DNA of 64,000 nucleotides. It comes from a virus. How positions within the stretch are numbered: position 1 is the first letter of the stretch; every line of letters begins with the position of its first letter. This document shows, one piece after another, positions 1-64,000 of this stretch. The stretch is taken from positions 1 through 64,000 of the IMG/VR virus record IMGVR_UViG_3300009551_000007; one strand, given 5' to 3'. The notes under the pieces are model-generated. The model was not told the DNA's origin. It did no database searches and saw nothing but the letters and a program-made list of their open reading frames with translations. The position numbers and the translations under genes are program-made.

Positions 1-39
1 GGGGGGGGGGTCTACCCATTTCTTAACAGGAGACCGAAC

Positions 40-384
40 GTGAGTGAGACCGAACCGAAAACCAACGACACGCCGGCCGGTATCCCCGTAGCCGAGCAGT
101 CACACGTCACTACGCCCGCGACCGAACCGCTACCGGAAACTCATCCTGAGCACGCCATCCCAATCCGTGCGTCGAAGGAGCGGGCGCGAGACGCCCAGCG
201 GTACGCGAACGAACTGAAGAACCCGAACAAGTCACAGGAGGCACGCGACCAGGTGGTTCAGTGGCTCAATACCTTCCTCCTCGAATGCGAGGCGAAGTTG
301 CCGACCGAGGCGAGCTACGACCGGGAAAAGCTGAGGAAGCGCGTCCGGAAGCCGAAAGCGAAGGGGAAGCCCAAAAAGGGCTAG
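40..384 (+). CDS. Hypothetical protein
   Basis: 114 aa ORF, AGGAG SD upstream of GTG, basic C-terminus. Confidence 0.7.
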   Translation: MSETEPKTNDTPAGIPVAEQSHVTTPATEPLPETHPEHAIPIRASKERARDAQRYANELKNPNKSQEARDQVVQWLNTFLLECEAKLPTEASYDREKLRKRVRKPKAKGKPKKG

Positions 385-410
385 ACGCCGCCCCGATAAC
401 CCTATATAAT
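382..410 (+). promoter_or_regulatory. Sigma70-like promoter (TAGACG-17 nt-TATAAT)
   Basis: -35-like 382-387 and perfect -10 at 405-410 with a 17-nt spacer, upstream of the + strand operon. Confidence 0.6.
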
Positions 411-445
411 GGTCTACGTCGCCCAACCATTACAGGGAGCAAGCC

Positions 446-730
446 ATGACTCTTGAAGTTCTGAGGAAGCTGGTCGAGAAGACGAAGAACCTGCCTGCGG
501 ACACGCCGGTTACGCTGTTAGCTCCGATCAGTTGGAGCGACGACTACGAACCCACCGTCATGGACCACTTTAACATGTCCTCTACTCCCCAAGTGACCGG
601 CATGGATGAGGACGAAGACTTGGTGACTTTCGAGGGGGAGGGGATAGACGCCGAAGACATTGTCGGCTTCACCATGGAAATCGAACTCTTCATCGACGTC
701 GACCAGTTCATAGAAACATTTTCCGAGTAG
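446..730 (+). CDS. Hypothetical acidic protein
   Basis: 94 aa ORF, GGGAG SD. Confidence 0.7.
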   Translation: MTLEVLRKLVEKTKNLPADTPVTLLAPISWSDDYEPTVMDHFNMSSTPQVTGMDEDEDLVTFEGEGIDAEDIVGFTMEIELFIDVDQFIETFSE

Positions 731-826
731 CGACCTCTCGTGATGCGCCTGGGCCCGCGCCGGGCGCGCCGCGAGTGGCCGTGAATCCCGTATGGTACGG
801 GTCAAAGCCGCTTCAAGGAGCCAAAC

Positions 827-3502
827 ATGAAACACGCAGACGTTCGGGTCGGAGCGCACTACCGAATCAAGGTCAGTGGTGTCCCCAGTGTCGTCGAGGT
901 CGAGCGGGTGCGGAAGAACGCCGCCGAGACGCTCAATTTGTACGACGTGAGGAACGTGCGGACCGGCGTCCGCTCGACGCTAATCAACGCCAATATTTTC
1001 ATCGAGGAAGTGCGGGTAATCAAGCCCGGCGATCTCGTCACCGTCCGCGACGACGCTCAAGTATTCAAGGTCGAATCGGTGTCGGGCGAAGTGATCAAGT
1101 TATTCAATGGCCCGACAGTGGTTCGTGCCTTCGTGAGGCCGGCGGTCGTGAAGGCGAACCCGCCCGCTGTCGTCGCCACGCCGGCGGTCGCACCGAAGAC
1201 GCCGCCGAAACCGGGAACGGTGAAAGTCGCCCTCTCCGCGCCGTCTCCTGAGGGAAAGACCGTAATGATGCCGGTGGTGCCCGTACCGGTTCCGGTCAAG
1301 CCGCCGACAGTGAAGGAGACGGTCGAAGCCGACATTAAGGAGCGGCTACTGAAGGCACTCGCGCCGGGGAAGCGGTCGACGAACGAACTGGCCGCCGACC
1401 TCGGAGTGGATTCACTCAAGATCATCGGCCCGCTCATGGAACTGGAACTGGCGGGCAAGGTGAAGCGTCTCGCGGCGAACTACTTCGAGTTACGCACTAC
1501 GCCGAAGATCAAGCTCACTCCGGAACAAGCTAAGGTGGTCGTGCCTGACCCCGAAGACCGCCCGCGTCACTGGACGGACGATCTCCATGCAGACCAGAAG
1601 GTGGAGAAGGTGAAGTGTGCCGACGAGACGGTGGAGGAATGCGTCGGGCGCATCGAGACGGCCAACAAGGTAAACTTCGACCCGCCGGTAATAACGAGCG
1701 GCCCGACGCCTGAGTTTATGATTAATCGTAACTACGTGTCACCGGGCGACGACGAACCCAGCCCGCTCGTCAAGGCGACGGCTAAAGCCCAAAGCTACAT
1801 GGACCGTCTCAAGGCCAAGCTCGGCACCAAGGCACTCGACAAGCCGGTCCCCCTCGTATCTCTCCCAGAGAACAAGGGCGGCGGCGTGCCGATGGTGCAC
1901 GTATCCGGTTTGGCCACAGGTGTGAGTAACCTGGTGGTGAAGGCACGTGCCGGAACCGGGAAGACGACGACGCTAGTTCAGGGCGTGAAGGGCATCGTCG
2001 GCGGGAACCCACGCGAATTGATTACCGATAACGGACCGGTGATTATCGAGCCAATGGATCAGCAAGCCCTCGTCTGGGAGGAAATGGCGGCAGGCGGTAA
2101 GCCTCGGTTCATGGCGTTCGTCGCCTTCAACAAGTCAATCGCGACCGAACTGAAGAAGCGCGTGCCGACCGAATGTGACGCCTCGACGATGCACGGCATG
2201 GGATTCAAGGCATGTCTCAAGCGATTCAATCTCATGAAGGGGAACGAGGTCCACGAGCACCGCGTCAGCGACATTATCGGCGAGATACTGGGCCGCGAGC
2301 CGAAAGACGTCCGCAAAGATAAGCCCGTCGTCATGTCGGCCACTCAGATGCTGACGAGTCTCGTGAAGTCCAACTTGATCGACCTGAAGGCGAACGCCGC
2401 CGACGCCCTCGACACCCTCGCCTCTCACTACGACGTCGAACTGCGCGACGACTCGCGGGACTACTCCGGCGAGATTTTCGACCTCGTTCCCAAGGTGATC
2501 GAACGGTGCCTCGACGTCCAGCGTGACGGCTGCATCGACTTCGACGACATGATGTGGTTGCCCGTCGCTCTTAACTTGCCCTTGTTCCGGTACGATCTCC
2601 TCATGGTTGACGAGGCTCAGGACTTGAATAAATGTCAGCAGGCGTTCGCCCGCCGCGCCGGGAAGCGACTGATACTGGTCGGTGACGACTGTCAAGCCAT
2701 CTACGGCTTTGCGGGTGCCGACTCCGAGAGCCTGCCGCGAATGACGGCTTTGCTCGGTGAGACTGCGGAGGGCGTGAAGGAACTACCACTGACGGTGACG
2801 CGCCGATGCGGTAAGAAGATCGTCGCCGAAGCCAATAAGATCGTTCCCGATTTTCAAGCGTGGAAGGACAACCCGGACGGTATTGTACGGAACGCGCGGT
2901 ACGCCCCGCCGGACGGCTACAGTGGTATGTCGGCGAAAGCTCAAGAGACGTACCACGGCAACGTCAATTACGGCGACATGGTGCTGTGTCGGCTCAACGC
3001 CCCACTCGTCAACCAGTGTTTCAAGTTCATTAAGGAGGGGCGGAAGGCGGTTATCCAGGGGAAGAACGTCGGTCAGGGTCTAATCTCCACCCTCACGAAG
3101 ATGAACGCCGTGGATCTCCCCGAACTCGTTAACAAGCTAGACAACTGGCGAAAGAACGAGCTACTGAAGGAGAACGCCCGGCGGAATCCGAGCGAGAGCC
3201 GGCTGGCCGGTATCCAGGACAAGTTCGATTGCCTAATGTGTTTCACGGAGAATGCCGACGGGATACCGGCCGTGATCCGTAAGATCGAGAGCGTGTTCAC
3301 CGATATCGCCGGGGAGGGTATCCGCCTTTCCAGTATTCATAAGGCAAAAGGACTAGAGGCGGAACGGGTCTTCTTCCTCCGCCCCAAAGGTGCCGAGTGC
3401 CCCAGCCCGTTCGCCAAGAGCGCATGGCAAGGCAAACAGGAAAAGAACCTCACCTACGTGGCTATGACCCGTGCCATAAAGGAGTTGATTTATGTCTCTT
3501 GA
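827..3502 (+). CDS. UvrD/Rep-like superfamily 1 helicase with long N-terminal extension containing a winged helix
   Basis: ARAGTGKTTT (Walker A), VDEAQD (Walker B), VGDDCQAIYGFAGA, SSIHKAKGLEAERV, YVAMTRA; AAGGAG SD. Confidence 0.92.
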   Translation: MKHADVRVGAHYRIKVSGVPSVVEVERVRKNAAETLNLYDVRNVRTGVRSTLINANIFIEEVRVIKPGDLVTVRDDAQVFKVESVSGEVIKLFNGPTVVRAFVRPAVVKANPPAVVATPAVAPKTPPKPGTVKVALSAPSPEGKTVMMPVVPVPVPVKPPTVKETVEADIKERLLKALAPGKRSTNELAADLGVDSLKIIGPLMELELAGKVKRLAANYFELRTTPKIKLTPEQAKVVVPDPEDRPRHWTDDLHADQKVEKVKCADETVEECVGRIETANKVNFDPPVITSGPTPEFMINRNYVSPGDDEPSPLVKATAKAQSYMDRLKAKLGTKALDKPVPLVSLPENKGGGVPMVHVSGLATGVSNLVVKARAGTGKTTTLVQGVKGIVGGNPRELITDNGPVIIEPMDQQALVWEEMAAGGKPRFMAFVAFNKSIATELKKRVPTECDASTMHGMGFKACLKRFNLMKGNEVHEHRVSDIIGEILGREPKDVRKDKPVVMSATQMLTSLVKSNLIDLKANAADALDTLASHYDVELRDDSRDYSGEIFDLVPKVIERCLDVQRDGCIDFDDMMWLPVALNLPLFRYDLLMVDEAQDLNKCQQAFARRAGKRLILVGDDCQAIYGFAGADSESLPRMTALLGETAEGVKELPLTVTRRCGKKIVAEANKIVPDFQAWKDNPDGIVRNARYAPPDGYSGMSAKAQETYHGNVNYGDMVLCRLNAPLVNQCFKFIKEGRKAVIQGKNVGQGLISTLTKMNAVDLPELVNKLDNWRKNELLKENARRNPSESRLAGIQDKFDCLMCFTENADGIPAVIRKIESVFTDIAGEGIRLSSIHKAKGLEAERVFFLRPKGAECPSPFAKSAWQGKQEKNLTYVAMTRAIKELIYVS

Positions 3503-3632
3503 AGACCTAAAGTCGGCAATTTACGAGTGGCGAGTTCATGGAGTTTAGTGAAGACGGTCAGGTGATGTCGTACTGAGTTCCTTCCGCCCCGGTTAGTCGC
3601 CGGGGCTTTTCCAGACCTACTAGGAGACCGAA

Positions 3633-4238
3633 ATGAGTGCGCCGAAGAAGCCTTGGAGTAAGAACAACTACCCCGCGAACCGCGACAAGAAGCAAAACGT
3701 CGCACCGCCCGGTTCGGCACCGACACATGAGGTGACCGCGATAGTTAAGTCCACCGGGAAGAAAGGTCAAGTGGGCGTGGGCTGGTTGTACGAGGGCGAG
3801 AATGGAACGTACTTATCCATCCAACTAAACCCCTGTGTGGTTCTGTCGGCTAACGACGACTTGGTGGTAAACGTCTTCCCAGTCAACTGGGCGGGATACA
3901 AGCCCGTCTCTGGTGCTCCGAGTAAAGCGAAGTACGAACAACTCGCGGCACGGACGCCGGACAACGAACCGCCCAAAACCGAGATCAGCGACGAGGCACT
4001 TCATGGTTTATTCAACCATCCCGACTACGAGTACATGACCGAGTCGTATAGTCCCAAAGGCGTAGCGAACTATAAACCCCTGTTACCGGACCCAGTTCAA
4101 CAGGGCTGGGAACTGAACCGAGACCATAAGGGCGGGCACACGGTACTGGATGACGGGTCGGAAGAGACGTACTGGAGGCGGCGTAAGACGGAACGGGAAC
4201 CCGCCTTGAAACCCGAACTCCCGGCGAACCCGTTTTGA
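3633..4238 (+). CDS. Hypothetical protein
   Basis: 201 aa ORF, AGGAG SD. Confidence 0.75.
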   Translation: MSAPKKPWSKNNYPANRDKKQNVAPPGSAPTHEVTAIVKSTGKKGQVGVGWLYEGENGTYLSIQLNPCVVLSANDDLVVNVFPVNWAGYKPVSGAPSKAKYEQLAARTPDNEPPKTEISDEALHGLFNHPDYEYMTESYSPKGVANYKPLLPDPVQQGWELNRDHKGGHTVLDDGSEETYWRRRKTEREPALKPELPANPF

Positions 4239-4257
4239 GCGTTTAGTGTCTCTTACC

Positions 4258-4335
4258 CGGCACTTTCCGGTTTAGACGGGTAACCGCCGTACCGAGCCGC
4301 GAAAGTGCCGTCCTCGTGCCTATACGTGCTAGAAA
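4258..4335 (+). repeat. Intergenic hairpin plus GCTAGAAA motif element (copy 1)
   Basis: CGGCACTTTC 4258-4267 pairs with GAAAGTGCCG 4301-4310, followed by GCCTATACGTGCTAGAAA 4318-4335. Confidence 0.6.
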
Positions 4336-5445
4336 GTGGGGTTAGAAATGTCCGACGAGCGAGCCGAAGCATGGACCGACCCTTTAACTGAGTGGTGGAA
4401 ATCTGTCGACGCCGAACCGTGTAACACGACGCTCCGACTGTCGTTCGCCGACTGGCTGGAGGAACACGCCGAAGGCGAGAACGGCGTCGAGTACCTAATG
4501 GGCGCGTGCCTTCAGCGCGTCATAGCCCAGCCGAATAACGATGATCTGAAACTCGCCTATGCCGAGTCACTGAAGCGCGGCGGGCGGGAGGCGGAAGCGA
4601 TCTGTATTGAAAGTAGCGTCGCGTTGTCTCGGATGCCCGTTCACGTCCAGGTGCCGAACCGCTGGTACAATGGTAACAACGGACCGAAGACCTACCTGGT
4701 GTCTTTGGAAAACATTAGTGCCGAACATTACGGCATTGAGGAGGTAGGTGAACTGGTAAAGGTGCGGTTAAAACTGAAGGAGCAAATCAACAAAGCCTTC
4801 GAGGGGGTCGGAGACTGGGGGCACTACGTAGTGAGTGCGGTCGGTAAGAAATACTACGAACTGGAACCGTTCATAGCCGGTAGCGGGGTAGGAGTCGCGA
4901 AGACGAGGGAACCGGTCTCGTTTCATCATACTGGGGGGGTAGTCCTGAGCACTCACCGGCATTTAATCGGCGACGCTTGGCCTACTGCTGTTCGTACCGC
5001 CCACAACGTGTCGCTATCGCCGAGGAGCGTACTACTGGGCTGGAAAGATGGGATGGTAAACGAGCTGACTATGACTTGGGGAGACTGGGTGAGGTGCTTC
5101 CGGCGCGTCCTCCGGTGCTTACCGATTCAAAGGGTGAATCTACTCCATCCCCCGCGCCTAGTCGATTCGGGCATTGATAGTAACGGGGAGCGGAACTGGA
5201 CGCTGGAAGGTCAGCGGGTAAGCATCCCGCCCTTAACGACGTTCCCGGTGGAGAGGACTGACCCCTACATAGCGGACGGGTTCGACTGGCCTCATTACTC
5301 GGTTACGGAGCGGAATAACACTAGTCACGTGGCGATGTGCAAGTCAGCTAAGACCGCCCTAGAGGTTATGCTGATGCACGGCTGGCCGACCGTCGAGTGG
5401 GGGACGGAATGGTGGGATAAGGACTGGTCTGCGGAGATTATTTGA
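4336..5445 (+). CDS. TIGR02996-domain protein (two tandem degenerate copies)
   Basis: AEPCNTTLRLSFADWLEEH and AQPNNDDLKLAYAESLKRGG resemble the P-DD--RL-YADWL-E-G repeat-companion signature. Confidence 0.75.
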   Translation: MGLEMSDERAEAWTDPLTEWWKSVDAEPCNTTLRLSFADWLEEHAEGENGVEYLMGACLQRVIAQPNNDDLKLAYAESLKRGGREAEAICIESSVALSRMPVHVQVPNRWYNGNNGPKTYLVSLENISAEHYGIEEVGELVKVRLKLKEQINKAFEGVGDWGHYVVSAVGKKYYELEPFIAGSGVGVAKTREPVSFHHTGGVVLSTHRHLIGDAWPTAVRTAHNVSLSPRSVLLGWKDGMVNELTMTWGDWVRCFRRVLRCLPIQRVNLLHPPRLVDSGIDSNGERNWTLEGQRVSIPPLTTFPVERTDPYIADGFDWPHYSVTERNNTSHVAMCKSAKTALEVMLMHGWPTVEWGTEWWDKDWSAEII

Positions 5446-5450
5446 ACCAC

Positions 5451-5510
5451 AGCCGGCGGGGACTGGGGAGGCCCAAGGAGCTAACAAAAGCCCCCCGTCG
5501 CCCGCCGGCT
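5451..5510. terminator. Inverted repeat between convergent transcription units
   Basis: AGCCGGCGGG 5451-5460 pairs with CCCGCCGGCT 5501-5510 where the + and - operons meet; no clear U-tract. Confidence 0.5.
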
Positions 5511-5519
5511 GCTTACGCC

Positions 5520-6275
5520 TCAATCCACTGGAAACTTCGCGGCGTACATTTCCATTGACGCGACCCGTCGCGCACGCCGGTCCGGTTCCGAACTGCTCCA
5601 GTGGAGAACGGCGTCGGTCGGGGCGAGGCGGAAGTCGGAGTCATACCAACTTTGCCAGTTACACATCTGAGGTAAGAAACACATCTCAATCTTGTTGTCG
5701 AGGGCCATGGCGTTCGTGCGGTCCTGTTCACTACAGTGGCCCATCGGGAACGCGCCGCGCGGCCGTTCGACCACCCAAGCGTACCGCTTCGGAATCACCA
5801 TTACCCCGGCGTTGAAGTACCATTCGGCCGGCCCGGTCGAGTACCCGTGTGCCCGGCGGAAACATTCGTACTCGATCTCGCGATGGTCCCGCTTCGCGCG
5901 GTGCTGACCGAGTTCGTCGACGGCACCGAACATTCGCGGCGGGACCATGCTAAACAGGTCCGGGCACGTCTTCCTCACTAGCACGTCGGCGTCGAGGTAC
6001 ACTATCCGCTCGTAATGGTCGAGCACTCGCGGGATTACGTACTTGCTCGACATGGGCCATCGCGGGTGACCGGGCCAGTCGCATATCACGAAGTCCGCAC
6101 CGACGCGGCGAGCGTAAGCCGACATATGTTTGGCCCCGGCTCGGAGGCACCGACACGCCTCGTCGCCCGCCGCCACCGTCACGACCGCGTTCGGGCGCGT
6201 CGGCGTGAGAGCGAGCTTCGGCGGGTCGGGGACGATGACGTGAGTCTCGTTCGTTACGCGCGGCGGCATGTTCAC
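5520..6275 (-). CDS. GT-A fold glycosyltransferase (GT8-like)
   Basis: IVYLDADVLV (DxD), YFNAGVMVI, SEQD, and late VLHW motif. Confidence 0.85.
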   Translation of the reverse strand: MNMPPRVTNETHVIVPDPPKLALTPTRPNAVVTVAAGDEACRCLRAGAKHMSAYARRVGADFVICDWPGHPRWPMSSKYVIPRVLDHYERIVYLDADVLVRKTCPDLFSMVPPRMFGAVDELGQHRAKRDHREIEYECFRRAHGYSTGPAEWYFNAGVMVIPKRYAWVVERPRGAFPMGHCSEQDRTNAMALDNKIEMCFLPQMCNWQSWYDSDFRLAPTDAVLHWSSSEPDRRARRVASMEMYAAKFPVD

Positions 6276-6277
6276 TC

Positions 6278-6604
6278 CTATCCGGGTTGAGACACTAACT
6301 CCATGGTGATATCATACGGGTACGTCTTAACGATTGACCCGTCGGTCGCGGTGACAGCCACCATCCACAAGCCGACCTCCGTGAAGTCGGTCGTGAGGGT
6401 GTCGTAGTAGAACAGCCCGCTCGCGGCGACGCCGGCCACGCAGTCGCGCGAGAACGTCTGACCCGACGGACTGAGGAAGGTCAGCGACACCGAACCGCCG
6501 GTGAGGTTCCATGCCGCGCCGTCCTTTTTGGCCGTTACCTCAAGGCGGTCGACGTTGCCGATGTTAAACCGCCCGAAGCTGAGATTGGGCTGGTCGCCAC
6601 ACAT
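6278..6604 (-). CDS. BppU N-terminal-like virion protein
   Basis: WNLTGGSVSLTFLSPSG...GLFYY...DF..VGLW pattern; position in tail module. Confidence 0.6.
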   Translation of the reverse strand: MCGDQPNLSFGRFNIGNVDRLEVTAKKDGAAWNLTGGSVSLTFLSPSGQTFSRDCVAGVAASGLFYYDTLTTDFTEVGLWMVAVTATDGSIVKTYPYDITMELVSQPG

Positions 6605-7428
6605 TAGTCGGTTACCTCCAAAGCTCGCAAGTGGGCGTAACTGATCGTCAGCGAGTGGACGAAGGTGAAGTCAATTACGAGCGGTCTGATCGGCGGCACG
6701 GGTATCGTCTGCCCGCTGGCCTCTAGAGTCGCGGGGAACACGAACAGAGACACCGACGTCGGCAGTGCGACGATCTCCTGGGAGAAACTAGCTACGCGGA
6801 CCGACGGGGCGGTGACACTGACGACCGAGACGCCGTAACTCCGGTCGTTCGCCGTGCCGGGGACCGAGACGCCGGTGCCGGTCGGTATGGCTCTTAAACT
6901 CAAGTCGTCCGTTACTGCGAACGCTGCAGGTGTTAGTACCGCCGTGCCCGACGCGACTAGCCCTCTGTCGAACTGGGCCGCCAGGACCGAGACGGAGAGC
7001 GACACGGGCGAGGCGTCAATCGTGAAGCTGACGTTCGCCAGTAGCACGGCGTCGGGCACGAACACCGTGACGCTCGTTACCTCCGCCGTCTCGCCCCAGT
7101 CCGCCGTCGGGCGCGTGACCCATGACGGCTGTGTGACTACCGCACTAAGCGAATCTGTCGAGGCGAACGACGCGGAGGCGGCGAACGGGACGGGCGACAC
7201 CGCGACCGACGAACCGAGTGCCGTGCCTTGGGCTGAAGAGGCGGCGGACGCCGTTGTCGTACCTAGTCCGTTGATAGTCTCGGAGATCGTGAAACTGACG
7301 GCGGCACTAGCTACGCCGGGCGCGGAAACGACGTCGGCTGAGAACGGCGTGTCGACGCCGCCCCCACCGCCGCCGAGTGGGGAGGCTTCCGCGAACGCCA
7401 GTTCACCGAAACACGAGTCACCGAACAT
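6604..7428 (-). CDS. Putative virion structural protein (Ala/Ser/Thr/Val-rich)
   Basis: 274 aa, N-terminal MFGDSCFGELAFAE, translationally coupled to the next gene. Confidence 0.65.
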   Translation of the reverse strand: MFGDSCFGELAFAEASPLGGGGGGVDTPFSADVVSAPGVASAAVSFTISETINGLGTTTASAASSAQGTALGSSVAVSPVPFAASASFASTDSLSAVVTQPSWVTRPTADWGETAEVTSVTVFVPDAVLLANVSFTIDASPVSLSVSVLAAQFDRGLVASGTAVLTPAAFAVTDDLSLRAIPTGTGVSVPGTANDRSYGVSVVSVTAPSVRVASFSQEIVALPTSVSLFVFPATLEASGQTIPVPPIRPLVIDFTFVHSLTISYAHLRALEVTD

Positions 7429-7431
7429 ACG

Positions 7432-7566
7432 TCACCTTGATTCCCCGAACGCGACGGCACCGAACGCGCCGACGGGCGGGTCACCCTCTCGCGGGAAGCC
7501 CCGCACGAAGTCGGCGAGGCCGGACGTCTCGACGAGGGGCCAAGCCGCAGGGTTACTTGTAAGCAA
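7432..7566 (-). CDS. Small hypothetical protein (44 aa, not in ORF track)
   Basis: TTG start, MLTSNPAAWPLVETSGLADFVRGFPREGDPPVGAFGAVAFGESR; fills the gap and shares FGxxAFxE with the next gene. Confidence 0.4.
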   Translation of the reverse strand: MLTSNPAAWPLVETSGLADFVRGFPREGDPPVGAFGAVAFGESR

Positions 7567-7942
7567 CAATGTTACCGATGAGAAAGGCTTCTATCCCGAC
7601 GATTTGGGCTACCTCCTGCTGGGTCCACGGGTCGTTGGTTGCCGCTTTCGCCACGAGGTTATTCAGGTTCTGGAGTGCCGTGAACACTAGTCCGGGCGGG
7701 TCAATATCTGCCGGCTGACCGTTCACTAGGAGTGCGCCCCCGCTCATAGTGAATTGCTGTGAGTTCGACTGCCAGAGGGTCAGTAGGGCTTGGTTGTTTG
7801 GCTGGTTCTCGTCGAGCCGGAGGAGGTTGGTGAGGACCGGTGGCGCCGGCAGGGGGAACGATTGTTCCTCTGCGGCGTTGGCTTTGCGGCGGACCGTTAA
7901 GCCGTTGTCGGTCGAGTAGAAGCACGCGGAGCGGAACGTCAT
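7553..7942 (-). CDS. Hypothetical protein (tail region)
   Basis: 129 aa ORF, GAGG SD. Confidence 0.7.
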   Translation of the reverse strand: MTFRSACFYSTDNGLTVRRKANAAEEQSFPLPAPPVLTNLLRLDENQPNNQALLTLWQSNSQQFTMSGGALLVNGQPADIDPPGLVFTALQNLNNLVAKAATNDPWTQQEVAQIVGIEAFLIGNIVAYK

Positions 7943-7967
7943 GATCGGACCTCGGTTGGGGGCGACT

Positions 7968-8354
7968 TTATTGGGTCAGCTGAACCAGACGCCTTATGAT
8001 CTGGTTGTTCTGTTGAGTCAGTGCTTTAACTTGGGCGAGCACCTGGGCGTTCGTCGGCGACGCGACCCCCAGGAACGTGTTGTTATTGGACACCGCAGTT
8101 GCGGCGCTATTGAGGAGGGCGGCGCGGTCGCCGTCCGCAGCCAGTACGACGTTCGCGCCGTTCTTCTTCAGTACGCCCGTCACCAGTGCGTAGGGCGTCG
8201 GGTTCGCTCGTATGTCGGCGACGACCGCCGCGTTCGTCGTCTCGTCGAAGTTGACCGAGTCGACGACGTCGGACGGGAGTGGGAAGAAGAACGCCTCCAG
8301 TGCGTTCACCCGGAACCCGATTGTGCCGTCGGCACGCTTGTACGCCGTCGCCAT
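7968..8354 (-). CDS. Hypothetical protein (tail region, C-terminal coiled coil)
   Basis: 128 aa, TAATG coupling with upstream gene; paralog-like to 7553-7942. Confidence 0.7.
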   Translation of the reverse strand: MATAYKRADGTIGFRVNALEAFFFPLPSDVVDSVNFDETTNAAVVADIRANPTPYALVTGVLKKNGANVVLAADGDRAALLNSAATAVSNNNTFLGVASPTNAQVLAQVKALTQQNNQIIRRLVQLTQ

Positions 8355-9247
8355 TATTGTCCCCTTTCGTCCCAGGAAACGAGTTTCACGGCACCCACTA
8401 TGTCGGTGAACGTCCCGTCACGCGGCCCTATGTACCAGCCCACCTGGTCGGGCGTTATGAAATCGGTCCGGCCCACCGAATAGAACTTGCCCGGCGACGA
8501 CGCTCCGCCGAGGATACTGAAGACGCGGTTCGTGCCGTCGTCTTCCATTCTCATCCCCACGAGTGCGCCCGGCGAGAACGCCCCGTTGGTCGTGAACCGG
8601 TAGCTCGCGTTCTGGGACGTCGCGTCGTCGAACTTGGCAATGGAAATGTAATGCAGCCCGGCACTCACTTGAACCATGCCTAGTACCAGCTTGCCGCTCG
8701 AACTGTTGCGCCAGCACACGCCGGCGAAGAACGTGTCGGTGACCGCCGACAGCTGGAGTAGGACGTCAATCTTATAGGGCTGACTGGGTATCGCCTTCAC
8801 CCGGTAGGACGGCGTGAACCCACTACCCGACGTCTTGGTAATGACGATTCCGCCCTTGACCGTGGCGACCGACGCGCCGTCCTGGTTCACCCATGACCAG
8901 GCGGTCGGGTCGGGCGGGACGATCTTATGAGTCCAGTCGAACTGCTCTGCACTCACGCCAATGAAGACGTCCTTAGTGCCGCTGGAGAAACTGACGAGTG
9001 CGCCGCCGTTGCTGGACCCCGTCACCTGGTTGCGGGCCAGTGTCGTGCCGCTGGCCGTGTATGTCCCGATGCCGGTCTCCCATTCGTTAGCCGTTCTGTG
9101 AGTGATTGAGTAGAACACGGTGTCGCCGTCCGCGACCGCCGCGCCGAACGTCTGGAACCCTGTCGGGGCGGTGTTAGCGAGGGTGATAGTGCCCGTCGAG
9201 GTCGACGTTGTCGTGTCCCGGACGCGGTCACGGTAGAGTGGTCCCAT
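8354..9247 (-). CDS. Tail fibre/receptor-binding-like protein
   Basis: N-terminal DRVRDTTTSTSTGTITL...WETGIGTY...FSSGTKDVF virion module followed by a beta-rich domain. Confidence 0.7.
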   Translation of the reverse strand: MGPLYRDRVRDTTTSTSTGTITLANTAPTGFQTFGAAVADGDTVFYSITHRTANEWETGIGTYTASGTTLARNQVTGSSNGGALVSFSSGTKDVFIGVSAEQFDWTHKIVPPDPTAWSWVNQDGASVATVKGGIVITKTSGSGFTPSYRVKAIPSQPYKIDVLLQLSAVTDTFFAGVCWRNSSSGKLVLGMVQVSAGLHYISIAKFDDATSQNASYRFTTNGAFSPGALVGMRMEDDGTNRVFSILGGASSPGKFYSVGRTDFITPDQVGWYIGPRDGTFTDIVGAVKLVSWDERGQ

Positions 9248-9291
9248 GTGTGCTCCTTATGCGGGCGAGGGCGGGCAATCGGCCCCGAACG

Positions 9292-9939
9292 TTAGCTGTT
9301 GAGAATCGTCCCGGCGGTCGCCAGTCCGCTCGGCTTGACGGTGAACGTGTTACCGTCGGTGACCGTTACCGGCGTGCCGTAGTCCCAGTAGGCGATCAAG
9401 TAGCCCGTGGTTGAGTCGTACACGACCGAGTACTGGAACGGGCCGATGGAACCGCCCGATGCGGTAAACACCACGGCGTCGCCGGCGAGTTCGCAAGCCG
9501 CCTTATGTGACGCCGACCCGCCCGTGGTGCTCGTCGCAGCCGGGGAACTGTCGAGCGACGCCGCACCGCCCGACACGGCAGTGATTAGGTACGTGCCGAC
9601 CCGCCAACCGGAACCGGCGGTGACGGTCAGGTACGTGCCGACCTCGTAGCCGGCGAACGTGTGAGTGACCGAGGTGACTTTCTTATTGTCGGCGGCGTCC
9701 ACCACGAGGTCGGTCACCGAGTACGCCGCGTGCTGGGTCCATGACACGTTCGGGACCGCGTTCCCGCCGCTCGCGTACCCGTTGGCGGCGGTGATTTGCG
9801 TGATGTCGGTCAGTAGCTCGTTGGTGGTCGCGGTCGGGAGCGTGTTCGACAGTGCGACCTTGAGTGCGTCGCTCGAATAGTTGAACTTCGCCTTACCCAG
9901 GTTCAGCGGGTACTTCGTGAACTGCGTTGCGTTGCCCAT
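9292..9939 (-). CDS. Virion structural protein
   Basis: LKVALSN...GYASGG...FTASGGSIGPFQY...LIAYWDYG pattern common in phage tail-associated proteins. Confidence 0.7.
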   Translation of the reverse strand: MGNATQFTKYPLNLGKAKFNYSSDALKVALSNTLPTATTNELLTDITQITAANGYASGGNAVPNVSWTQHAAYSVTDLVVDAADNKKVTSVTHTFAGYEVGTYLTVTAGSGWRVGTYLITAVSGGAASLDSSPAATSTTGGSASHKAACELAGDAVVFTASGGSIGPFQYSVVYDSTTGYLIAYWDYGTPVTVTDGNTFTVKPSGLATAGTILNS

Positions 9940-9956
9940 TATCGACTCCTTGATGG

Positions 9957-11177
9957 TTAGGAAATATCTGTCACTAGCCCACCGGTTACCGTCATAGTTT
10001 TATTAACTCCGCCAACTACAACGGTACAAGTTCCAGTGAATCCGTCAACGGGGTCAGTAGTGCCCCCAGGGTAGATGCTGAACTTGGGTGCCGTCGTGTT
10101 GGCAGCTTTCGTGAGTATGACCCGGTTGTTGGCGATGTCGAAGTTCAGCGATAGGCTGTTCGTGCCGCCCGGATTCCAGGCTGTGATACCGTGACAATCG
10201 GTTATCCCTGACCCAAACGGGCGCAAAAAGTTCGTGATAGTCATCCCGATAGAGTTATCGGATATACTGGGCGTTACTGCACGGGTATAATACCAACCGC
10301 CGTCGTTGTTCCGGTCGTGTATCACCTTAAGCGCGGCGATGTACTGTGCCGTAGCCAAACCGGACGAAATCGCAGTTAGCACGCCCGGAGCGGTCCGGCT
10401 AGCTGCCGTTAGGTTGATTTGCGCCACGCTCCCAGACGGGTTAGTGATGAATAATCCGGTTGAAGTATCAACCGTCAGTGAGGTGGAATTTATGCTTGCT
10501 ACCGGGTACGTCTTGTCGACCCACTTCAGCCCAGTAGATTGAGTCGAGTCTGCTGTTATTATCTGCCCATTCGTACCTACGGGCAGGCGAAAGTCGATAG
10601 TAGACGTCCGAATATAGATGTCGCCCTTTGCTGACAGCGGGGAGGTGAACGTGGTCGGCGTGGCCCATTTCATACCGAGGGTGTTCGTCGAATCGGCTGT
10701 GATAACCTGACCGTTAGAGCCTACGGGTAAGCGTGTGTTGAGGGTCGAGTAGACCCATACGTCACCCTTAGTGGTGAGCGGGGACGTCAGGCCGCTGGAG
10801 AAGCTGACCGGGGTAGCGAACCAGGCACCGAACCGTTCGCGGTGAATCTCGATCCAGTCGTCCTCAGCGAACGCGACGTTGGTGGCGTTGTAGACGGTCT
10901 GTTCGCTCCCCGACACCGCCTCTAGTTCCGCGCCCGAACCGGTATCGGGGAGGAGCCGGTAGAGCGGGCACGACGCGACGCCCGGAACTACGCCGGTCAT
11001 CGCCGCGAGACCGCCGGACGGGACGCGAGCAATATAGGTGCCGGGGGCCGGCTGGTCGAGGATGTCGAGGTCGCGCACGTCGCGGTTCACGGTCGGCGCG
11101 CCACCGTCCCGATACCACGCGATTAGTTCGCGGAGCACTTCGACGTCCGACTTCGACAGTGTTATTAGACTGGCCAT
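9957..11177 (-). CDS. Tail fibre protein with internal repeat
   Basis: Two copies of SPL(T/S)xKGD...RLPVG(S/T)NGQ(V/I)ITADST..G(M/L)KW. Confidence 0.75.
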   Translation of the reverse strand: MASLITLSKSDVEVLRELIAWYRDGGAPTVNRDVRDLDILDQPAPGTYIARVPSGGLAAMTGVVPGVASCPLYRLLPDTGSGAELEAVSGSEQTVYNATNVAFAEDDWIEIHRERFGAWFATPVSFSSGLTSPLTTKGDVWVYSTLNTRLPVGSNGQVITADSTNTLGMKWATPTTFTSPLSAKGDIYIRTSTIDFRLPVGTNGQIITADSTQSTGLKWVDKTYPVASINSTSLTVDTSTGLFITNPSGSVAQINLTAASRTAPGVLTAISSGLATAQYIAALKVIHDRNNDGGWYYTRAVTPSISDNSIGMTITNFLRPFGSGITDCHGITAWNPGGTNSLSLNFDIANNRVILTKAANTTAPKFSIYPGGTTDPVDGFTGTCTVVVGGVNKTMTVTGGLVTDIS

Positions 11178-11184
11178 ATTTCGC

Positions 11185-11267
11185 TTCTACGGCATTTTCG
11201 TTCGTAACCGTGTAAAGAGACGTTTAACCGCTAAAGTCGCTAATCCGGGCATTTCCGGTGCTAGAAA
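11185..11267 (+). repeat. Intergenic GCTAGAAA motif element (copy 2)
   Basis: GCATTTCCGGTGCTAGAAA at 11249-11267 in a roughly 95-nt intergenic gap. Confidence 0.5.
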
Positions 11268-11272
11268 CTGTA

Positions 11273-11824
11273 CTAAACCGGAAAGAGAACGATCATTACG
11301 GGAACCGAACCGCTCCGGGCGCGAATCCGGAGCCGGGAAGCCTCTCCCTGGAGGAAAGGAGTGAGGCGAGCCGATTCGCCGGGTGGGACGACGCCGAAGC
11401 CGTAGAGGGTCGTGTCGTCCACCGCTAGACCTATCTCGACCGAGTTCGCCGGCCAGTCGTACTCCGACGCTCGGTCGGGCGGTTTCGTCGCCGGCGGTGT
11501 CCCGGTGTTGACGATCACGATCAGGCCGGGCCGGGGCACTCGTGAGAGGTCGAACCCGGTCCACCACGTGTCGAGCGTGACTTCCATCTCGTCGGGCGGT
11601 GAATTTTCGGCATGGAGCCTCATGAACCGTTCGTTGACGACTTTCGGATCATGTGCCGACGCACGCTGAAGGTATATCTGCCCGGTGACGGCGGTCCGCG
11701 CCTTGTGAGGTTCGACCTGGGGCGTCCCGACGCCCTTTATTCCCCTCAGAGAGCCTTTGTCGGGCGTCCTCAGTCCGGGGGCCGGTAGCGAGGGCACGGC
11801 TTGAGGCATGTGCGGAGTAGTCAT
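11273..11824 (-). CDS. Hypothetical tail-region protein
   Basis: 183 aa ORF, GGAGG SD. Confidence 0.7.
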   Translation of the reverse strand: MTTPHMPQAVPSLPAPGLRTPDKGSLRGIKGVGTPQVEPHKARTAVTGQIYLQRASAHDPKVVNERFMRLHAENSPPDEMEVTLDTWWTGFDLSRVPRPGLIVIVNTGTPPATKPPDRASEYDWPANSVEIGLAVDDTTLYGFGVVPPGESARLTPFLQGEASRLRIRARSGSVPVMIVLFPV

Positions 11825-11834
11825 GTCGCCTCCG

Positions 11835-13130
11835 TTAGAAGGTCAGCGGTACGTTTAGGAGCGTGAAGTCCGAACCGTTGTAGAACTCCACGTGGATCTT
11901 GCCTGGCTGGGTCTCGACGCGCTCGATGACGATTTCTGCCGGCCCTAATGCGTTCGGGTCGCTCTTCACCATTACGTTGGGGCCCATGTCGTGCCAGTGG
12001 TCGTTGTCCATCGTCCAGCCGGTGCCGCCGTAGCTGGAGTGACTGAGCACCCAGTTCGGTGCCGAGTAGTCGAGGACGACGCTGACGCCCCCCGTGACCG
12101 ACTCCCAGTGACATACCGTCGTATGGGTGATCTGGTAAACGGGTAGGTCGCTTACGCCCGTGAACCCGCTGACGTTCCAGCTGACCGGTGCGCCGTCGGG
12201 CGACGTCGGGCAGTCCAGTGTCCGGTCCAGTGTCGGGTCGAACGGGCTGCCCGCGCCGTCGAGGATCACGCGACAGTTCTCGCCGTTGCGGTCCTTGTAG
12301 CGGTCGAAGTGGTTCGGGTTGAGTGCGTCCGGATACACCGGCATGAGCGTGCCCGGATCAATCCATACCGGGTCGAGCACCCAGTGGCCGGTGTCCTTGT
12401 CCCAGTGGCCCCGGAGGGCCTTACTGCCCTCGTCGAGGATGTCACGGTCCCAAGTGTCCGGGTTGATCTCGAACTCGAACGTGCGCGTGTAGTAGAAGAA
12501 GCACTGGCCGTAATACTTCTTCTCCCAACTGATGTTCGACAGTTTCACGGTCCGCGGCGCGCAGCCCCATATTGGGTACGTGTTGACGGTGTCGATGAGC
12601 GCGACCAGGAGAGACAACTGGAGGTCGGCGACGTTCTGCTCGATCTTGAGATTGGGGGCGTTCACGTCCCATTCGTTGTGCGGGCCGCGAATCTGTTCGC
12701 GGGAGGACGTCGTCACCGCCTCGTTGAATCTGTCTTCGGTCGCTTCGCGCTTGCTCGCTTTGAAGCCGCCCGACACCTTCTGCGGTTCCATGAGCGGGTC
12801 TTGTATGGTCGTGTCGTTGCACCGCTGGGACTGGGGGCTGACGGGCTTGGTCGAGAACGTCTGTTCGACCTTCCACCAGACGTTCGGGTCACCCTCTTTC
12901 TCGTCGTGTATGGTGATCTTCGCCGTCGGGAGACAGTACGCCCACGGGTCGTAGTCGTTGTCGAAGTTCCAGACGCTACCGGGGAGCGGGAGTGCCGGGC
13001 AGCTGAGGACGACCGTCGGCCCGTCGAGCGGGGAGTCGGTGACGATCAGCCATACAACAGTGTACGTGCGGTTCCCGTCGTCGCCGCGCGACACGCTGTG
13101 GGTTCTGCGGCCCTTTATGTGAGCTGCCAT
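11835..13130 (-). CDS. Minor tail protein (follows tape measure)
   Basis: Start reassigned to ATG 13130 (TAATG overlap with the tape measure stop); synteny. Confidence 0.7.
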   Translation of the reverse strand: MAAHIKGRRTHSVSRGDDGNRTYTVVWLIVTDSPLDGPTVVLSCPALPLPGSVWNFDNDYDPWAYCLPTAKITIHDEKEGDPNVWWKVEQTFSTKPVSPQSQRCNDTTIQDPLMEPQKVSGGFKASKREATEDRFNEAVTTSSREQIRGPHNEWDVNAPNLKIEQNVADLQLSLLVALIDTVNTYPIWGCAPRTVKLSNISWEKKYYGQCFFYYTRTFEFEINPDTWDRDILDEGSKALRGHWDKDTGHWVLDPVWIDPGTLMPVYPDALNPNHFDRYKDRNGENCRVILDGAGSPFDPTLDRTLDCPTSPDGAPVSWNVSGFTGVSDLPVYQITHTTVCHWESVTGGVSVVLDYSAPNWVLSHSSYGGTGWTMDNDHWHDMGPNVMVKSDPNALGPAEIVIERVETQPGKIHVEFYNGSDFTLLNVPLTF

Positions 13131-15769
13131 TACGTCTCCAGGTCCGCAGGGTCGATCTCGACGACGGCGGCTCTGTCCGCCTTGAGCACTTTCAAAATCT
13201 CGTTCAGTATCTCGGTGGCCGGGTCGTTCCCCATGTCGACCTTCCACTTGCCGAAATCAATCGGGTTGGCTTCGACCTGGTTGCCGACCGCAGCGCCGAC
13301 GGGCTTGGCGGGCGGCGGCACGAACGGCGTCTTGGGTGCCTGATCGAGTATCTTGTCGCGGAACTCGGCGATGCGGGCGAACGCTTCGGCGGAACCGTAC
13401 AGTGCGGCGTCGAACTTATGTAGTTCCTTACCCAGGCCCTTGTTGACGGCGTCGCCGGTCTTCTTGCCGAAGTCCTCCGCAGGGCCGAAGTCGCCGCCGC
13501 CGGAGAAGAACGGCTTGTCCTTGATCTCCTGACGCACGTCCTCGACCGCCTGGCGTGCCTTCTTGGTCCGGTCGCTCTCGAACACGTCGAAGTCGTCGGT
13601 GAGGCGCTTCATTTGTAGTTCGGCGATCTTCACGTTCAGTTTCATGGCCATGTCGCCGGCTATCGCGCTCTCCTTTTTCAGCCGCGCAACCGTGTCATCG
13701 AACACGCCGAGCACGTCGAGGTTCTTGATCATCGTCGCCAGGAACGAACCACTGGCCTTCAGGAACGCCGCCTCGAACTGTGAGCCGGCGAGGTCGGCCA
13801 GGACGCGGAACCCGTTCTTGATGAACTCCCATAGGGGCGGCCAGAGGTCTTGCATTTGCGACACGGCCAGTTCCATACCGGCGCGGGCGAGCTTCCAGGC
13901 CAGCGGGAGGTCGGTCTGCGCTGCCGCCGCCACTTCCTTTACCAGCCCCACCCATTCGCTAATCATGCCGCCGATTATCTCCAGCGGCGTGGGGTCCATG
14001 TGGGATATGAGCTGACCGACCGCCGCCACTGCGACGTATGCGGCGTAGGCGGCCGACGCCATTAGCCCTACGACCGATGCGACCAGGACGAACGCCGCAG
14101 CTAGACCTGCTAGGGCGAGCGTCGCGGTAATGATCGTCACCGGTGCGAGGAGCACGTTCATGGCGGTGAGAGCGGCGTTGAATAACCAGGCCGCCACTTT
14201 CGCGACCACGGCCACTACCGACCAGCCGCCCGTCGCCGTCGCGCCCGCCGCCACGACCAGATCGTACAGTGACATGGCGGCGTTCGCGCCCCACACCGCC
14301 GCCGAGAATATGCCGGTGATTACCGACGCGGTCAATAACACGCCCTTCCAAAGCAACCATAAGCCGATACTGATTACCTGCTGAATACCCAGGACAGACA
14401 TGACCGTCTCGACCAGTCCGAGCGTCGCAATAAACAGGTTCCACACGACGATGCCGGCGAGGACCGCGCCCGTGGCGGCGACGATGTTCGCGACCAGATC
14501 GCCGTTGGTCGCCACGAACTCCTTCACGGCGACTGCCGTTTCGTTCAATAGGGCGACGAAATTCTGCCAAGCTCCTACGCCGGAATCCTTCAGCTCCTTA
14601 CCCAGTTCCACGAACCCGTACTGGATGAGATCGAGGACGTTGATGACCTGAACACCGACCGTTTTCAGGTACGCGAACGTATTGGTTATCCCGCCCATGG
14701 ACTGAATGAAGTTCGTCCCGGCGACGACCAGTGCGACCAGGCCGGCCACAGCAGCCATGAAGAATATGTTGAAGCCGCCGAACACTAGCCCGACGGCCGA
14801 CGACAGCGAGAAGAACGCGACCGTCAATAGCCCTATGGCACCGGTCATCACTATTACGCCCGCAGCCGCACTCATGAACTGGGGCGACAGGTTCTGAATC
14901 CACTCGGTGGTCTGTTGGGCGAACGACGACACCTGCTTAACCATGTCCTTTAGGTTGAGGTTATCTATGAGCGACTTGCCGATCTCGCGGAGGGAGGCGT
15001 CAATGTCGTCCTGCATGGTCGAAAACAGGCCCTTGACGGTCTTACTTGCCTCCTCCATGCCATTGTGGAACCGCCCGCCTTCCTTGGTCGCCGACTCGAA
15101 CGCCTTGGTGACGTCCTCGACACTAATGCCGCCCTTCTCCATCTTCTTCGTGAGGTCGGCGACGCTCACGCCCGTGGTGCGGGCGATCTCCTGGAGGGGA
15201 TTAAACCCGGCTGACCGCATTTGCATGAGGTCTTGACCCATTAGGTGCCCGGCGGCTTTCATCTGCCCGAACGCCAGGGCCATACTCATCATACGCTGTT
15301 GGTCACCGCCCGCAACGTCGCCGAGCATGCGGAGGGTCGGGATCAGATCGCCGGCGGCGACGTCGAACTGGAGGAGGAGCTTCGCGGCACGGCTCACGCC
15401 CTCCATGTTAAGGGGCGTCGTCGCCGCAAAGTTGGTGAGCATACCGACGAGCTTTTGGCCGTCCGCCGCCGACTGAAGGAGGACGCCGAACTCCGTCTGT
15501 ACAGCCTCCATGTCTGCGGCTTTACGGACGGCGTTGAAGGCGGTCTGGACCGCGCCGGCGAACCCCAGTAGCGGCGCGCCCAGCCCGACGACCGTTTGAC
15601 CGATTTGCGACAGCGAGGTGGTAACGTTCGTACTGGCCTGCGCGACCGACGACGAGATACTGGACGTGGCCTGTGCCGCGATCTGCTGTGCCTCCTTCCA
15701 CATTGCGGTATGTGAGGAGCCGTCGCCGAGCAGTCGAACAATCATGCGCTCCAGCTCGAACTCGTTCAC
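13130..15769 (-). CDS. Tape measure protein
   Basis: 879 aa; FAATTP...LGDVAGGD...FGQMKAAGHLMGQDLMQM...STMQD tape-measure domain, long hydrophobic helical region. Confidence 0.93.
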   Translation of the reverse strand: MNEFELERMIVRLLGDGSSHTAMWKEAQQIAAQATSSISSSVAQASTNVTTSLSQIGQTVVGLGAPLLGFAGAVQTAFNAVRKAADMEAVQTEFGVLLQSAADGQKLVGMLTNFAATTPLNMEGVSRAAKLLLQFDVAAGDLIPTLRMLGDVAGGDQQRMMSMALAFGQMKAAGHLMGQDLMQMRSAGFNPLQEIARTTGVSVADLTKKMEKGGISVEDVTKAFESATKEGGRFHNGMEEASKTVKGLFSTMQDDIDASLREIGKSLIDNLNLKDMVKQVSSFAQQTTEWIQNLSPQFMSAAAGVIVMTGAIGLLTVAFFSLSSAVGLVFGGFNIFFMAAVAGLVALVVAGTNFIQSMGGITNTFAYLKTVGVQVINVLDLIQYGFVELGKELKDSGVGAWQNFVALLNETAVAVKEFVATNGDLVANIVAATGAVLAGIVVWNLFIATLGLVETVMSVLGIQQVISIGLWLLWKGVLLTASVITGIFSAAVWGANAAMSLYDLVVAAGATATGGWSVVAVVAKVAAWLFNAALTAMNVLLAPVTIITATLALAGLAAAFVLVASVVGLMASAAYAAYVAVAAVGQLISHMDPTPLEIIGGMISEWVGLVKEVAAAAQTDLPLAWKLARAGMELAVSQMQDLWPPLWEFIKNGFRVLADLAGSQFEAAFLKASGSFLATMIKNLDVLGVFDDTVARLKKESAIAGDMAMKLNVKIAELQMKRLTDDFDVFESDRTKKARQAVEDVRQEIKDKPFFSGGGDFGPAEDFGKKTGDAVNKGLGKELHKFDAALYGSAEAFARIAEFRDKILDQAPKTPFVPPPAKPVGAAVGNQVEANPIDFGKWKVDMGNDPATEILNEILKVLKADRAAVVEIDPADLET

Positions 15770-15787
15770 GGCGTCCTCCCTTCCGCG

Positions 15788-16228
15788 TTAGTCGTTCTCG
15801 TTCGGCTCGTCGGCGAACGGGTTTTCGTCCGGGTCGTCGGGTGCCGTCCCGCCGTACCTGCGCGGCAGTCCGCGAATCTTGTCGAGGCCGCCAAACATGG
15901 CCGCGAACCCTTCCAGTGCCGCCCGTGACACTTCCTCGTCGCTGAGCTGTTTAGCGTCCCGCCGCCGGCCGCGGTTGAAAACGAGTCGCTGCTTGTCGAG
16001 GTCGACGCGCGTGCCCTTCTTCGAGTTGGACTGGATGAAGAGCTGGATGAGGCGCATCATGTAGAAGTCGCCCCGGTCCGGCATGTCCCATTTCATGTCC
16101 CGCCAGGTGTCGAGGGCGGCGTACTGGCGGTAGGTCATGGGCCCGTCCCAGCCCATTAGCTCGTGGAGGAGCCGCCCGGATTCGGCGGCTAGGTCGAACA
16201 GACCTCCCCATTGAGCTGCTCTTTTCCC
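15788..16228 (-). CDS. Tail assembly chaperone, -1 frameshift extension (gpGT-like C-terminal part)
   Basis: Open -1 frame from the slippery site reads RAAQWGGLFDLAAESGRLLHELMGWDGPMTYRQ into ORF 15788-16156. Confidence 0.8.
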   Translation of the reverse strand, partial: GKRAAQWGGLFDLAAESGRLLHELMGWDGPMTYRQYAALDTWRDMKWDMPDRGDFYMMRLIQLFIQSNSKKGTRVDLDKQRLVFNRGRRRDAKQLSDEEVSRAALEGFAAMFGGLDKIRGLPRRYGGTAPDDPDENPFADEPNEND

Positions 16229-16761
16229 TCAGTAGTTTCCCCCAGGGGCTTGTTGTTGTCTTCGCGGAGCTTCGCCAGCCGCTCGTTCAGCTTGCCGATC
16301 TCCTTTTCCAGCGCCTCTTCCGTCTGCGGTTCCTCCTTCAAGTCGGAATGGAACCTCACCCATTCGGCGAGGCGCTTCGTGACGCGGTGTTCGAGCGACG
16401 CGACCAGCTGGGGTGAAGTCGCGACCAGCTGGGGCTGACCGTTGACGGTGACCTTGTCGTTGATCTCGAACAGACATAACGAGACGAGGAGCGGGTCGGC
16501 GTCGGCCAGACCCTCGACGCCGACCACTTTCGCGTCTTGCATCTTGGCGGCTTTCATCGCCGCGTTCCGGTAGCGGCGCGCCGCCTCGGTGGACGCCTCT
16601 TTCAAGACGAACTTACGGTTGGGGGCACGTGGGATGTTGTTGACGGGGACGGAGGCGGGCCGGAGGTCGGCGAAGTCGAAGCCGTTGACGACGTCGAAGA
16701 ACTCCGTGGTGAACACGTCCGGTTCTTCGGCGTCGGGGACTTGAATAACTGAGTCAGACAC
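16189..16761 (-). CDS. Tail assembly chaperone (gpG-like)
   Basis: Between tail tube and tape measure genes; ends shortly after an in-frame G GGA AAA heptamer. Confidence 0.8.
   Translation of the reverse strand: MSDSVIQVPDAEEPDVFTTEFFDVVNGFDFADLRPASVPVNNIPRAPNRKFVLKEASTEAARRYRNAAMKAAKMQDAKVVGVEGLADADPLLVSLCLFEINDKVTVNGQPQLVATSPQLVASLEHRVTKRLAEWVRFHSDLKEEPQTEEALEKEIGKLNERLAKLREDNNKPLGETTEGKEQLNGEVCST
16222..16228 (-). other. Programmed -1 ribosomal frameshift site GGGAAAA
   Basis: Codons GAG GGA AAA give X XXY YYZ in the correct phase. Confidence 0.85.
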
Positions 16762-16809
16762 AGGTTAGCTCCTTGGTTGACTACGGGGCGAACGAGGCGC
16801 GGCGAGCCG

Positions 16810-17286
16810 TTAGGCGTGTGCGACGAATACGGGTGCGGATTCCGACCCGTCCGCCGGGTCGATATTGGTGATCGAGAGCGTGCACGTGGCCACGGGGAAG
16901 TCGCCGTCGAACACGGACGGCGGTGCCATGGACTTGAGACCACCGTGGAAGCACACACCGTCCCCGGTCGGCATGTAGACCGTGACCGACGTGTTGACGC
17001 CGCACTGGGCCAACATTTGGGTCATGTAGTTCTGGTCGAACCCGGCCTCGAACGAGGCGTCCGTGATCGTCTTGAGAGCACGGAACGCCATTTGTCGGAG
17101 GACATTGTTGTGCTGAGTGGTGATGTCGATCATGTCGCCGGCGTCCACGCCCGATAGCATCACGCCCCGCTCCCACAGCGCGAGCGTCGGGTTATTGGCG
17201 AACACGATCAAGAGGCGGTAGCCGTTCTTGAACCGGTTGCCGCCGGGAATGCGGTCGGCCATCGGTGTCGGCGTCGGGTCGGCCAT
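16810..17286 (-). CDS. Major tail (tube) protein
   Basis: 158 aa with IDITT motif; position upstream of chaperone and tape measure. Confidence 0.75.
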   Translation of the reverse strand: MADPTPTPMADRIPGGNRFKNGYRLLIVFANNPTLALWERGVMLSGVDAGDMIDITTQHNNVLRQMAFRALKTITDASFEAGFDQNYMTQMLAQCGVNTSVTVYMPTGDGVCFHGGLKSMAPPSVFDGDFPVATCTLSITNIDPADGSESAPVFVAHA

Positions 17287-17298
17287 GGTACGTCCTCG

Positions 17299-17751
17299 TT
17301 AGTTGGTAGGTGTGATCGTGAGCCAGACGTTTAGTACGGCGGTCTCACGCGCGGATTCTCGCTCCGGGCCCATGGGGATGCCGTTGTCCCGCCGCGTGAC
17401 GTTCTCCAGCAGGTACGTCTTCGCGCCGAGAGTCACCGTCACGCGGTAAAAGTGGGCCCGGTCGGTGTCGAAGGCGTTCGCCAGCTGGTTCAGCTTAACC
17501 CATAGTGACGGCTTATCGTTGGCGCGGAGCACTAGCTGGACGCCGTAGAACTCGTCGCGGTCGCCAGTCCCGTAATGGCCTCCGACCCGTCCGTGAGTGT
17601 CCTTACAAGTTATCACGAGGTCGGGCTTGTTCGGTTCAGTACCGACCGAAACCGGCCAGCTGCCCGTCGTGTTGGGCATTACGCCGAGGCCCGCCGCCAC
17701 TAGCGCGTACCTGAGCACGTCCGCCGGCGAATGTTCAAGTAACTGAGACAT
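17299..17751 (-). CDS. Tail terminator/completion protein
   Basis: Start reassigned to MSQLLEHSP; synteny; VGTEPNKPD...VQLVLRA pattern. Confidence 0.65.
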   Translation of the reverse strand: MSQLLEHSPADVLRYALVAAGLGVMPNTTGSWPVSVGTEPNKPDLVITCKDTHGRVGGHYGTGDRDEFYGVQLVLRANDKPSLWVKLNQLANAFDTDRAHFYRVTVTLGAKTYLLENVTRRDNGIPMGPERESARETAVLNVWLTITPTN

Positions 17752-18118
17752 TACTGGCGTCCCTCTCGATCTGCGTGATCGCCGACCCGCGCAAGTTACC
17801 ACTGTCAACGGGTACGATCAACTGACTCTCGCGCTGGATCAGGAGGGCACCGGCGTAGATCGCCTGTGCGAGGGTCGCGCCCCGCCTCAGTGCCTCTTGT
17901 ATGATCTTTCTCACTTCGGGCTGGAGGCGGTGCGCCGGTTCGATCAGGTACTTGGCCTGGCCGTTCGGGTGGACGGCTTTCAGGTCTTCGTGCACTCTTA
18001 GTGCGTAGGATGCTGTGTAACCGACAATCACTGAACAGCTGTTCTTGAGCGACTCCTTGTATTTCGCGTCGATCACCGCACGGAGGCGGGAATAGTTCTC
18101 GAACACGACCTTCATCAT
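17735..18118 (-). CDS. HK97 gp10-like neck protein
   Basis: GYTASYALRVHE, GQAKYL, VPVDSGNLRGS. Confidence 0.75.
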   Translation of the reverse strand: MMKVVFENYSRLRAVIDAKYKESLKNSCSVIVGYTASYALRVHEDLKAVHPNGQAKYLIEPAHRLQPEVRKIIQEALRRGATLAQAIYAGALLIQRESQLIVPVDSGNLRGSAITQIERDASNVSVT

Positions 18119-18492
18119 GGCGGTGTCACGGCCGGTAGCGCCGCGCCTTGTCGCGTGAGATTGAGCTGGCGGCGAACGTACATGCCCCGCAGGTCACTCG
18201 CCTCTTGCCCCGACGCCACTTTCATATACTGGTTGTCTGCCGCCGAACCGTTGTAGTCGGCGAGGCAACCCCTCATCATGATCGAATCCACGGGCACGTC
18301 GGTGTCGACGATGACCTGAGCGTCTATCGCGATCTTCTGACCGTCGTCGCCCGTACCGGCGGTCCGCTTAGGCATCCAGCGGCAGTCGACCTGGACGGGC
18401 GCGGCTACCGTTGCCTTACCGTAGGCGTCTACGCCCGTGGCCCGCCAAAGGATAGCCGTATGAATCAAGTCCGAGTCTTCGATAGGAGGCAT
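18115..18492 (-). CDS. Head closure protein
   Basis: DAYG...CRW pattern; synteny after the adaptor. Confidence 0.6.
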   Translation of the reverse strand: MPPIEDSDLIHTAILWRATGVDAYGKATVAAPVQVDCRWMPKRTAGTGDDGQKIAIDAQVIVDTDVPVDSIMMRGCLADYNGSAADNQYMKVASGQEASDLRGMYVRRQLNLTRQGAALPAVTPP

Positions 18493-18575
18493 TTCTAGCA
18501 CCGTATTCGCTCGTAGCGGCACGAACACCGTAGGGAGTCCACGAACCTACGGCTCTCGCGCTCGTGCCGCTACGA
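18492..18575 (-). repeat. Intergenic long hairpin plus GCTAGAAA motif element (copy 3)
   Basis: TCGTAGCGGCACGA 18511-18524 pairs with TCGTGCCGCTACGA 18562-18575, inner CCGTAGG/CCTACGG; GCGAATACGGTGCTAGAAA on the - strand 18510-18492. Confidence 0.7.
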
Positions 18576-18580
18576 TGCTC

Positions 18581-19015
18581 CTAAGTGGCCATAGGGGAAC
18601 CGTCGATCTGATCCGTCCCGGCCCAAAATCCCCCCGGTTCCTCCGCGCCCTCTTTCATCACTGTCGCCAGTAGCCCGGACGGGTCCATGTTTTTCGCGAC
18701 TTGGCCGTAGGTAGTAGAGTCGAGACCCATACCGGTCTTGCCGGCATAGCTGGCCGACGCACCCAATGTCGACTTGTTGCTGAACTGTCGGTCACTCATC
18801 TTGTACAAGTGTGCGGCCAGCCAAAGCTCGACGAGCGCGGCGTCAGCGGCTTCGACGTGATCGACGTCCGTCCTCACGTTCGCCTTTGCCACTAGGCGGT
18901 CGACGATGCGGCTGGCCGACGCGATGAAGGGCCGGAGCGTCGGGTTGCGGCGCAAGTCGTAATCGCCGCCCGGTGCCAGTATCTCACGGACGGCGGCATC
19001 AGTGTTCCTCGCCAT
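18581..19015 (-). CDS. Head-tail adaptor (DUF4054-like)
   Basis: ELWLAAHL...LDSTTYGQ motif. Confidence 0.7.
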   Translation of the reverse strand: MARNTDAAVREILAPGGDYDLRRNPTLRPFIASASRIVDRLVAKANVRTDVDHVEAADAALVELWLAAHLYKMSDRQFSNKSTLGASASYAGKTGMGLDSTTYGQVAKNMDPSGLLATVMKEGAEEPGGFWAGTDQIDGSPMAT

Positions 19016-19113
19016 GTCGACAGTCCCCCCCCCGTCGAACGGTCCGAATCGTATAGAGACGCCCGCCCCGCCACAGGAACGAGGCGAGCGTCCTAGTAAC
19101 GCCTGCCGTGTTA

Positions 19114-19335
19114 CTAGCCCTTGTGAGCGGCGATGAGGTCTTTCAAGAAACTCACCACCGCGTCGTCGTACTTGTTACTGGTCCCGGCGGCGAAGCTCTC
19201 CAGCGTCGGGAGCACCCGCTCGGCACCGGCAATCACTTCGTCGATCACGTGCCCTGCCGTCTCGATGTTCGGTAGCATCGCCTTCATCGGTTCCTTCGCA
19301 TGACACGGCTTGGATGCCTTGATTTTGTCTGCCAT
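19114..19335 (-). CDS. Hypothetical protein
   Basis: MADKIKAS..., AAGGAG SD. Confidence 0.6.
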   Translation of the reverse strand: MADKIKASKPCHAKEPMKAMLPNIETAGHVIDEVIAGAERVLPTLESFAAGTSNKYDDAVVSFLKDLIAAHKG

Positions 19336-19458
19336 GGTAATGGCTCCTTGTTCTACAGGCTGGTCACACACTCGGTATCTCCCCCGCGCCAGCCGTCGCG
19401 CTCCGCCTGTATTGGACGCTGGGCGGACACGGGGGAGAGGTCTAAGGACGTCGGCGTG

Positions 19459-19725
19459 TTACGCCTTCATCTTGGCTTCAAACTCGCGGTAAGAGACGCA
19501 GCCGTCACTATCAGCGTCCATCTCACGGAGGATTGCGGTGGCGGCAGCCCAACGGTCCAGCAAGCTGAGGTCCATGGCGTCGGCGAGTAGCGCGACGATC
19601 TCCTTGCGGCTCAGTCGCCCGTCCCCGTCGGCGTCTTTCGCGTCGAACGCTTTACGCCAGTCGCCGCCGTACCGACTGTTAACGAGCGCAGTCACGTCGG
19701 CGATCACTTCGGCCCGCGTAGTCAT
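19459..19725 (-). CDS. EF-hand calcium-binding protein
   Basis: Two canonical loops DADGDGRLSRKE and DADSDGCVSYRE. Confidence 0.85.
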   Translation of the reverse strand: MTTRAEVIADVTALVNSRYGGDWRKAFDAKDADGDGRLSRKEIVALLADAMDLSLLDRWAAATAILREMDADSDGCVSYREFEAKMKA

Positions 19726-19765
19726 GACTCCCTCGTCGTCGCGATGGGACGGGCGAACGGGCGAC

Positions 19766-20158
19766 TTACTTGCAGCGTCCGAACAGGCGGCGGACGGGCC
19801 CACCGCGTGCGCCGAACCCGGTCGTTCCACACTGACCGTTTGCGCACGCGCCGGACGAGTCCCCGACGAACGAACCGTCCGAGGCGAACACCCCGTTAGC
19901 GGCGTAAGGGCTGACTTGGAACGGCGTCGTATTGAATACTTGGGGCTGAACCGGTCCAGTCGGCGGGAAGGGTGAAGGTGAGGGCGTTACGCCTACCGAC
20001 TTGCTTTCGAGGGCACTGACGCGGCGTTCGAGGTCGGTCAGGCGCTTATTGATCGCTTGAAAGTCTTCGGCACGGAGCGGTTCCGCCGCGAAGCTCTCTG
20101 AGGAGAATAGACCTAATACGATACCGGCTGCTAGGGCGGAAACCACGATGAAACGCAT
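19766..20158 (-). CDS. Secreted protein with Cys/Gly-rich C-terminus
   Basis: Signal peptide MRFIVVSALAAGIVLGLFSSESFAAE, short coiled coil, ends GACANGQCG...RRLFGRCK. Confidence 0.7.
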   Translation of the reverse strand: MRFIVVSALAAGIVLGLFSSESFAAEPLRAEDFQAINKRLTDLERRVSALESKSVGVTPSPSPFPPTGPVQPQVFNTTPFQVSPYAANGVFASDGSFVGDSSGACANGQCGTTGFGARGGPVRRLFGRCK

Positions 20159-20202
20159 GCTTAACTCCTTGTAGGGGCGAACTGGTACGGGCGAACCGGT
20201 CG

Positions 20203-21261
20203 TCACGCCTTTAAGGGCGAGAAGTCTACTGCTGCGAGTAGCGTCTCACGCGCCGGGAAGCCGTCGTGCTGTGAGAAGGCGTAGGCTTCTGTGTCACTGT
20301 TAGCGAGAATCTTATTGGTGAGGTCGTAGGTCACGTAGAACAAGCCGGCGGGGTAGTCTGACGGGGGCTCACCGTGTGCGTCCGGGCCCCAGTTGTTACC
20401 CCAGCCGAACACCGGGCCCACGTCCGGGTGGTCCCAGAACTCGTGAATCCACATCTGATGGCCCCATGTGGCGTTCCAGCGGGACACGAGGCGGATTTGG
20501 TTCGGCGACTTACCCGCGACGGGCGGTGTCATCGGCGCGAACCCGAAGTTACTCGCGCAGGTCAGTGGGTAGCCGTTGGCGAGACTCGCAATGGCGTCGT
20601 CTGCCGACCGGATGGGCGACGCGGTGTGGAACAGGCGCTTCTGCCCGAACTCCAGCCAGTTGGAGGCGATCTGTGCGCCGTCCGACCACTGCATTTCTAG
20701 GTTGCCAGACAGCACCGCCCAGCCGCCTTGAATCTTCGGGTCGGGCAGGTCCGGTTGGCCGTCCGGGTCGAGCTCAAACAACCCGTCGCCCGTCGCCGCC
20801 TGTTGCCATGCCGTTCCGAACGAGCCTTCGCCGGAACCCTGAATGCCGCCACGGAACCGCGACCGCCCGTAAGTGTACAGCCACCAGGGCCAGCGGTACT
20901 CGATTGCCGCGCCCTTCAGGGCGATCTCGACGCCCTGCTCGATGATCGACATGTTGCCGCCACCGGCACCCACGCAGCTGCCGGTCTGCTGCCAGATGAA
21001 CGCCGGGTCTTTCCCGCCGAGCGCCTTCCGAATGTACTTCCAAAGGTTGTAGCGGCGGGCGTCGAGCGTGTACTTCCCCCGGATGTTGAACTTGGGGAGC
21101 ATGCGCTCGGCGGCTTCCTTGAACTCGTTCTGGGCCTTGGTGCGGCGGTCCGTGTTCAGGTAGCCGAAGTTGATCACCGTCCCGCGCGCACTCTCCCGCG
21201 CCGCCGCCTCGATGCGGTTCTTCGCGGGGAGTGCGGAGAAGTCGATTGTCTCTAGTGCCAC
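20203..21261 (-). CDS. Papain-like (C1A) cysteine peptidase
   Basis: QQTGSCVG (oxyanion Q and catalytic C), WGHQM (H), GNNWG (N). Confidence 0.8.
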   Translation of the reverse strand: MALETIDFSALPAKNRIEAAARESARGTVINFGYLNTDRRTKAQNEFKEAAERMLPKFNIRGKYTLDARRYNLWKYIRKALGGKDPAFIWQQTGSCVGAGGGNMSIIEQGVEIALKGAAIEYRWPWWLYTYGRSRFRGGIQGSGEGSFGTAWQQAATGDGLFELDPDGQPDLPDPKIQGGWAVLSGNLEMQWSDGAQIASNWLEFGQKRLFHTASPIRSADDAIASLANGYPLTCASNFGFAPMTPPVAGKSPNQIRLVSRWNATWGHQMWIHEFWDHPDVGPVFGWGNNWGPDAHGEPPSDYPAGLFYVTYDLTNKILANSDTEAYAFSQHDGFPARETLLAAVDFSPLKA

Positions 21262-21301
21262 GTTCAGCTCCTTGGTTTGCCGTGGGCGAGTCAGTTATCG
21301 G

Positions 21302-21784
21302 TTAGCCGAGAATCACTGTCACTTGGGACGTTTGCGCTGCGGTCCCGGACAGGTCGATTGTCTTATGTGTCGAGTCGATGGTGGTACCGTTATTGTTGAA
21401 CGCCCAGTGCGTGGTACAGCCGGCGGGGATGGTGACCGACGTGCCGAACAGGTTCAGCCCGTTCGACGCGCCCGGCACTATCGTGAGGGGGTTCGCACCG
21501 AGGTTCTTGACGCGAATCTCCTGGACCTTCATGCCGTTCCCGTCAACCACGCCGCCGTTGGTCCCGGTCAGGTTGCGGAAGTCAATGGTCAAGGCACCAC
21601 TCACTAGCGCGGCGGTGAATAGGGCACATAGCTGTGCTGGCGGCGACGAACCGGAATTCATCGTCCTGCTTTGGTCGAACCCCGTGTGAGTGACTTGCCG
21701 CGTGGCGTCGGGTGCCGACCCGGTATTGTTGGGTAGCGTCTCGACGACTTTGATTTGTTGAATCGAAGTGACGGTCACGGCCAT
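21302..21784 (-). CDS. Putative virion structural protein
   Basis: 160 aa Thr/Gly/Asn-rich beta protein, GGAG SD. Confidence 0.55.
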   Translation of the reverse strand: MAVTVTSIQQIKVVETLPNNTGSAPDATRQVTHTGFDQSRTMNSGSSPPAQLCALFTAALVSGALTIDFRNLTGTNGGVVDGNGMKVQEIRVKNLGANPLTIVPGASNGLNLFGTSVTIPAGCTTHWAFNNNGTTIDSTHKTIDLSGTAAQTSQVTVILG

Positions 21785-21868
21785 GGCATTTCTCCCAGGA
21801 GGTTGGTTCCGGTTAGCGGTGTCGAACGGATGGACCTTTTTCGACGAGAGTACGGTGCGCGACCGACG

Positions 21869-22660
21869 CTATTCGAGCCCGGCCGCGATCTCGTTGAAGG
21901 CGTCCACCCAGTCCTGTTTCGTCTTGATCTTACCTGCGTTGTACTGAGCGAAGAACTGCGTGGCGACGGCGTCGGCCCATGCCTTCCAGTCGCTCGTCGT
22001 TCCGCCCGCGCCCGATAGTGCGGTCGCATTGGAATCCGCCCAGTTACCGAGCACGAGTTTCGCTGTGGCTGTCGAGTTCGACGGGTCGGGCTGGCCCCCG
22101 GCGGTGACGGCGGTCGCGAAGGCGCGAATCGAACCGGCGAGCGCCTTCAGTTCCGCCGCCTTATGACCTTTCGCGCCGGCCCGACTGGTTTGGGTCAGAC
22201 CGAACTTCGTTTCCGGGTTGGGTGCAGGCGGGGTCACCGGGTCAACGGGTGTGACTGGTACGGCGGGCTTGACCGTGAACTCGAACCAGCCCTGGAGGAC
22301 GTCTTCGCCCTTGAAGGCACGGACGCGGGCCTTGTAGGTGCCCGGTGGGATAATGAATTCGTAAGTGCTCTTGTTCTTTTGCGCGGCTTCGTCCAGCCCC
22401 TCGAACGGGTACACGTCCCAAAGTATCGTGTAGCCGGACGGGACGCCGACCACGGTCAGGCGTTGGAGCTTGTAAGGTTGTACTTCCTTGATGCCGGTGA
22501 CGGAGAGTGGGACCGGGTCGGACGGCTTGGGGTCGTCGGGCGCGCCGAGAGCGGGGAGCGAGTACCCGCTGGAAGCCGGCACATTCTCGACGGGGCCGCG
22601 TTGGTCCGCCGAAGCGAGGAGACCGAGTACGGTGGATAGAAAGTACAGGCGGAATGCCAT
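21869..22660 (-). CDS. Secreted/periplasmic protein
   Basis: N-terminal signal peptide, beta domain, Pro-rich linker, helical C-terminal domain; AAGGAG SD. Confidence 0.7.
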   Translation of the reverse strand: MAFRLYFLSTVLGLLASADQRGPVENVPASSGYSLPALGAPDDPKPSDPVPLSVTGIKEVQPYKLQRLTVVGVPSGYTILWDVYPFEGLDEAAQKNKSTYEFIIPPGTYKARVRAFKGEDVLQGWFEFTVKPAVPVTPVDPVTPPAPNPETKFGLTQTSRAGAKGHKAAELKALAGSIRAFATAVTAGGQPDPSNSTATAKLVLGNWADSNATALSGAGGTTSDWKAWADAVATQFFAQYNAGKIKTKQDWVDAFNEIAAGLE

Positions 22661-22706
22661 GAGTTAGCTCCTTATGGCGTTGTCGGGTGAAGTTCTCTGA
22701 GGGGAA

Positions 22707-23168
22707 TTACCCCGCCTTGGTTGGTGGTGGCGTGATCGGCATTTTACGGATGCCCGAATCGGGGCTGGCCACCTTTTCTTCGATCTTCGCTACCACCACG
22801 TCGGCCGCCACTGCGGGAAGAGCGGCAAGGACGGTCTTAATGTCGCCGGCGTTCGATTCGACCGCGCGGCGGGTCGTATCGTTGGTCGAGTCGTTGACTT
22901 GGGTCCATGCCTTAATGGTCGCCAAGATCGTCTTACTGATCTCACGGTCATTGTCGGCGTTCGCTTCCGACATCTCGACCTTGTCACTGAGGACCGAGAT
23001 GCGGTTCATTAGGGCACGGACGCGGAGCACGAAGTAGATGAGGACTATGAGTAGGGCGGCTTTCATCCCCAGCCACATCCACATCATGAGGTACATTTTA
23101 TCCACCGCCTCCATCATCGGGTCAACATGGTGCACGTTGAGGAGGATCAGGTTAGTGGTCGGTGTCAC
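22707..23168 (-). CDS. Membrane protein with coiled coil (holin/spanin-like candidate)
   Basis: One hydrophobic segment YLMMWMWLGMKAALLIVLIYFVL. Confidence 0.6.
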   Translation of the reverse strand: MTPTTNLILLNVHHVDPMMEAVDKMYLMMWMWLGMKAALLIVLIYFVLRVRALMNRISVLSDKVEMSEANADNDREISKTILATIKAWTQVNDSTNDTTRRAVESNAGDIKTVLAALPAVAADVVVAKIEEKVASPDSGIRKMPITPPPTKAG

Positions 23169-23670
23169 GGTCGCTCTCGTTGGCTTGGGGCGAGATGGGA
23201 CGGTGGAGACCGGAACCGCCGGGAACCAGATCGTTTATCTGCTCCTCCAGGCCCTCCGGTATCGGCATCTTCTTGCTCTTGGCCCAGGCCAGAATCACGC
23301 GGAGAATGGCGCGCGTCGCCGAGTGTTCCGTTTCACACCGTGATGCCCTCACCACCGCGTCCCGCTCGCGGCTCTCGGCGGCGGCTATGGCGTCGTCACA
23401 CTTCTTCTCCACCTCGTTGAACTTGGCGGTCTGCTTCTCGAACTCCTTATTCAGCCGGTCCACAACCTCCCATGCTTCCGTGGCCGCGCTCCGGTTCTTC
23501 TCCTGTCGAATGCTCAAGTCGACCCTGGACGCCTCCGCGCCGATCACGATGTTCTGTTCACGAATCTTCCTCACTAGTCTCCATACGACCGCCGCTGCCC
23601 CGACGAGCGGAAGGACCGACGAAACTAGGGCAGTTACCCACCATGGAGTGCCGTTGTTTTCCCCGTCCAT
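23152..23670 (-). CDS. Membrane-anchored coiled-coil protein (holin-like candidate)
   Basis: N-terminal TM WWVTALVSSVLPLVGAAAVVW followed by a coiled coil. Confidence 0.6.
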   Translation of the reverse strand: MDGENNGTPWWVTALVSSVLPLVGAAAVVWRLVRKIREQNIVIGAEASRVDLSIRQEKNRSAATEAWEVVDRLNKEFEKQTAKFNEVEKKCDDAIAAAESRERDAVVRASRCETEHSATRAILRVILAWAKSKKMPIPEGLEEQINDLVPGGSGLHRPISPQANESDRDTDH

Positions 23671-23714
23671 CTCGCTCTCCGTCTGGGCTGGTGATCGTCC
23701 GGGCGACGGTGAGG

Positions 23715-24185
23715 TTACTCGCTCCCCTCCTCGCCCGTGCTACTGCGGTGTGCGCGGATGGCTTCGATGATTTGGGTCTTATTGGCGCGACTGTCGATGG
23801 CGATTTCTTCGGCGTCGGCGAGCTTCTTGAGGTCGGCCACCGTCATGTCTTCCAGCCCGTCACTCGCCGGTGCCGCTTCCTCCTCGGTCACTTCCTCGTC
23901 GGGCGTCTCTTCCTCGTCGGAGTGGGCTGCCCCCTTCGGCCCGATGTCTTTCTCGGTTTGAACGATGGGCTTCGGCGGGAGCGTCTTCGCCGGCTGCTTC
24001 AGGTTCTTCTTGGCGTTGGCGATCTCGGATTCGGTCGCGGGCCGGCACCGTTCGGGCATCGTTTCGGCCAGGTTCTCTTCCGACTCGAACACCGAATTAT
24101 TCGGGTCACTACTGGTGTACGTTCGGGCGTTCACCCCTGTGCCGGTGACGTGTCCCCCGGCTGTGAGCTTGATCCAAAAAGCCAT
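23715..24185 (-). CDS. Rho-N/HeH-like domain protein
   Basis: C-terminal LEDMTVADLKKLA...KTQIIEAI; position right after the capsid gene. Confidence 0.7.
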   Translation of the reverse strand: MAFWIKLTAGGHVTGTGVNARTYTSSDPNNSVFESEENLAETMPERCRPATESEIANAKKNLKQPAKTLPPKPIVQTEKDIGPKGAAHSDEEETPDEEVTEEEAAPASDGLEDMTVADLKKLADAEEIAIDSRANKTQIIEAIRAHRSSTGEEGSE

Positions 24186-24227
24186 GACGGTCTCCTGTGG
24201 GAGGTGTGGACGGGCGATTCATGAGGC

Positions 24228-24284
24228 GGGCGGCTCTGGGACGCCGGCACAGCGTATCGGTCGTAGGAACCGCCAGAGCCGCCC
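24228..24284. terminator. 12-bp stem-loop downstream of major capsid gene
   Basis: GGGCGGCTCTGG 24228-24239 pairs with CCAGAGCCGCCC 24273-24284; large loop, no U-tract. Confidence 0.45.
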
Positions 24285-24291
24285 ATGTGTG

Positions 24292-25377
24292 TTACGCCGT
24301 CCGCATGTGGGCTGTGCCGCTGTTGCCCGCAGTGTCGGGGCGGAGCTGCGTGAGAAGCATCGCCATGACCTTGTAGTGCTTGGCCATGCCACCGAGCGAC
24401 TCCCATTGAATGGTTTGCACTTCCATGCCGACGACGACGCGGACGGACTGAACTTGGGTCTCCTGGAGAACGCAGTTGTATTGCGTGTTCGGCAGGAGGT
24501 CGAGGGTGATGATGTCCTTGATGTCGTCGATGGCGAGGATGCGCTGCCGGAGCGTCGTGCTGTTGTTCGTGTTCGGGTTGAAGTCGGCGTCGAGCCACTG
24601 GGACCATTGCTTGTTGACGTAGAACACGAACGGGCCGCGGTGCTTATTGTTTAACAGGCTCTGGCGGATTGCGAGGATGGCGTTGATGATCGCCTGGTTG
24701 TTCGTGCCGTCCGGGACAACCATGTCCGTCTTCGTGACACGCTGCGGGAAGTTGATCAGCCCGTAGATCGTGCCGCCGCCGAACGAGAACGGGCCGACGG
24801 CACCCGCGCCGAGGCCTTCGAGTTCTTCCGCGACCTTGATGCCTGCCAGTTCGGCCATGGTGGTGTCGAACGGCATGTTACCGTTCCGCGACACGAGCAC
24901 CTCACGCGCAGAGAAGTCGAAGTCTTTCCACGCAATGGGCAAGGGGAAGTTGGCGTAGTCGGTCGTCGGGCGGTCGCTCTCGCCCCGGCGAATCGGGTCC
25001 ATGCCGATGGTCGCTGGCGTCGTGTCGTACTGCTTTTGGTACTGGAGGACCGTGTGGGCCATCGCGTTCGGGATGTTGTAAACCAGACCTCGACTGCGAA
25101 TGGAAGTGATCAGGTTCAGCTGGTTCTGGAGGGCCTTGACCACGGCGTTGTCGAACTCGTACCATGCGAGCCGGGGCAGCGTCGCCGGCGCGTTCGTCAC
25201 CATGACGCGCTTCTCGAACTTGCCGGTTTTAGGGTTGAACTCCGTCCGCTGGACGTAGTTCCGCCCGTCGGAACCAATCCAGGGGCGCAGGACGCCAATG
25301 TCGAAGTTGTTCGCAATCAACCGGTCTGCGGAATCGCCCAGACCGTTGGCGAAATTCATCAGGGAGTCAACAGGCAT
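24292..25377 (-). CDS. Major capsid protein (HK97 fold, linocin/encapsulin-like group)
   Basis: 361 aa; PLPIAWKDFDFSARE, IYGLINFP; synteny after protease and decoration genes. Confidence 0.88.
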   Translation of the reverse strand: MPVDSLMNFANGLGDSADRLIANNFDIGVLRPWIGSDGRNYVQRTEFNPKTGKFEKRVMVTNAPATLPRLAWYEFDNAVVKALQNQLNLITSIRSRGLVYNIPNAMAHTVLQYQKQYDTTPATIGMDPIRRGESDRPTTDYANFPLPIAWKDFDFSAREVLVSRNGNMPFDTTMAELAGIKVAEELEGLGAGAVGPFSFGGGTIYGLINFPQRVTKTDMVVPDGTNNQAIINAILAIRQSLLNNKHRGPFVFYVNKQWSQWLDADFNPNTNNSTTLRQRILAIDDIKDIITLDLLPNTQYNCVLQETQVQSVRVVVGMEVQTIQWESLGGMAKHYKVMAMLLTQLRPDTAGNSGTAHMRTA

Positions 25378-25436
25378 GAGCAGTTCCTAAATGGGGGCGA
25401 AGGTGCGGGGTGAATTAACGTGGACGGTCGGACGGC

Positions 25437-25910
25437 TCAGATCACGATCATGCGGATGAGGGTGTCCGCCGCGAGTACGCCGCCGGTGTCGTCGAGGGAC
25501 TTACCGACCAGGCCGGTCGTGGCGGCAATCGCCTTGCCCGCCGTATTGAAGCTGATGCCCTCTTCCTTGTCGATGTCTTCACCGAGGAGGGCGAGTACCA
25601 GTACGACGTCGCCCTTGCCGGGTATGTAGACGCCGATCTGTTCGCCCGGCGTCAGCGCGTCGTCGATGCCCAGACCGGTGAGGGATTGTTCTTTGGCAAT
25701 CATTAGGTCGGGTGCGCCGCCCGTGGGACCGCCCGAACCACCAGTGGCGGCGGACGCGCCGACCGCTGCGGTGTCCACTTCCATGACGCGGACGGCTGTG
25801 GTGCGCTTCAAGTTCTGACCGGGCTTGCATGCCCCAGACAGGATGACTTCTTCGTCGCGGCCGTTGTCGCCACGAAGGACGATCTTGGAGTGGCCCGAAA
25901 TGGAGGGCAT
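25437..25910 (-). CDS. Head decoration protein
   Basis: 157 aa Gly/Ala-rich, between protease and capsid genes. Confidence 0.7.
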   Translation of the reverse strand: MPSISGHSKIVLRGDNGRDEEVILSGACKPGQNLKRTTAVRVMEVDTAAVGASAATGGSGGPTGGAPDLMIAKEQSLTGLGIDDALTPGEQIGVYIPGKGDVVLVLALLGEDIDKEEGISFNTAGKAIAATTGLVGKSLDDTGGVLAADTLIRMIVI

Positions 25911-25978
25911 AGGATGATCCGTGTAAGGGTTGTGGGCGACAGGGGCGAGTCTCGGCTAATGTCGGTGCCGCGCCGGGG

Positions 25979-27562
25979 TCACTTCTTTTGTGGCGCGAAG
26001 TCCCACTTGGCGTCTTCCAGCGGTGCCTCGTTAATCACTGGCGTCGGGTACGTTCCGGCGGCACCGAAGAAGTTGTTGGTCGGCGCGGTGAACGGGTTGA
26101 GCACGGTAGTCGGCTGGTTCGGGTTGCCGGTAGCGGTCGGCATCAGCGAGAGCATCATCTGAAGTTCTTCAATCGGCTTCGCCGTGAGGAACTGAACCGC
26201 CTTGTCGCGCTGCTCGCCCGCAGCCATATTGGCGACGAGCTGGCCGATAACTTGGTTCTTCTCGTTCTGGTGGACCTGGACCGCCGAGTTCCACACCGGG
26301 CGGAGCGCTTCGGGCATCTGCTGCAGCCACTGGTCGGGCGACAGCGTCCCTGTCGGCGCGGGCGTCTGGGCCGGGGCGGGTTGAGTTTGAGTGTTATTGG
26401 TGGGCACGGCTACCGGTTGGGTCGGGGTAGGAATTTTGGGCGTGGTCTTCCAGGTGTTCGTAGTTCGGTCGTAGGTGTGTTGGTTGCCGTAGCCGTCGAC
26501 GAAGCTCGTCATGCCGGCGTTGGCGGCGATCTGGCGGCGTGCGAAGTCCATTGCCCTCAGGTCGTTGTCGGTGAGCTTTTCGAGTTCGGTCTGGGTGCGG
26601 CCCTTCCACGGCGCGTCGTCGGGGACGACGTTGCAACCGCAGTTGGTTACGAGTTGGTTGACCATCGCCGCACGTTGTTCGGCGGTAAGCGGAATCATGG
26701 TATCTCCTGTGACGGACGGGACGGGGGACTGGTCGGTGTTCGTGGTGGGCTTGGTTCCGCACATCGCGCCGAACATGCCCATTTGACGCTTGGTGAGTTT
26801 ATGACCGTTGACCATGCCGTCCTTCATGATCTTACATGCCTTGTCGGGGGTCATGTCGAGCATGCCGGACGGGTGAGCCTTATTGAGCACCTCGACGAGA
26901 CCGGCGAGTTCGGCGATGAAGCCGGGACCGCCCGACACTTCGACGTGAATGCCCTCGTTGAGCGTGACGCTCTCCAACGGCACCGGGTCGACGGGAGTGT
27001 TCAACGTCGGGAGGAGCTGGTTCACGAGGAACCCGCAGCCGTCCTTGATCGTGCACGCGCCCGGCGAGTCGAGGAGCACCGCCAAGTGATCGGCCTTGTA
27101 GTTCCGCGCCGTGGCGACGTAGGACCGGCCGTTATGGTTCGCGCCGGCCGGAGCTGGCTGGTTGGTAGTGAATAGTCCGGTCGACAGCCCGAACGGTTTC
27201 TTATTGCGGAGGTAGTCGATTATGCGTGGCTCGACTTGATTAGTGGCCTCGACGTCGAACCATGCTTCGGCACGTAGCCGACCGTCGTAGGTGCTACGGT
27301 GGAGGCGGCCAATTACGTCGATGTCCGGGTCTCGCCCGGAGACGTGAAAGCCGTTACGGACGGGATGACCGACGGTAATGGGGACGTCATTCCACTGTGA
27401 GACGTCGCGCTTCACCTCGTCTTCGGGGTAGTACAGCGGGCCGTTCGAGCCGGGCAGTACGCCGGGCACAATGAGAGTGGCGTTGGCAACGAGGTACTCA
27501 CGCCCGTTCCGCTTCACGGAAGTGACAGTGTGTATGCCGTTGAGAATCAGGAGGGATTCCAC
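25979..27562 (-). CDS. DUF2213-type prohead protease/scaffold
   Basis: PITVGHP, LSTGL, DHLAVLLDSPGAC...GCG; low-complexity scaffold C-terminus. Confidence 0.85.
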   Translation of the reverse strand: MESLLILNGIHTVTSVKRNGREYLVANATLIVPGVLPGSNGPLYYPEDEVKRDVSQWNDVPITVGHPVRNGFHVSGRDPDIDVIGRLHRSTYDGRLRAEAWFDVEATNQVEPRIIDYLRNKKPFGLSTGLFTTNQPAPAGANHNGRSYVATARNYKADHLAVLLDSPGACTIKDGCGFLVNQLLPTLNTPVDPVPLESVTLNEGIHVEVSGGPGFIAELAGLVEVLNKAHPSGMLDMTPDKACKIMKDGMVNGHKLTKRQMGMFGAMCGTKPTTNTDQSPVPSVTGDTMIPLTAEQRAAMVNQLVTNCGCNVVPDDAPWKGRTQTELEKLTDNDLRAMDFARRQIAANAGMTSFVDGYGNQHTYDRTTNTWKTTPKIPTPTQPVAVPTNNTQTQPAPAQTPAPTGTLSPDQWLQQMPEALRPVWNSAVQVHQNEKNQVIGQLVANMAAGEQRDKAVQFLTAKPIEELQMMLSLMPTATGNPNQPTTVLNPFTAPTNNFFGAAGTYPTPVINEAPLEDAKWDFAPQKK

Positions 27563-27653
27563 GCCGGTAACTCGCAGTAGTTTGTTGCTATCCGCGAGTT
27601 ACCTTAGTGGAGTGAAAGAGTTGACTTCTAGACGTGCGGGGAAACAAAGACGC

Positions 27654-27956
27654 TTAAGATTCGACCGCCTCCTTATGGGTCATAAGATTCACGACGTGCT
27701 GGTAGTGGAGCTTCCTATTTATCCGGGTCGACAAGAGTTCGTGGCCGATGGTCCGGAGCTTCTTCCTGATCTCGAACATGTGCTTAATCAGGTGACTATT
27801 GTCCGCCAGTTCGTCGATGCATTTCAGTAGCTCGGTCGACTCGTGGGGCCGGCCGTCCGACAGCACGCGAACGAGCTTGGCTTGCATCTTCGTGAGGGTA
27901 ATTCCCCTCAGGAGGTCCGCGTCGGGGTGGTCATTAACTTGAGGCTTGTGCTTCAT
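27654..27956 (-). CDS. Winged helix-turn-helix DNA-binding protein
   Basis: LTKMQAKLVRVLSDGRPH...LIKHMFEIRKKL resembles an OmpR-like wHTH. Confidence 0.65.
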   Translation of the reverse strand: MKHKPQVNDHPDADLLRGITLTKMQAKLVRVLSDGRPHESTELLKCIDELADNSHLIKHMFEIRKKLRTIGHELLSTRINRKLHYQHVVNLMTHKEAVES

Positions 27957-28167
27957 AGTCTTCTCCTGTGGCGGTGATTTCGTAACTCACTTCCGTCTCG
28001 TCGGGCGCCAGTATCGGGTCGCCAGTAAGCATGGCTTCAATCCACGCATTGGCCTCGCCCTCGGTGTCCGCTTGCGGTGCGCCCATGTCGGCGAGTGCGA
28101 GCTTCCCGCCGGCCTTCTGTTGGGCGGTGAACAGGTCGTCGGTCGGGAGGATGTTCGGGGTAGCCAT
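27934..28167 (-). CDS. Small acidic protein downstream of MuF-toxin (possible immunity protein)
   Basis: 77 aa, AGGAG SD, immediately follows the ART-domain gene. Confidence 0.55.
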   Translation of the reverse strand: MATPNILPTDDLFTAQQKAGGKLALADMGAPQADTEGEANAWIEAMLTGDPILAPDETEVSYEITATGEDYEAQASS

Positions 28168-28194
28168 GGTATAGTCTCCTGAGGGGAACTAGTA

Positions 28195-31100
28195 TCACTT
28201 GAGTTCGATGCCTGTTTTGGGGGACAGGCCGCCCGTGAGTTGGTTCATATGTATGTGGAGCTTGTCGCCGACCTTTTCCACCTTAGTGACTTGGTACTGG
28301 GCGTTATGGTTGATCAATAGCTCCGTCTCGGTGGGAAAGTGCGAGTACGGGCGGACGTCGAGACCGTGTATGGCTTGGATCACGAACTGGACGTTGCCGT
28401 TGAATGCTTTATCAGTGGACGTCGAGGTGAACCCCGGCATCGTCGCGGCGGTCTTACCGTCTATCGACGCTTGTGCTGCACTTTGGAGTCGCTTCAGCGT
28501 CGCCTCGTCCACGCTAATGCCCCGCTTCACCTGAATTGGGGGCGGGCCGAACGGCTTGGCTGCAGCGAACTGCTTCTGTAAGTCGTTGTACATGTCCGGA
28601 CCGTTCTTATTCGGCTTACTCCCCGCACCACCGAACTTGCCTTTAGGCGGCTTGTCGGTGTTCCGGAGCGACTCGTTCATTGGCCCGTCGTAGCCCCAGG
28701 TGTAATTATTGATATGGGAGGCGGTCCGTTCGTCGGCCACGGGCGGTCGCGTATGGTCCGGTAACTTCGAGTTCGGCTCACCCGTCACCGCGTCGTCTTT
28801 CGCGTGTACCGCTTTGATGTGGGGGTTTTGTGCCTCGAACGCCAATGTTGACTTCGTGTCGTACTGGCCGGCGTTCGGGTCGAGCACGTGAGCGGTCGGC
28901 GAATTGTGAATTGTCGGTAGTTCCGAGGGCGATTTACTCCCGTGTATGACTTGGTTGTCATGGGTCTTAGCGTGGTTACTGTTGCCGTTCGCTTTAATAT
29001 TGATGCGTGACGCCGCTTGCAGCCTGCCGGTTACGTGACTGAGATCATTGGCCAGATTTAAGTTGGCACCGAAATACGCCGCCACGCTCTTGATTTGGTC
29101 GGGGCTCAGGTTCGTTAGGTGCTTGGCTATGTCGTCGGTCTTGCTATTGCCTACCGGCATGCTATGGAAATCTGCCTCTATCGCGTGAATGGCTTTCTTA
29201 GCTTCAGGGGTAACGTGGGCAAGTTTAGCAGCGTCACCGAGGACGTGATGACCGTGCTCGTTCTTGGGGGCGGACTGCGTCGTGGCCGTCGAACCCGGCG
29301 GGAACGGGAGGTCATGTAGGTTCGGCTTGGGCATCGTCGCCGCCGTCTGACCGACCGGGCTATTGTGTTCGGTCGCGGTCGGCGGGAGCGGCGGCGCGGC
29401 CTTCTTCACCGACGTGACGACCGCACTGTGGCCCGCTACGGCCGCAATCGCTTCCGGCGTGATGTCTTTCTTCGTGACGTACTTGCCGGTGATCTTCGTG
29501 CCCGCTGGGAGTACCTTACCCAGCTTCTCCAGCTGCTTCGCGTTCTCCTTACCCACTGGGATTGTCGGGGCTTTGAACTTGCCGTCCTGAATGCCGTTCG
29601 GGTTCAGCAGGGCGATTTTATGGAGGTCCAGTTCGGTGAACGCAGCACCACTGGCCTTGAGGTGAGCAACTAGACCGGACGCCGAGCTCAAGTCATGCGT
29701 GCCGCCCGAATGGGACGGGGACGTAACCGGGGGCGAATGGACCGGTGGGGTAGGCGTCGGCGGCGGCGACACGGGCGGATGACTAACGGCGGGCGGTCCG
29801 GACGGCGGATGAGCGGTCGGCGCGTGAGACGGTGACCCGTGGACGGGGTTCGGTAGAGGTAGCCCGGCGTGAATCGTCGCAGTGCCCGACTCGCCCTTGA
29901 AAGTGATATGGACGAACCCGGCTTGGGTATGGGACACGGACGCGACCTCTTTCACTTTACCCGATGCACCCGTGTACTTGTCCCCCGGCTTCAGTTCGCC
30001 GTAGGTCTTCGGGTCATGATGAGCGAAGGTGCAACCCGGCCCACTGAACTGGTTGCAGCCCTTTGGGTTATTGTTGATAATGAAAGCGTCGATGGTGCCG
30101 AGTGCCGCACTGAGGAGGTTATTGATTGGCACGTTAGACGGCTGTTCGGGCGCGAAGGTGTTTAGGCCGGTGACGAACTTGCGGTCACCGTTAGCATTGT
30201 CTTGGGTCGGCATGAAGTCGCGTAACATGAGGTCGATTCCCTCCACTGGGCAGGTACATTGTTCGTGGGCTTGGTTGACGAGCGGCCCGTCGGGGCGGGC
30301 GACGGCCACCGGCGTGTTCACAAAGAATTCGTCGCCGCCGGCCTTGTCGGACTTTATGAACGCGCTGACGATCTTACCTTTCGTGTCCTTGGTCCCTTTA
30401 CCCGTCTGACCCAGATTCGGCACCCAGGCACAACGACAGCGCGGGTGACGGGGAATCTTGCCGCGTGCTTCGGCCACCGTTAGAACGACGCCGCCTAACG
30501 GGGCACACAGAGGGCATACGCGACCGTCGTGAGCCGTCGTCCATTCGACTGCGACGCCGACCGTCTCGATGCCCATGCGGTCGAAAGCGTCCAACTGACC
30601 CTCGGCATGTGCCCGGATGATCTCGGTGCGGGCGATCACGACGGCGCGGGTCTTCGTTAGTCCGATCTGCTTCACCATCTGGCGTGCGATTTCGTCGGGC
30701 GAACTGCCGGCAGTCAACCCGTCGGCGAGGACGCGCGCCAGATCGGTCGACATCTGTTCGTTAATCCCGTCGAGGTGAGTGAACGTCCGCGTGACGAGGA
30801 AATTCACCTTTTCGACGGGCGTCTTTAGACCGAACGACTGTTTCAAGAACTCGTCCTTGGCCTGGTCGATTTCCTTACCTTGGGCCTTGTCCGCGGCACG
30901 GACGTCGCCGAACGCTTTACCGACGCCCTTCAGGTACGCTTGCTTCACGTAATCGAGCCAAGACGCCTTCTCGGTCGGGCCACTCACGAGCGTCTTAATC
31001 TTGGTTTTCACCCAGTCGAGGAACCCACTCACCTTGTCGGCGAGCGACGAGAACTGCCATGCGTTCGTTGTGAACGGGTTCGGTGCCGGCTTCAGGCCGA

Positions 31101-31296
31101 ATGCGTCGGCTGAAACGACGAGTTGCTTGATCTCGGCGGCTAGGAGGTTGTACCGCTTACCGGCGAACGCCACAAGCGCGTTCCGGAGCGAGATAGTGCG
31201 GGTCGGGTCGAGGTTGGCTGCCGTCGCCGAAGTGATCGCGAGCTTAGCGGGCGGTAAACGTGACGCGCCCCGCATAAGACGTTTACGCATACTCAC
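28195..31296 (-). CDS. MuF (SPP1 gp7-like) minor head protein fused to C-terminal ADP-ribosyltransferase
   Basis: RAVVIARTE, DGRVCPLC, PRHPRCRC (MuF); YT...MNESLR, VKRG, GFTSTS, ETELL (R-S-E ART, VIP2-like). Confidence 0.88.
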   Translation of the reverse strand: MSMRKRLMRGASRLPPAKLAITSATAANLDPTRTISLRNALVAFAGKRYNLLAAEIKQLVVSADAFGLKPAPNPFTTNAWQFSSLADKVSGFLDWVKTKIKTLVSGPTEKASWLDYVKQAYLKGVGKAFGDVRAADKAQGKEIDQAKDEFLKQSFGLKTPVEKVNFLVTRTFTHLDGINEQMSTDLARVLADGLTAGSSPDEIARQMVKQIGLTKTRAVVIARTEIIRAHAEGQLDAFDRMGIETVGVAVEWTTAHDGRVCPLCAPLGGVVLTVAEARGKIPRHPRCRCAWVPNLGQTGKGTKDTKGKIVSAFIKSDKAGGDEFFVNTPVAVARPDGPLVNQAHEQCTCPVEGIDLMLRDFMPTQDNANGDRKFVTGLNTFAPEQPSNVPINNLLSAALGTIDAFIINNNPKGCNQFSGPGCTFAHHDPKTYGELKPGDKYTGASGKVKEVASVSHTQAGFVHITFKGESGTATIHAGLPLPNPVHGSPSHAPTAHPPSGPPAVSHPPVSPPPTPTPPVHSPPVTSPSHSGGTHDLSSASGLVAHLKASGAAFTELDLHKIALLNPNGIQDGKFKAPTIPVGKENAKQLEKLGKVLPAGTKITGKYVTKKDITPEAIAAVAGHSAVVTSVKKAAPPLPPTATEHNSPVGQTAATMPKPNLHDLPFPPGSTATTQSAPKNEHGHHVLGDAAKLAHVTPEAKKAIHAIEADFHSMPVGNSKTDDIAKHLTNLSPDQIKSVAAYFGANLNLANDLSHVTGRLQAASRINIKANGNSNHAKTHDNQVIHGSKSPSELPTIHNSPTAHVLDPNAGQYDTKSTLAFEAQNPHIKAVHAKDDAVTGEPNSKLPDHTRPPVADERTASHINNYTWGYDGPMNESLRNTDKPPKGKFGGAGSKPNKNGPDMYNDLQKQFAAAKPFGPPPIQVKRGISVDEATLKRLQSAAQASIDGKTAATMPGFTSTSTDKAFNGNVQFVIQAIHGLDVRPYSHFPTETELLINHNAQYQVTKVEKVGDKLHIHMNQLTGGLSPKTGIELK

Positions 31297-32961
31297 TTAC
31301 CTCCCAACTGGCCGGAAGCTGCGGCGTCGGACGCGGCCGCGCTTCCCTGGGAAGAACCTACCGACCCTTGTTGTGATGGGTTGGGTTGGGAGGCGTCGGG
31401 GCCGATGGGGTTGCCGTTGGCGTCCACTTGTTGGGATACCACCGCTTGTGCTTGTTCTTCGGCCTGGGCCTGGGCGTTCGCCTTGTCCGCGTTGTCGACG
31501 ATGGACTTCGCCTCCTCCATGTCGAACTGTTGCACGAGCGTCCAGTAGTCGAGCGGCGTGATGTATTGCTGCAAGCCGCCGGTCGAGTACGCGGTCAGGC
31601 CTTGGGTTATCGTGAGTGCTGCCTGTGCCTTCTCTTGGTCGCTCTTGCTCGTGAGGTCGGGCCATTCGACCTTGTAACCGTCGGCCGGTTCCGAGAGGAC
31701 GCCCAGGTAGATCAGGCGGTCCACGAACGGGATGACGATGCGGGGAGTGATGTAGTTGTCTTGTCGCTCACTCAGCCGGTCGTTCCATGCCTTGTCGTCT
31801 TGGTTCGAGGCGAGTTCGCCGCGCTCCGAACCTTTGAAGATGCGGACGGGCATGCCCATCTTGATACAAATGGTCTCGATCATCTTGTCGATCTGCGGGG
31901 ACGGGTCAACCACCTGGGTCGGGAGCGAGGTGGCGTCCATGTTCTGGAGCGCGATCCATCGCTGGAGGTCGTTCTCGTACTTCCACATCATCTGACGGAC
32001 TGCGGCCTTGTCGACGGGGATTTCTGCCGCCTGGGATTGCGTTTTCAGCGCGATGCCGGCGAACGCGCCCTTCCAGTACATCTCAGGGCTGGAGAGGAGC
32101 AGCTTCATCAGGCCTTCGAGCGGGTACCACACTGGCCTCTGGCGTGGGACGGCGAGGAAGTCTATCGACGACGGCTGGTGATGAATATCGGCGACGTGGA
32201 TGACGCGCGTCCAGTGGATCTCGGACGTAGAGTTGGGCGGGAGGACGCCGGACGTCGACTCGAACCTGTCCTCTAGCGTCGCCGGCACTCGTCACCTGGT
32301 ACGACAGTGGCCGCCCGTACCGGGGCGACGTCGGGTCAGTGTCGTACTTACTAATCTTGCATTCGTAGTCGGAGTACACCTGTAGGAAGTTGAGTTTCTG
32401 CCCCTTCCTAGGCTTGGCGGGCTGGAGGAGGTCGGCGGCACCGTCGGCGAGACCGAGGAGGACCAGACCAAACTGACCGATGCCGCTCATAATGTCGGCG
32501 CGGGTTAATGGTTCCCATATGGCCGTGGCGTCGTCGTCATTGTAGTGCGACGGGATGCCGTTGGAGAGGAGCTGTTTCGATAGTGCCTTCCAGTCCTTCT
32601 CGAACGGCGTCGTCGCCTTGCCCGATTCCTTCTCGTACACGCACGGACACACCTGCCATGACTCCTTCGGCAGTACCTCGACGACCCGCCCGCCGACCGG
32701 GTTGTACTGGAACATCTCCATGTACTTTTGCGGCGTCACGGTATGCGGTTCGTCGACACGACACGCCGAGTACAGGTTCCGCGACTTGTCGGACAGCGCG
32801 TTAATCAGCCAGTCCTGGCGTGACTGAATATTGACGACGAGGTGCCGTAACTGGGCGTCGTTCATGCTCTCGAAATTGGGCGCGAACCGGGGCGAGTAGT
32901 CGGCCGGCATTTCCGGGTACGCACTACCGGTCGCGTTAGCCGTGCCGTTTCCTTCGGACAT
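31293..32961 (-). CDS. Portal protein (DUF1073-like), split by a frameshift near 32290
   Basis: N-part 32961 to about 32290 (SPRYGRP..YQVT) and C-part in another frame (IHWTRVIHVAD, MPVRIFKGSERGELAS, W...L.ERQ). Confidence 0.85.
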
Positions 32962-33033
32962 GTCTACCTTTCGCTTAGGGGAGATCGTGCCGCTACGAAC
33001 GAACGGCGTGCCAGAAACCGGGTTTAACCTTGA

Positions 33034-33393
33034 TCACATCGGCTTCGGGTTTAACCCGGCCGCGCCCCGTTTCGCGGCGTCTTCGACCGACTGCCATACC
33101 GCGACGTCTTCGGCGTAGTACGCCTCGAACATGGCACGGACCGCTTCGATGGCGGCCTGCTCGCTCGTACCCGGTTCGACGTCGTGCTGGAATAGGGGGT
33201 AGTATTTTCCACCCACGACCATCTTGTCTACGTGCCCGTCGCGGACCCAAATCACCTTCGACCGCCCGCCGTCCCACGGCACGAGGTACTCGTGGACCGT
33301 CATGCCCTTGTGAGTGAAGACACACCTCGGTAGCACCTTGCCGGCTATCAATCGGTCGGCGATTGATTCGTCCGTCGTGTCGCCCTTCGCCAT
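33034..33393 (-). CDS. Hypothetical protein
   Basis: MAKGDTT..., AAGGTG SD. Confidence 0.6.
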   Translation of the reverse strand: MAKGDTTDESIADRLIAGKVLPRCVFTHKGMTVHEYLVPWDGGRSKVIWVRDGHVDKMVVGGKYYPLFQHDVEPGTSEQAAIEAVRAMFEAYYAEDVAVWQSVEDAAKRGAAGLNPKPM

Positions 33394-33464
33394 GATATCA
33401 CCTTTTGAGTTGAGTGGGCGAACCCGTATCGTAGTACGGGCGGCTAGACCCAACTAGGGTTGAA

Positions 33465-33710
33465 TTAAAACATCGGCTTCTTGTCGTCCTTGTACCGTTC
33501 GAGTTGCTTCTTCTCCTCAGATAGTTTCTTATTGGCCTCCTTGAGAGAGGCGACGTCCGACAAGAGGCGGTCGCGCTGGAACGCGAGCCGCCGAAACACG
33601 TTGATTGCCTTCTCATTCAGCCGACCGTACCTGGCGGCTTCGAGGACCGCCGCGAGTTCGACGTCACTCGGCGGGTCTTCGAGGAACGTCATGTTGCTAC
33701 CGTCGCTCAT
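33465..33710 (-). CDS. Hypothetical coiled-coil protein
   Basis: 81 aa, AAGGAG SD. Confidence 0.65.
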   Translation of the reverse strand: MSDGSNMTFLEDPPSDVELAAVLEAARYGRLNEKAINVFRRLAFQRDRLLSDVASLKEANKKLSEEKKQLERYKDDKKPMF

Positions 33711-33734
33711 TCTAGCTCCTTGGTTAGTCGTCAG

Positions 33735-35441
33735 CTATGAGGCACATATGCCTGCTTTACAGTCGTCGGGCTTGGCCATGTCGGACGGCTCGTAGGTTTC
33801 TTCGATCTCCTCGCCGATGCGCTGGACTGCTTCCTTCCAACTCACACGGTTGAGGGGTTGACCGCCGCGACATTCGTCCGGGTAGGCGGTAATGCCCCTC
33901 AGTGTCGGCAGGTACTTAAGGAGTTTATCACCGAACGACTTAATCGTGCCCTCATTGTTCACCGAGCTGCCCCACTTCGGAATGTTGATCGTCGAGGCGA
34001 TGCCCTGGTCGACGTAGGATTGCATGTCGGACTGGAACTTGATGCGGCGCTCGACGTCCTCTGCGAGTTCGTAGGCGTCCTCGATGAGTGCCGGGTCGGT
34101 CTTCTTGTCGTTGATGATCCTGGCTGCGGTCGCGTCGATCACGTACTGGTAGACCGACTTGTTGCCGTCCCGTAAGTACCGGCGCTTGTAGGCCACGGCG
34201 TAGATCGGTTCGATGCCGCTGGTGGTTTCGGCGACGATTGAGATGGTCCCGGTCGGCGCGATGGACCGACAAGCGACCGGGCGGGCGATGCCGAACTTGT
34301 CGGCGAAGTCGTCGGCGGCTTTTCGCGTGAGGGTCTCGTACACCGTCATCCACTTACCCAGTTCGCTCATGTCGCCGTACCGGTAGCCGCGCGCGAGGAG
34401 CCATTCGTGCACGCCCATTAACCCCAGTCCAATCCGGCGGTTCTTCTCGCGGACGACAGCCATCCTGTCCGTCGGCATCTTGCTGTACAATGTCCCGCAA
34501 AGTAAGAACAGCACCAGGTCGGGTATCGCGTCGGCGAACTGTTCAATCGTGGAGAACCGTGCCATGTTGATCGAACCGAGGTTACAGCAGTCGGAGTCGT
34601 CGTGGCTGTCGACCTCCGTACAGGCGTTTCGGAGGTCACTGAGGTGGCCGTGGAGGTCGGGGTCCATCATGTCGACCGAGAAGCCCGGTTCGGCGGTCTC
34701 GCACATCTGTCGGACCACTAGCCAGTAGACCTTACAGGCCCATTCATGCGTGACGACGTGTTCGCCGGCCCAATGACGGTAGACCTTTCTCCAGTTCGGG
34801 TCGGCCATGGCGGCGAAGAAGTCGCGGTCCAGTCCGACGGAGATGTTGGTGCCGTCCATTGGCGCCGGGAACAGGAAGTTCTTCGCCTTCTCCCGCTTAT
34901 ACACTTCAGCCCAATTCTTCATGCCAACGTACTTGAAAACGTCTGGGTGAGCCCAGTGCAGGCCGGCCCAGATCGCCGCACGCCGCGACCCGCCTTGCAT
35001 AATGTGGCGACCGGCTTCGTTGACCATCTGCATGAGCGACAATGGGCCGGTCGAAGTGCCACCCATGCCGCGAATGTACGCGCCCTCGTGCCGCAGACCG
35101 GAGTACACGCAGCCGACGCCGCCGCCGGTCATTAACGCCGACGTCACCTTATGCATCAAGTCTGCCCAGCCCTCGCGGGAGTCTTCGGCGCGAAACAGGA
35201 AGCAGTTGTTGACTTGCGGGTAGGGTCGGCCCGACGAGTACAGGTAGCGACCACCGGGCATGAACATGCGGTCTTGTATGTAGCCGACGACTTTATGCGT
35301 CGCCTCGGGCGCGTACCCGTCCATGACGCTGTGAGCCACTCTCCGGGCCGTGTCGGGCCATTCCTCCTTCATGTTCGTGTTGATACTGTGGGAGTATTTG
35401 CTGAGGTAAATCGACCGGGCGAACTCAGACATAGGCACCAT
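33735..35441 (-). CDS. nrdJ: Class II (adenosylcobalamin-dependent) ribonucleotide reductase
   Basis: PGGRYL, NNCF, NACTE, CNLGSIN, IAPTGTIS, C-terminal CKAGIC; no beta subunit gene in the window. Confidence 0.88.
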   Translation of the reverse strand: MVPMSEFARSIYLSKYSHSINTNMKEEWPDTARRVAHSVMDGYAPEATHKVVGYIQDRMFMPGGRYLYSSGRPYPQVNNCFLFRAEDSREGWADLMHKVTSALMTGGGVGCVYSGLRHEGAYIRGMGGTSTGPLSLMQMVNEAGRHIMQGGSRRAAIWAGLHWAHPDVFKYVGMKNWAEVYKREKAKNFLFPAPMDGTNISVGLDRDFFAAMADPNWRKVYRHWAGEHVVTHEWACKVYWLVVRQMCETAEPGFSVDMMDPDLHGHLSDLRNACTEVDSHDDSDCCNLGSINMARFSTIEQFADAIPDLVLFLLCGTLYSKMPTDRMAVVREKNRRIGLGLMGVHEWLLARGYRYGDMSELGKWMTVYETLTRKAADDFADKFGIARPVACRSIAPTGTISIVAETTSGIEPIYAVAYKRRYLRDGNKSVYQYVIDATAARIINDKKTDPALIEDAYELAEDVERRIKFQSDMQSYVDQGIASTINIPKWGSSVNNEGTIKSFGDKLLKYLPTLRGITAYPDECRGGQPLNRVSWKEAVQRIGEEIEETYEPSDMAKPDDCKAGICAS

Positions 35442-35571
35442 GGTAGCCGTCTCCGTACAGCCCTCGCCCGTAGTGGGCGATAGGCGGGTTTTTCACAGGC
35501 GGATAAAAACTGAACGAGACGGTATAATACGAGATTTTGCTTTATCGCGTTTTCCCTAAATCCTTTCTCGC

Positions 35572-36450
35572 TCAACTCTTACGCTCGATACGGATGAATG
35601 GTTCGTCCACGATCAGTAACGTGGTGGGCGGCGTGTCCGAGGCGGTCTGATTGACTTCGCCCTTTGCGTAATGGAACGGAGTCTCCTGGGAGGAATTAAC
35701 CGGTGCCGGAGTTGGTATGCTCTCTCGGTTCGGCATGTTGACGTAGCCATTAACTGACCCGCCGCTAACAGTTTCGACTCGTTTGTCCTGTTCGGCTGCT
35801 GGTTCGCCCCTTTCGACGCCCATGAGCACGTCCGGCGGGACCGCGAAGCCTTTGATAGTGATTTGCTTGGCTTTGTCTAAGTCCCATTCGAGAGGTGGGT
35901 ACTCGCTACATACTACGCCCTCGTGCCCTACGTGAACCTTCTCGACCTCCTCCCGCATCTTGAGTACGGCATAGTGAATGTCGTCCGGCTTCATGTCTTT
36001 CACTTCGTACCGCTTCCCGAAGTTGTCGACGAGAGTACAAGGGGACTTGACGATGGGCGGGCCACTGGCGCGAAGCGTCTTCAGATCGAAGTTGAACGGG
36101 GCGTGGTGGATTGGCAATGGGAAGTCGAGACCGAGACGAGTGAAGAACGTCTCGCGGCGGCGTTCTAGCCGGACGCCCTCGAATATTAACTGTGAATCGA
36201 GGAGCGGCGGCGTCTCTAATGGTTTCAGTACCGGGAACGACGGATGGTAAATGAGCAACTCGAACGAGCAGCTTTCCCAACTGGCGTTGACGGACACGAC
36301 ATGGGCGTCGGCGGGAATCTCCGAGCCACCAGCAGGCACGTACAAGCAAGAGCAGTTGCGCGAATCGCGAATCATGGTTAGCATTTCTCGCGCGCCGACG
36401 CGGACGCGCTTCACGCGGAGCAACTTCTCGTCAATCATTTCTTCGTTCAT
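35572..36450 (-). CDS. Hypothetical protein
   Basis: 292 aa, AGGAG SD. Confidence 0.7.
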   Translation of the reverse strand: MNEEMIDEKLLRVKRVRVGAREMLTMIRDSRNCSCLYVPAGGSEIPADAHVVSVNASWESCSFELLIYHPSFPVLKPLETPPLLDSQLIFEGVRLERRRETFFTRLGLDFPLPIHHAPFNFDLKTLRASGPPIVKSPCTLVDNFGKRYEVKDMKPDDIHYAVLKMREEVEKVHVGHEGVVCSEYPPLEWDLDKAKQITIKGFAVPPDVLMGVERGEPAAEQDKRVETVSGGSVNGYVNMPNRESIPTPAPVNSSQETPFHYAKGEVNQTASDTPPTTLLIVDEPFIRIERKS

Positions 36451-36463
36451 CCGAATCTCCTAG

Positions 36464-38248
36464 TTAGAACCCGCCGGCGTACCCTGCGTTGGACGGGCGT
36501 TCGAGCATGGCATGAATCGCTAAGGCGAGCGAGTCGAGTTCGTCGGGCGAGCGACCGAGGAGCGACTTGAGCGTCTGCCCCTTGTAGTTCGGGTTGGGCT
36601 TATCTTTCGGGATCATGTAGGTGCGGCCCTCGGCGTCGATCTTCAGCGGTATGGGCGACATTTGACGGTGGAGTTCGCCGTACTCACGGCCAATGCCGAA
36701 CCCGTGGAGTTGTGTCCCTCCGAGGGTCGGCGACACTGTGTTCTCGGCGATCTCCGTGGCGCGGTACGCCATTGAGACACGGTCCAGTTCCACGCCGTCC
36801 TCACTGTACCGCTTTTCCTTCATCGTCTCGTATGCCGTGAGCGCGGCGGCAGCCTCTAGCCGCGACGGGTCGATCAGTTCGCGAATGGTTCCGTACAACT
36901 GTGCCCGACGGTTCTTGAACGAGTACCGCTGCTCGCGGATGCCGAGGCGCTCACTCAGTGTCGACTTGCTCCGCTTCGGGTCGGTCGCTATCGGTTCGCC
37001 GAACGCCACGGTGCGGACGCCGTAGCCCTTCTCGCGGAGTGCGTCGGCGTGCTGCAGGCCGTTCCCACGGTCGAAGCAGACCAGTTCCGGCGCGAGGTCG
37101 AACTCCCTCATCATGGCTATGGTCATAGACGGGATCACGGCAGTGTTGGGCGTCTTATGCGACAACTGTTTCATCACGCCGTACCGGTCGACGATTGTCC
37201 ATACCGTGTAGTCGCCGCCTTCCGCCGGGTCCACGCCCATGCCTTCCGCGGCGCGACGGATCAGGCCGCGCTTCACTTGATCGTCAATCCAGTCGGCCCA
37301 TTCTTCGGCCTTGAGTGTCCAGTGCGGGGGATACAGCAGGACGTCGGCCCCCTTCCAGAACTTGGCGTGTAGCCCAATCGACTGGCGGATGAGGGGCCAG
37401 GTCTTCAGCCTCTCCTGGTACACGAACCACGGCATAACCCCCGGCACGATCACCTCACCGGTCGGCTTCATACCGGCGGCGATCTGGGCACGGGCGTACT
37501 TCACGTTCGGCGAATCCTCGGCAGTGATCGTAATCACTTTACGTAGTTTACCCGGACGCGGGTCATCGGTCGGTCGCTCGACGTCGCCCGGCTTCTCCTT
37601 CGTGCCGTCCTCCCGCGAACCGCCCTCGACGGCGCGGTGAAAGAAGTTCTCACACGGGAACGGGTTGCCGATGGCGAGGCGGCGATGTGCCCATGAATCC
37701 GCTGCGTCCCAACCTACGTCGTCGACGCCGGACGCTTCGTCAGCAATGAATAGCGTGCGTGGGACCGGCGGGAACTCGCCCGGCACTTCGGGCACATGGT
37801 GACCCAGTAAGCCTTCGCCCTTCTTCGCGACCCGGCCCCGCAGGTAGCTCTTGGGATGGAGTTTACCCTTGAGCGGTCCGTTCGTGTACACGCGGCGGAT
37901 TTCCAGATCATTAACCAACAGTGGCCCGCCCTTGCTCGCCTCCAGCGGGAACCGGGCGCTTTGAATCAGGTTCCGTATTTCCCCCCAGAGGACGCCGTTC
38001 AGCTGCATTTCGTCCACCGACGTCGTTATCACACGGCACGGGTAGCGGGTCAGGAAGAACCACAGTGCTATGAAGGCAGCAGTGAAGTCCTTCCCTAGCA
38101 TGTTACCGGCCACGCAGACCGTGTCGCGGTTGTCCTGCACGGAGTATATCAGTTCACGCTCTCGGTCGTAGAACTGAATATGCGGCCACATGATCCGCTG
38201 GAAGCGGAGCGGGTCGACAATGTAGGTGAAGTTGTTACGGTCGGCCAT
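36464..38248 (-). CDS. terL: Terminase large subunit
   Basis: AGNMLGKDF (Walker A), FIADEASG (Walker B), IGNP, GVDPAEGGD and SPDELDSL nuclease motifs; start at TAATG overlap. Confidence 0.92.
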   Translation of the reverse strand: MADRNNFTYIVDPLRFQRIMWPHIQFYDRERELIYSVQDNRDTVCVAGNMLGKDFTAAFIALWFFLTRYPCRVITTSVDEMQLNGVLWGEIRNLIQSARFPLEASKGGPLLVNDLEIRRVYTNGPLKGKLHPKSYLRGRVAKKGEGLLGHHVPEVPGEFPPVPRTLFIADEASGVDDVGWDAADSWAHRRLAIGNPFPCENFFHRAVEGGSREDGTKEKPGDVERPTDDPRPGKLRKVITITAEDSPNVKYARAQIAAGMKPTGEVIVPGVMPWFVYQERLKTWPLIRQSIGLHAKFWKGADVLLYPPHWTLKAEEWADWIDDQVKRGLIRRAAEGMGVDPAEGGDYTVWTIVDRYGVMKQLSHKTPNTAVIPSMTIAMMREFDLAPELVCFDRGNGLQHADALREKGYGVRTVAFGEPIATDPKRSKSTLSERLGIREQRYSFKNRRAQLYGTIRELIDPSRLEAAAALTAYETMKEKRYSEDGVELDRVSMAYRATEIAENTVSPTLGGTQLHGFGIGREYGELHRQMSPIPLKIDAEGRTYMIPKDKPNPNYKGQTLKSLLGRSPDELDSLALAIHAMLERPSNAGYAGGF

Positions 38249-38826
38249 TACAACGTGCCCCACTGGTCTGCCATGGCTTCGGCGATACCGCTGAATGTGA
38301 CGGACCGTAACAGGCCCCTTTCGGGCGAGGGCGGCAAGCACCTCAGTGTGTCGTCGTAGGGCGGCGGAACGAACTCGGTCGGTTCCAGTTTGGGGAGGCC
38401 CTTTAGCCAGAGACAGGTCGATTTCTTTTCGCGGTGGCCGAACTGGTAGGGCTGAATGGTTTGCGTCGGTCTGCCGACTATGTTCATGGCTGCCCCGCAC
38501 ATCAACGGGTTTTCAACGCATACCCTCGGCGCGTTCGCGGCGAGACACTTCAGGAACAGTTCCGTAGCCTCTATCATGCTATCCCGTCTGCCCGGTCGCT
38601 TTAGATACTGCACGCCGCTATTGGTGAGGTACGTGCACGGGGGATGGGCTATAACCAGATCCCATTCCATACCCAGCAGGGGCGTCACGTCGCGTCGGAA
38701 ATGTAAGCCCCTGGCGTCGGCGTTCCCCCAGCCCATCCTCAGATCGCAGCTGTAAGCGAGATGACCCCTGCTCCGGAAGGCGTCTCTAACGGTCCCGGAA
38801 AACTCACAGGCTATCAGTACACGCAT
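38248..38826 (-). CDS. Short DNA cytosine-5 methyltransferase-like protein
   Basis: MRVLIACEFSG, AHPPCTYL (PC catalytic), VENP, IQPYQFGH...K.TCLWLKGLP. Confidence 0.8.
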   Translation of the reverse strand: MRVLIACEFSGTVRDAFRSRGHLAYSCDLRMGWGNADARGLHFRRDVTPLLGMEWDLVIAHPPCTYLTNSGVQYLKRPGRRDSMIEATELFLKCLAANAPRVCVENPLMCGAAMNIVGRPTQTIQPYQFGHREKKSTCLWLKGLPKLEPTEFVPPPYDDTLRCLPPSPERGLLRSVTFSGIAEAMADQWGTL

Positions 38827-38874
38827 TAGCGATCTCTGGGAGGAATAGACGAGTATGGTGTGGTCTGCGCGATG

Positions 38875-39084
38875 CTATATGCCGTCCGTGACCTGCGTGA
38901 ATCGGCCGTCCAGGAACTCGGATAGTTCGCGGTAGCGGAGCTTGTCGTAATGGACGGAATGGTACACGACCGATTTCTCGACACCGTCCCGGTCACCGTT
39001 GGTCGAGCAAGTGGCTACGCCGATCACGACGTACAGCCCGCCCTTGCGATGTTTCCACACGCTGTAAGGTGATGGTTCGTTCAT
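38875..39084 (-). CDS. DUF1653-like protein
   Basis: WKHRKGGLYVVIGVA...VVY...R..SEF.DGRF. Confidence 0.75.
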   Translation of the reverse strand: MNEPSPYSVWKHRKGGLYVVIGVATCSTNGDRDGVEKSVVYHSVHYDKLRYRELSEFLDGRFTQVTDGI

Positions 39085-39287
39085 GTTGTCTCCCGTAGGA
39101 ACTCGTCGATGGCTTCGCGGAACCGTTCAGCAACTGCTCTCGTTAAGACGATCTTGTATGGTTCTTTACAATCGTCGTTGGAGAGGATCATTACCGGTTC
39201 GCCGTCGCGTGGGCCCGTGAACACCGAGCCGATGGATATGTGTTCGGGCGGGTACACGATGACGGTGACCGGTACTGCTGTGGCCAT
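39081..39287 (-). CDS. Hypothetical protein
   Basis: 68 aa ORF coupled to neighbours. Confidence 0.55.
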   Translation of the reverse strand: MATAVPVTVIVYPPEHISIGSVFTGPRDGEPVMILSNDDCKEPYKIVLTRAVAERFREAIDEFLRETT

Positions 39288-39289
39288 GG

Positions 39290-39613
39290 CTACTTACCCG
39301 TGTCCGAATGAAACACGGCTTCCCCGTTAGTGATCGTGAAGTGTGCCTTACACTCGCCGGTCCATCGAATCGACGGCGCGAGGGTCGGGCCGGCGTCGCC
39401 CTCGGCGTAGCTCCATCGGTGAATGCCTTCGACACGCGGATGCTGGTCGGTCACGAGGGGCGTGTAGCACGAGTTACCACACCCACACGGACAAACGAAG
39501 TCCACGGCGTAGGGTTCGCCGCCCTTCACGATCACTTGCATTTCGCCGGCCGCGGGCGCGGGTCGGTCGCAGCCGAACTGGTACCGAACCGACTTGTATT
39601 TAGTTACCATCAT
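39290..39613 (-). CDS. DUF6527-like Cys/His protein
   Basis: CPCGCG...W...PTLAPSI...C.AHF.ITNG. Confidence 0.7.
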   Translation of the reverse strand: MMVTKYKSVRYQFGCDRPAPAAGEMQVIVKGGEPYAVDFVCPCGCGNSCYTPLVTDQHPRVEGIHRWSYAEGDAGPTLAPSIRWTGECKAHFTITNGEAVFHSDTGK

Positions 39614-39863
39614 GGAACCCTATTGTAATGCGTTTCGTGGTCCGCGACGAGAGCACCACCGAAGTGACCTCGTGGGGCGCGACCTTGGCCGTGAACCGGT
39701 TGCCGTCCCGCCACCAGACGACTTCGTAACTGTCGAGGCCGGTCTCGTCAATCATCACGGTTAGGACGCGCGCCAGGCGCTCGCCGTCGCCCAAGTTCAC
39801 CCATTCACCCGGCGCGTACACTACGAGTTGTTTGTCTGAACCGCCGTCGCCTTTAATCGCCAC
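39600..39863 (-). CDS. Hypothetical protein
   Basis: GTG start after AAGGAG; YEVVWW.DG motif. Confidence 0.55.
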   Translation of the reverse strand: MAIKGDGGSDKQLVVYAPGEWVNLGDGERLARVLTVMIDETGLDSYEVVWWRDGNRFTAKVAPHEVTSVVLSSRTTKRITIGFHDGN

Positions 39864-39865
39864 TG

Positions 39866-40237
39866 TTACTTCTCCTTGGTCAGTACGAACCTGTTGTTGT
39901 CGTAATCGACGCCGCGTGAGAAGCTCGACATTTTCACGTAGAACCCGCCCTCGCCGACGTCGCGGTGATCGCAGTAGATATGACCGACGCACGACAGGTG
40001 GTCGTCCTTGTACGACCATATACCGGAATAGATGACGGTTTCGTCGAGCACGGCGACGTAGGTGTAGTCGCCCCTCAGTTCGAGTACGCCGGTTTGCGAG
40101 TTGCCGTTCTTCTCGGTGACCTCGATCTTCCAAGTGCCAATGTACTGGTCTTCGGGTATCGGCTTGGGTTTCGGCACGGGCGCTGCTGCGGCGAACCCGG
40201 CCGTAACCAGCAACACGGTTAGTAGTGAGCACTTCAT
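39866..40237 (-). CDS. Secreted Planctomycete-style beta-barrel protein
   Basis: Signal peptide followed by AAPVPKPK and IGTWK. Confidence 0.7.
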   Translation of the reverse strand: MKCSLLTVLLVTAGFAAAAPVPKPKPIPEDQYIGTWKIEVTEKNGNSQTGVLELRGDYTYVAVLDETVIYSGIWSYKDDHLSCVGHIYCDHRDVGEGGFYVKMSSFSRGVDYDNNRFVLTKEK

Positions 40238-40287
40238 ACGAGCCTCCTGAGGGGAACTAGTGGCCTGTGATGCGTGAGGTGGTGCTG

Positions 40288-41016
40288 CTATTTCCTCGCA
40301 CGCTTGGGCGACGATATGGGGGCTTCCTCGTACACGGCCTCCGCGTCGGTCTGAGCCTCGATCAACGGTAGGTCGGCCGGCGGGAGCATCTTCACCGAGT
40401 TGATCTTGTCCTCAATCGGGTCGGCGGCTTCGGCACCGTACTGTTTCTCCACCATGGCATCCCAGTTGACGTTGAAGACGGTCACGCCGCCCTGCTTCTC
40501 CTTGTCGAACGCCCCGCGTATCCGGAGGCGCATTTCGACACACCACTTGATCGTTTCAAGGTAGGCGGGGTTGCCCGTTTGCCCTTTCAGCGTCCGCTCG
40601 ATGTTCTTCTTTATCACGTGGAGGGGCGTGTGCTGGGCGTCCAAGCCCTCGCGCTCGATGCGGACGCGAGTGGTTTGACTTTTCGGGTTGCCTACTATCT
40701 TGGGGATGCGTGGTGCCTTCTCGGTCCTGACCGTCCGCGATTCGAGCGGGTCACATGACTTCAGCCAAGCGTTCCAAGCCGTCGACTCCAGTAGGTCGAT
40801 CTTGGCCATTTCTTCAGCCTTGGCCTCGTCGAACTTAGTGACCGACTCCGCCAGCCACAGTTTCCGGATCACCTTTAGGTCTTCACATATCGTACCCTGA
40901 TCGAACCCCACGTGCTGGCCGATCTGCCACTGAGTCCATCCGCGCAAGTACAACTCCGACACGGTCTTGCGTCGCTCCAATATCTCAAGTTCCTTCGAGT
41001 TGGTCATCTTCCGCAT
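40288..41016 (-). CDS. Terminase small subunit-like HTH protein
   Basis: ERRKTVSELYLRGWTQWQIGQHVGFDQGTICEDL HTH; upstream of terL. Confidence 0.7.
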   Translation of the reverse strand: MRKMTNSKELEILERRKTVSELYLRGWTQWQIGQHVGFDQGTICEDLKVIRKLWLAESVTKFDEAKAEEMAKIDLLESTAWNAWLKSCDPLESRTVRTEKAPRIPKIVGNPKSQTTRVRIEREGLDAQHTPLHVIKKNIERTLKGQTGNPAYLETIKWCVEMRLRIRGAFDKEKQGGVTVFNVNWDAMVEKQYGAEAADPIEDKINSVKMLPPADLPLIEAQTDAEAVYEEAPISSPKRARK

Positions 41017-41069
41017 ACCCCACCCTCCCATGCACATATGAACCTTATACCTTTGACCCCTATGCCCCA

Positions 41070-41252
41070 CTACCGCTCGGACCACCATCCCACGTATCGC
41101 CCGACGCCGAACACGGTGTACCCGTACCCGACGATTACCATGAGGCACCCCAAGCCGACCACCTCCGGCCCGTGGCATCCGACCACGTCGAGTAGCCGGT
41201 TCTCCAGCATTAGCGCCTTGATGTATAGACCGTTCACAGTTGGACCGAACAT
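41070..41252 (-). CDS. Small membrane protein
   Basis: 60 aa with one hydrophobic segment. Confidence 0.45.
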   Translation of the reverse strand: MFGPTVNGLYIKALMLENRLLDVVGCHGPEVVGLGCLMVIVGYGYTVFGVGRYVGWWSER

Positions 41253-41253
41253 G

Positions 41254-41463
41254 TTACCCTCCGAACGTGAGAAAGTGGATCGTTAGCCCGACGACGCCCA
41301 GCAACGTACCGCCGATGAGGAGCCATTCCCGCACCGGCTTCTCCGTCGCCCATTCCGTGATCGTCTTCTCGCTCCTCACTGCTCGCCCGGCGTCGTACAC
41401 TAGGGCGGTGACTTGAACCACTACCGCGAGGACGAACAATGCCAATCCGTATGTGCTGATCAT
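41254..41463 (-). CDS. Small two-TM membrane protein
   Basis: 69 aa, two hydrophobic segments. Confidence 0.6.
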   Translation of the reverse strand: MISTYGLALFVLAVVVQVTALVYDAGRAVRSEKTITEWATEKPVREWLLIGGTLLGVVGLTIHFLTFGG

Positions 41464-41960
41464 GAGTACGTCTCCCGTGGTGAAGCAGCTAGAACCGAGT
41501 TGTCGGGCCGGGGTGCGGCGATAATGTCCGCGGCCGTCGCACGCACGCCGGCCTCGATCAGAGCGAACCCGTTCTCTTGTAGCCAGTCGGCGAAAACCAG
41601 TAGTAACGTCGCATCGGTCTCGGTCTTCAACGCCGCTATCCAGTTACCGGCGTCAGGATGCTCTCTAAACCGCCGCGCCTCGGTTATCAACGAGTCACGT
41701 AGTGCGTTGAGCCTCGTCACATCATCGGGGAGAAGCTCATGCGAGTAATCGAACGTACCGAAAGCGACCTCTATCACTTCCACACGAACATGTTCCACGC
41801 CGGTCTCACGGACTATGTGGTGCCACTGCGACTCGTACATGAAGCAGCGTTCGCACTTCGCCGAGCCGCCTACTATCTCCCAGCCCATCATAGAGTGCAC
41901 CGTTGTACAACTCTCGTAGCAAACCATGCATACCTCGTCCTCGGTCGAACGGCGGCTCAT
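41460..41960 (-). CDS. Protein with N-terminal Cys motifs and C-terminal TIGR02996-like domain
   Basis: CMVC/CERC and TLLLVFADWLQENG. Confidence 0.65.
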   Translation of the reverse strand: MSRRSTEDEVCMVCYESCTTVHSMMGWEIVGGSAKCERCFMYESQWHHIVRETGVEHVRVEVIEVAFGTFDYSHELLPDDVTRLNALRDSLITEARRFREHPDAGNWIAALKTETDATLLLVFADWLQENGFALIEAGVRATAADIIAAPRPDNSVLAASPRETYS

Positions 41961-42376
41961 ATTCGTGCCCTCTTCGGCGGGTCAGGAGGGGCGTCTACCG
42001 AGTCTGTACCGCGAGTGGACGGGTCACCTACGAGCGATGTGATTACGTCTTTAGGGGCGACGCCCTGCTTGTGGCGAAGGGCAATGAGAGTAATCACGTT
42101 CGCCAGGCTCAGACCCGACAGGCCGTGGAGGAGGAACAAAGTCAAAATCAGTTCGTCCTGGGGTCCAGGCCCACACTTGAGAGATTCCGACCGTTCGTCA
42201 CTTAGTACCACGCGTGAGCCGGTCTCGTCGGTATCGACGGTAACGAACCCTGCGGAATGGAGCGCGAACCCCGACGCCTTTAGAGCCGCAGCTATGATTA
42301 TATGAACCACGTCGTCGGGGAACACGACCGGCATCCAGTAGTTGCGTAACTCACAGTACCCCATAGCGTACTTCAT
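41957..42376 (-). CDS. Hypothetical protein
   Basis: PVVFPDDVVH...SAGFV...SESL motif. Confidence 0.65.
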   Translation of the reverse strand: MKYAMGYCELRNYWMPVVFPDDVVHIIIAAALKASGFALHSAGFVTVDTDETGSRVVLSDERSESLKCGPGPQDELILTLFLLHGLSGLSLANVITLIALRHKQGVAPKDVITSLVGDPSTRGTDSVDAPPDPPKRARI

Positions 42377-42687
42377 GATTCGTCCTCCGCGATTCGCCTC
42401 ATGGCGGTGATCGACCGTACCCGACTGGTGCCCACGGCGTCCGGGTCGAGGTCACCGCACTTGCCCGCTAAGAAATCAACCGGGCGCGGATCACCCCAAT
42501 ACCGGGCGTCGTAGGGGTGGAATAGTTGCTGCCGCTTCGCCGCCCGCTCCTCGAACACGCAGAGCTTTTCCGGCGTACCGGGGGGCGCGGTCGTCGGCCC
42601 GTCGGGTAGCGGCCTGCCGAACGCCCCACCGTCAAGGTACGTCTTTAGCTTGAAGGTGGGTTTGTAGTTCCTCACGGGTGCTACCAT
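42373..42687 (-). CDS. Hypothetical protein
   Basis: PTTAPPGTPEK...ERA...LFHPYD. Confidence 0.65.
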   Translation of the reverse strand: MVAPVRNYKPTFKLKTYLDGGAFGRPLPDGPTTAPPGTPEKLCVFEERAAKRQQLFHPYDARYWGDPRPVDFLAGKCGDLDPDAVGTSRVRSITAMRRIAEDES

Positions 42688-42779
42688 GGTTACACGCTAA
42701 ACGGGTTGCGGGCGAGCCTTTAGCGTAGCGGAGTTCAACACTTTCGGTATGGGGTCGTCGCTCAGTAATCGTCTATCGC

Positions 42780-42895
42780 ACAACGACAAACCCTAACAAA
42801 CGCGACTGCTATTATACTACGTATACGCGATACCCTTGTTTGTTATTTATTTGTTTACTATGTATTTATTATAGGACGGGAAGCATGTACATGTT
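42780..42895. promoter_or_regulatory. AT-rich non-coding tract (promoter/origin candidate)
   Basis: TTGTTTGTTATTTATTTGTTTACTATGTATTTATTATA; two TATAAT on the - strand (42816-42811, 42873-42868). Confidence 0.45.
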
Positions 42896-42923
42896 CGCCT
42901 CCCGGCCCTACGACTCGTAGCCC

Positions 42924-43166
42924 CTAACCGGTAGGGAGGTCGGGCGTCGGTACGATGGGTAGGGTGCCCGTTCCCTCCCCCGTAGGCACCGAGGAGGCAC
43001 GAGCGAGTAGGGCATTCACCTTACCGGCCAAGAACCTTTCCAGGCTATTGCGAGCCTCCTTGTCTTTACCGAACGTCGAAAGTAGCCGGTCGAACGTCAC
43101 GTCACATTTGTGTTCGCATTTCCACTCAAACATCCACTCCATAACATGTTCCGGTAACACAGTCAT
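42924..43166 (-). CDS. Hypothetical protein
   Basis: MTVLPEH..., ATGA overlap with the MTase stop. Confidence 0.55.
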   Translation of the reverse strand: MTVLPEHVMEWMFEWKCEHKCDVTFDRLLSTFGKDKEARNSLERFLAGKVNALLARASSVPTGEGTGTLPIVPTPDLPTG

Positions 43167-44590
43167 TGTCCATTCTCCCCAGAGGAAAAGCGGGCGGCGA
43201 ACCGACTCCGAGCGAGGGCGAGCTTCTTCGCCGACTCGATGCGATACTTTAGCCGCTCGTGAATCAGGGGAAGGTAGTCGGGGTTCAGTTCGCACAGTAC
43301 CGCGTTCCGCCCCAGGTCCAACGCCACTTCCGCCGTCGTGCCCGACCCGCCGAACGGGTCCAGGACCGTCGCCGGCACCGGTTCGGCCGGCGAACACGAA
43401 CACGATTGCTCCCAAGCCACGGTCTCGGCGCGAACGCCTTGGCGCGTGAGATTGATTACGTTACCCGTCCCGTTCGCACCCGTCCGCTTCACAAACTCGT
43501 TAGGGCGGTCCCTCGTCAGCGTCGTCTTTTCCACCACGCGAACGTAAGGCGCACCGCATCCGGGGCATACGCCCTTCTCAGACGACCCGGCGAGTACGCA
43601 AGGCTTCACCAGTTCGGGCGGGTAACAGGCGAAGTGCGCGCCCTTGTACGGCTTCGGGCATATCGTCCATACGTCGCCCTTCGTTCGCGACTCGTCGAGG
43701 AACCTACCGAGGAGTTCCGGCGACTCCCGGCCCAGCCATTCGAGGAGTGCTGATTCCGAATCGACCGACCACACGGAACGCCTATTGCGGTTATCAACAC
43801 CGCCGTCGCCGGGAGCCATTTTGTTATGTATGCCCTCTTCGAGGTTCTTTTGCCCCGGCTTCGACCGCGCCTTGCGGTTGTCGTTCGGGTACGCCGCCGG
43901 TTCCTTGATCGCTTCTTGGTCGAAGTAGTACGTCGGCGACTTGGTAAACATGAACAGGTACTCGTGCGCCTTAGTGCATCGGTCGGTTACGCTCTCCGGC
44001 ATCGGGTTCGGCTTGGCCCATATCAAGTCGCTCCGTAGGTACCAGCCGTCGGCCCGGAGCGCGAACGCGACCATCCACGGGACGCCGATCAGGTCTTTTT
44101 GTTTGTACCCTTCTCTGGCTCGGCGCTTCGACGATTCAAATGTCTTGGACCGAGACGCTCCGTTAAACAACTTCCGATTTTGATTAGACGGGGCATCGGG
44201 AGAATACCCGCCGCCTCCCGAATAACTGTCGCCGATGTTGAGCCATAGTGTCCCGTCGTCGCGGAGGACGCGATGCACTTCGCGGAAGACGGCGACGAGG
44301 TTCGCCACGTACTCTTCCGGCGTCTTCTCCAGGCCAAGCTGACCCTCCACCTCGTAGTCCCGTAGCCCGTAGTACGGTGGCGAGGTAACGACACAGTGAA
44401 CCGACCTATCGGGGAGATGCTTTAGGGTCTGCGCGGAATCACCCGTGAGGATGGTTACGGGCGAGTCGGGCGACAGCCTAATACCGCAAGCCAAACATTT
44501 CGTTCCGTCGTCGGACCGGACGTGATCCGACGAGAACCATGTCGCGTTAACACACTTCGATTTGCTATGCACCGGCTTCGGCATATCCAT
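43163..44590 (-). CDS. Beta-class amino DNA methyltransferase (SPPY, probably N4-C)
   Basis: VVTSPPYYGLRDY, IWAKPNPMPESV.DR, HFA.YP, VLDPFGGSGTT. Confidence 0.92.
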   Translation of the reverse strand: MDMPKPVHSKSKCVNATWFSSDHVRSDDGTKCLACGIRLSPDSPVTILTGDSAQTLKHLPDRSVHCVVTSPPYYGLRDYEVEGQLGLEKTPEEYVANLVAVFREVHRVLRDDGTLWLNIGDSYSGGGGYSPDAPSNQNRKLFNGASRSKTFESSKRRAREGYKQKDLIGVPWMVAFALRADGWYLRSDLIWAKPNPMPESVTDRCTKAHEYLFMFTKSPTYYFDQEAIKEPAAYPNDNRKARSKPGQKNLEEGIHNKMAPGDGGVDNRNRRSVWSVDSESALLEWLGRESPELLGRFLDESRTKGDVWTICPKPYKGAHFACYPPELVKPCVLAGSSEKGVCPGCGAPYVRVVEKTTLTRDRPNEFVKRTGANGTGNVINLTRQGVRAETVAWEQSCSCSPAEPVPATVLDPFGGSGTTAEVALDLGRNAVLCELNPDYLPLIHERLKYRIESAKKLALARSRFAARFSSGENGQ

Positions 44591-45605
44591 GTCCTTTCAA
44601 TCGTTCTCGTGCTATGGTTGCGTAACTTTCTTCCAACTCGATACCGGTAGGGCTCATCCCTTCTTGACGGGCCGCTAGTAGGGTTGTGCCGCTACCCGCG
44701 AACGGGTCGAGTAGCTTGCCGGCAGGGGGCGTAACGAGGCGTACTAACCATCTCATCAAAGATAGAGGCTTGACCGTTGGGTGTGTATTGTCTTCGCCGC
44801 GTTCGGCCTTGGACGCCTTCGCGCAGTAGAAGAAGCGGGCGGCTGTGCCGGTATCGGAATTGCGTTCCACTAGACCGTCCTGGCCCGCGTGCCCGCTCGT
44901 CGACAACCCGCCGCCGCCGCGCGCCTTCGGGTAGTGACCGCCGTTACGTTCGCCGAACGCCGCGAACGCTTCCATCACCTCGTCACTACCGTCATGGACG
45001 ACGTTCGCGGGGTAGCGGCCCATGGTTTCAGCTTTCGCGACGTTTTCACGTACCCTTGCGGCATGTGCCTCTCGTGCTAACGGGTCGCTCATCCAAGGTC
45101 TAGTCCAACCTTCGTGGCCTTTTTGGTCCGCCCGCGTTCCCCCTTCGGCCCCTCCCCCTAGTTTGTCATTAGTCGGTACTCGGCACACGTCGATACTCAA
45201 CGGTAATACCCGCTTACCAGGCTTCCTCGCCAGAAGTACCGGTTCCCATGCGGGCTTTAAGCAACCCTCACCCTTCGGGAAGCCCGTTCCGTAAATCCAC
45301 ATCAAGCAGTCGCGGACCTCGAAACCGGCGTCTTCGACCGCACACGTCAGGCGGTGATAGGTGCGAGCCCCGCCGAAGCACAGCATGTAGCCGCCCGGCC
45401 GGAGTACGCGGAGGACAGACCGCCAAGTGTCGGGGTCGAACGCCACGCCCGATCTGTCCCATGCTTTACCCATGAAGCCGAGTTCGTAGGGCGGGTCGGT
45501 CACTACGGAATCGAACCCGGAGTCAGGGAGGGTTAGGGACAGTTCTCGCATATCGCCGGTCAGTACCTTCGCTCTGGTCGCTGACCGGTGAACGGGTTTA
45601 GGCAT
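44565..45605 (-). CDS. Beta-class amino DNA methyltransferase (DPPY, probably N6-A)
   Basis: VVTDPPYELGFMGKAWD, HPTVKP, LLDPFAGSGTT. Confidence 0.92.
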   Translation of the reverse strand: MPKPVHRSATRAKVLTGDMRELSLTLPDSGFDSVVTDPPYELGFMGKAWDRSGVAFDPDTWRSVLRVLRPGGYMLCFGGARTYHRLTCAVEDAGFEVRDCLMWIYGTGFPKGEGCLKPAWEPVLLARKPGKRVLPLSIDVCRVPTNDKLGGGAEGGTRADQKGHEGWTRPWMSDPLAREAHAARVRENVAKAETMGRYPANVVHDGSDEVMEAFAAFGERNGGHYPKARGGGGLSTSGHAGQDGLVERNSDTGTAARFFYCAKASKAERGEDNTHPTVKPLSLMRWLVRLVTPPAGKLLDPFAGSGTTLLAARQEGMSPTGIELEESYATIARERLKGHGYAEAGA

Positions 45606-45606
45606 G

Positions 45607-45957
45607 TTACCCTCGTGTTGATTTCGTGAAAACGTAGTACGCCCCGAAATCGTCCTCACCCCGTATCGGTTGTTCGTAAACGACCGACCAGCCGGCCTTC
45701 CGGTAATCGTCCTCCACGTCCATCCAGCGGTTATTCATCAGTACCGCTTCACTGACTATCTGGGGTTCGCCCGCGCTGTCGGCGAAGTACCTGTTCATCT
45801 TCTCGACGGCGAGCTTCAGCGCTTCGATGAGCGTGATTCGGGCTTCTCTCCCGTCCCACTTCTCGACGAGTAGTTCGTTGAAGGCGACGAATACCGCTTC
45901 CGGTATCCGTCTCGCTTTCGGGTCACGCTTAATATCTTGCGGTTTAATCGGCGGCAT
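45607..45957 (-). CDS. Hypothetical protein
   Basis: IPEAVFVAFNELL...WMDVEDDYRKAGWSVVY. Confidence 0.7.
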   Translation of the reverse strand: MPPIKPQDIKRDPKARRIPEAVFVAFNELLVEKWDGREARITLIEALKLAVEKMNRYFADSAGEPQIVSEAVLMNNRWMDVEDDYRKAGWSVVYEQPIRGEDDFGAYYVFTKSTRG

Positions 45958-45983
45958 AACGACCCCTAAAAAGTGAAACTCGA

Positions 45984-46071
45984 CACTCTAAACGGCACGA
46001 CCGTCGCTAAACGGGTAGAGACACGTCTAAGACGGCGTTCGTGCTAAGGCGGGCAAATACGGAGCTAGAAA
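45984..46071 (+). repeat. Intergenic hairpin plus GCTAGAAA motif element (copy 4)
   Basis: GCACGA-CCGTC...GACGG...TCGTGC stem then GCAAATACGGAGCTAGAAA 46053-46071. Confidence 0.6.
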
Positions 46072-46077
46072 CTGGGT

Positions 46078-48504
46078 CTATTCGGCACTCTCGTCGGCCG
46101 CGATACCCGATTCCGTGAGCGATTCGGCTTCGGCAATCGCTTCGAGTTCGGCGAGCGCTTCCGGCGATGCCTCGGCGGTCGCGAACGGGTTCGTCGATTC
46201 GATGTCGGTCGGGATCTCGTTATTCACGACGACCGACCACAGTCGGCGAAGGAGTGAGGTTAGCCGCCATTTCGGCTTCGAGCGGACGCCCGGCGCGAGT
46301 ATCGCCGTGAAGGTTTCGACGACACCGATCTTCCGCATGAATCTCAGTAGGTCGTTCGCCTTGTTCGTCGTCTCGTGAGTGAACATGGCGAGGTTGCGCG
46401 GCTCGATGCCTGTCTCACCGGAATCCATCATCGCCCTCGCCATGTCGAACGTGATCCCGCACGACGTGTCGATAGCCACCGACCGAACGAGATCCATAAC
46501 CTCGGTATCGACCTCCCGCTTATTGAGGACGGCAGCGAGACATATCGCGAGTCGCCCCAGCTGTTCGGTGAGGCGGGGCGAGAACTCCCGCACAACGATC
46601 TCCTCTTGCTTTAGGCTGGGGCGGGCGCGGAGGAAGGCCACGAATAGGGCCATATCCATGATGTCTTCCTCGCACTGCTCAGACATGATCACGGCTTCTT
46701 GTAGCCCCGTCGCGTTCTCGCGAAGGTACTCGACGTACCCACCGCATAGAGCCATAGCGCGGGTGAGCTGCGGGTCGTGTCGCGTCTCCGGCTTACCATT
46801 GGCTTCCATGCCCCGGTTCCGAATGAGCCGTTTCATGACCATGCGCTGGACCTCCCGCTCGAAGTCCTCATCCATCTTGTCCATAATCGAGCAGGTCAGG
46901 AACCGCTCGCCGAGTTCCGACGTGTCGAGCAGTCGCAGCGAACTGGTGCCGCATAAAATCCAAGTCATATTGATTGAGCCGTAGTCGCGACCGCTACCGG
47001 TCTTGAAGTGGGTCCGTGCGGTGCGGTCGTAGATGTCCCGCGCCTCCGAGAGAATCTTGCCCAGATTGTCGGACTGGAGGAGCGTGTCGCCGTCCTTCGT
47101 CACCAGTGTCTTATTGAACAGTTTACTGATCAGGCCCAGGTCTTCGGACGGGTTCTCCTTGTCTTTCACGCCGGAAAAGAAGCCGGTCAGGTGGCTCATA
47201 GGCTTCGTGTACTTACTCGCCACGCAAACGGCCTCGCAGAACGTCGTCTTCCCTGTTGACGGCGGGCTAATGAACCGCATCCATAACTGTGAGCCGACGC
47301 CGGTCGTGGAGATGATCGTCGACAGCATACACGCCAAACCCTTGCGCATACCGGGGTTCCATTTCAGCGCCTTGCGGAACTCCTTTTCGAGCTGGGAGAA
47401 GGTGTTACAAGGAAGGCACTGGAGTTCGCTACCGCCCGTAGCCTTGGCGGTCGCGGTCCGGCCGGGCATCCAATCTTCCGGGAACGGGAGGACGTTGGCC
47501 ATCAGTCCGCCGAGCGCCTTCACGCGGTCGGATATGTTATTCACACAGTTGAAGTAGTCACTCACGTCGAACCCGTCGGCGTAGTTCGGCGTCCAGCCGC
47601 CCTCACCCCAAGTCATCACGTTGATAGTGGAGGGCTTATTCTCCCCAGAGAGCAGCGTCTGCGTCGCCCGGTTCATGCCCGCCCAACCGTTCGGCGGCTG
47701 CATTACGCCCGACTCGTGCTGGACGGGATAGTCATTATCGTACATCATCCAAACGTGCTTGTCGGCGCAGTAGTCGCGGTACATGTCTGGGAAGACACTC
47801 GCGCCCGGTGCCGCAACCACGTTAGTGAAGTTGAATAGCGACCCCATTTCGTTCGACGTGAGTGCGTAGTAGCTCTCCTGTTCGGGCCGGGCACGCTTCA
47901 CCACTTCATAGAACATGATCCCGTCCCAGGGGCCTTCCAGAATCGCTAGGTTAGGCTTGCCCGGTTCGTACAGGGTCATCGGGGTATGAATGCCGTGGTT
48001 TAGGCCCGGCATCGAGTACCACCGCCACCGGTTCTTTTGCGGTTCATGACAGTAGCGGTAGAGGTTATTCATGCTCCCCTTCTCGTTGTACGAGGGGATG
48101 AGCCATTCGCCGGTAAGCACTGACCGAACCACGCCCCATTCGATTGCCGATTCGGGATACAAGAAGCCGCGTTCGGCAGCCAGCCCGTCGTAATCGGCAC
48201 CGGCCTTCATGCACAGTTCGTGGTATTCCTTGATGAAGTTGTAGACGTTCCCTTTCCGCCCGCAACTCTTACAGTCCCATTGGCCGTCGGCTACCCCGAC
48301 GTAGAACTTACCGACCTTTCCGCACAGCGGGCATTCGCCGACGGCTTGATCACGGTCCTCGCGCGCCTCAATGTCGACGCCGTGAAACACGTAAGGCTTC
48401 AGCCATTTCGGCGCGTCGGCAATCGAACTCATGTCATCTCCTATGAATAAGACCTGGCCCCGTGAAGGGCTAGGTGTGTAGTGTAACGGAAACTTCGGCA
48501 TCAA
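46078..48504 (-). CDS. Primase-helicase (Zn finger + TOPRIM-like + P-loop ATPase)
   Basis: CPLC...CKSC, ILEGPWDG, YDND, GFDVSD, SPPSTGKTT. Confidence 0.8.
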   Translation of the reverse strand: MMPKFPLHYTPSPSRGQVLFIGDDMSSIADAPKWLKPYVFHGVDIEAREDRDQAVGECPLCGKVGKFYVGVADGQWDCKSCGRKGNVYNFIKEYHELCMKAGADYDGLAAERGFLYPESAIEWGVVRSVLTGEWLIPSYNEKGSMNNLYRYCHEPQKNRWRWYSMPGLNHGIHTPMTLYEPGKPNLAILEGPWDGIMFYEVVKRARPEQESYYALTSNEMGSLFNFTNVVAAPGASVFPDMYRDYCADKHVWMMYDNDYPVQHESGVMQPPNGWAGMNRATQTLLSGENKPSTINVMTWGEGGWTPNYADGFDVSDYFNCVNNISDRVKALGGLMANVLPFPEDWMPGRTATAKATGGSELQCLPCNTFSQLEKEFRKALKWNPGMRKGLACMLSTIISTTGVGSQLWMRFISPPSTGKTTFCEAVCVASKYTKPMSHLTGFFSGVKDKENPSEDLGLISKLFNKTLVTKDGDTLLQSDNLGKILSEARDIYDRTARTHFKTGSGRDYGSINMTWILCGTSSLRLLDTSELGERFLTCSIMDKMDEDFEREVQRMVMKRLIRNRGMEANGKPETRHDPQLTRAMALCGGYVEYLRENATGLQEAVIMSEQCEEDIMDMALFVAFLRARPSLKQEEIVVREFSPRLTEQLGRLAICLAAVLNKREVDTEVMDLVRSVAIDTSCGITFDMARAMMDSGETGIEPRNLAMFTHETTNKANDLLRFMRKIGVVETFTAILAPGVRSKPKWRLTSLLRRLWSVVVNNEIPTDIESTNPFATAEASPEALAELEAIAEAESLTESGIAADESAE

Positions 48505-49580
48505 GCTCGCGGCGTACTCGGATTGTGCTTGGCGGAGTCGGCGACCTTACCCATGTCGGTCTCAGGAATATCGGCAACCGTGTAGTATTCACCCTCGACT
48601 ATGGGTGCCGTCATACAGATACCGTGAGACCTCAGTGCGTCATTTAGACTACATTCCCCGCACCACATTACCGGTCTGATCTTGCTCAGCTCGCCTCGGT
48701 TCCAAGTTAGCACTTTCGTCGCCGCCTTATCGCAGTACTGACAAGCCGGCACGAGCGGAACGACGTTATTCAGTTCCTTCAGATTCGGCAACGCCTCATC
48801 CATCTGCGCCGCCGGAACGTGAGTCAGCGTGGTATGCCCTTCTCGGTTCCCGTAGAACTTGGCGAACGCTCGGTTACCGACTGCCTGACGTTCGGCTTCG
48901 CGGTCGCGGTTCTCGTCGGCGGCTGCCTTCTCGGTGAATTTGTCTGGGAACCTCGCACGGAGCTTAGCAATGTTGGAACGCATCACGTCTTCGAGGGAGA
49001 AGCCGAGTGCGTTACAGGCGAGTGCGACGTACCACATCATATCGCCGAGTTCCTCCTTAGCGTTGGTAGTGTCGAGTGGCTTCCCGTACCAAATGTTCTT
49101 CTGGAGGAGACTACAGAACTCGCCGGCTTCCCCACTCATGCCGATGGCCGCGTGGAGTGCGCGGGTTTGTAGCACCGCGTCACTGCTATTGGGGACGTCG
49201 TTGATGTTGTCGAAGGACACGAAGCCGCCGAACGAGTGGGCAATGCGCTTCAGGGCTTTGATCTGCGGCGCTTCGGTGCGACTGGCGAGTTCCTGATACA
49301 CGTCGGGGAGCATTGGTTCGACGGGCGGCATTGGTGCCTTGGTTGGTACGTCCGCGAACGGTTCGCGACCGCCGTGGAGGGCGGTGTTCGGCTTCGGCTG
49401 ACTCATTTTCTTCTCCAGGTCTAGGGCTAACTGGTGAGGACACGGGCCGTGAACGCTACGGAGCGTGTCGCACCGGGGACAAAGATCGTTAACAGAATAA
49501 CCTAAGGGGCTATGCGGGCAGATTGTCCAGCGGCTCGCGTCGTCGTACACGCGGCCGCACTTGTCACATTTTACGTACAC
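48501..49580 (-). CDS. MazG-like nucleotide pyrophosphohydrolase with flanking Cys motifs
   Basis: GMSGEAGE...KEELGDMMWY...NIAKLRARFP. Confidence 0.85.
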   Translation of the reverse strand: MYVKCDKCGRVYDDASRWTICPHSPLGYSVNDLCPRCDTLRSVHGPCPHQLALDLEKKMSQPKPNTALHGGREPFADVPTKAPMPPVEPMLPDVYQELASRTEAPQIKALKRIAHSFGGFVSFDNINDVPNSSDAVLQTRALHAAIGMSGEAGEFCSLLQKNIWYGKPLDTTNAKEELGDMMWYVALACNALGFSLEDVMRSNIAKLRARFPDKFTEKAAADENRDREAERQAVGNRAFAKFYGNREGHTTLTHVPAAQMDEALPNLKELNNVVPLVPACQYCDKAATKVLTWNRGELSKIRPVMWCGECSLNDALRSHGICMTAPIVEGEYYTVADIPETDMGKVADSAKHNPSTPRA

Positions 49581-49625
49581 TTCATTCTCCGAACAGGAAA
49601 CTTCGGACGATAATGATTACCCATT

Positions 49626-50105
49626 TCATTCCAGATGCCTCCAATTTCTACCGTTTATCACGTGAGATATTGCTGACTGACTCACTTTAAAGTAGTCAGC
49701 AATCTTATGCTGGCTCCATCCTAATTTGCGCAGGACCACTATCGACCTAACTTGCTGTTCAGTCATTTTAGCTCGTCCGTGCTTAACCCCGAAACTATGT
49801 CGCTTCTTAGACACCTTGTCGTCGGAATTATCTTTGGCAGTTCCAAGGAACAAGTGTCGAGGGTTTACGCACTTAGGTACGTCACAAGAATGAAGGACGT
49901 TTAGTCCCTCCGGTATCGGTCCAAATGCTAAGCACCAACTAACTCTATGGGATAGACACTCTCCATTTAGTTCGTTACCGACGTTGTCTATTAAGCCGTA
50001 TTGGCCAGCCTTCTTTCGAGCAACGTATAACCAGCATTCGTTCGGCCCGCGTTTATTAACTTTGGGCCAGAATCGTTCGACTATTGATCTCCTGGGTCTA
50101 CTCAT
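49626..50105 (-). CDS. HNH homing endonuclease with C-terminal HTH
   Basis: ERFWPKV..ECW, SHRVSW, VLHSCDVPKCVNPRHL, N..D; visibly AT-richer than neighbours. Confidence 0.9.
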   Translation of the reverse strand: MSRPRRSIVERFWPKVNKRGPNECWLYVARKKAGQYGLIDNVGNELNGECLSHRVSWCLAFGPIPEGLNVLHSCDVPKCVNPRHLFLGTAKDNSDDKVSKKRHSFGVKHGRAKMTEQQVRSIVVLRKLGWSQHKIADYFKVSQSAISHVINGRNWRHLE

Positions 50106-50813
50106 TCAATAACGTCTAACCTCCCACCATATGGTATTGAAGCCGGGAACCGTGCCCCATTCACATTCGTAGGTGGAGAACTCGACCACGTGACCGGGAT
50201 AGCGGTCTAGTAGTATCTCCAACCAATCGAGACTGTTCGGGCACATGTGCTGCTTGAGTATCAGCCGTGCCCTGGTTCCTTCCGCGTGCATTCGCGACTG
50301 GTAATCCCTCCGGGCGTATTCGGCGTTGAAGCCGTCGCGCATCGTCATCCGTTCGCGGTTGAACATTAGGTACAGACCGGCACTGTTCATTCCGGCATGG
50401 GTCGGCTCGGTCGCCGGGTCGAGTAGCACGATTTCGCCTTGGAGTACCTTGCGGTGTTCCGGGGCCATCGCCGAGCAGTACCACACGTCGGGGTTCGGTG
50501 CGGTCGACCATAGATTCACGATCTGCCACGCCGACATGTTGTAATGGGTTGCGCCCGCAGCGACCTTGTTACGCAAGTGGAACTTCTGATCATAGCCGAG
50601 TTTCTCAGCCCAGTCGTAGGCGTGCTGGAAGTCGTACAGGGTCTTCCAGGTCGGCGAAGCGTTGCCGAACTCTCCCGCCGCGTACCGCCGCGCGAAGTCG
50701 ACCTTGGTTAGCACGGGCGGCGGGTGCTCGATTTCGCGGAACCTTATCCAGTGCAGGTTCACCCATTCATTCACGTCCACTATTTCGCCCTCCGTTTCAA
50801 CCATTCGGTACAA
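50106..50813 (-). CDS. Hypothetical protein in the DNA-modification cluster
   Basis: 235 aa, overlaps the thymidylate synthase-like stop. Confidence 0.7.
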   Translation of the reverse strand: MYRMVETEGEIVDVNEWVNLHWIRFREIEHPPPVLTKVDFARRYAAGEFGNASPTWKTLYDFQHAYDWAEKLGYDQKFHLRNKVAAGATHYNMSAWQIVNLWSTAPNPDVWYCSAMAPEHRKVLQGEIVLLDPATEPTHAGMNSAGLYLMFNRERMTMRDGFNAEYARRDYQSRMHAEGTRARLILKQHMCPNSLDWLEILLDRYPGHVVEFSTYECEWGTVPGFNTIWWEVRRY

Positions 50814-52132
50814 GCCAACCGCCAGTCGTCGGCCATTATGGTCGTGGCGACCTCTAAGGCATGATCCATGCTCTCCCGCCCGTCAATACCGGCGGAGTCC
50901 TTGGCTTTAGACCTCTTATATGCCTTGAACGCACTGAACGTTGGAGATGCTACGTTACGCAGGAACGGCTCGCTTATGTCGCCCAGGTTTAGTGAACGGT
51001 CGGAATCCCCACCGTCGTAGAAGTCAACTATCGTCCGTAGTTGATCCTCGAACACCTCTACATTCTTGATGAGTGGCACAGTCTTGGAGATCATACAGCC
51101 TGGGGCATCAGTGTGGAGAGAATACCCGTCAGCGAAATTTTTGGCATTGAGCCATTCCTCCGGCTTCCAGTTCCAGTCGTAGACGTGGAGGTTGTTGGTG
51201 AAGTGGTGGTACTTACCAACTTCGGCACCTAGTCTCGCGGCCATGTACTCCTGGAGGAAGGTAAAGTGACAATAGTTGGCTCCTAGTAGTCCCCAGATCA
51301 GATCGTTGCTGCGGTTAGTCACCGTCATGTCGAGATAGGTCTTAGTCCCCCGTACCGGCATCGCCATGTGATGCTCAGCCTCTCTATTGATATACTCCTC
51401 TTGGCGGATGCTAAACATCACCGACAGGTTGCAGCATGTATCGCGAGACCCTTTGTCTTTATGTGTACCGTCACATTCAGGACAGTGACCACTTTGGTTA
51501 GGGTCTCCGTTAAATTTATCACCGGCTCCGTTACAGTACCTACAAACCCCTCCCCCAATCTTCAACAGGTCGTCCTCCACATTCCACATCTGGAGCACGG
51601 CCCGGCGGGAATTGGGGTCTGCCTTGAGATGGTTGACAAGAATGTCCAGTTGATCAATCCCTCCATGTTGTTTGTGCCAAGCTAATTTCACGCTCGGACA
51701 TTCTTCAAATCCCTTAATACTGGTCATAGCAGTCCGCCACCGATACCCGTAAGCCCCATTAGTGGTCACCCCGTCGTCGCTGAATTCCTTCATCTTCTTC
51801 GCGTAGTACGCGAGCGGGGTTACGTCGTTCCGACCCGCGAGCATCCATAAGGCTTCGTAGAGGTGGAAGAATGGGTTAGCGTCGCGTGCGGCGTTGAATA
51901 GTACCCGTTCCCGTGGGTGCGAGTAGGTGAGCGTGACCGGTTCGTCGATCATCATCACGTTGCCGTTGCGGGACGGTTTCTTGACGACCAGTTCTCTCTC
52001 TACGTAGTCAGTGTGTAGTGGGTTCCCATCGTCGTCGTAGCTGGTCCTGGCCTCGCGGACCTTGCCGCCGTTCTTAAATAGTTTCACCAAGTCGCGGAAG
52101 GCGGTGTTTACGTTTCGAGTGCGTAGGTGCAT
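50780..52132 (-). CDS. Thymidylate synthase-family enzyme, probable dUMP hydroxymethyltransferase
   Basis: NPFFHLYEALWML.GR, GAYGYRWR, SRRAVLQMW, DTCCN, NRSNDLIWG..GAN, NLHVY. Confidence 0.88.
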   Translation of the reverse strand: MHLRTRNVNTAFRDLVKLFKNGGKVREARTSYDDDGNPLHTDYVERELVVKKPSRNGNVMMIDEPVTLTYSHPRERVLFNAARDANPFFHLYEALWMLAGRNDVTPLAYYAKKMKEFSDDGVTTNGAYGYRWRTAMTSIKGFEECPSVKLAWHKQHGGIDQLDILVNHLKADPNSRRAVLQMWNVEDDLLKIGGGVCRYCNGAGDKFNGDPNQSGHCPECDGTHKDKGSRDTCCNLSVMFSIRQEEYINREAEHHMAMPVRGTKTYLDMTVTNRSNDLIWGLLGANYCHFTFLQEYMAARLGAEVGKYHHFTNNLHVYDWNWKPEEWLNAKNFADGYSLHTDAPGCMISKTVPLIKNVEVFEDQLRTIVDFYDGGDSDRSLNLGDISEPFLRNVASPTFSAFKAYKRSKAKDSAGIDGRESMDHALEVATTIMADDWRLACTEWLKRRAK

Positions 52133-52168
52133 GATCAGCTCCTTGAAAGACGGGCGACTAGGGGTAGG

Positions 52169-52783
52169 TTACGCGATACCGGCTTCACGGTTCGCTTGGT
52201 TGAAAAGTTCGGTCGCGTAACTCATGAATTCGAGCACGAGGCGCGACTCGATGCCCAGCTGCATCATAGGCGGGAAGTCCACGTTCACTTCGCGGACGAT
52301 CTCCATTGCTTTGTTGATTATGGACTGGGAACCGCCGATAATGTTCTCGACGGTCCGGGCGTGGACGGTTTCCTTTAACCCGTAGAACTGGGCTGCAGCG
52401 TACTGCTCGATTTTGTCGAACAATTCGACCCGTTCCCAGTCCTCCACCGACGGAACCCGTCCGGCTAACTGAAGCCAGAACCGCTCGCGGACCGGCTTCT
52501 CAGCCGCACGCTGGCCGACACATTTTACTGGGCCGGGCACGTCGCCGAACACTGTTACTTCCACCTCATGTAGGAGTGTAAATAACGCCACTTCGGCTCG
52601 TGCGTCGAAGTACCGGGCGAGCCGAGCGGCCCCGACACAGTGATGTGCGACCGATTGGAACAGTCGGGTATGGCCGGCATACATTGGCGTCCGACAGTGG
52701 TTGAGTGCTATGTCGTGCATTGTAGCTACGCCGTCGTCGGGTTCGATGCGGGCACCAGAGAAGAGGACGATGTAGGGTTTCAT
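52169..52783 (-). CDS. HD-superfamily (YfbR-like) nucleotide phosphohydrolase, variant
   Basis: DIA...YAGHT...SVAHH...LLHE...GDVPGPVK (HE in place of HD). Confidence 0.7.
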   Translation of the reverse strand: MKPYIVLFSGARIEPDDGVATMHDIALNHCRTPMYAGHTRLFQSVAHHCVGAARLARYFDARAEVALFTLLHEVEVTVFGDVPGPVKCVGQRAAEKPVRERFWLQLAGRVPSVEDWERVELFDKIEQYAAAQFYGLKETVHARTVENIIGGSQSIINKAMEIVREVNVDFPPMMQLGIESRLVLEFMSYATELFNQANREAGIA

Positions 52784-52811
52784 TTTAGCTCCTTGAGGCG
52801 GGCGAACGTGG

Positions 52812-53378
52812 TTAGGCGGGCGAAGACGTTAGTGATCTGAGACTCTCCCGCACGTATGCGACAGGGTCGGTCATGGCGTGCCGGTTATCGTTGCGACGAT
52901 GAGGGAATAGTACTGCCTTTCCCCCGGTCGCGCGGCCCTTCTCGTCGGCGACGAACCGGTTACAGTTAGGCGGGCTGTCGTCGATCAAGACGGCACCGGG
53001 CTTCGCGACCTTGTACTTGTGCGGGGTAATGAGGAACCGGTCGAACCGCGGGCCGAAGAACTGTTTCATCCACCGGACCTTGCCAGTATAGGACGCCTGA
53101 CAGTGGCCCGCGTCCGTCAGAGTTTCGAGGGGGCAAGTAACGATGTGGAACGCCGAATCGTACCGCTGGACGAGGGCGATCAGTTCATCGGCCCACTCGA
53201 AGGGCTTGAGGCCCGTCCAGAAGTCGGCGTCTCCCACGATTGGCCGAATGAACTTCTCACCGGTCCACACCGAGTCGCCGTAGACGCGGATCATTTCCAG
53301 GTGAGTGAGGCCGTGTGCCCGACACGCGCCGCCGAGAAAATCGACCAGCACCTCGTCGAGGTCGAGAAAAATTTCCAC
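52812..53378 (-). CDS. 5'(3')-deoxyribonucleotidase (HAD, NT5C-like)
   Basis: FLDLDEVLVDF, FW..L, GK..W, LIDD; GGAGG SD before GTG. Confidence 0.85.
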   Translation of the reverse strand: MEIFLDLDEVLVDFLGGACRAHGLTHLEMIRVYGDSVWTGEKFIRPIVGDADFWTGLKPFEWADELIALVQRYDSAFHIVTCPLETLTDAGHCQASYTGKVRWMKQFFGPRFDRFLITPHKYKVAKPGAVLIDDSPPNCNRFVADEKGRATGGKAVLFPHRRNDNRHAMTDPVAYVRESLRSLTSSPA

Positions 53379-53440
53379 ACTAAGTCCTCCATAAAATCCA
53401 AGGGTCGGAAACAATTTGAGAGAAAACAGCCGGTACGCTA

Positions 53441-53471
53441 TTGACGTTGCGGGCCGACCGGCTATTATAAC
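53441..53471 (+). promoter_or_regulatory. Sigma70-like promoter for the lone + strand gene
   Basis: TTGACG 53441-53446 followed by TATTATAAC 53463-53471. Confidence 0.6.
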
Positions 53472-53545
53472 GGTGTAGGGCGAAGTGGGGGTTCAGCCGA
53501 AGACTGTCTGACGCGACCCTCGCTGACCTATAAAGGAGCTTTAAG

Positions 53546-54010
53546 ATGACCATTGCTAACACCACGACCACGACCACCCCGAAGACCGCCGGTAAGTCGA
53601 AGACCGCGAACCCGAAGCCGGCGAAGGGCGCGAAGCCGGTAGCCGCGAAGAAGGCCGACCCGAAGCCGAAAGCGCCGGCACTCAAGGAACTCAATAGTGG
53701 CCTCCGGACGCCGCAAGTGCGAGTGCTCCAAGCCCTCTCGAAGGGCAACGTAATGAGCCGGTCGCAAATCAGCGAAGCCGGTAAGGTGGACCAGGCGGCT
53801 CTCGTCGAGTACATCGGTAGCTCCGACGACAACGTGCGAAAGGTCAACGACGAAAAGCACTTCAAGAGCCTGGTGACCCTCAAGTACGTGAAGTTCGCCA
53901 AGCCGCCGGAAGCAGACGCCGTCGGAGCGTACTACGAAATCACAGCCGCAGGTCGACAGATCGTCACCAAGATTCTCGCCGCCTACAAAGCCGCCGGTAA
54001 GACGGTCTGA
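53546..54010 (+). CDS. Lys/Ala/Pro-rich winged-helix DNA-binding protein
   Basis: Histone H1-like N-terminal tail, LRTPQVRVLQAL...MSRSQISE...YEITAAGR; AAGGAG SD. Confidence 0.75.
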   Translation: MTIANTTTTTTPKTAGKSKTANPKPAKGAKPVAAKKADPKPKAPALKELNSGLRTPQVRVLQALSKGNVMSRSQISEAGKVDQAALVEYIGSSDDNVRKVNDEKHFKSLVTLKYVKFAKPPEADAVGAYYEITAAGRQIVTKILAAYKAAGKTV

Positions 54011-54036
54011 CCCGCTACCCGATTCGCCCAATCTTC

Positions 54037-54072
54037 AAACACCCCAGCATTAGCCGGGGTGTTTCGCTTTTA
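54037..54072. terminator. Intrinsic terminator between convergent genes
   Basis: AAACACCCC...GGGGTGTTT stem followed by CGCTTTT. Confidence 0.7.
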
Positions 54073-54900
54073 CCCCACATTCCACATTAGCATTTCGCCG
54101 GCGTACTCGCTACGGTGATTTATCAACCAGCGGAACGCCTTCAGGTCGTAATACTTGTTCGACGGCCACGCCGGGTCTCGCCCCGGCCTCGACTCGTCGC
54201 CGTAAGAGTACCCTTCGTCAATAATCGTCAAGTCGTCGTCCATTGAGTACCCGGACGAATCCGCCAGGTACTGGAGCAGTTCCTCGTGACTCCGCGAATA
54301 GCCCAAGTGGATAATGAACTTGGGTGGTGACCGTCCGATATCGTTGGCACGGTCGACGAACCCGCGAATCACCCCGGCGGCGATTGTACCCGACGACGCC
54401 GGCACTATCACGTAATCGGCGTAGGGGCAGCCGGTCACTTCCTTCGCGGTCTCGTCGACCGATTCGCTCAGCTTTAGGGCGTTGGGGATCATTACGCCGC
54501 CGCGCCCCAGCACGTCCTTCTTCGCCTGATGATAGAGCACGGCACTCATGCCGGCTTTTAGTGCGACGATTTCCGCGCCCAGTTCCGCCGATTTGAGCTG
54601 TGCCGGAAACGGTCCCTTCTCCTTCACGCGACTCGGATAGTAGTTCACGCATTTCTTACCGAGGAGCGAACAAGCGCGTGCGACCGCGTGGCCAGCTTGA
54701 GAGTGGTACGTGTCGAGGACGCCGATCACTTCCGCCTCCTGTTTCGCTACCCAAGCGTAGACGCCGCGCGCCTTGGAGAACGGTGGGCCTGGTGGGGGAC
54801 ACGCTAAGTCTTCGCGCTTCACCCAAAGCCCGAACGCCTCTCGGTGGTCCTCCACGGGCGTGTTACGATTGAGCATTCCGCGAGCCGTCCGAACCATCAT
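54070..54900 (-). CDS. PLP-dependent enzyme (fold type II), DNA hypermodification decarboxylase candidate
   Basis: LWVKREDL...FSKARG, VPASSGTIAAG, YYDLKA, WNVG. Confidence 0.85.
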   Translation of the reverse strand: MMVRTARGMLNRNTPVEDHREAFGLWVKREDLACPPPGPPFSKARGVYAWVAKQEAEVIGVLDTYHSQAGHAVARACSLLGKKCVNYYPSRVKEKGPFPAQLKSAELGAEIVALKAGMSAVLYHQAKKDVLGRGGVMIPNALKLSESVDETAKEVTGCPYADYVIVPASSGTIAAGVIRGFVDRANDIGRSPPKFIIHLGYSRSHEELLQYLADSSGYSMDDDLTIIDEGYSYGDESRPGRDPAWPSNKYYDLKAFRWLINHRSEYAGEMLMWNVG

Positions 54901-55103
54901 TAGATTTCCTCCGTCGATGCCGGGTAGAAACTATCGCCCTTGTCGTCGAGGACGCTGACGCCGACGACGGCATCGCATTCACATATGTAAAGCGTCATCT
55001 GTCGTCCGTTCGCGGAACACGACTCTTCCTTTGGCGTGTTCAACGAATCGTGGACGTTACTGTAACGGTATGTCTTACCGCAGTAAGGGCATTTCACTTC
55101 CAT
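54900..55103 (-). CDS. Small Zn-ribbon protein
   Basis: MEVKCPYCG...ICEC. Confidence 0.55.
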   Translation of the reverse strand: MEVKCPYCGKTYRYSNVHDSLNTPKEESCSANGRQMTLYICECDAVVGVSVLDDKGDSFYPASTEEI

Positions 55104-56083
55104 AACCCGCCTCGCTTTCCCGCTTTGATTAGTTCTTGTGACAGTGGGCACTTCGCGAACCGTAGGAGGGCGTTCCGCGCCGCTCTCACGTCCTCGCCGA
55201 TTTCGTAATGGCCCTTCGTGTATGAGTGCCATTTACATAATATCGTCTCCACTTCCTGCCCGTTGAGAGGCCTATCGTACCGAGGCGGCGCGAAGCCCGC
55301 TAACCGGCCGCGGAACTCGTCCACCTCTCGGTTGTCGACCTCCACTCTCGACATCTTAGGAATCACGTTTAGCGGTCGCTGGCTATAGACCTTAGTTCGC
55401 GGGCGTTCGTTGCTAGGCGGTGATGCTAAGTGTGTAAGAATGTCGTTAATCGCCCACTCGCCTACCGCGTCGCCGAACCCGTTCGACGGTTCACCGCACA
55501 CACTCCAGTGTAGCCGCGCCCCCTCCTGGGGAGAATCGTACATGACCGTGTGGGTGTCGAACGCGACCCGGCATAAGTCGAGGCGTTCGAGCATGTCCGC
55601 GACCTTGAAGGCGATCCACGGGCCGAACCCCACCCACGTTCTCACGTACCGGATAATGTCTTCGGCGCGGAGGATGCCGAGCGTGCTTTTCGCCGGCCCG
55701 CTATCGAAGTAGGAGAACAGGTTATCGACGCCTTGCGACCGGAGCCATTTCACCGACGCCTCCGCGTTCCGGCCGCGGAAGTGACGGCGTTCGGCGGAAC
55801 GGGGGAAGTCGGCATTGCCCTTCGATAGAGCCGCCGTCATCATCCGGTCGAAGAACGCCGATTCGACGTCATGAGGGTACGCCAGCGCCGACGCCGTACC
55901 CACGTGGTAAAAGCACCAGTAGGCGAGGAGCCACCGCTTGAGCTTGAACCTGTGATGACTGTCGCGTAAGGCGTCGGCTTTGATTGCCTCCCACGCCAAC
56001 ACGTAGATCGGGTCCAGGTCGTTCAGTCGGAGCAGTTCGCGGCCGAAGGCGTAGACCGTCATGCCGCCGGTCTCGGTACTCAC
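55094..56083 (-). CDS. Amino acid:DNA transferase (aGPT-pyrophosphorylase clade 2-like)
   Basis: DLDPIY, WLLAYWCFYHVG, ERRHFRG, GFGPWIAFKVADMLER, QEVETILCKW.S...GHY. Confidence 0.85.
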   Translation of the reverse strand: MSTETGGMTVYAFGRELLRLNDLDPIYVLAWEAIKADALRDSHHRFKLKRWLLAYWCFYHVGTASALAYPHDVESAFFDRMMTAALSKGNADFPRSAERRHFRGRNAEASVKWLRSQGVDNLFSYFDSGPAKSTLGILRAEDIIRYVRTWVGFGPWIAFKVADMLERLDLCRVAFDTHTVMYDSPQEGARLHWSVCGEPSNGFGDAVGEWAINDILTHLASPPSNERPRTKVYSQRPLNVIPKMSRVEVDNREVDEFRGRLAGFAPPRYDRPLNGQEVETILCKWHSYTKGHYEIGEDVRAARNALLRFAKCPLSQELIKAGKRGGLWK

Positions 56084-56313
56084 TTGCCGTCCTCCGCGAC
56101 CTTGATCTGGATAGGCCCAGGTGGCAGATCGGTGGTGCCGCCCGGCTTCAGTCCGACGAGTATGGCACGGTCGGCGGACCAGGCCAAGTACACGTGGCAT
56201 ATCGGGCACCGTCCGCCGACGGGTACGGACTTCACGAACCGGTCCGGTTCCATCTCGACGCGCTGCTTGCACACCGGACAGAATATGTTGACCTTGAATA
56301 GGGGCTGACTCAT
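56080..56313 (-). CDS. Small Zn-ribbon protein
   Basis: CPVC...CPIC. Confidence 0.6.
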   Translation of the reverse strand: MSQPLFKVNIFCPVCKQRVEMEPDRFVKSVPVGGRCPICHVYLAWSADRAILVGLKPGGTTDLPPGPIQIKVAEDGK

Positions 56314-58670
56314 TTCTTCACTCCGAGTTGAATGAGTTGGGTGGCGCGGCCCTTGCCTTCGCCGATGGGGATTTTCAGATCACGCATTTCGACCGCGTTC
56401 GCTTCGCCGGCCAGTTCGTCACCGCAGCGTGGCTTCCCGGCGTTGTCCTCGGAACAATGTAGACAGCCCGACGGCGGACACTCCTCGACCGGGCGGAACT
56501 GCTCGGCGTCGGAGGCACGCGTGAAGACCGGGACGGCGTGCCCGTGGCACTGGTCCGAGGTCGTGAAGTCGCGGGCGATACTGACGCCGGTCTTCGATAA
56601 CACCTTCCCGTCGGCGTCGCGGGCGTACTTGTACTCGTAGCATACCGAGTACGTGAGACCGTACTTGCGGGCGTAAGAGGAGTACATGCGGTGCGCCTTG
56701 AGGCGGTACTCCTCTTCCACCGTCCGCTGCGAACCGATGTTTTGCGTGAACAGTTTCTCGAACGCCGCGCCGCGTTCGCCGAACGTCTGTTTCATCCGCT
56801 CGACCATGGCCGGTGCTCAACTGTAGCCGGCCTCGACGAACTTGACTATGACGTGGTCCGCGCCGACCGCCCGGAGGCGCTGGAACAGTTTGACGATGTC
56901 GCCGTGCGACGTCACCCCAGGCACTATTGGGTTGACCTGAATCGAGACGTAGATGCCGGCGGTCTTCAGTCGCTCGATGTCGGCGTAATGGTCCTCCAGG
57001 CTCATGGCACCGGGCGAGAGGAGTTTCCAGTCTGCGGCGTCGCCCGTGTTGAGGGACTTTTGCGCGTAGGAGTACGGCGACAGCTTCAAGAGGTCCACGG
57101 CCCAGTCCGGGTAGCGGAGGCGCGACAGGAAGAACAAGGGCAGCCCGGCGTCGACGAACGCCTTCGCACCTTCCTCCGTATTGTGGTAATACTGTTCGAG
57201 AGGCGTGAACGGGTCGGTGAACGACGAGAAGTAGCCGGCCGCGCCCCGGCGCATTTTGGTGATCTGTTGTCGCACCTGGTCGCCGTAACCCAGCGGGACG
57301 GTAATTAGGCCGGTGCCCCTGTAGCCGCGCATACCGGAGTTGATATAACAATTGTGAACTAGAACGCCCCGCTGGAAGAAGTTTTGCGATTCGGTTTGGA
57401 TGTCGTGGACGCGAACTCGTCCCGGTATTTTTTCAACCCCGACGACGTAAGTATCCCCAATCTCTTTAGTGCCTTTTGGTCGAAAATTACCACGTGGTAT
57501 CCCATTAGTCTGGCTTGCTGAATTTTCCTCTCGCCGTCGGCAGTCATGTACCCTTTCACCTCGAATATACAGTTGTCGGGAGGGAGAACGAAGTCGGGCA
57601 CATATGCCGACCCGTCCGGCAACGAAATTGAAAACGGTTCGTAATCCCAATCGTACCCACGGCGGTCGAGGTACTCCGCGAGTAACCGTTCCCATCCCGA
57701 CCTCATTTGAAATGTGCGACCTTTTCTGTCCGTGAATAGGCCGCGCTTGGAATGTTTGTATCCCGATACGCCGTTCCTGACTCGTTCCGCTTGGGCTAAT
57801 CTCCATTCCGGGGATTTCGGCCCACTGGCCCTCTTGCTCATAGACTCTCTGTTCGCGAGAGCATGGGCGCTCATTCTCTGGCGCGTCTCCGTAGACTTGG
57901 GCTTCCCCTTGGTAGGCGACGACTTGCCCAACCTCTTCATGCCGTTCTCGGAGCGAATCACTAACAGGCAAGCATCGCAGACTTTCCTGTGGTTCGGTAT
58001 GACCGTATCGCATCGGCAGGCTTTCAAGGCGTTCTCCCGGTTTTAGGTTTACCGCGTTCACCCATGCTCGGCGGGAAACCGAGTATACCGGATGATCACC
58101 GGTCATTAATAGCTTCCGCCCGTCGTTCAAAATCAATCTCACCAACCCTTCCGGCTTCCAATGCGACGTTACCCCCACGACCTTAGTGATTTGTACGCCC
58201 AACGGCGTCCTGCCCAGTACCGAGTCGCCGACTTTGAAACTTTCTATCGGTGCCGAACCATTGGGGGTGTCGACCAGTTCACCAGCTGGTAAAGAGAACT
58301 TACAGCCTACCGCGCACCAACCGCCGTAGGGTTCAGTGAGAACGGCTTCGGTGAAACAAGGCCGCGGGCGGCTCGCGGCGCTCTCGTTGTGAAGACTCTG
58401 ATACCAACCTTGGAGTTCCTTACCCTTCTCAATTCTCATGTGAGGGTAGGGCTGGAGGTACGCGAGAACGGCCTTCTTGTCCTCGTCTTTGGCGTTGCGC
58501 ACCATACCGATACGCACATCACGGACCTTGGTGACGCCCAGGTACGGGTCGCTGATCACGCGAATCGGTCCCAGTTCCTCACGGGGTTCCTTAGTCATGA
58601 AGTAATGGTAGCGTTCGGCGGACACGTCGGATTCATCGGTCCGCCCCACCCAGTCGGTCTCGTTATTCAC
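56310..58670 (-). CDS. Radical SAM enzyme of the hypermodification cluster; contains an intein and an in-frame TGA at 56819-56817
   Basis: After intein removal the motif reads CAVGCKFC; FSSFTDPF; frame stays open past the TGA (YS*APAMVERM) into the Cys-rich ORF 56310-56807. Confidence 0.85.
57351..58295 (-). mobile_element. Intein (315 aa) in the radical SAM CxxxCxxC motif
   Basis: Block A SLPAGELVDTPNG...IESFKVGDSV, block B TGDHP, blocks F/G VHDIQTESQNFFQRGVLVHN followed by Cys. Confidence 0.93.
57359..58027 (-). CDS. PD-(D/E)xK endonuclease with NUMOD3-like DNA-binding segment, nested out of frame in the intein
   Basis: KGKPKSTETRQRMS, RSGWER...LD..GY.W.YEP...YVPDF...FEVKGY; GGGAG SD 6 nt before TTG. 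Confidence 0.88.
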   Translation of the reverse strand: MKACRCDTVIPNHRKVCDACLLVIRSENGMKRLGKSSPTKGKPKSTETRQRMSAHALANRESMSKRASGPKSPEWRLAQAERVRNGVSGYKHSKRGLFTDRKGRTFQMRSGWERLLAEYLDRRGYDWDYEPFSISLPDGSAYVPDFVLPPDNCIFEVKGYMTADGERKIQQARLMGYHVVIFDQKALKRLGILTSSGLKKYRDEFASTTSKPNRKTSSSGAF

Positions 58671-58980
58671 TGTCGGTCTCCTTGGATTGTTCTGAGTGCC
58701 ACTTGTAGAACGTCGCCAATTTGGCGTCGACGCGGCCCATGTAAGCCGCGTCGTTCAAGCCGTTAGCTTGTGTGAAAAACAGTACCGCCGCGTTGAGGTC
58801 AGCCAGTTCGGCCCGGAGGCCGTCGCGGAGGTCACCGTCCCAGTGCTTCGTGTCGCCGCCGGTCTGGAGGAGCTTGCCCAGTACCTGGAGGACTTCACCA
58901 CACTCCTCGATGAGCTTGGCCGTGCCGGGCCAGGTCTTCGACCCGAACGAAAACGGGTCACCGCAGTTGATCTGATCCAT
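58663..58980 (-). CDS. MazG-like protein
   Basis: KLIEECGEVLQVLGK...ELADL; GGGAG SD. Confidence 0.75.
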   Translation of the reverse strand: MDQINCGDPFSFGSKTWPGTAKLIEECGEVLQVLGKLLQTGGDTKHWDGDLRDGLRAELADLNAAVLFFTQANGLNDAAYMGRVDAKLATFYKWHSEQSKETDSE

Positions 58981-59080
58981 CGTCTCCCTCCCGTATCTGT
59001 CGCAGTTTCCAACCGGCCACCAGGCCAATGAGGAACGCGAACAGCATTCCGATTGCCACCGTGAGAACCGTGCTAGTCAT
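58958..59080 (-). CDS. Small membrane protein (40 aa, not in ORF track)
   Basis: MTSTVLTVAIGMLFAFLIGLVAGWKLRQIREGDDGSDQLR. Confidence 0.5.
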   Translation of the reverse strand: MTSTVLTVAIGMLFAFLIGLVAGWKLRQIREGDDGSDQLR

Positions 59081-59273
59081 CGTCGGCACTCCTCACGCTC
59101 GTGTCGTCGGCGATCTTTCGGACCGTTACCGTGACGACGTACTGGACGTTGTAAGAGTCAGTGAGGACACGCGCCAGTGCCGTCTCGATCTGCTCACCGA
59201 TACGCACGGCGGGCAGATACTCCTCGTCTGCGGTGACGAACGTCTTATCCATCAGCACATCGTTCGGACTCAT
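59073..59273 (-). CDS. Hypothetical protein
   Basis: MSPNDVL..., GGAGG SD. Confidence 0.5.
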   Translation of the reverse strand: MSPNDVLMDKTFVTADEEYLPAVRIGEQIETALARVLTDSYNVQYVVTVTVRKIADDTSVRSADDD

Positions 59274-59290
59274 AGTTCCCTCCAGAGAGT

Positions 59291-59947
59291 TTAGGCACGC
59301 ACTCGTGCCGTGAGTAGGTTGACGACTAGTTCCGGTAACTGGCGGGCGGAAGCGCGGCGGCACCATACGCCCGCTTCGGTCAATTTTACCCGCGCCCGCT
59401 CTATCGTATTGACCCGCTTAGTTGTATTCAAGTGGTTGAGTTCCTTTTCGTTTCCGGCTTCCTGTCGCCGCGCCTTGATCTGATCGAGACACTTATCGAC
59501 TGGCGTGTTGAGGAAGAAGCAGCGGACGTCGGACATTTGGAGTGTCCATTTTGTGTCCTCTGAGAGGAGTAGCCCCTCGGTTAGTACGACTCCCGCACCG
59601 CCGATTATGCGGCGGCATGTACAACCCTTCACGTCGCCGGCGTCAATCACGTCGTACACGGCGCGTGCCGAACCAATGTTGTCGCACCCGCCGCAGACCG
59701 CTTCGTAATGGCCGAGCACTATGATTCTAGGCGGGAAAATCGGTAGCCTGGAGTTACCTAGTTCCATGTCGTACTCGCGGAGGTAGTAGCCGAGTGGCTT
59801 CTTGCGCCCCTCGAACTCGACCAGCTTGCCGTTATCGACGCCGGCGTCAACGTAGAAGGGCACCCAATCGCTGCCGAGGAGTGACATTATGGACCTCATA
59901 GCCCAGGTCTTGCCTGATCCTGAGGTGCCGCGAATTTGCACGATCAT
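59291..59947 (-). CDS. P-loop kinase, probable 5-hydroxymethyluracil-DNA kinase
   Basis: IRGTSGSGKT, LGHYEAVCGGCD, EGLL, LNTP...C...I..RR. Confidence 0.85.
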   Translation of the reverse strand: MIVQIRGTSGSGKTWAMRSIMSLLGSDWVPFYVDAGVDNGKLVEFEGRKKPLGYYLREYDMELGNSRLPIFPPRIIVLGHYEAVCGGCDNIGSARAVYDVIDAGDVKGCTCRRIIGGAGVVLTEGLLLSEDTKWTLQMSDVRCFFLNTPVDKCLDQIKARRQEAGNEKELNHLNTTKRVNTIERARVKLTEAGVWCRRASARQLPELVVNLLTARVRA

Positions 59948-60627
59948 TAGCCCCTCCGAATGGTTCTCAGTTCGAGGTCGAGGCCGGCGATGGCCCGCCT
60001 CAAGTTTTCCTCGGTCAGTAAGCAGTTCAGTTCGCGGTACACGCCGCCCCTCGCGCCCGGCACCGGAACGAGTTTATCGGCCCACTCCATGCGGCGGTAA
60101 TCGCCCTTCCAGACGTTCCCCGACGACGTTTCATCCGTGACGCCCTGCTCGCTCGCCTGACCGTGAAACACGACCACGATGTCGACGTCGCTCGACAGAC
60201 CCGTTGCCGCCCAGTTGGTCGCTCGCGGATGCTTGATCTTCGGCGCGCGGACCAGTAGGCACCGGAGAAGGTACTCACCGAGCGTCACCGTCGCGAGGGT
60301 CTCACTCGCGTTGATATTCTCGTACCCCAATTCGGTCTTGGCTTTCGGCAGCGCCTTGGCGACTTCGGCGGCGAACATGAGGAAGACGTCGTTGCTCACT
60401 TTGGTCTCGTCCTTAGACCCGTCTCGCATGCGGCGGTACACTTCGACCTTGTCGACGCCGGCGTTATTGTAGAACACGGCCACTGCCTGGATATGCGCTT
60501 CGGAGAGGAGGCTACCGACGCCGGCGGGGACGGCAGCAGCAGACACAGGGCCTGCTATGTGAAAGTAAGCGCGGACCGGGTCGGGGTTCGTCCCCTCAGT
60601 GACATGTATTAGGTTCGGTTCGGACAT
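59947..60627 (-). CDS. Hypothetical protein
   Basis: 226 aa, coupled between transferase and kinase genes. Confidence 0.65.
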   Translation of the reverse strand: MSEPNLIHVTEGTNPDPVRAYFHIAGPVSAAAVPAGVGSLLSEAHIQAVAVFYNNAGVDKVEVYRRMRDGSKDETKVSNDVFLMFAAEVAKALPKAKTELGYENINASETLATVTLGEYLLRCLLVRAPKIKHPRATNWAATGLSSDVDIVVVFHGQASEQGVTDETSSGNVWKGDYRRMEWADKLVPVPGARGGVYRELNCLLTEENLRRAIAGLDLELRTIRRG

Positions 60628-60629
60628 TG

Positions 60630-61487
60630 TTAGACTCCTGGGTAACGGGATTTGGGCTTACCTTCGCTGTGGAGTGCGCGTTCGTACTTGTCGAACTCGC
60701 ATAGACAGTTCTGGTAGTCGTGGGCTTCGAGGCGCGAACTAATTGATTCGGGGAGCACTGAGCGTAACTGTTCGATGAGTTCGCGGAGGCGTTCCACGAA
60801 ATAGTCCTGATGGAAACCGGATTTTACCGGCAGTCCGAGGACGCGGTTCATTCCACGCGCACTGCCCGGCCCGACCGGTGCCCACCTGTTGTAATCGGAC
60901 CAGTAACCGTCCTTTGCCCAGCGGAGGTCCGCGACGACTTGCCCGGCCATGAACGAACCGAACCCGTACCGGCATACGAGCGCTTCGTGGGCGGCTTGCA
61001 TGGTGGACCCGTCGATGACCGGTGGGTCGGACAGGAGGTGTTCGAGGTAATAGTCGAACACGGAAGCGATCTTATCCTGACCGTCGTTACCTCGCACCAT
61101 GTATGCACCGTTGAATATCGTTACCCCTTGCCGTTTTACCGCGCGGAGGAGAGCGACTATGTCGTCAACTTGGGGGCCGCGAGAGTCGAATACGAGTTGG
61201 GTTATTCGGTCGAGGGACGACGGGAGGTTAATGAACCGCGCGACCGCCGCCGCGTACACGATACTGGGATGATCGAAATGGGGTTCGTACCAGTTGTTCC
61301 ATAGCCAGACGCTCACGGCGTCGTCCATACGCCGGACGTTGCAGAAGCGGTACTGCTGTAGTATCTCGTCGTCGGTCCAGGGCTTAGCTTCGCCCGCCAT
61401 ACGCTTCAAACGGACCGATTCCCGTTCGCGAATCCAGTATGCGAGACGGGCGAACGGGGACAGCTTACGGACGTCTTCGGTATTCAT
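60630..61487 (-). CDS. Amino acid:DNA transferase (aGPT-pyrophosphorylase clade 1-like)
   Basis: ERE...PWTDDEIL..YRFCNVRRMDD, GAYMV, GFGSFMAGQVVADL, GPGSARG, QNCLCEFDKYER. Confidence 0.88.
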   Translation of the reverse strand: MNTEDVRKLSPFARLAYWIRERESVRLKRMAGEAKPWTDDEILQQYRFCNVRRMDDAVSVWLWNNWYEPHFDHPSIVYAAAVARFINLPSSLDRITQLVFDSRGPQVDDIVALLRAVKRQGVTIFNGAYMVRGNDGQDKIASVFDYYLEHLLSDPPVIDGSTMQAAHEALVCRYGFGSFMAGQVVADLRWAKDGYWSDYNRWAPVGPGSARGMNRVLGLPVKSGFHQDYFVERLRELIEQLRSVLPESISSRLEAHDYQNCLCEFDKYERALHSEGKPKSRYPGV

Positions 61488-61600
61488 ATTTTCCTCATAG
61501 GGTAAAAGCCTTGCACTGGTCATAATCCCAGTCCTCGACTAGGGCCTGGAACCGGATGTGCGGGGGTAGGTCTTGAAACTTTAGGGCTATGGAGAGCCGC

Positions 61601-61834
61601 TCAATAGCACCGGCAACAGCCCTTGCAGCCCCACATGGCCGGCGGACACTGTTTCCCGCACCCCGGCCAGTGACAGTGGTGGCTACGGGTTTGCCCCTGG
61701 TTCTTTACCCAGTTTACCTTCACTTGCTTCGGGAGGGTAGCTACCTGAGCTTCCTTCTCCCGCCGCGCCCTGATCGCTTCCGCTCGCGCCCTCATGAGTC
61801 GTCTTTGATACACTATCGCCGGTATCGGTGGCAT
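61601..61834 (-). CDS. Small Cys/His-rich protein
   Basis: HHCHWPGC...PPAMWGC..C. Confidence 0.55.
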   Translation of the reverse strand: MPPIPAIVYQRRLMRARAEAIRARREKEAQVATLPKQVKVNWVKNQGQTRSHHCHWPGCGKQCPPAMWGCKGCCRCY

Positions 61835-62459
61835 GTGAGTGCTCCTTGTCGTAGGCCGTGATTAGCCCACCCTCACGCGAGTAGGCACACTTCTCGAAAT
61901 GCTTATCCATCACAGCCTTATAGCCCACGTTCCCTTCCGCTTCGTGCGCGGTCACGCCTTCATCCCAGTCCTTACGGTTCGTAATCATACCGGGCGAACG
62001 ACAGACCGGGCATGTCGGTATCCCCGGTCCGGCGTAGCCGAGCTTCGACCAGTCATCGGTCCAGTACGTGCACATTGCCGAGTACCAGACCGCACGGAGT
62101 GGGTCGTCCGGGCCGCACTTCGTCCCCGATTGAGTGAGACATTTCTTCCCGACGCCGACGGACGATTCATCGGTCACGGGTGCCGTAGAGACGCCGGCTA
62201 ACGAGTCGATCTCCTCTTTCGTATTGACTAGTACGGTAATGGGGACGTTAATATGGCCCGTGACCTCGACGGCGAAGTTGCGGGCCAGCTGGAGGACGAA
62301 CGCCGCCTTCATCACCGACATGCTCTTCCCGTTCACCGCGACGACGTTGGCAATGCTCGTGCGCTTATCGACGACGTTGGCGACGACGAGGTAGGAGCCG
62401 TTGCGGAACGAGAACACGTCCCCGCAAACCAGGTTCTCGACTAGTGTAGTTGATTTCAT
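61683..62459 (-). CDS. Hypothetical protein with Cys motif
   Basis: 258 aa; CTYWT.DW...GIPTCPVC. Confidence 0.6.
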   Translation of the reverse strand: MKSTTLVENLVCGDVFSFRNGSYLVVANVVDKRTSIANVVAVNGKSMSVMKAAFVLQLARNFAVEVTGHINVPITVLVNTKEEIDSLAGVSTAPVTDESSVGVGKKCLTQSGTKCGPDDPLRAVWYSAMCTYWTDDWSKLGYAGPGIPTCPVCRSPGMITNRKDWDEGVTAHEAEGNVGYKAVMDKHFEKCAYSREGGLITAYDKEHSHATDTGDSVSKTTHEGASGSDQGAAGEGSSGSYPPEASEGKLGKEPGANP

Positions 62460-62563
62460 CTGTGTCCCTTTCGAGTTTGAAAATGAGCCACGCCCCGATC
62501 AAGCCTATGAAGGGGGTCGAGATCAGGGCCAGTACGCTGTAGCCGTCCATAGCGGTCTCCGTG

Positions 62564-64000
62564 CTAGAGGGTCACGCCTTCACTCCAGCTCACCTCATTA
62601 AACTCAACACCTACCGGCGTGGGGATACCGAACCCCTCACCGCCCTTCTCCATGAGGCGTTGGAGTACCCGTATCCTACCGAGGTTCGAGTGTTTCGGGT
62701 TCGTCTTCGGGTGGGCACGTTTCGGGAAGTCGAAAACGATTTCGTCGTGGACCTGAATGGCCATGAAGTAACCGTCGTGTGCGAGGTTGCCGCCCCGCGC
62801 CAGTACCTGTCTGTTCCACTCGTCGAGCTGTTCCTGGCACCTCACCATGGCGCGGGCGGTCCACCACATAGCCGACCCTTGAATATGATAGTTTAGCGGG
62901 ACGGTTTCGAGGATATAGCCCCTCTCCGTTCGCGTACACATGATCGGATAGCCGCGCGCCGGGTCAACCGACTTGTCGGGAATCGTCTCCACGTACCCGT
63001 ACTTGTTGGCGAACCGTATGCACTTCTGGTTGAGTGCCTCCAGTTTCGAGAACCGCTGTTTTAGGAGGCGGTGGCTGTATTGCTTATGGAACGCGCGGTC
63101 TGCCGTCCCCCATCCGTCAACCTTCTCTACTGCGCCGTACTGGACCGCGAACCCGCCGTTTTTACACCACTGGTAGTAGCTCGCGCCGTACTTCTTCTTG
63201 CAGTACGGACCTGCTTTATCGAGACCCACTTCCGCCACCGCCGCGTCCCATATGTCGGGGTAGACGGTATGGAACCGTAGCAAGTGGTTGGAGCCGTAGT
63301 ACGGCGGTGATTCCGAGTTCTCGAATATCTCGATCAGTTCCTCTTGCAAACTCTCATATGCCGGTAGTCGGTCCTCGATGCCCTTCGCGTCGAGTGAGTA
63401 CCATTCGCGACCCGGCCCAGGGCCGAAGCCCTTGCGGAGATTGAACGATTCCTTCTTCGAGACGTTCTGCACGTTCGGGTACTTACAGCCGGCGCGGAGG
63501 GTGTCGGTGCCGGTCTGACGGTAGTCCGGGCATAGCGTGTACCACTCGCCCTCCGTCATTAGCCCCATAACGTCTTGTTCCATGGGTATCCAGAACCGCT
63601 TATAGCCCTCCATGTAGATTATCGCAGTGTCCCGACTCCGTTTCTCCTCAAGTTTACATATGAACGTCCGCTCCTTGGACGTGATCGGGAGCGTCAGTTT
63701 GTAGTGGGGTATAGCCACCTTGGCGTCGAGACTCGGCGCGTTGGTCTTGGATTTCGGGTTGCGGACGTGCTCCAGCTTCATCTTGTCGAAGCACAGTTCT
63801 CGGAGCGAGTTATTGACCCCGCTCTTAGGGAGCACCAAGTCATGACCGAACGACTTGGCTATCGACACACTGACGCGAGCCGCCCGTTCCGATTCTTCGC
63901 GGTACTCCGTCGTCAGTTCGTCGAGACGGAGGCGATTGACGGTCACGCCCCGGTCCTCCATGCGGTAGAAGATCGCCGGTAGCCTCATCCGTTCGGCGAA
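62564..64000 (-). CDS. Family A DNA polymerase, C-terminal part (5' end beyond window)
   Basis: MEDRGV, QTGTDTLR...PNVQNV, motif A SLDAKGIEDR, motif B KNGGFAVQYG, IQGSA, motif C QVHDEIVF. Confidence 0.9.
   Translation of the reverse strand, partial: FAERMRLPAIFYRMEDRGVTVNRLRLDELTTEYREESERAARVSVSIAKSFGHDLVLPKSGVNNSLRELCFDKMKLEHVRNPKSKTNAPSLDAKVAIPHYKLTLPITSKERTFICKLEEKRSRDTAIIYMEGYKRFWIPMEQDVMGLMTEGEWYTLCPDYRQTGTDTLRAGCKYPNVQNVSKKESFNLRKGFGPGPGREWYSLDAKGIEDRLPAYESLQEELIEIFENSESPPYYGSNHLLRFHTVYPDIWDAAVAEVGLDKAGPYCKKKYGASYYQWCKNGGFAVQYGAVEKVDGWGTADRAFHKQYSHRLLKQRFSKLEALNQKCIRFANKYGYVETIPDKSVDPARGYPIMCTRTERGYILETVPLNYHIQGSAMWWTARAMVRCQEQLDEWNRQVLARGGNLAHDGYFMAIQVHDEIVFDFPKRAHPKTNPKHSNLGRIRVLQRLMEKGGEGFGIPTPVGVEFNEVSWSEGVTL

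Follow-up and report, generated by a model that had tools for sequence, protein, structure and literature searches.

We found that the minus strand between positions 50780 and 61523 of the window, the 64,000-nucleotide stretch analysed here (positions 1 to 64,000 of IMG/VR record IMGVR_UViG_3300009551_000007), carries in a single block all six gene types that a previous sequence-only reading had placed in one operon, namely those for a thymidylate synthase (TS)-like enzyme, a P-loop kinase, the 'clade 1' and 'clade 2' proteins, a radical SAM enzyme and a PLP enzyme, each recovered by profile and homology matches. The operon belongs to an uncultured 81.7-kb tailed phage of soil or rhizosphere and probably encodes thymidine hypermodification of the type known from Pseudomonas phage M6, with 5-(2-aminoethyl)-2'-deoxyuridine (5-NedU) as the predicted product. 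The genes and gene parts discussed below are:

50780..52132, minus strand: TS-fold enzyme, predicted dUMP 5-hydroxymethylase, homolog of M6 gp58 (450 aa; PF00303 3.9e-19, phrog_5131 5.3e-92)
52169..52783, minus strand: dNMP phosphatase-like protein that may clear the dTMP/dUMP pool (phrog_318 3.9e-11, phrog_8467 5.9e-8)
52812..53414, minus strand: NT5C/HAD-like 5'-deoxyribonucleotidase (phrog_2643 4.9e-10; PF06941 7.4e-4, under the curated cutoff)
54070..54900, minus strand: PLP-dependent enzyme, homolog of the M6 gp52 decarboxylase (PF00291 1.9e-12, phrog_7093 1.7e-59)
55094..56062, minus strand: amino acid:DNA transferase, PF18724 ADDT (formerly aGPT-Pplase2), predicted glycine:DNA transferase (PF18724 1.4e-10)
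56310..58670, minus strand: radical SAM enzyme, ortholog of the M6 gp53 glycinyl-thymine isomerase (phrog_9252 1.3e-121 and 5.1e-44)
56817..56819, minus strand: in-frame TGA at a conserved Trp (M6 gp53 ...EAGYSWAPAM...), splitting the radical SAM ORF in the window
57351..58295, minus strand: Class-1-type intein, 315 aa, inside the radical SAM gene (PF14890; the gap relative to M6 gp53 falls exactly here)
57359..58027, minus strand: predicted homing-endonuclease gene nested in the intein, +1 frame, starting at TTG and coding for 222 aa (7 homologs, 43-63% identity)
58663..59028, minus strand: small MazG-like NTP pyrophosphohydrolase, candidate dTTPase/dUTPase (phrog_25433 3.5e-25, phrog_4856 6.7e-12)
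59291..59947, minus strand: P-loop kinase, predicted 5-hmdU DNA kinase (Walker A GTSGSGKT; phrog_800 3e-8)
59947..60627, minus strand: 226-aa ORF between the PF18723 gene and the kinase gene
60630..61523, minus strand: PF18723 protein (HMUDK_hel, formerly aGPT-Pplase clade 1), homolog of M6 gp55 (PF18723 1.6e-41)

The 5-NedU pathway of phages M6, YuA and SN1 is described as comprising the glycine:DNA transferase gp51, the PLP decarboxylase gp52, the radical SAM isomerase gp53, the 5-hmdU DNA kinase gp54, the PF18723 protein gp55 and the TS-like gp58 (PMC5889632, PMC8989533). BLASTP located homologs of M6 gp51, gp52, gp53, gp55 and gp58 in the operon (30-69% identity), and the occurrence of six functionally linked families within 11 kb at such E-values is far beyond chance. 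These homologs support the earlier suggestion that an M6-like pathway, with kinase, glycine transferase, radical SAM isomerase and PLP decarboxylase acting on 5-hmdU DNA, may operate in this phage. As in M6, the same six families form one block adjoining a family-A DNA polymerase gene; the order, however, is PF18723, kinase, radical SAM, ADDT, PLP and TS here and ADDT, PLP, radical SAM, kinase, PF18723 and TS in M6, and MazG-like and HAD/NT5C enzymes stand at the place of the M6 HD hydrolase. The order PF18723, kinase, radical SAM with intein, ADDT and PLP is identical in another IMG/VR contig, L002. No function could be assigned to two of the operon ORFs (226 aa and 258 aa), which might change the product; the former had no match in Pfam, PHROGs or NCBIfam and nothing usable from the ESM Atlas. 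No convincing ORFs were present in two gaps, at about 53415-54069 and about 56063-56309.

In the pathway that we propose, the TS-fold enzyme would convert dUMP to 5-hm-dUMP, two MazG-like pyrophosphatases and two nucleotidases would probably deplete dTTP and dTMP, and the phage family-A polymerase would then make 5-hmdU DNA. The P-loop kinase would phosphorylate 5-hmdU in the DNA, the catalytic Cys of the PF18724 transferase would displace the phosphate with addition of glycine to give N-alpha-GlyT, the radical SAM enzyme would rearrange this to C-alpha-GlyT, and the PLP enzyme would decarboxylate the latter to 5-NedU.

For the first of these steps, the TS-fold enzyme shares 35% identity with M6 gp58 (BLASTP) but is 100 aa longer, and contains the motif ...NRSNDLIWGLLGANYCHF. 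Its alignment showed a conserved NRSNDLIWG..GAN motif and four insertions, one of which, setting it apart from the M6 protein, is a Cys4 zinc-ribbon-like loop directly ahead of the catalytic Cys. Of the solved structures, that of the CMP 5-hydroxymethylase 5b6d matched best (7.7e-16, versus 4.5e-5 for canonical TS), which places the enzyme closer to a hydroxymethylase than to canonical TS. The Asn that had been pointed out in a WGLLGAN-type motif is indeed part of the conserved GAN and occupies the position of Asp in 5b6d. As for the pool genes, the PHROG label of the protein at 52169..52783 reads 'deoxyribonucleoside 5' monophosphate phosphatase', and the MazG-like protein matched PF03819 at 4.5e-3, under the cutoff. 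The PLP enzyme is 42% identical to M6 gp52 and 58% identical to the L002 copy, and has a FSKARG Lys motif, which we take to be the PLP-binding motif.

The kinase is the divergent member of the set; unlike its M6 counterpart, it misses PF18748, the profile giving no match at E<=1. M6 gp54 belongs to the same PHROG (phrog_800, 2e-39), although BLASTP aligned the two proteins only at E 1e-4 across 77 residues. Identity was 49% with the L002 kinase and 30.8% over 89% of the length with PaMx11 gp49 (YP_009196302; tblastn, E 9e-15), a protein entered as a 5-hmdU DNA kinase in Table 1 of Lee et al. 2021 (PMC8989533). The 5-AcNmdU pathway of PaMx11 consists of gp46 PUGT, gp47 FAD oxidase, gp48 acetyltransferase, gp49 kinase and gp50 PF18723. 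The present operon resembles it in the kinase (31% identity), the glycine transferase (8z2m, 5.9e-34), the PF18723 companion and the TS-like enzyme, but no flavin oxidase or acetyltransferase was found among the scanned operon ORFs, which instead include the M6 radical SAM and PLP arm.

The longest ORF of the transferase spans 55094-56272, but homology begins at the Met at 56062, the probable start. Structural matches were PDB 25qc_A (1.5e-38) and 8z2m_A, 'Glycinyltransferase' (5.9e-34). Cys247, D24, E96, K159, K248, Y257 and D262 are conserved in all four aligned sequences; the catalytic and pocket roles of these residues are taken from the accounts in PMC13458397 and PMC11472151, the former describing K248 and Y257 as specifying the glycine donor. 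Since neither the catalytic Cys nor any of the six residues of the glycine pocket differs from M6, an M6-like 5-aminoethyl-dU is well supported as the predicted product. Use of a different donor (serine, a diamine or some other amine), leading to a final base other than 5-NedU, would be compatible with the identity of only 31% to M6 gp51 and an insertion of about 45 residues relative to it, and PMC13458397 describes many uncharacterised Pplase2 clusters and a donor switchable by two residues. However, both switch residues are among the six that are kept, and the homologs of gp53 and gp52, processors of the glycinyl adduct, adjoin the transferase gene, so that we consider another donor unlikely.

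The radical SAM product comprises 786 aa when the TGA is read as Trp, of which 471 aa are extein, the most conserved protein of the operon set. It aligns with M6 gp53 in three collinear pieces (55%, 69% and 47% identity, the last being the part after the TGA), and tblastn found gp53 homologs in 72 phage records, M6 and SN1 among them. In contrast to the M6 gene, it is interrupted by an intein, which sits within the CxxxCxxC Fe-S motif, after the Phe and before the third Cys (CAVGCKF | S...VHN | CYINS); with the intein removed, CAVGCKF-C matches CTVGCAFC of M6. PF14890 scored 32.8 bits (7.2e-8) against the whole ORF and 35.4 bits (1.2e-8) against the intein alone, both marginally under the cutoff of 35.8 bits, and Ser1, TGDHP, VLVHN and Cys+1 were all found. 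This site is also occupied in L002, L003 and P0012-P0021. None of the 72 records with a gp53 homolog spanned at least 80% of the intein-bearing query ORF.

Within the intein, the nested ORF has a Cys-rich N-terminus, a NUMOD3-like segment and a PD-(D/E)xK core, in which P144-D145...E156-V157-K158 is invariant (8/8 sequences). Its Pfam match was T7 endonuclease I (PF05367, 1e-4, under the cutoff). Foldseek with the AF2 model (pLDDT 76) retrieved I-Bth0305I (3r3p; probability 1.00, E 4.8e-3, TM by target 0.60) and also Vsr (1cw0, 1vsr). The predicted fold and the PD...ExK motif thus resemble those of I-Bth0305I and Vsr, but Foldseek gave weak E-values (4.8e-3 at best, none <=1e-3) and no match to either family was seen at the sequence level. 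A GGAG lies 6-8 nt ahead of the start in all three loci compared, and translation of the gene, in the +1 frame, would start from a ribosome-binding site of its own. The intein frame has no stops in any of the three loci, against 12-14 in the third frame; synonymous shuffles gave 7.3-10.5 expected stops and left the frame open in 0/20,000, 0/20,000 and 3/20,000 cases, and the intein frame is held open by selection across the nuclease gene. From these features we infer that the intein splices and that the nested ORF encodes an active nuclease.

The pathway had been called complete, a description that fits the six gene types but needs qualifying for the radical SAM gene as it stands in the window, with its in-frame TGA. 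Over window positions 55000-59000, an 81,660-bp Logan contig (run X1) differs solely at 56817, where T>C on the plus strand gives TGG, and P0011 in the database is this 786-aa product, with Trp618 at the TGA position; since two other assemblies thus carry TGG, the gene is probably intact. Were it instead a pseudogene, with a nonsense codon and a decaying intein, the pathway would end at N-alpha-glycinyl-thymine or a PLP product of it rather than at 5-NedU. The TGA at a conserved Trp, a genome without a TGA suppressor tRNA (the only tRNA found has anticodon CTA, which reads TAG) and an intein middle lacking domain likeness in its own frame would fit such decay, but the TGG alleles of the same phage, the extein identity of 55-69% upstream of the TGA and still 47% downstream, the stop-free intein frame in three of three loci where 7-10 stops are expected, and the intact splice residues (Ser1, TxxH, HN and Cys+1) make it improbable. 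Should the window allele prove genuine and widespread, the pathway would halt at N-alpha-GlyT or a derivative.

The operon had also been distinguished for having two amino acid:DNA transferases, the 'clade 1' member perhaps adding a second modification in another sequence context. This member is the PF18723 protein (30% identity to M6 gp55, E 3e-37), whose ORF reaches 61523, the previously given end, 61487, being its second Met. M6 gp55 and PaMx11 gp50 are both PF18723 proteins, so the same pair occurs in both model phages and is no special trait. The link of clade 1 to putrescinyl-thymine is at odds with Table 1 of PMC8989533, where the PhiW-14 putrescine:DNA transferase gp109 appears as aGPT-Pplase2. 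A role of the PF18723 protein as another active group transferase, giving the phage two different thymine modifications, may be suggested by LCE(F/W)DKYER, invariant in 4/4 aligned sequences and by eye like the catalytic ETxLCKW motif of PF18724, by a GFG.FMA helix that by eye resembles GFGPW, and by the role of M6 gp55 not being determined in Lee et al. 2021 (PMC8989533). However, in the M6 experiments of that paper, gp54 and gp51 alone yielded N-alpha-GlyT and reactions without gp55 still worked, and this dispensability in vitro gives no indication of a second modification. In addition, the modification named for M6 is 5-NedU and that for PaMx11 5-AcNmdU, SP10 kinase is functional without its fused C-terminal domain, and profile-profile comparison of PF18723 with PF18724 gave a probability of only 3%. 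A second transferase is therefore quite improbable, and by analogy with M6 the PF18723 protein is best regarded as the usual gp55-type companion, with no evidence of a second modification.

Decoding of the TGA as a regulatory device (code 4, or programmed read-through to Trp) is highly improbable, for although the codon falls exactly at a conserved Trp and the phage encodes a suppressor-type tRNA, this tRNA reads TAG, TGA is a normal stop elsewhere in the genome (32 of 93 crude genes, ATGA overlaps included), and the other assemblies carry TGG, with Trp at the position in L002 as well.

A Planctomycete host, proposed in the previous reading, may be regarded as no more than possible. One TIGR02996 domain match was confirmed (43.9 bits versus a cutoff of 29.05), the protein carrying it having no homologs but itself, and the MAG contigs that hold TerL relatives bear the labels Gammaproteobacteria, Opitutaceae and Dehalococcoidia.

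Actinobacteriophage inteins with a homing endonuclease outside the intein frame have been described by Gosselin, Arsenault and Gogarten (bioRxiv 10.1101/2025.01.02.630785). The intein found here resembles those in that account in having an intact splicing domain in frame with the extein, an other-frame nuclease ORF in the HEN region related to free-standing phage HEGs, and an in-frame middle of no recognisable fold. It differs from them in its nuclease, a predicted PD-(D/E)xK enzyme that has a NUMOD3-like segment and is encoded on the sense strand in the +1 frame, the HENs described there being endonuclease VII-like in frame 3, or antisense LAGLIDADG or VSR-like. It also differs in its host gene, which encodes a radical SAM enzyme of DNA hypermodification and is interrupted at the Fe-S cluster motif, the host genes described there being those for DNA polymerase, minor capsid, terminase and thymidylate synthase. 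Because the intein parts the second and third Fe-S Cys, the latter serving as the +1 nucleophile of splicing, the radical SAM enzyme would be active only after splicing. The gene set for converting thymine to 5-aminoethyl-uracil was already known; the exception is the intein-split enzyme gene with a nuclease gene hidden out of frame, an arrangement that appears to be common to at least 11 other uncultured phages.

The window forms bases 1-64000 of a single contig of 81,752 bp, treated as a virus record, which encodes a tape-measure protein, a large terminase, a virion structural protein, a ribonucleotide reductase, a helicase and a DNA methyltransferase, and further a family-A DNA polymerase (62564-64894), a protein of the UDG superfamily and a PD-(D/E)xK nuclease. 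From this gene content, the contig is taken to be the genome of a tailed phage or of a closely similar element. Near-identical DNA is present in a rhizosphere metagenome run, which is probably where the window came from. The thymidine hypermodification genes named in the sequence-only reading are all present. They occupy the minus strand from 50780 to 61523, arranged as follows.

60630-61523, minus: PF18723 (HMUDK_hel) protein (1.6e-41)
59947-60627, minus: 226-aa ORF without a family match
59291-59947, minus: P-loop kinase with a Walker A motif (phrog_800, 3e-8)
58663-59028, minus: small MazG-like protein
56310-58670, minus: radical SAM enzyme
55094-56272, with homology from 56062, minus: PF18724 (ADDT) transferase
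54900-55232, minus: small zinc-ribbon ORF
54070-54900, minus: PLP enzyme
53415-54069: about 650 nt without a convincing ORF
52812-53414 and 52169-52783, minus: two nucleotidase-like proteins
50780-52132, minus: thymidylate synthase (TS)-like enzyme

No match to this operon was found by megablast among 50,697 phage records. The 226-aa ORF and a 258-aa ORF had no match in Pfam, PHROGs or NCBIfam, and the ESM Atlas gave nothing usable for them. In the segment 53415-54069, between the PLP and nucleotidase genes, the GC/AT skew runs counter to that of the DNA on either side; its three overlapping ORFs look non-coding, two of the three being without a Pfam match. Rfam at the gathering threshold gave no match in 48000-64000, and scans for promoters (6 versus 4.7 in shuffles) and terminators (17 versus 13.0) did not rise above the shuffles.

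In BLASTP comparisons with the locus of Pseudomonas phage M6, whose pathway to 5-(2-aminoethyl)-2'-deoxyuridine (5-NedU) is characterised, the window homologs of gp55, gp51, gp52 and gp58 shared 30%, 31%, 42% and 35% identity, respectively, and the radical SAM enzyme matched gp53 in three collinear pieces (55%, 69% and 47% identity). The kinase matched M6 gp54 weakly (BLASTP E 1e-4), phrog_800 (3e-8) being common to both, and gave no PF18748 match at E<=1, whereas M6 gp54 scores 65 bits; it shared 30.8% identity over 89% of its length (tblastn E 9e-15) with gp49 of phage PaMx11, which is listed as a 5-hmdU DNA kinase in Table 1 of Lee et al. 2021 (PMC8989533). The PLP enzyme matched PF00291 (47.6 bits, cutoff 35) and phrog_7093 (1.7e-59). 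The motif xSxK(x)RG is that of PLP fold-type II enzymes. Among solved structures, none was matched by the kinase or the PLP enzyme, and the PF18723 protein returned chance-level rows only.

The TS-like enzyme carries the motif WGLLGAN, which aligns with WGAYGAN of M6 gp58 and forms part of a motif, NRSNDLIWG..GAN, common to the M6 and PaMx11 homologs. It is nearer to the solved hydroxymethylase MilA (5b6d, 7.7e-16) than to canonical thymidylate synthases (4.5e-5), with Asn at the position at which the CMP hydroxymethylase 5b6d has Asp. Asn177 of E. coli ThyA and Asp179 of T4 gp42 are specificity residues. These features fit a predicted dUMP hydroxymethylase, hydroxymethylation and methylation being indistinguishable at the level of sequence. 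Immediately preceding its catalytic Cys, the enzyme also contains an insertion resembling a Cys4 zinc ribbon (CRYC...CPEC; 51400-51560), and it has three further insertions absent from M6 gp58 and PaMx11 gp51.

The PF18724 transferase (41.8 bits, cutoff 26.2) matched the solved glycinyltransferases 25qc_A (1.5e-38) and 8z2m_A (5.9e-34). According to the 2026 dapT paper (PMC13458397), the glycine pocket of the YuA transferase, an enzyme 97% identical to M6 gp51, consists of D24, E96, K159, K248, Y257 and D262, of which K248 and Y257 suffice to convert a diamine transferase into one that uses glycine. By alignment, and on the assumption that YuA and M6 numbering are the same, all six pocket residues and the catalytic Cys247 are common to the transferases of the window and of the related uncultured phage L002, M6 gp51 and PaMx11 gp46. 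In M6, 5-hmdU in DNA is phosphorylated by gp54 and then receives glycine through gp51; gp53 converts the N-alpha-glycinyl-thymine to its C-alpha isomer, from which gp52 forms 5-NedU by decarboxylation (as set out in Lee et al. 2021, PMC8989533). Since homologs of gp53 and gp52 adjoin a predicted glycine transferase, 5-NedU is the best prediction for the product of the operon, as in the M6 pathway. Clearance of dTTP and dTMP would plausibly fall to the two nucleotidases together with two proteins of MazG-like type, at 58663-59028 and at 48501-49580.

The sequence-only reading had made a special feature of two amino acid:DNA transferases, with possibly a second modification of thymine. Our comparisons did not bear this out. 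The second protein belongs to PF18723, Pfam's current helical domain of 5-hmdU DNA kinases, and is an ordinary companion in M6 and PaMx11: M6 gp55 (8.1e-56) and PaMx11 gp50 (5.6e-41) match the same family and each adjoins its kinase, and L002 encodes such a protein as well. The pair of PF18723 and PF18724 is thus a normal complement, which does not set this phage apart from M6. The clade naming of the aGPT-Pplase proteins is said to go back to Iyer and colleagues in 2013. Two aG/PT-PPlase paralogs per phage are tabulated in Lee et al. 2018 (PMC5889632), and in Lee et al. 2021 (PMC8989533), N-alpha-glycinyl-thymine was still made in reactions without gp55 and the SP10 kinase was active after deletion of its C-terminal domain. 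The same reading had placed the enzymes for putrescinyl-thymine in clade 1, but the PhiW-14 putrescine transferase gp109 is assigned to clade 2 in Table 1 of that paper. In PF18723 proteins the motif LCE(F/W)DKYER is invariant and looks like the catalytic motif of PF18724; the two families aligned with 3% probability in hhalign, from profiles of 4 sequences each. A catalytic role for the PF18723 protein is conceivable. A tempting misreading is hereby corrected, in that the pair is no sign of two modifications; of the original proposal, the gene content and the M6-like pathway stand, and the two-transferase, second-modification part does not.

The radical SAM gene contains a single TGA (56817-56819) in the translation of 56310-58670, which splits it into ORFs of 617 and 165 aa in the same frame and aligns with a Trp of M6 gp53 in ...VIVKFVEAGYSWAPAM... 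Recoding under code 4/25, or read-through, was considered and rejected: TGA terminates 32 of the 93 crude genes, no in-frame TGA other than this one was noticed, and other assemblies have TGG. The sole tRNA, outside the window on the minus strand of the whole genome (66951-67025; L029 4952-5026), has the anticodon CTA. Recoding of TGA is therefore unlikely, as TGA is an ordinary terminator and the anticodon of the only tRNA is CTA. The tRNA itself is of the amber suppressor type and is labelled tRNA-Pyl by ARAGORN; TAG still ends 23 of the 93 crude genes, and so the tRNA is no sign of global recoding. In the Logan contig of run X1 (81,660 bp, depth 13.5), the region corresponding to 55000-59000 differs at one position, T>C at 56817 on the plus strand, giving TGG, a reading that is not independent biology inasmuch as X1 may be the window's own source sample. 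The L002 gene has Trp at the position of the TGA, and a 786-aa database protein on an 81,771-bp contig is the read-through product with W618, save for the start-codon convention. The Logan and database readings show that the stop at 56817 results from faulty assembly or belongs to a minority allele, and the gene was treated as intact.

Relative to M6 gp53, with which the protein is collinear over residues 13-456, the radical SAM enzyme has an insertion of 315 residues between CAVGCKF and CYINS, inside the CxxxCxxC Fe-S motif (CTVGCAFC in M6), which becomes contiguous only after removal of the insertion. The insertion begins with Ser (S126), contains a block B (TGDHP) and ends in VLVHN followed by Cys (C441), and the alignment gap against gp53 is exact. 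It scored 32.8-35.4 bits with the Pfam intein model PF14890, just under the cutoff of 35.8. These are features of a class 1 intein (N-terminal Ser, TxxH, HN, +1 Cys and collinear extein), and we refer to the insertion as a predicted intein. The third cluster Cys is also the +1 splice nucleophile. Until the predicted splicing has taken place, normal cluster binding by the enzyme is not possible. Redox-controlled inteins are known in MoaA. None of 72 phage records with a gp53 homolog had one covering at least 80% of the intein-bearing ORF, and no second intein or homing endonuclease gene (HEG) paralog was detected in the genome by tblastn with queries including the ends of this intein. No paper returned by our literature searches deals with an intein in a radical SAM enzyme of a hypermodification pathway.

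In its own frame, the central part of the intein, some 190 residues, resembles no domain. In the +1 frame, the same DNA contains an ORF of 222 aa (57359-58027), which has seven database homologs with 43-63% identity over 77-99% coverage. The residues P-D...E-V-K do not vary among these sequences, and the ORF includes a NUMOD3-like segment. An AlphaFold2 model of this ORF from an 8-sequence alignment (pLDDT 76) had as top Foldseek matches the PD-(D/E)xK nucleases I-Bth0305I (3r3p, prob 1.00) and Vsr (1cw0/1vsr), all at E 4e-3 or weaker; against PF05367 the ORF scored below the cutoff. GGAG is found 6-8 nt before a TTG or ATG start in all three loci compared (the window, L002 and a third viral locus, L003), and the nuclease ORF is therefore probably translated on its own. 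A search for relatives found 21 viral loci, 19 of them more distant. In the 14 distant relatives that were inspected, the nuclease domain lies in frames of 223-509 codons with HTH-like repeats and, by eye, no intein motif, and these genes appear to represent free-standing HEGs. The copies in L023, one close partial locus from the metagenome scan, and in the database protein P0009 are likewise free-standing.

L002 (73 kb) and L003 have the same intein at the same site and the same +1-frame ORF, with nucleases 60% and 52% identical, respectively, to that of the window. Across the nuclease ORF, the intein frame is open in all three loci and the third frame is rich in stops.

Stop codons in the alternative frames of the nuclease ORF; expected stops are means over synonymous-codon shuffles of that ORF.
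Window: intein-frame stops, 0; third-frame stops, 14; expected, 8.1; open shuffles, 0/20,000
L002: intein-frame stops, 0; third-frame stops, 13; expected, 10.5; open shuffles, 0/20,000
L003: intein-frame stops, 0; third-frame stops, 12; expected, 7.3; open shuffles, 3/20,000

The arrangement is thus conserved and the intein frame is under selection. A protein search with the intein region returned 11 proteins. One is the product of the window itself, with Trp; nine others are gp53 homologs (751-826 aa) whose inteins, 302-352 aa long, occupy that same site; and the last is P0021 (587 aa, from a 48,791-bp Logan contig), a gp53 homolog in which the same Fe-S-motif site holds a mini-intein of 131 aa without the nuclease region. 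The mini-intein may possibly represent a state before or after nuclease insertion. None of the 11 intein-bearing proteins gave an in-frame match to five nuclease proteins (best E 0.19). On visual inspection, all ten long inteins carry a trace of the nuclease motif out of frame, which reads LGLR in nine and LGVR in one. With the window, L002, L003 and the nine counted together, the arrangement appears to be common to at least 12 phages; in the first three, the out-of-frame ORF was confirmed at the DNA level.

It is possible, if rather doubtful, that the intein and nuclease form an active homing element specialised on hypermodified-thymine phages, occupying the same Fe-S site in at least 12 uncultured phages. 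If so, the separately translated, putative PD-(D/E)xK nuclease would have to recognise and cut DNA containing 5-hmdU, 5-PmdU or 5-NedU in order to home, and would be tolerant of, or dependent on, hypermodified DNA. Splicing could then gate activation of the isomerase, because the third Fe-S Cys is the +1 splice nucleophile.

Other genes of this phage are worth recording. The stretches 49626-50105 and 50106-50813 hold an HNH/HTH homing-endonuclease-like gene (PF13392, 3.5e-11), directly downstream of the TS-like gene, and an adjoining 235-aa ORF without a family; in L003, too, an HNH-like ORF neighbours the radical SAM gene. The phage with these thymine hypermodification genes also encodes a DNA methyltransferase of 475 aa (43163-44590, minus; phrog_67, 6.9e-71). 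The UDG-superfamily protein (PF03167, 5.6e-22) is encoded separately, at 71132-71788 of the whole genome (L029 9133-9789, minus), and the family-A polymerase has a DNA_pol_A match only (residues 361-742) and no UDG domain; UDG-fused polymerases are described in recent papers on phages with T-modified genomes. In the large terminase (36464-38500, minus; 678 aa), residues 65-668 match positions 250-595 of the PHROG profile.

A Planctomycete host had been thought probable. A TIGR02996 (rpt_mate_G_obs) domain is present in the protein at 4336-5445 (plus; 43.9 bits, above the cutoff) and scores below the cutoff in a second protein at 41460-41960 (minus; 22.7 bits). This domain is expanded in Gemmata and in myxobacteria. 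The genome-contig scan gave no relative of the 4336-5445 protein, a collection of 5.8 billion proteins returned only the protein itself, and our literature search found no paper mentioning TIGR02996. Relatives of the terminase (TerL) occurred in three MAG contigs from three different phyla, which are probably binned phage DNA. Beyond TIGR02996, no link to Planctomycetota emerged from the protein or contig relatives, the literature or the TerL relatives. As regards habitat, runs X2 and X3 share identical pieces of 151-272 nt only, too little to name one, and no RNA run is listed among the sequencing runs with this DNA.

The pathway here is the same as the M6-type pathway, and metavirome contigs with the same gene content are already reported in Lee et al. 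2021 (PMC8989533). Homologs of gp53 occur in phages of several bacterial phyla, with isolates infecting Pseudomonas, Bordetella, Rhizobium, Bacillus, Pseudanabaena and others. The pathway itself adds little, since M6-type clusters are already biochemically characterised; more is to be gained from the radical SAM gene. In a 2025 preprint by Gosselin et al., the only relevant report found in our literature search on out-of-frame HEGs in inteins, actinobacteriophage inteins carry an endonuclease in another frame, either endonuclease VII-like in frame 3 or antisense and LAGLIDADG or VSR-like; related cases may be present in the supplementary figures of that preprint or in Fig. S15 and the Fig. 2 contigs of Lee et al. 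2021. Here, likewise, the nuclease ORF lies in another frame and the intein frame is open, but the nuclease is in the sense +1 frame, is of a predicted PD-(D/E)xK type with a NUMOD3-like segment, and resides in a radical SAM gene with an Fe-S motif as target. This recently described and rarely annotated architecture thus occurs outside actinobacteriophages, with a different predicted nuclease fold, in a DNA-modification enzyme, and apparently in at least 12 divergent phages, along with a mini-intein relative. Gene callers will split or mis-annotate such intein genes. The system offers a candidate nuclease whose substrate would have to be hypermodified DNA, and a clean natural setting in which to test how overprinted homing genes are maintained.

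Follow-up and report, generated by a model that had tools for sequence, protein, structure and literature searches.

An intein in a radical SAM gene of a soil phage is probably a non-canonical mobile element, whose nuclease gene occupies the usual endonuclease position but is written in the +1 frame relative to the host protein. Comparison of the available sequences indicates that this dual-frame layout is real and is maintained by selection. The locus lies in the window, by which we mean the whole stretch of 64,000 nucleotides that was analysed (IMG/VR record IMGVR_UViG_3300009551_000007, positions 1 to 64,000), and its features are collected in Table 1. A further two phage contigs of IMG/VR, L001 and L002, show the same layout, which thus occurs in all three intein-bearing loci for which there is DNA; the three come from different samples and share the same frame offset of 1. 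The separate-gene architecture put forward in an earlier note on this DNA, with intact splicing blocks, a stop-free linker and a nuclease that has its own Shine-Dalgarno (SD) motif and start codon, is therefore repeated in both L001 and L002. As an architecture, the out-of-frame intein nuclease is already known, since such endonucleases have been described in actinobacteriophages (Gosselin, Arsenault, Gogarten 2025, bioRxiv 10.1101/2025.01.02.630785) and in a cyanobacterial dnaX intein (Phillips, DeSimone, Gogarten 2026, bioRxiv 10.64898/2026.09.14.751524). The note's remark that it knew of no standard description has been overtaken by these 2025-2026 preprints; what is new here is the extein and the nuclease family.

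Table 1. Features of the intein locus (window coordinates)
Feature	Positions	Strand	Basis
Radical SAM precursor gene, M6 gp53-like	56310..58670	-	colinear alignment with L001, M6 and Pam3 through both window ORFs
N-extein, ends CAVGCKF, the first two Cys of CxxxCxxC	58296..58670	-	alignment with M6 and Pam3
Class-1 intein, 315 aa (Ser1 ... TGDH ... VLVHN, then Cys+1)	57351..58295	-	alignment, profile match
N-terminal splicing domain, ~93 aa	58016..58295	-	56-59% identity among three loci, 44 invariant columns; PT-HINT 0.0081
Intein-frame linker, ~185 codons	57462..58015	-	stop-free, without amino-acid constraint, without family match
C-terminal splicing blocks (...RVRVHDIQTESQNFFQRGVLVHN), overlapped by the nuclease ORF tail	57351..57461	-	NrdJ-1 alignment
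Shine-Dalgarno-like GGGAG, 6 nt 5' of the TTG start at 58027	58034..58038	-	sequence; GGAG-type motif in all three loci
Nested nuclease gene, 222 aa, +1 frame (offset 1)	57359..58027	-	profiles, alignment, structure model
Nuclease catalytic core, residues 95-194, RSGWE ... VPDF ... EVKG	57446..57745	-	T7 endonuclease I alignment, structure matches
C-extein, begins CYINSG with the third Fe-S cysteine	56310..57350	-	alignment and intein-less alleles
In-frame TGA at a conserved Trp codon	56817..56819	-	alignment; second assembly has TGG

The interrupted gene lies in a thymidine-hypermodification cluster and carries the annotation 'DNA repair photolyase'. In the window it appears as two ORFs on the minus strand, 56817..58670 and 56310..56807, which form a single precursor gene if base 56817 is C and not T. 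A Logan contig of 81,660 bases at a depth of 13.5 has C at this position, giving TGG (Trp), and the TGA of the IMG/VR record probably reflects a consensus error or a minor variant. Recoding of TGA as Trp by the phage was considered and rejected because TGA terminates 19 of the 48 likely coding frames in the window and because the second assembly reads TGG at this codon.

Read in the host frame, the protein runs ...GGWCAVGCKF/SLPAGE...TGDHPVYS...VLVHN/CYINSG, with slashes at the splice junctions. The intein site is thus a CxxxCxx/C motif, and alignment with the intein-less M6 and Pam3 proteins puts the insert precisely at the CxVGCxF/CY boundary. S1, T65-G-D-H68, H314-N315 and Cys+1 are invariant in 3/3 intein loci, and the boundaries, the length and the Ser, TxxH and HN/Cys residues that the earlier note had assigned to the intein are correct. 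Pfam Intein_splicing matches the intein at 7.2e-8 (32.8 bits, below the 35.8 cut-off), and NCBIfam TIGR01445 (0.019) and TIGR01443 (0.081) match weakly, both below their cut-offs. Searching both frames with profiles, as the note had proposed, recovers PHROG families for the nuclease, while the Hint matches fall below the curated cut-offs. In a PDB profile search, the NrdJ-1 intein is matched at 1.3e-7 with both N and C blocks aligned, and the gp41-1 intein at 0.025; both of these inteins reportedly stem from the 2009 work of Dassa and colleagues. Searched against Pfam, PHROGs and NCBIfam, the linker matches no family, and it has no credible PDB profile match, in line with the note's observation that the middle of the intein resembles no domain. 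An AlphaFold model of the whole intein is poor (mean pLDDT 34.8, from a 3-sequence alignment) and is evidence neither way.

Dassa et al. in 2009 (PMC2677866) reportedly described fractured genes, in which a free-standing endonuclease gene lies between the halves of a split intein. The present locus shares with these a free-standing gene of restriction-endonuclease-like fold in the position of the endonuclease domain. In the fractured genes, however, the host gene is in two ORFs and its product is joined by trans-splicing, and the nuclease is reportedly Vsr-like with an EDxHD signature, whereas here the nuclease has E...PD...ExK and the host frame is continuous and selected to be open. A fractured gene with a split intein was rejected as an explanation of the window locus, the host frame being continuous through the intein in 3/3 loci. 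Removal of the insert as RNA, as a group I or II intron, was also considered, since phage introns house homing nucleases of many families. But the insert is in frame and is stop-free under selection, it has Ser1, TxxH and HN/Cys+1, and each of its ends matches profiles of solved inteins, so that an intron is extremely improbable.

The nested ORF is as the note had given it, in frame, length, TTG start and SD spacing, and its TAG lies 8 nt short of the last intein base. From N- to C-terminus, its product consists of a Cys-rich zinc ribbon, NUMOD3-like helices and a PD-(D/E)xK core. Of the modules proposed earlier, the core is upheld by alignment with T7 endonuclease I, whereas the NUMOD3-like segment stays below the cut-off (PF07460, E 0.052, 13.9 bits against 20.4), with helices predicted at residues 46-84. 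E113, D145, E156 and K158 are invariant in 8/8 nuclease sequences, and the catalytic core has a pLDDT of 88-94 in the structure model. PHROG 9019 'Holliday junction resolvase' (1.2e-13) and PHROG 945 'endonuclease' (3.6e-12) match the nuclease. The best sequence-profile match is to T7 endonuclease I (1m0d, 2.6e-5; also 1fzr and 2pfj), with RS.(L/W)E, PDF and E.KG aligned; Pfam Phage_endo_I (PF05367) matches at 1e-4, and since its 22.4 bits are below the gathering threshold of 29.1, the nuclease is kept outside this family. T7 endonuclease I differs in being a junction resolvase of ~149 aa without zinc ribbon or NUMOD3, and its structural match to the nuclease is weak (Foldseek rank 49). Structure comparison gives middling Z scores with TnsA (Z 7.8, rmsd 6.6, 133 aligned), I-Bth0305I (Z 7.0, rmsd 3.0, 78 aligned) and Vsr (Z 6.7, rmsd 4.3, 89 aligned), and a Foldseek search of the PDB returned nothing at E <= 0.001. 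On these alignments and profiles, we class the protein as a PD-(D/E)xK nuclease closest to T7 endonuclease I and not as a member of PF05367.

That both frames matter is indicated by the pattern of stops and substitutions. As the note had stated, the overlap is open in both frames; the third frame of the same strand has 14 stops in the window, and 13 and 11 at L001 and L002. When the nuclease ORF is shuffled synonymously, so that the expectation is conditioned on the nuclease protein (20000 shuffles per locus), 8.1, 10.5 and 4.9 host-frame stops are expected at the three loci (window first) and 0 are observed. The host frame was open in 0/20000, 0/20000 and 42/20000 of these permutations; drawing codons by contig usage instead left it open 2, 0 and 70 times in 20000. 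The note's proposal that selection keeps the intein frame open therefore stands, the window values being 0/20000 and 2/20000; its estimate of ~1e-4 from uniform base composition was a poorer null. The avoidance can be seen at the level of single codons: T-ending codons before codons that start with AA, AG or GA number 0/65, 0/53 and 0/40 at the three loci, compared with 29/156, 44/169 and 29/157 elsewhere.

Amino acid constraint lies in the other frame. Over the overlap, the three loci are 53-61% identical in the nuclease frame compared with 24-31% in the host frame, and in the nuclease frame codon position 2 diverges least (p-distance 0.25-0.34), followed by position 1 (0.34-0.41) and position 3 (0.60-0.67). 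The apparent dN/dS of the linker in the intein frame is 1.6-2.0 and the host-frame dN/dS of the C-terminal splicing blocks is 0.25-0.37, these measures being pairwise among three sequences, with synonymous sites so saturated that the nuclease frame is given no dN/dS value. Comparing homologous inteins frame by frame, as had been suggested, thus gives stop avoidance in the host frame and substitutions that follow the nuclease frame. The pattern indicates that the nuclease frame is under purifying selection and that the overlapped host frame is under stop avoidance only.

The same data bear on whether two compensating indel errors might mask a nuclease domain that follows the usual in-frame plan. 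The window comes from a metagenome assembly and has at least one doubtful base (56817), but such an artefact is scarcely credible. The shared frame offset of 1 occurs in three contigs from different samples at 53-61% identity, and the avoidance of T is a selection signature that is beyond the reach of errors. The separate Logan assembly, which is probably from the same source sample and so does not constitute independent data, has 0 gaps over the 2401 bases of 56300..58700, disposing of the indels that the note had named as a possible refutation, and a 272-base contig of another study is identical across the nuclease start. In addition, an in-frame reading would cost the intein its C-terminal blocks, because the nuclease ORF crosses these in the other frame.

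A start codon and an SD-like motif precede the nuclease at each of the three loci, which favours its separate initiation over a programmed +1 frameshift that would fuse it to the N-extein plus the intein's N-terminal part. In the window, the SD-like motif lies a few bases 5' of a CTT codon, an arrangement loosely similar to the prfB frameshift site. L001, however, lacks a comparable CTT context, while all three loci keep the start codon behind GGAG. There is also almost no room for a frameshift fusion, because the nuclease frame is closed by a stop 5 codons before the TTG in the window and 1 codon before the ATG in L001 (total open frames of 227 and 224 codons, respectively), and the commoner -1 slip would lead into the third frame with its 11-14 stops. 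A frameshift product is accordingly very improbable.

The intein is sporadic. It is absent from 20/21 viral extein loci examined; 19 intein-less viral alleles have a G[WYF]CxxGCx[FY] motif with 0 residues between the motif and the C-extein. A further intein-less locus, L055, has no match to the motif pattern. On a 25-row extein tree, the three intein alleles amount to 3 changes. The three inteins are 56-59% identical and their exteins 66-69%, so that inteins have diverged about as much as exteins; this does not point to recent homing, and the scatter could also have arisen by loss from many lineages. Two further database precursors have long uninterrupted linkers, P0156 (829 aa) and P0157 (834 aa), and P0001-P0006 have conserved 'STTS..' tails; in these eight, the nested ORF was judged from protein features alone (tails, linker length). 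Nuclease-profile scans of metagenomes and genomes gave fragments and free-standing relatives only, and a scan with the intein N-domain profile gave the L001 and L002 contigs again, one unrelated terminase intein and nothing else. Free-standing relatives are at 43% identity to the nuclease, and HTH repeats occur in relatives; in the free-standing L003-L026 the other frames are closed, their stop-free stretches being 5 to 121 codons long. Word- and pattern-limited searches found no mini-intein or in-frame-nuclease allele at the CxxxCxx/C site, and megablast of the locus against GenBank phages gave no match.

An alternative is that the intein is immobile and merely tolerated, its nuclease ORF being a dead relic or serving another phage role, for example as a T7-endonuclease-I-like junction resolvase. 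Among solved structures, the nuclease's nearest relative in sequence is a junction resolvase, as the name of PHROG 9019 also suggests, intein and extein divergence are alike, and a near-identical intein in diverged exteins was not found. The ORF is nevertheless no relic to judge from the purifying selection on its frame and its invariant catalytic residues. Against a resolvase, the zinc ribbon, the NUMOD3-like modules and the HTH repeats of the relatives are typical of homing nucleases, and the gene lies where an endonuclease is canonically found in an intein, here one that is missing from nearly all homologous viral genes. We regard an immobile intein as unlikely and favour a mobile one.

As described in its main text, the set of Gosselin et al. 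resembles the present intein in several respects. Their inteins have the nuclease between the splicing blocks in another frame and an in-frame linker without recognisable structure, they occur in phages and were overlooked by annotation, and invasion by a free-standing gene is proposed as their origin. Their same-strand case is endonuclease VII-like in 'frame 3', and the others are antisense LAGLIDADG or VSR-like; the window instead combines a T7-endonuclease-I-like PD-(D/E)xK core and NUMOD3-like modules in the +1 frame with a radical SAM extein, and the term 'radical sam' has 0 occurrences in that main text. The dnaX intein, in the text of Phillips et al., is alike in having a same-strand overlapping ORF with its own Shine-Dalgarno, a disordered intein-frame linker and a sporadic distribution; its omega values, low for the nuclease frame but inflated for the host frame, are a further likeness. 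It differs in being cellular (cyanobacteria), in having LAGLIDADG in a +2 ORF and in coexisting with mini-intein alleles, a form that our searches did not find for the window intein. Both preprints cite Gorbalenya 1998, to which Phillips et al. credit the idea of an out-of-frame intein endonuclease. The ShiLan insertion in a phage DNA methylase (PMC11855218; also PMC12613952) is similar in that an in-frame, stop-free insert of a phage gene conceals an out-of-frame homing nuclease, but it reportedly could not be identified as an intein and its nuclease is HNH. Among the papers listed, judged by titles and abstract beginnings, none deals with a PD-(D/E)xK or NUMOD3 nuclease overlapping an intein; the supplements of the two preprints may list more nuclease types or exteins.

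The following scheme would account for these features. Translation of the host frame would give a precursor of ~786 aa, in which the Hint halves may fold around a disordered linker of ~185 residues and then splice. Splicing would restore the CxxxCxxC cluster site and, with it, the enzyme that acts in thymidine hypermodification. The 222-aa nuclease would come from separate initiation at TTG 58027; in a mixed infection it would cut the intein-less allele near the insertion site, and repair after the cut would copy the intein along with the nuclease gene. The element probably arose when a free-standing homing nuclease gene invaded a mini-intein, the origin that Gosselin et al. suggest for the inteins they describe.

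The overlap could also provide regulation. Because the nuclease start and SD motif lie inside a translated frame, the level of nuclease could be set by ribosome traffic on the radical SAM message, and splicing at the Fe-S cysteine could be delayed or made conditional by the long disordered linker. That the arrangement is more than a frozen accident, coupling hypermodification to homing in time and, separately, preserving a snapshot of how endonuclease domains originate, is rather unlikely. The snapshot reading draws on the existence of free-standing relatives at 43% identity and on the in-frame form not being found. If true, thymidine hypermodification and homing would be coupled in time, and the locus would offer a tractable view of intein endonuclease domains first arising from invading free-standing genes.

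Published inteins with a separate overlapping homing nuclease gene are few, and the element extends them by a fourth nuclease type. The interrupted gene is also new as a host: it encodes the radical SAM enzyme of a phage thymidine-hypermodification cluster, and the insertion falls at the third Fe-S cysteine. In one of its frames, the locus cleanly exemplifies selection that acts on stop avoidance and nothing else. Gene callers will take the intein linker for protein sequence and overlook the nuclease gene, and the finding supports the view that inteins have been invaded repeatedly by free-standing homing nucleases, unnoticed by annotation.

The intein of this phage and the nuclease nested within it are read in different frames, and both frames are maintained by selection. 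Two IMG/VR phage contigs assembled from different samples, L001 (GC 54%) and L002 (GC 61%; the window has 60%), share the intein and its insertion site. Each of them also has the nuclease ORF in the +1 frame, and in each the host frame (that of the intein and its radical SAM gene) is unbroken. The proposal of the earlier note that the intein frame is kept open by selection is borne out when the nuclease protein is held fixed and its synonymous codons are permuted, or when contig codon usage is taken as a second null (20000 draws each). A host-frame stop requires a nuclease codon ending in T, followed by one beginning AA, AG or GA. Before such codons, T-ending codons number 0/65 in the window, 0/53 in L001 and 0/40 in L002, against 29/156, 44/169 and 29/157 elsewhere; stops are avoided by the absence of T-ending codons at these places, which is visible in the sequence.

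Stop codons in the frames overlapping the nuclease ORF
Locus	Host-frame stops observed	Host-frame stops expected	Open, permutation	Open, contig codon usage	Third-frame stops
Window	0	8.1	0/20000	2/20000	14
L001	0	10.5	0/20000	0/20000	13
L002	0	4.9	42/20000	70/20000	11

Nuclease-frame differences among the three loci are 0.60-0.67 at third codon positions, compared with 0.25-0.41 at the first two. The frame-by-frame comparison suggested in the earlier note gives amino-acid identities of 53-61% in the nuclease frame and 24-31% for the same columns in the host frame (exteins, 66-69%; intein N-domain, 56-59%). The apparent host-frame dN/dS of 1.6-2.0 over the linker columns is an artefact of the overlap; the C-terminal 37 codons of the intein are 38-49% identical, with a host-frame dN/dS of 0.25-0.37. 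The substitution pattern, together with the stop avoidance, shows that the nuclease is constrained at the protein level and the linker only to stay open. In two further database precursors, P0156 (829 aa) and P0157 (834 aa), the linker is likewise long and unbroken, as judged from protein sequence.

Two compensating indel errors could in principle hide a nuclease that is in frame with the intein. This is ruled out by the agreement of three independent contigs, by a gap-free second assembly and by a 272-base contig (depth 2), from a different study's soil metagenome (2025), that is identical to window 57932..58203. The evidence on indels consists of assembled contigs, and the second assembly does not count as independent data, its Logan run probably being that of the source sample. 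Since the 272-base contig comes from another study, the same phage or element may occur beyond the source rhizosphere sample. Production of the nuclease as a frameshift fusion is very unlikely, because a stop closes its frame 5 codons before the start in the window and 1 codon before it in L001. The nuclease is most plausibly translated from a start of its own. A GGAG-type motif lies 6-9 nt ahead of the start codon (TTG in the window and L002, ATG in L001) in all three loci, shortly before the first Cys of the N-terminal ribbon.

Features of the window around the intein
Feature	Coordinates	Strand	Remark
PLP-dependent enzyme	54070..54930	minus	Pfam match
Amino acid:DNA transferase	55094..56272	minus	Pfam match
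ORF, 165 aa	56310..56807	minus	downstream part of radical SAM gene
ORF, 617 aa	56817..58670	minus	upstream part of radical SAM gene
Nested nuclease ORF	57359..58027	minus	+1 frame of intein
P-loop-like ORF	59291..59947	minus	without Pfam match
5-hmdU DNA kinase	60630..61538	minus	Pfam match

That the +1 frame encodes a nuclease, as first noticed, is upheld by matches to PHROG 9019 'Holliday junction resolvase' (1.2e-13) and PHROG 945 'endonuclease' (3.6e-12), and by an eight-sequence profile that matches T7 endonuclease I (2.6e-5) with RS.(W/L)E, PDF and E.KG aligned; E113, D145, E156 and K158 are invariant in the eight-sequence alignment. In Pfam, Phage_endo_I (1e-4), NUMOD3 (0.052) and, for the intein, Intein_splicing (7.2e-8, under the gathering score) stayed under their cut-offs. 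In the AlphaFold model (mean pLDDT 78.6; 88-94 across residues 101-190), a short ribbon at the N-terminus is followed by helices (residues 46-84) and by a core of alpha/beta type. Foldseek gave no match to it at E <= 0.001; the weak Foldseek rows and the VIA-align rows are nearly all PD-(D/E)xK nucleases. Structural matches include TnsA (Z 7.8), I-Bth0305I (Z 7.0) and Vsr (Z 6.7), scores that are middling by the tool's own caveat, and also Bax1, VRR_NUC and Hjc. The family is large: a threshold of E <= 0.001 admits 7244 representatives, one of <= 1e-10 leaves 831 and one of <= 1e-30 leaves 16. Distant relatives on viral contigs are free-standing genes with the same core flanked by helix-turn-helix repeats and with the other frames closed, and a 43%-identity relative in an Actinomycetota MAG is likewise free-standing; this phage has one copy. 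One relative of the nuclease core, P0018 (265 aa), has a C-terminal extension with a motif (...NVKWVNPEHLAVGT...) that by eye resembles an HNH_3-type nuclease or DNA-binding module, and may be a two-module homing nuclease.

Alignment with intein-less proteins places the 315-residue insert exactly between CAVGCKF and CY, and therefore inside the CxxxCxxC radical SAM motif, whose third cluster ligand is the intein +1 Cys. The Ser at the start, TGDH in block B and VLVHN at the end are invariant in all three loci with the intein. HMM support for the intein is modest, with a PT-HINT match at 0.0081 and weak matches to TIGR01445 and TIGR01443. Against solved structures, a three-sequence intein profile had NrdJ-1 as its top match (1.3e-7, with the N and C ends aligning as separate stretches), followed by a bacterial intein-like domain, the RadA and CDC21 inteins, gp41-1 and a DnaX mini-intein. 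NCBIfam NF038136, 'intein-containing Rv2578c family radical SAM protein', matches window 56817-58670 (-) weakly across the intein region (6.9e-13, 48 bits; cut-off 700 bits). The existence of this model means that inteins in this broad radical SAM enzyme family are already catalogued and, with the weak match, suggests that bacterial relatives of this family may carry inteins near the same motif.

Taken jointly, the two ORFs of the radical SAM gene can be aligned over their whole length with Pseudomonas phage M6 gp53 (480 aa, 'DNA repair photolyase', radical SAM), with the Pam3 homologue and with an uninterrupted 799-aa ORF of L001. The sole break between them is an in-frame TGA, 56817-56819 (-), in place of a conserved Trp codon (the window reads AGYS*APAMVERM, versus AGYSWAPAMVERM). 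Logan's separate assembly (contig of 81,660 bases, depth 13.5) has C where the window has T at 56817, giving TGG, and this is its only difference from the window over 56300..58700. The TGA is likely to be a consensus error, or else a minor variant, and the host gene is most likely intact because the second assembly has TGG. The virus record holding the window has 81,752 bases with direct terminal repeats and is rated 100% complete in IMG/VR. The genes around the intein gene (54070-61538, minus) make up a thymidine-hypermodification cluster of M6 type; the tie between such a cluster and M6 chemistry reportedly goes back to Lee et al. 2018.

The earlier note knew of no standard description of an out-of-frame intein nuclease; the architecture is, however, of a recently described kind and is not new. 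The text of Gosselin, Arsenault and Gogarten (bioRxiv 10.1101/2025.01.02.630785) reports 63 non-canonical inteins in actinobacteriophages, with DNA polymerase, minor capsid, terminase and thymidylate synthase as exteins, and proposes an origin by free-standing nucleases invading inteins. That of Phillips, DeSimone and Gogarten (bioRxiv 10.64898/2026.09.14.751524) describes a dnaX intein of the same architecture with frame-specific omega values, and gives credit to Gorbalenya 1998; a split version is reportedly described by Dassa et al. 2009 (PMC2677866). Neither a radical SAM extein nor a T7-endonuclease-I-like nuclease is named in the relevant main-text passages of the Gosselin and Phillips reports. 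At another locus, L031, a high-GC phage terminase large subunit (494-3130, +) has an intein (CFPDETL...LLVHN/C) with an open, junk-like linker, and a 336-aa HNH endonuclease ORF (1134-2144, +; PHROG 1271, 5.5e-26) is nested in its +1 frame; this pair looks like the type in the text of Gosselin et al.

The intein is absent from 20 of the 21 viral loci with homologous C-extein and upstream DNA, the carrier being the L001 contig; L054, without upstream DNA, was left out of this count. An extein tree of 25 rows requires three changes to account for the three intein alleles, and places L002 with M6 and Pam3 across a 100/99 branch; inteins and exteins are equally diverged. This scattered distribution would fit either old transfers or many losses. 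On the sequence evidence, the element is real, selected and dual-coded, and putatively mobile.
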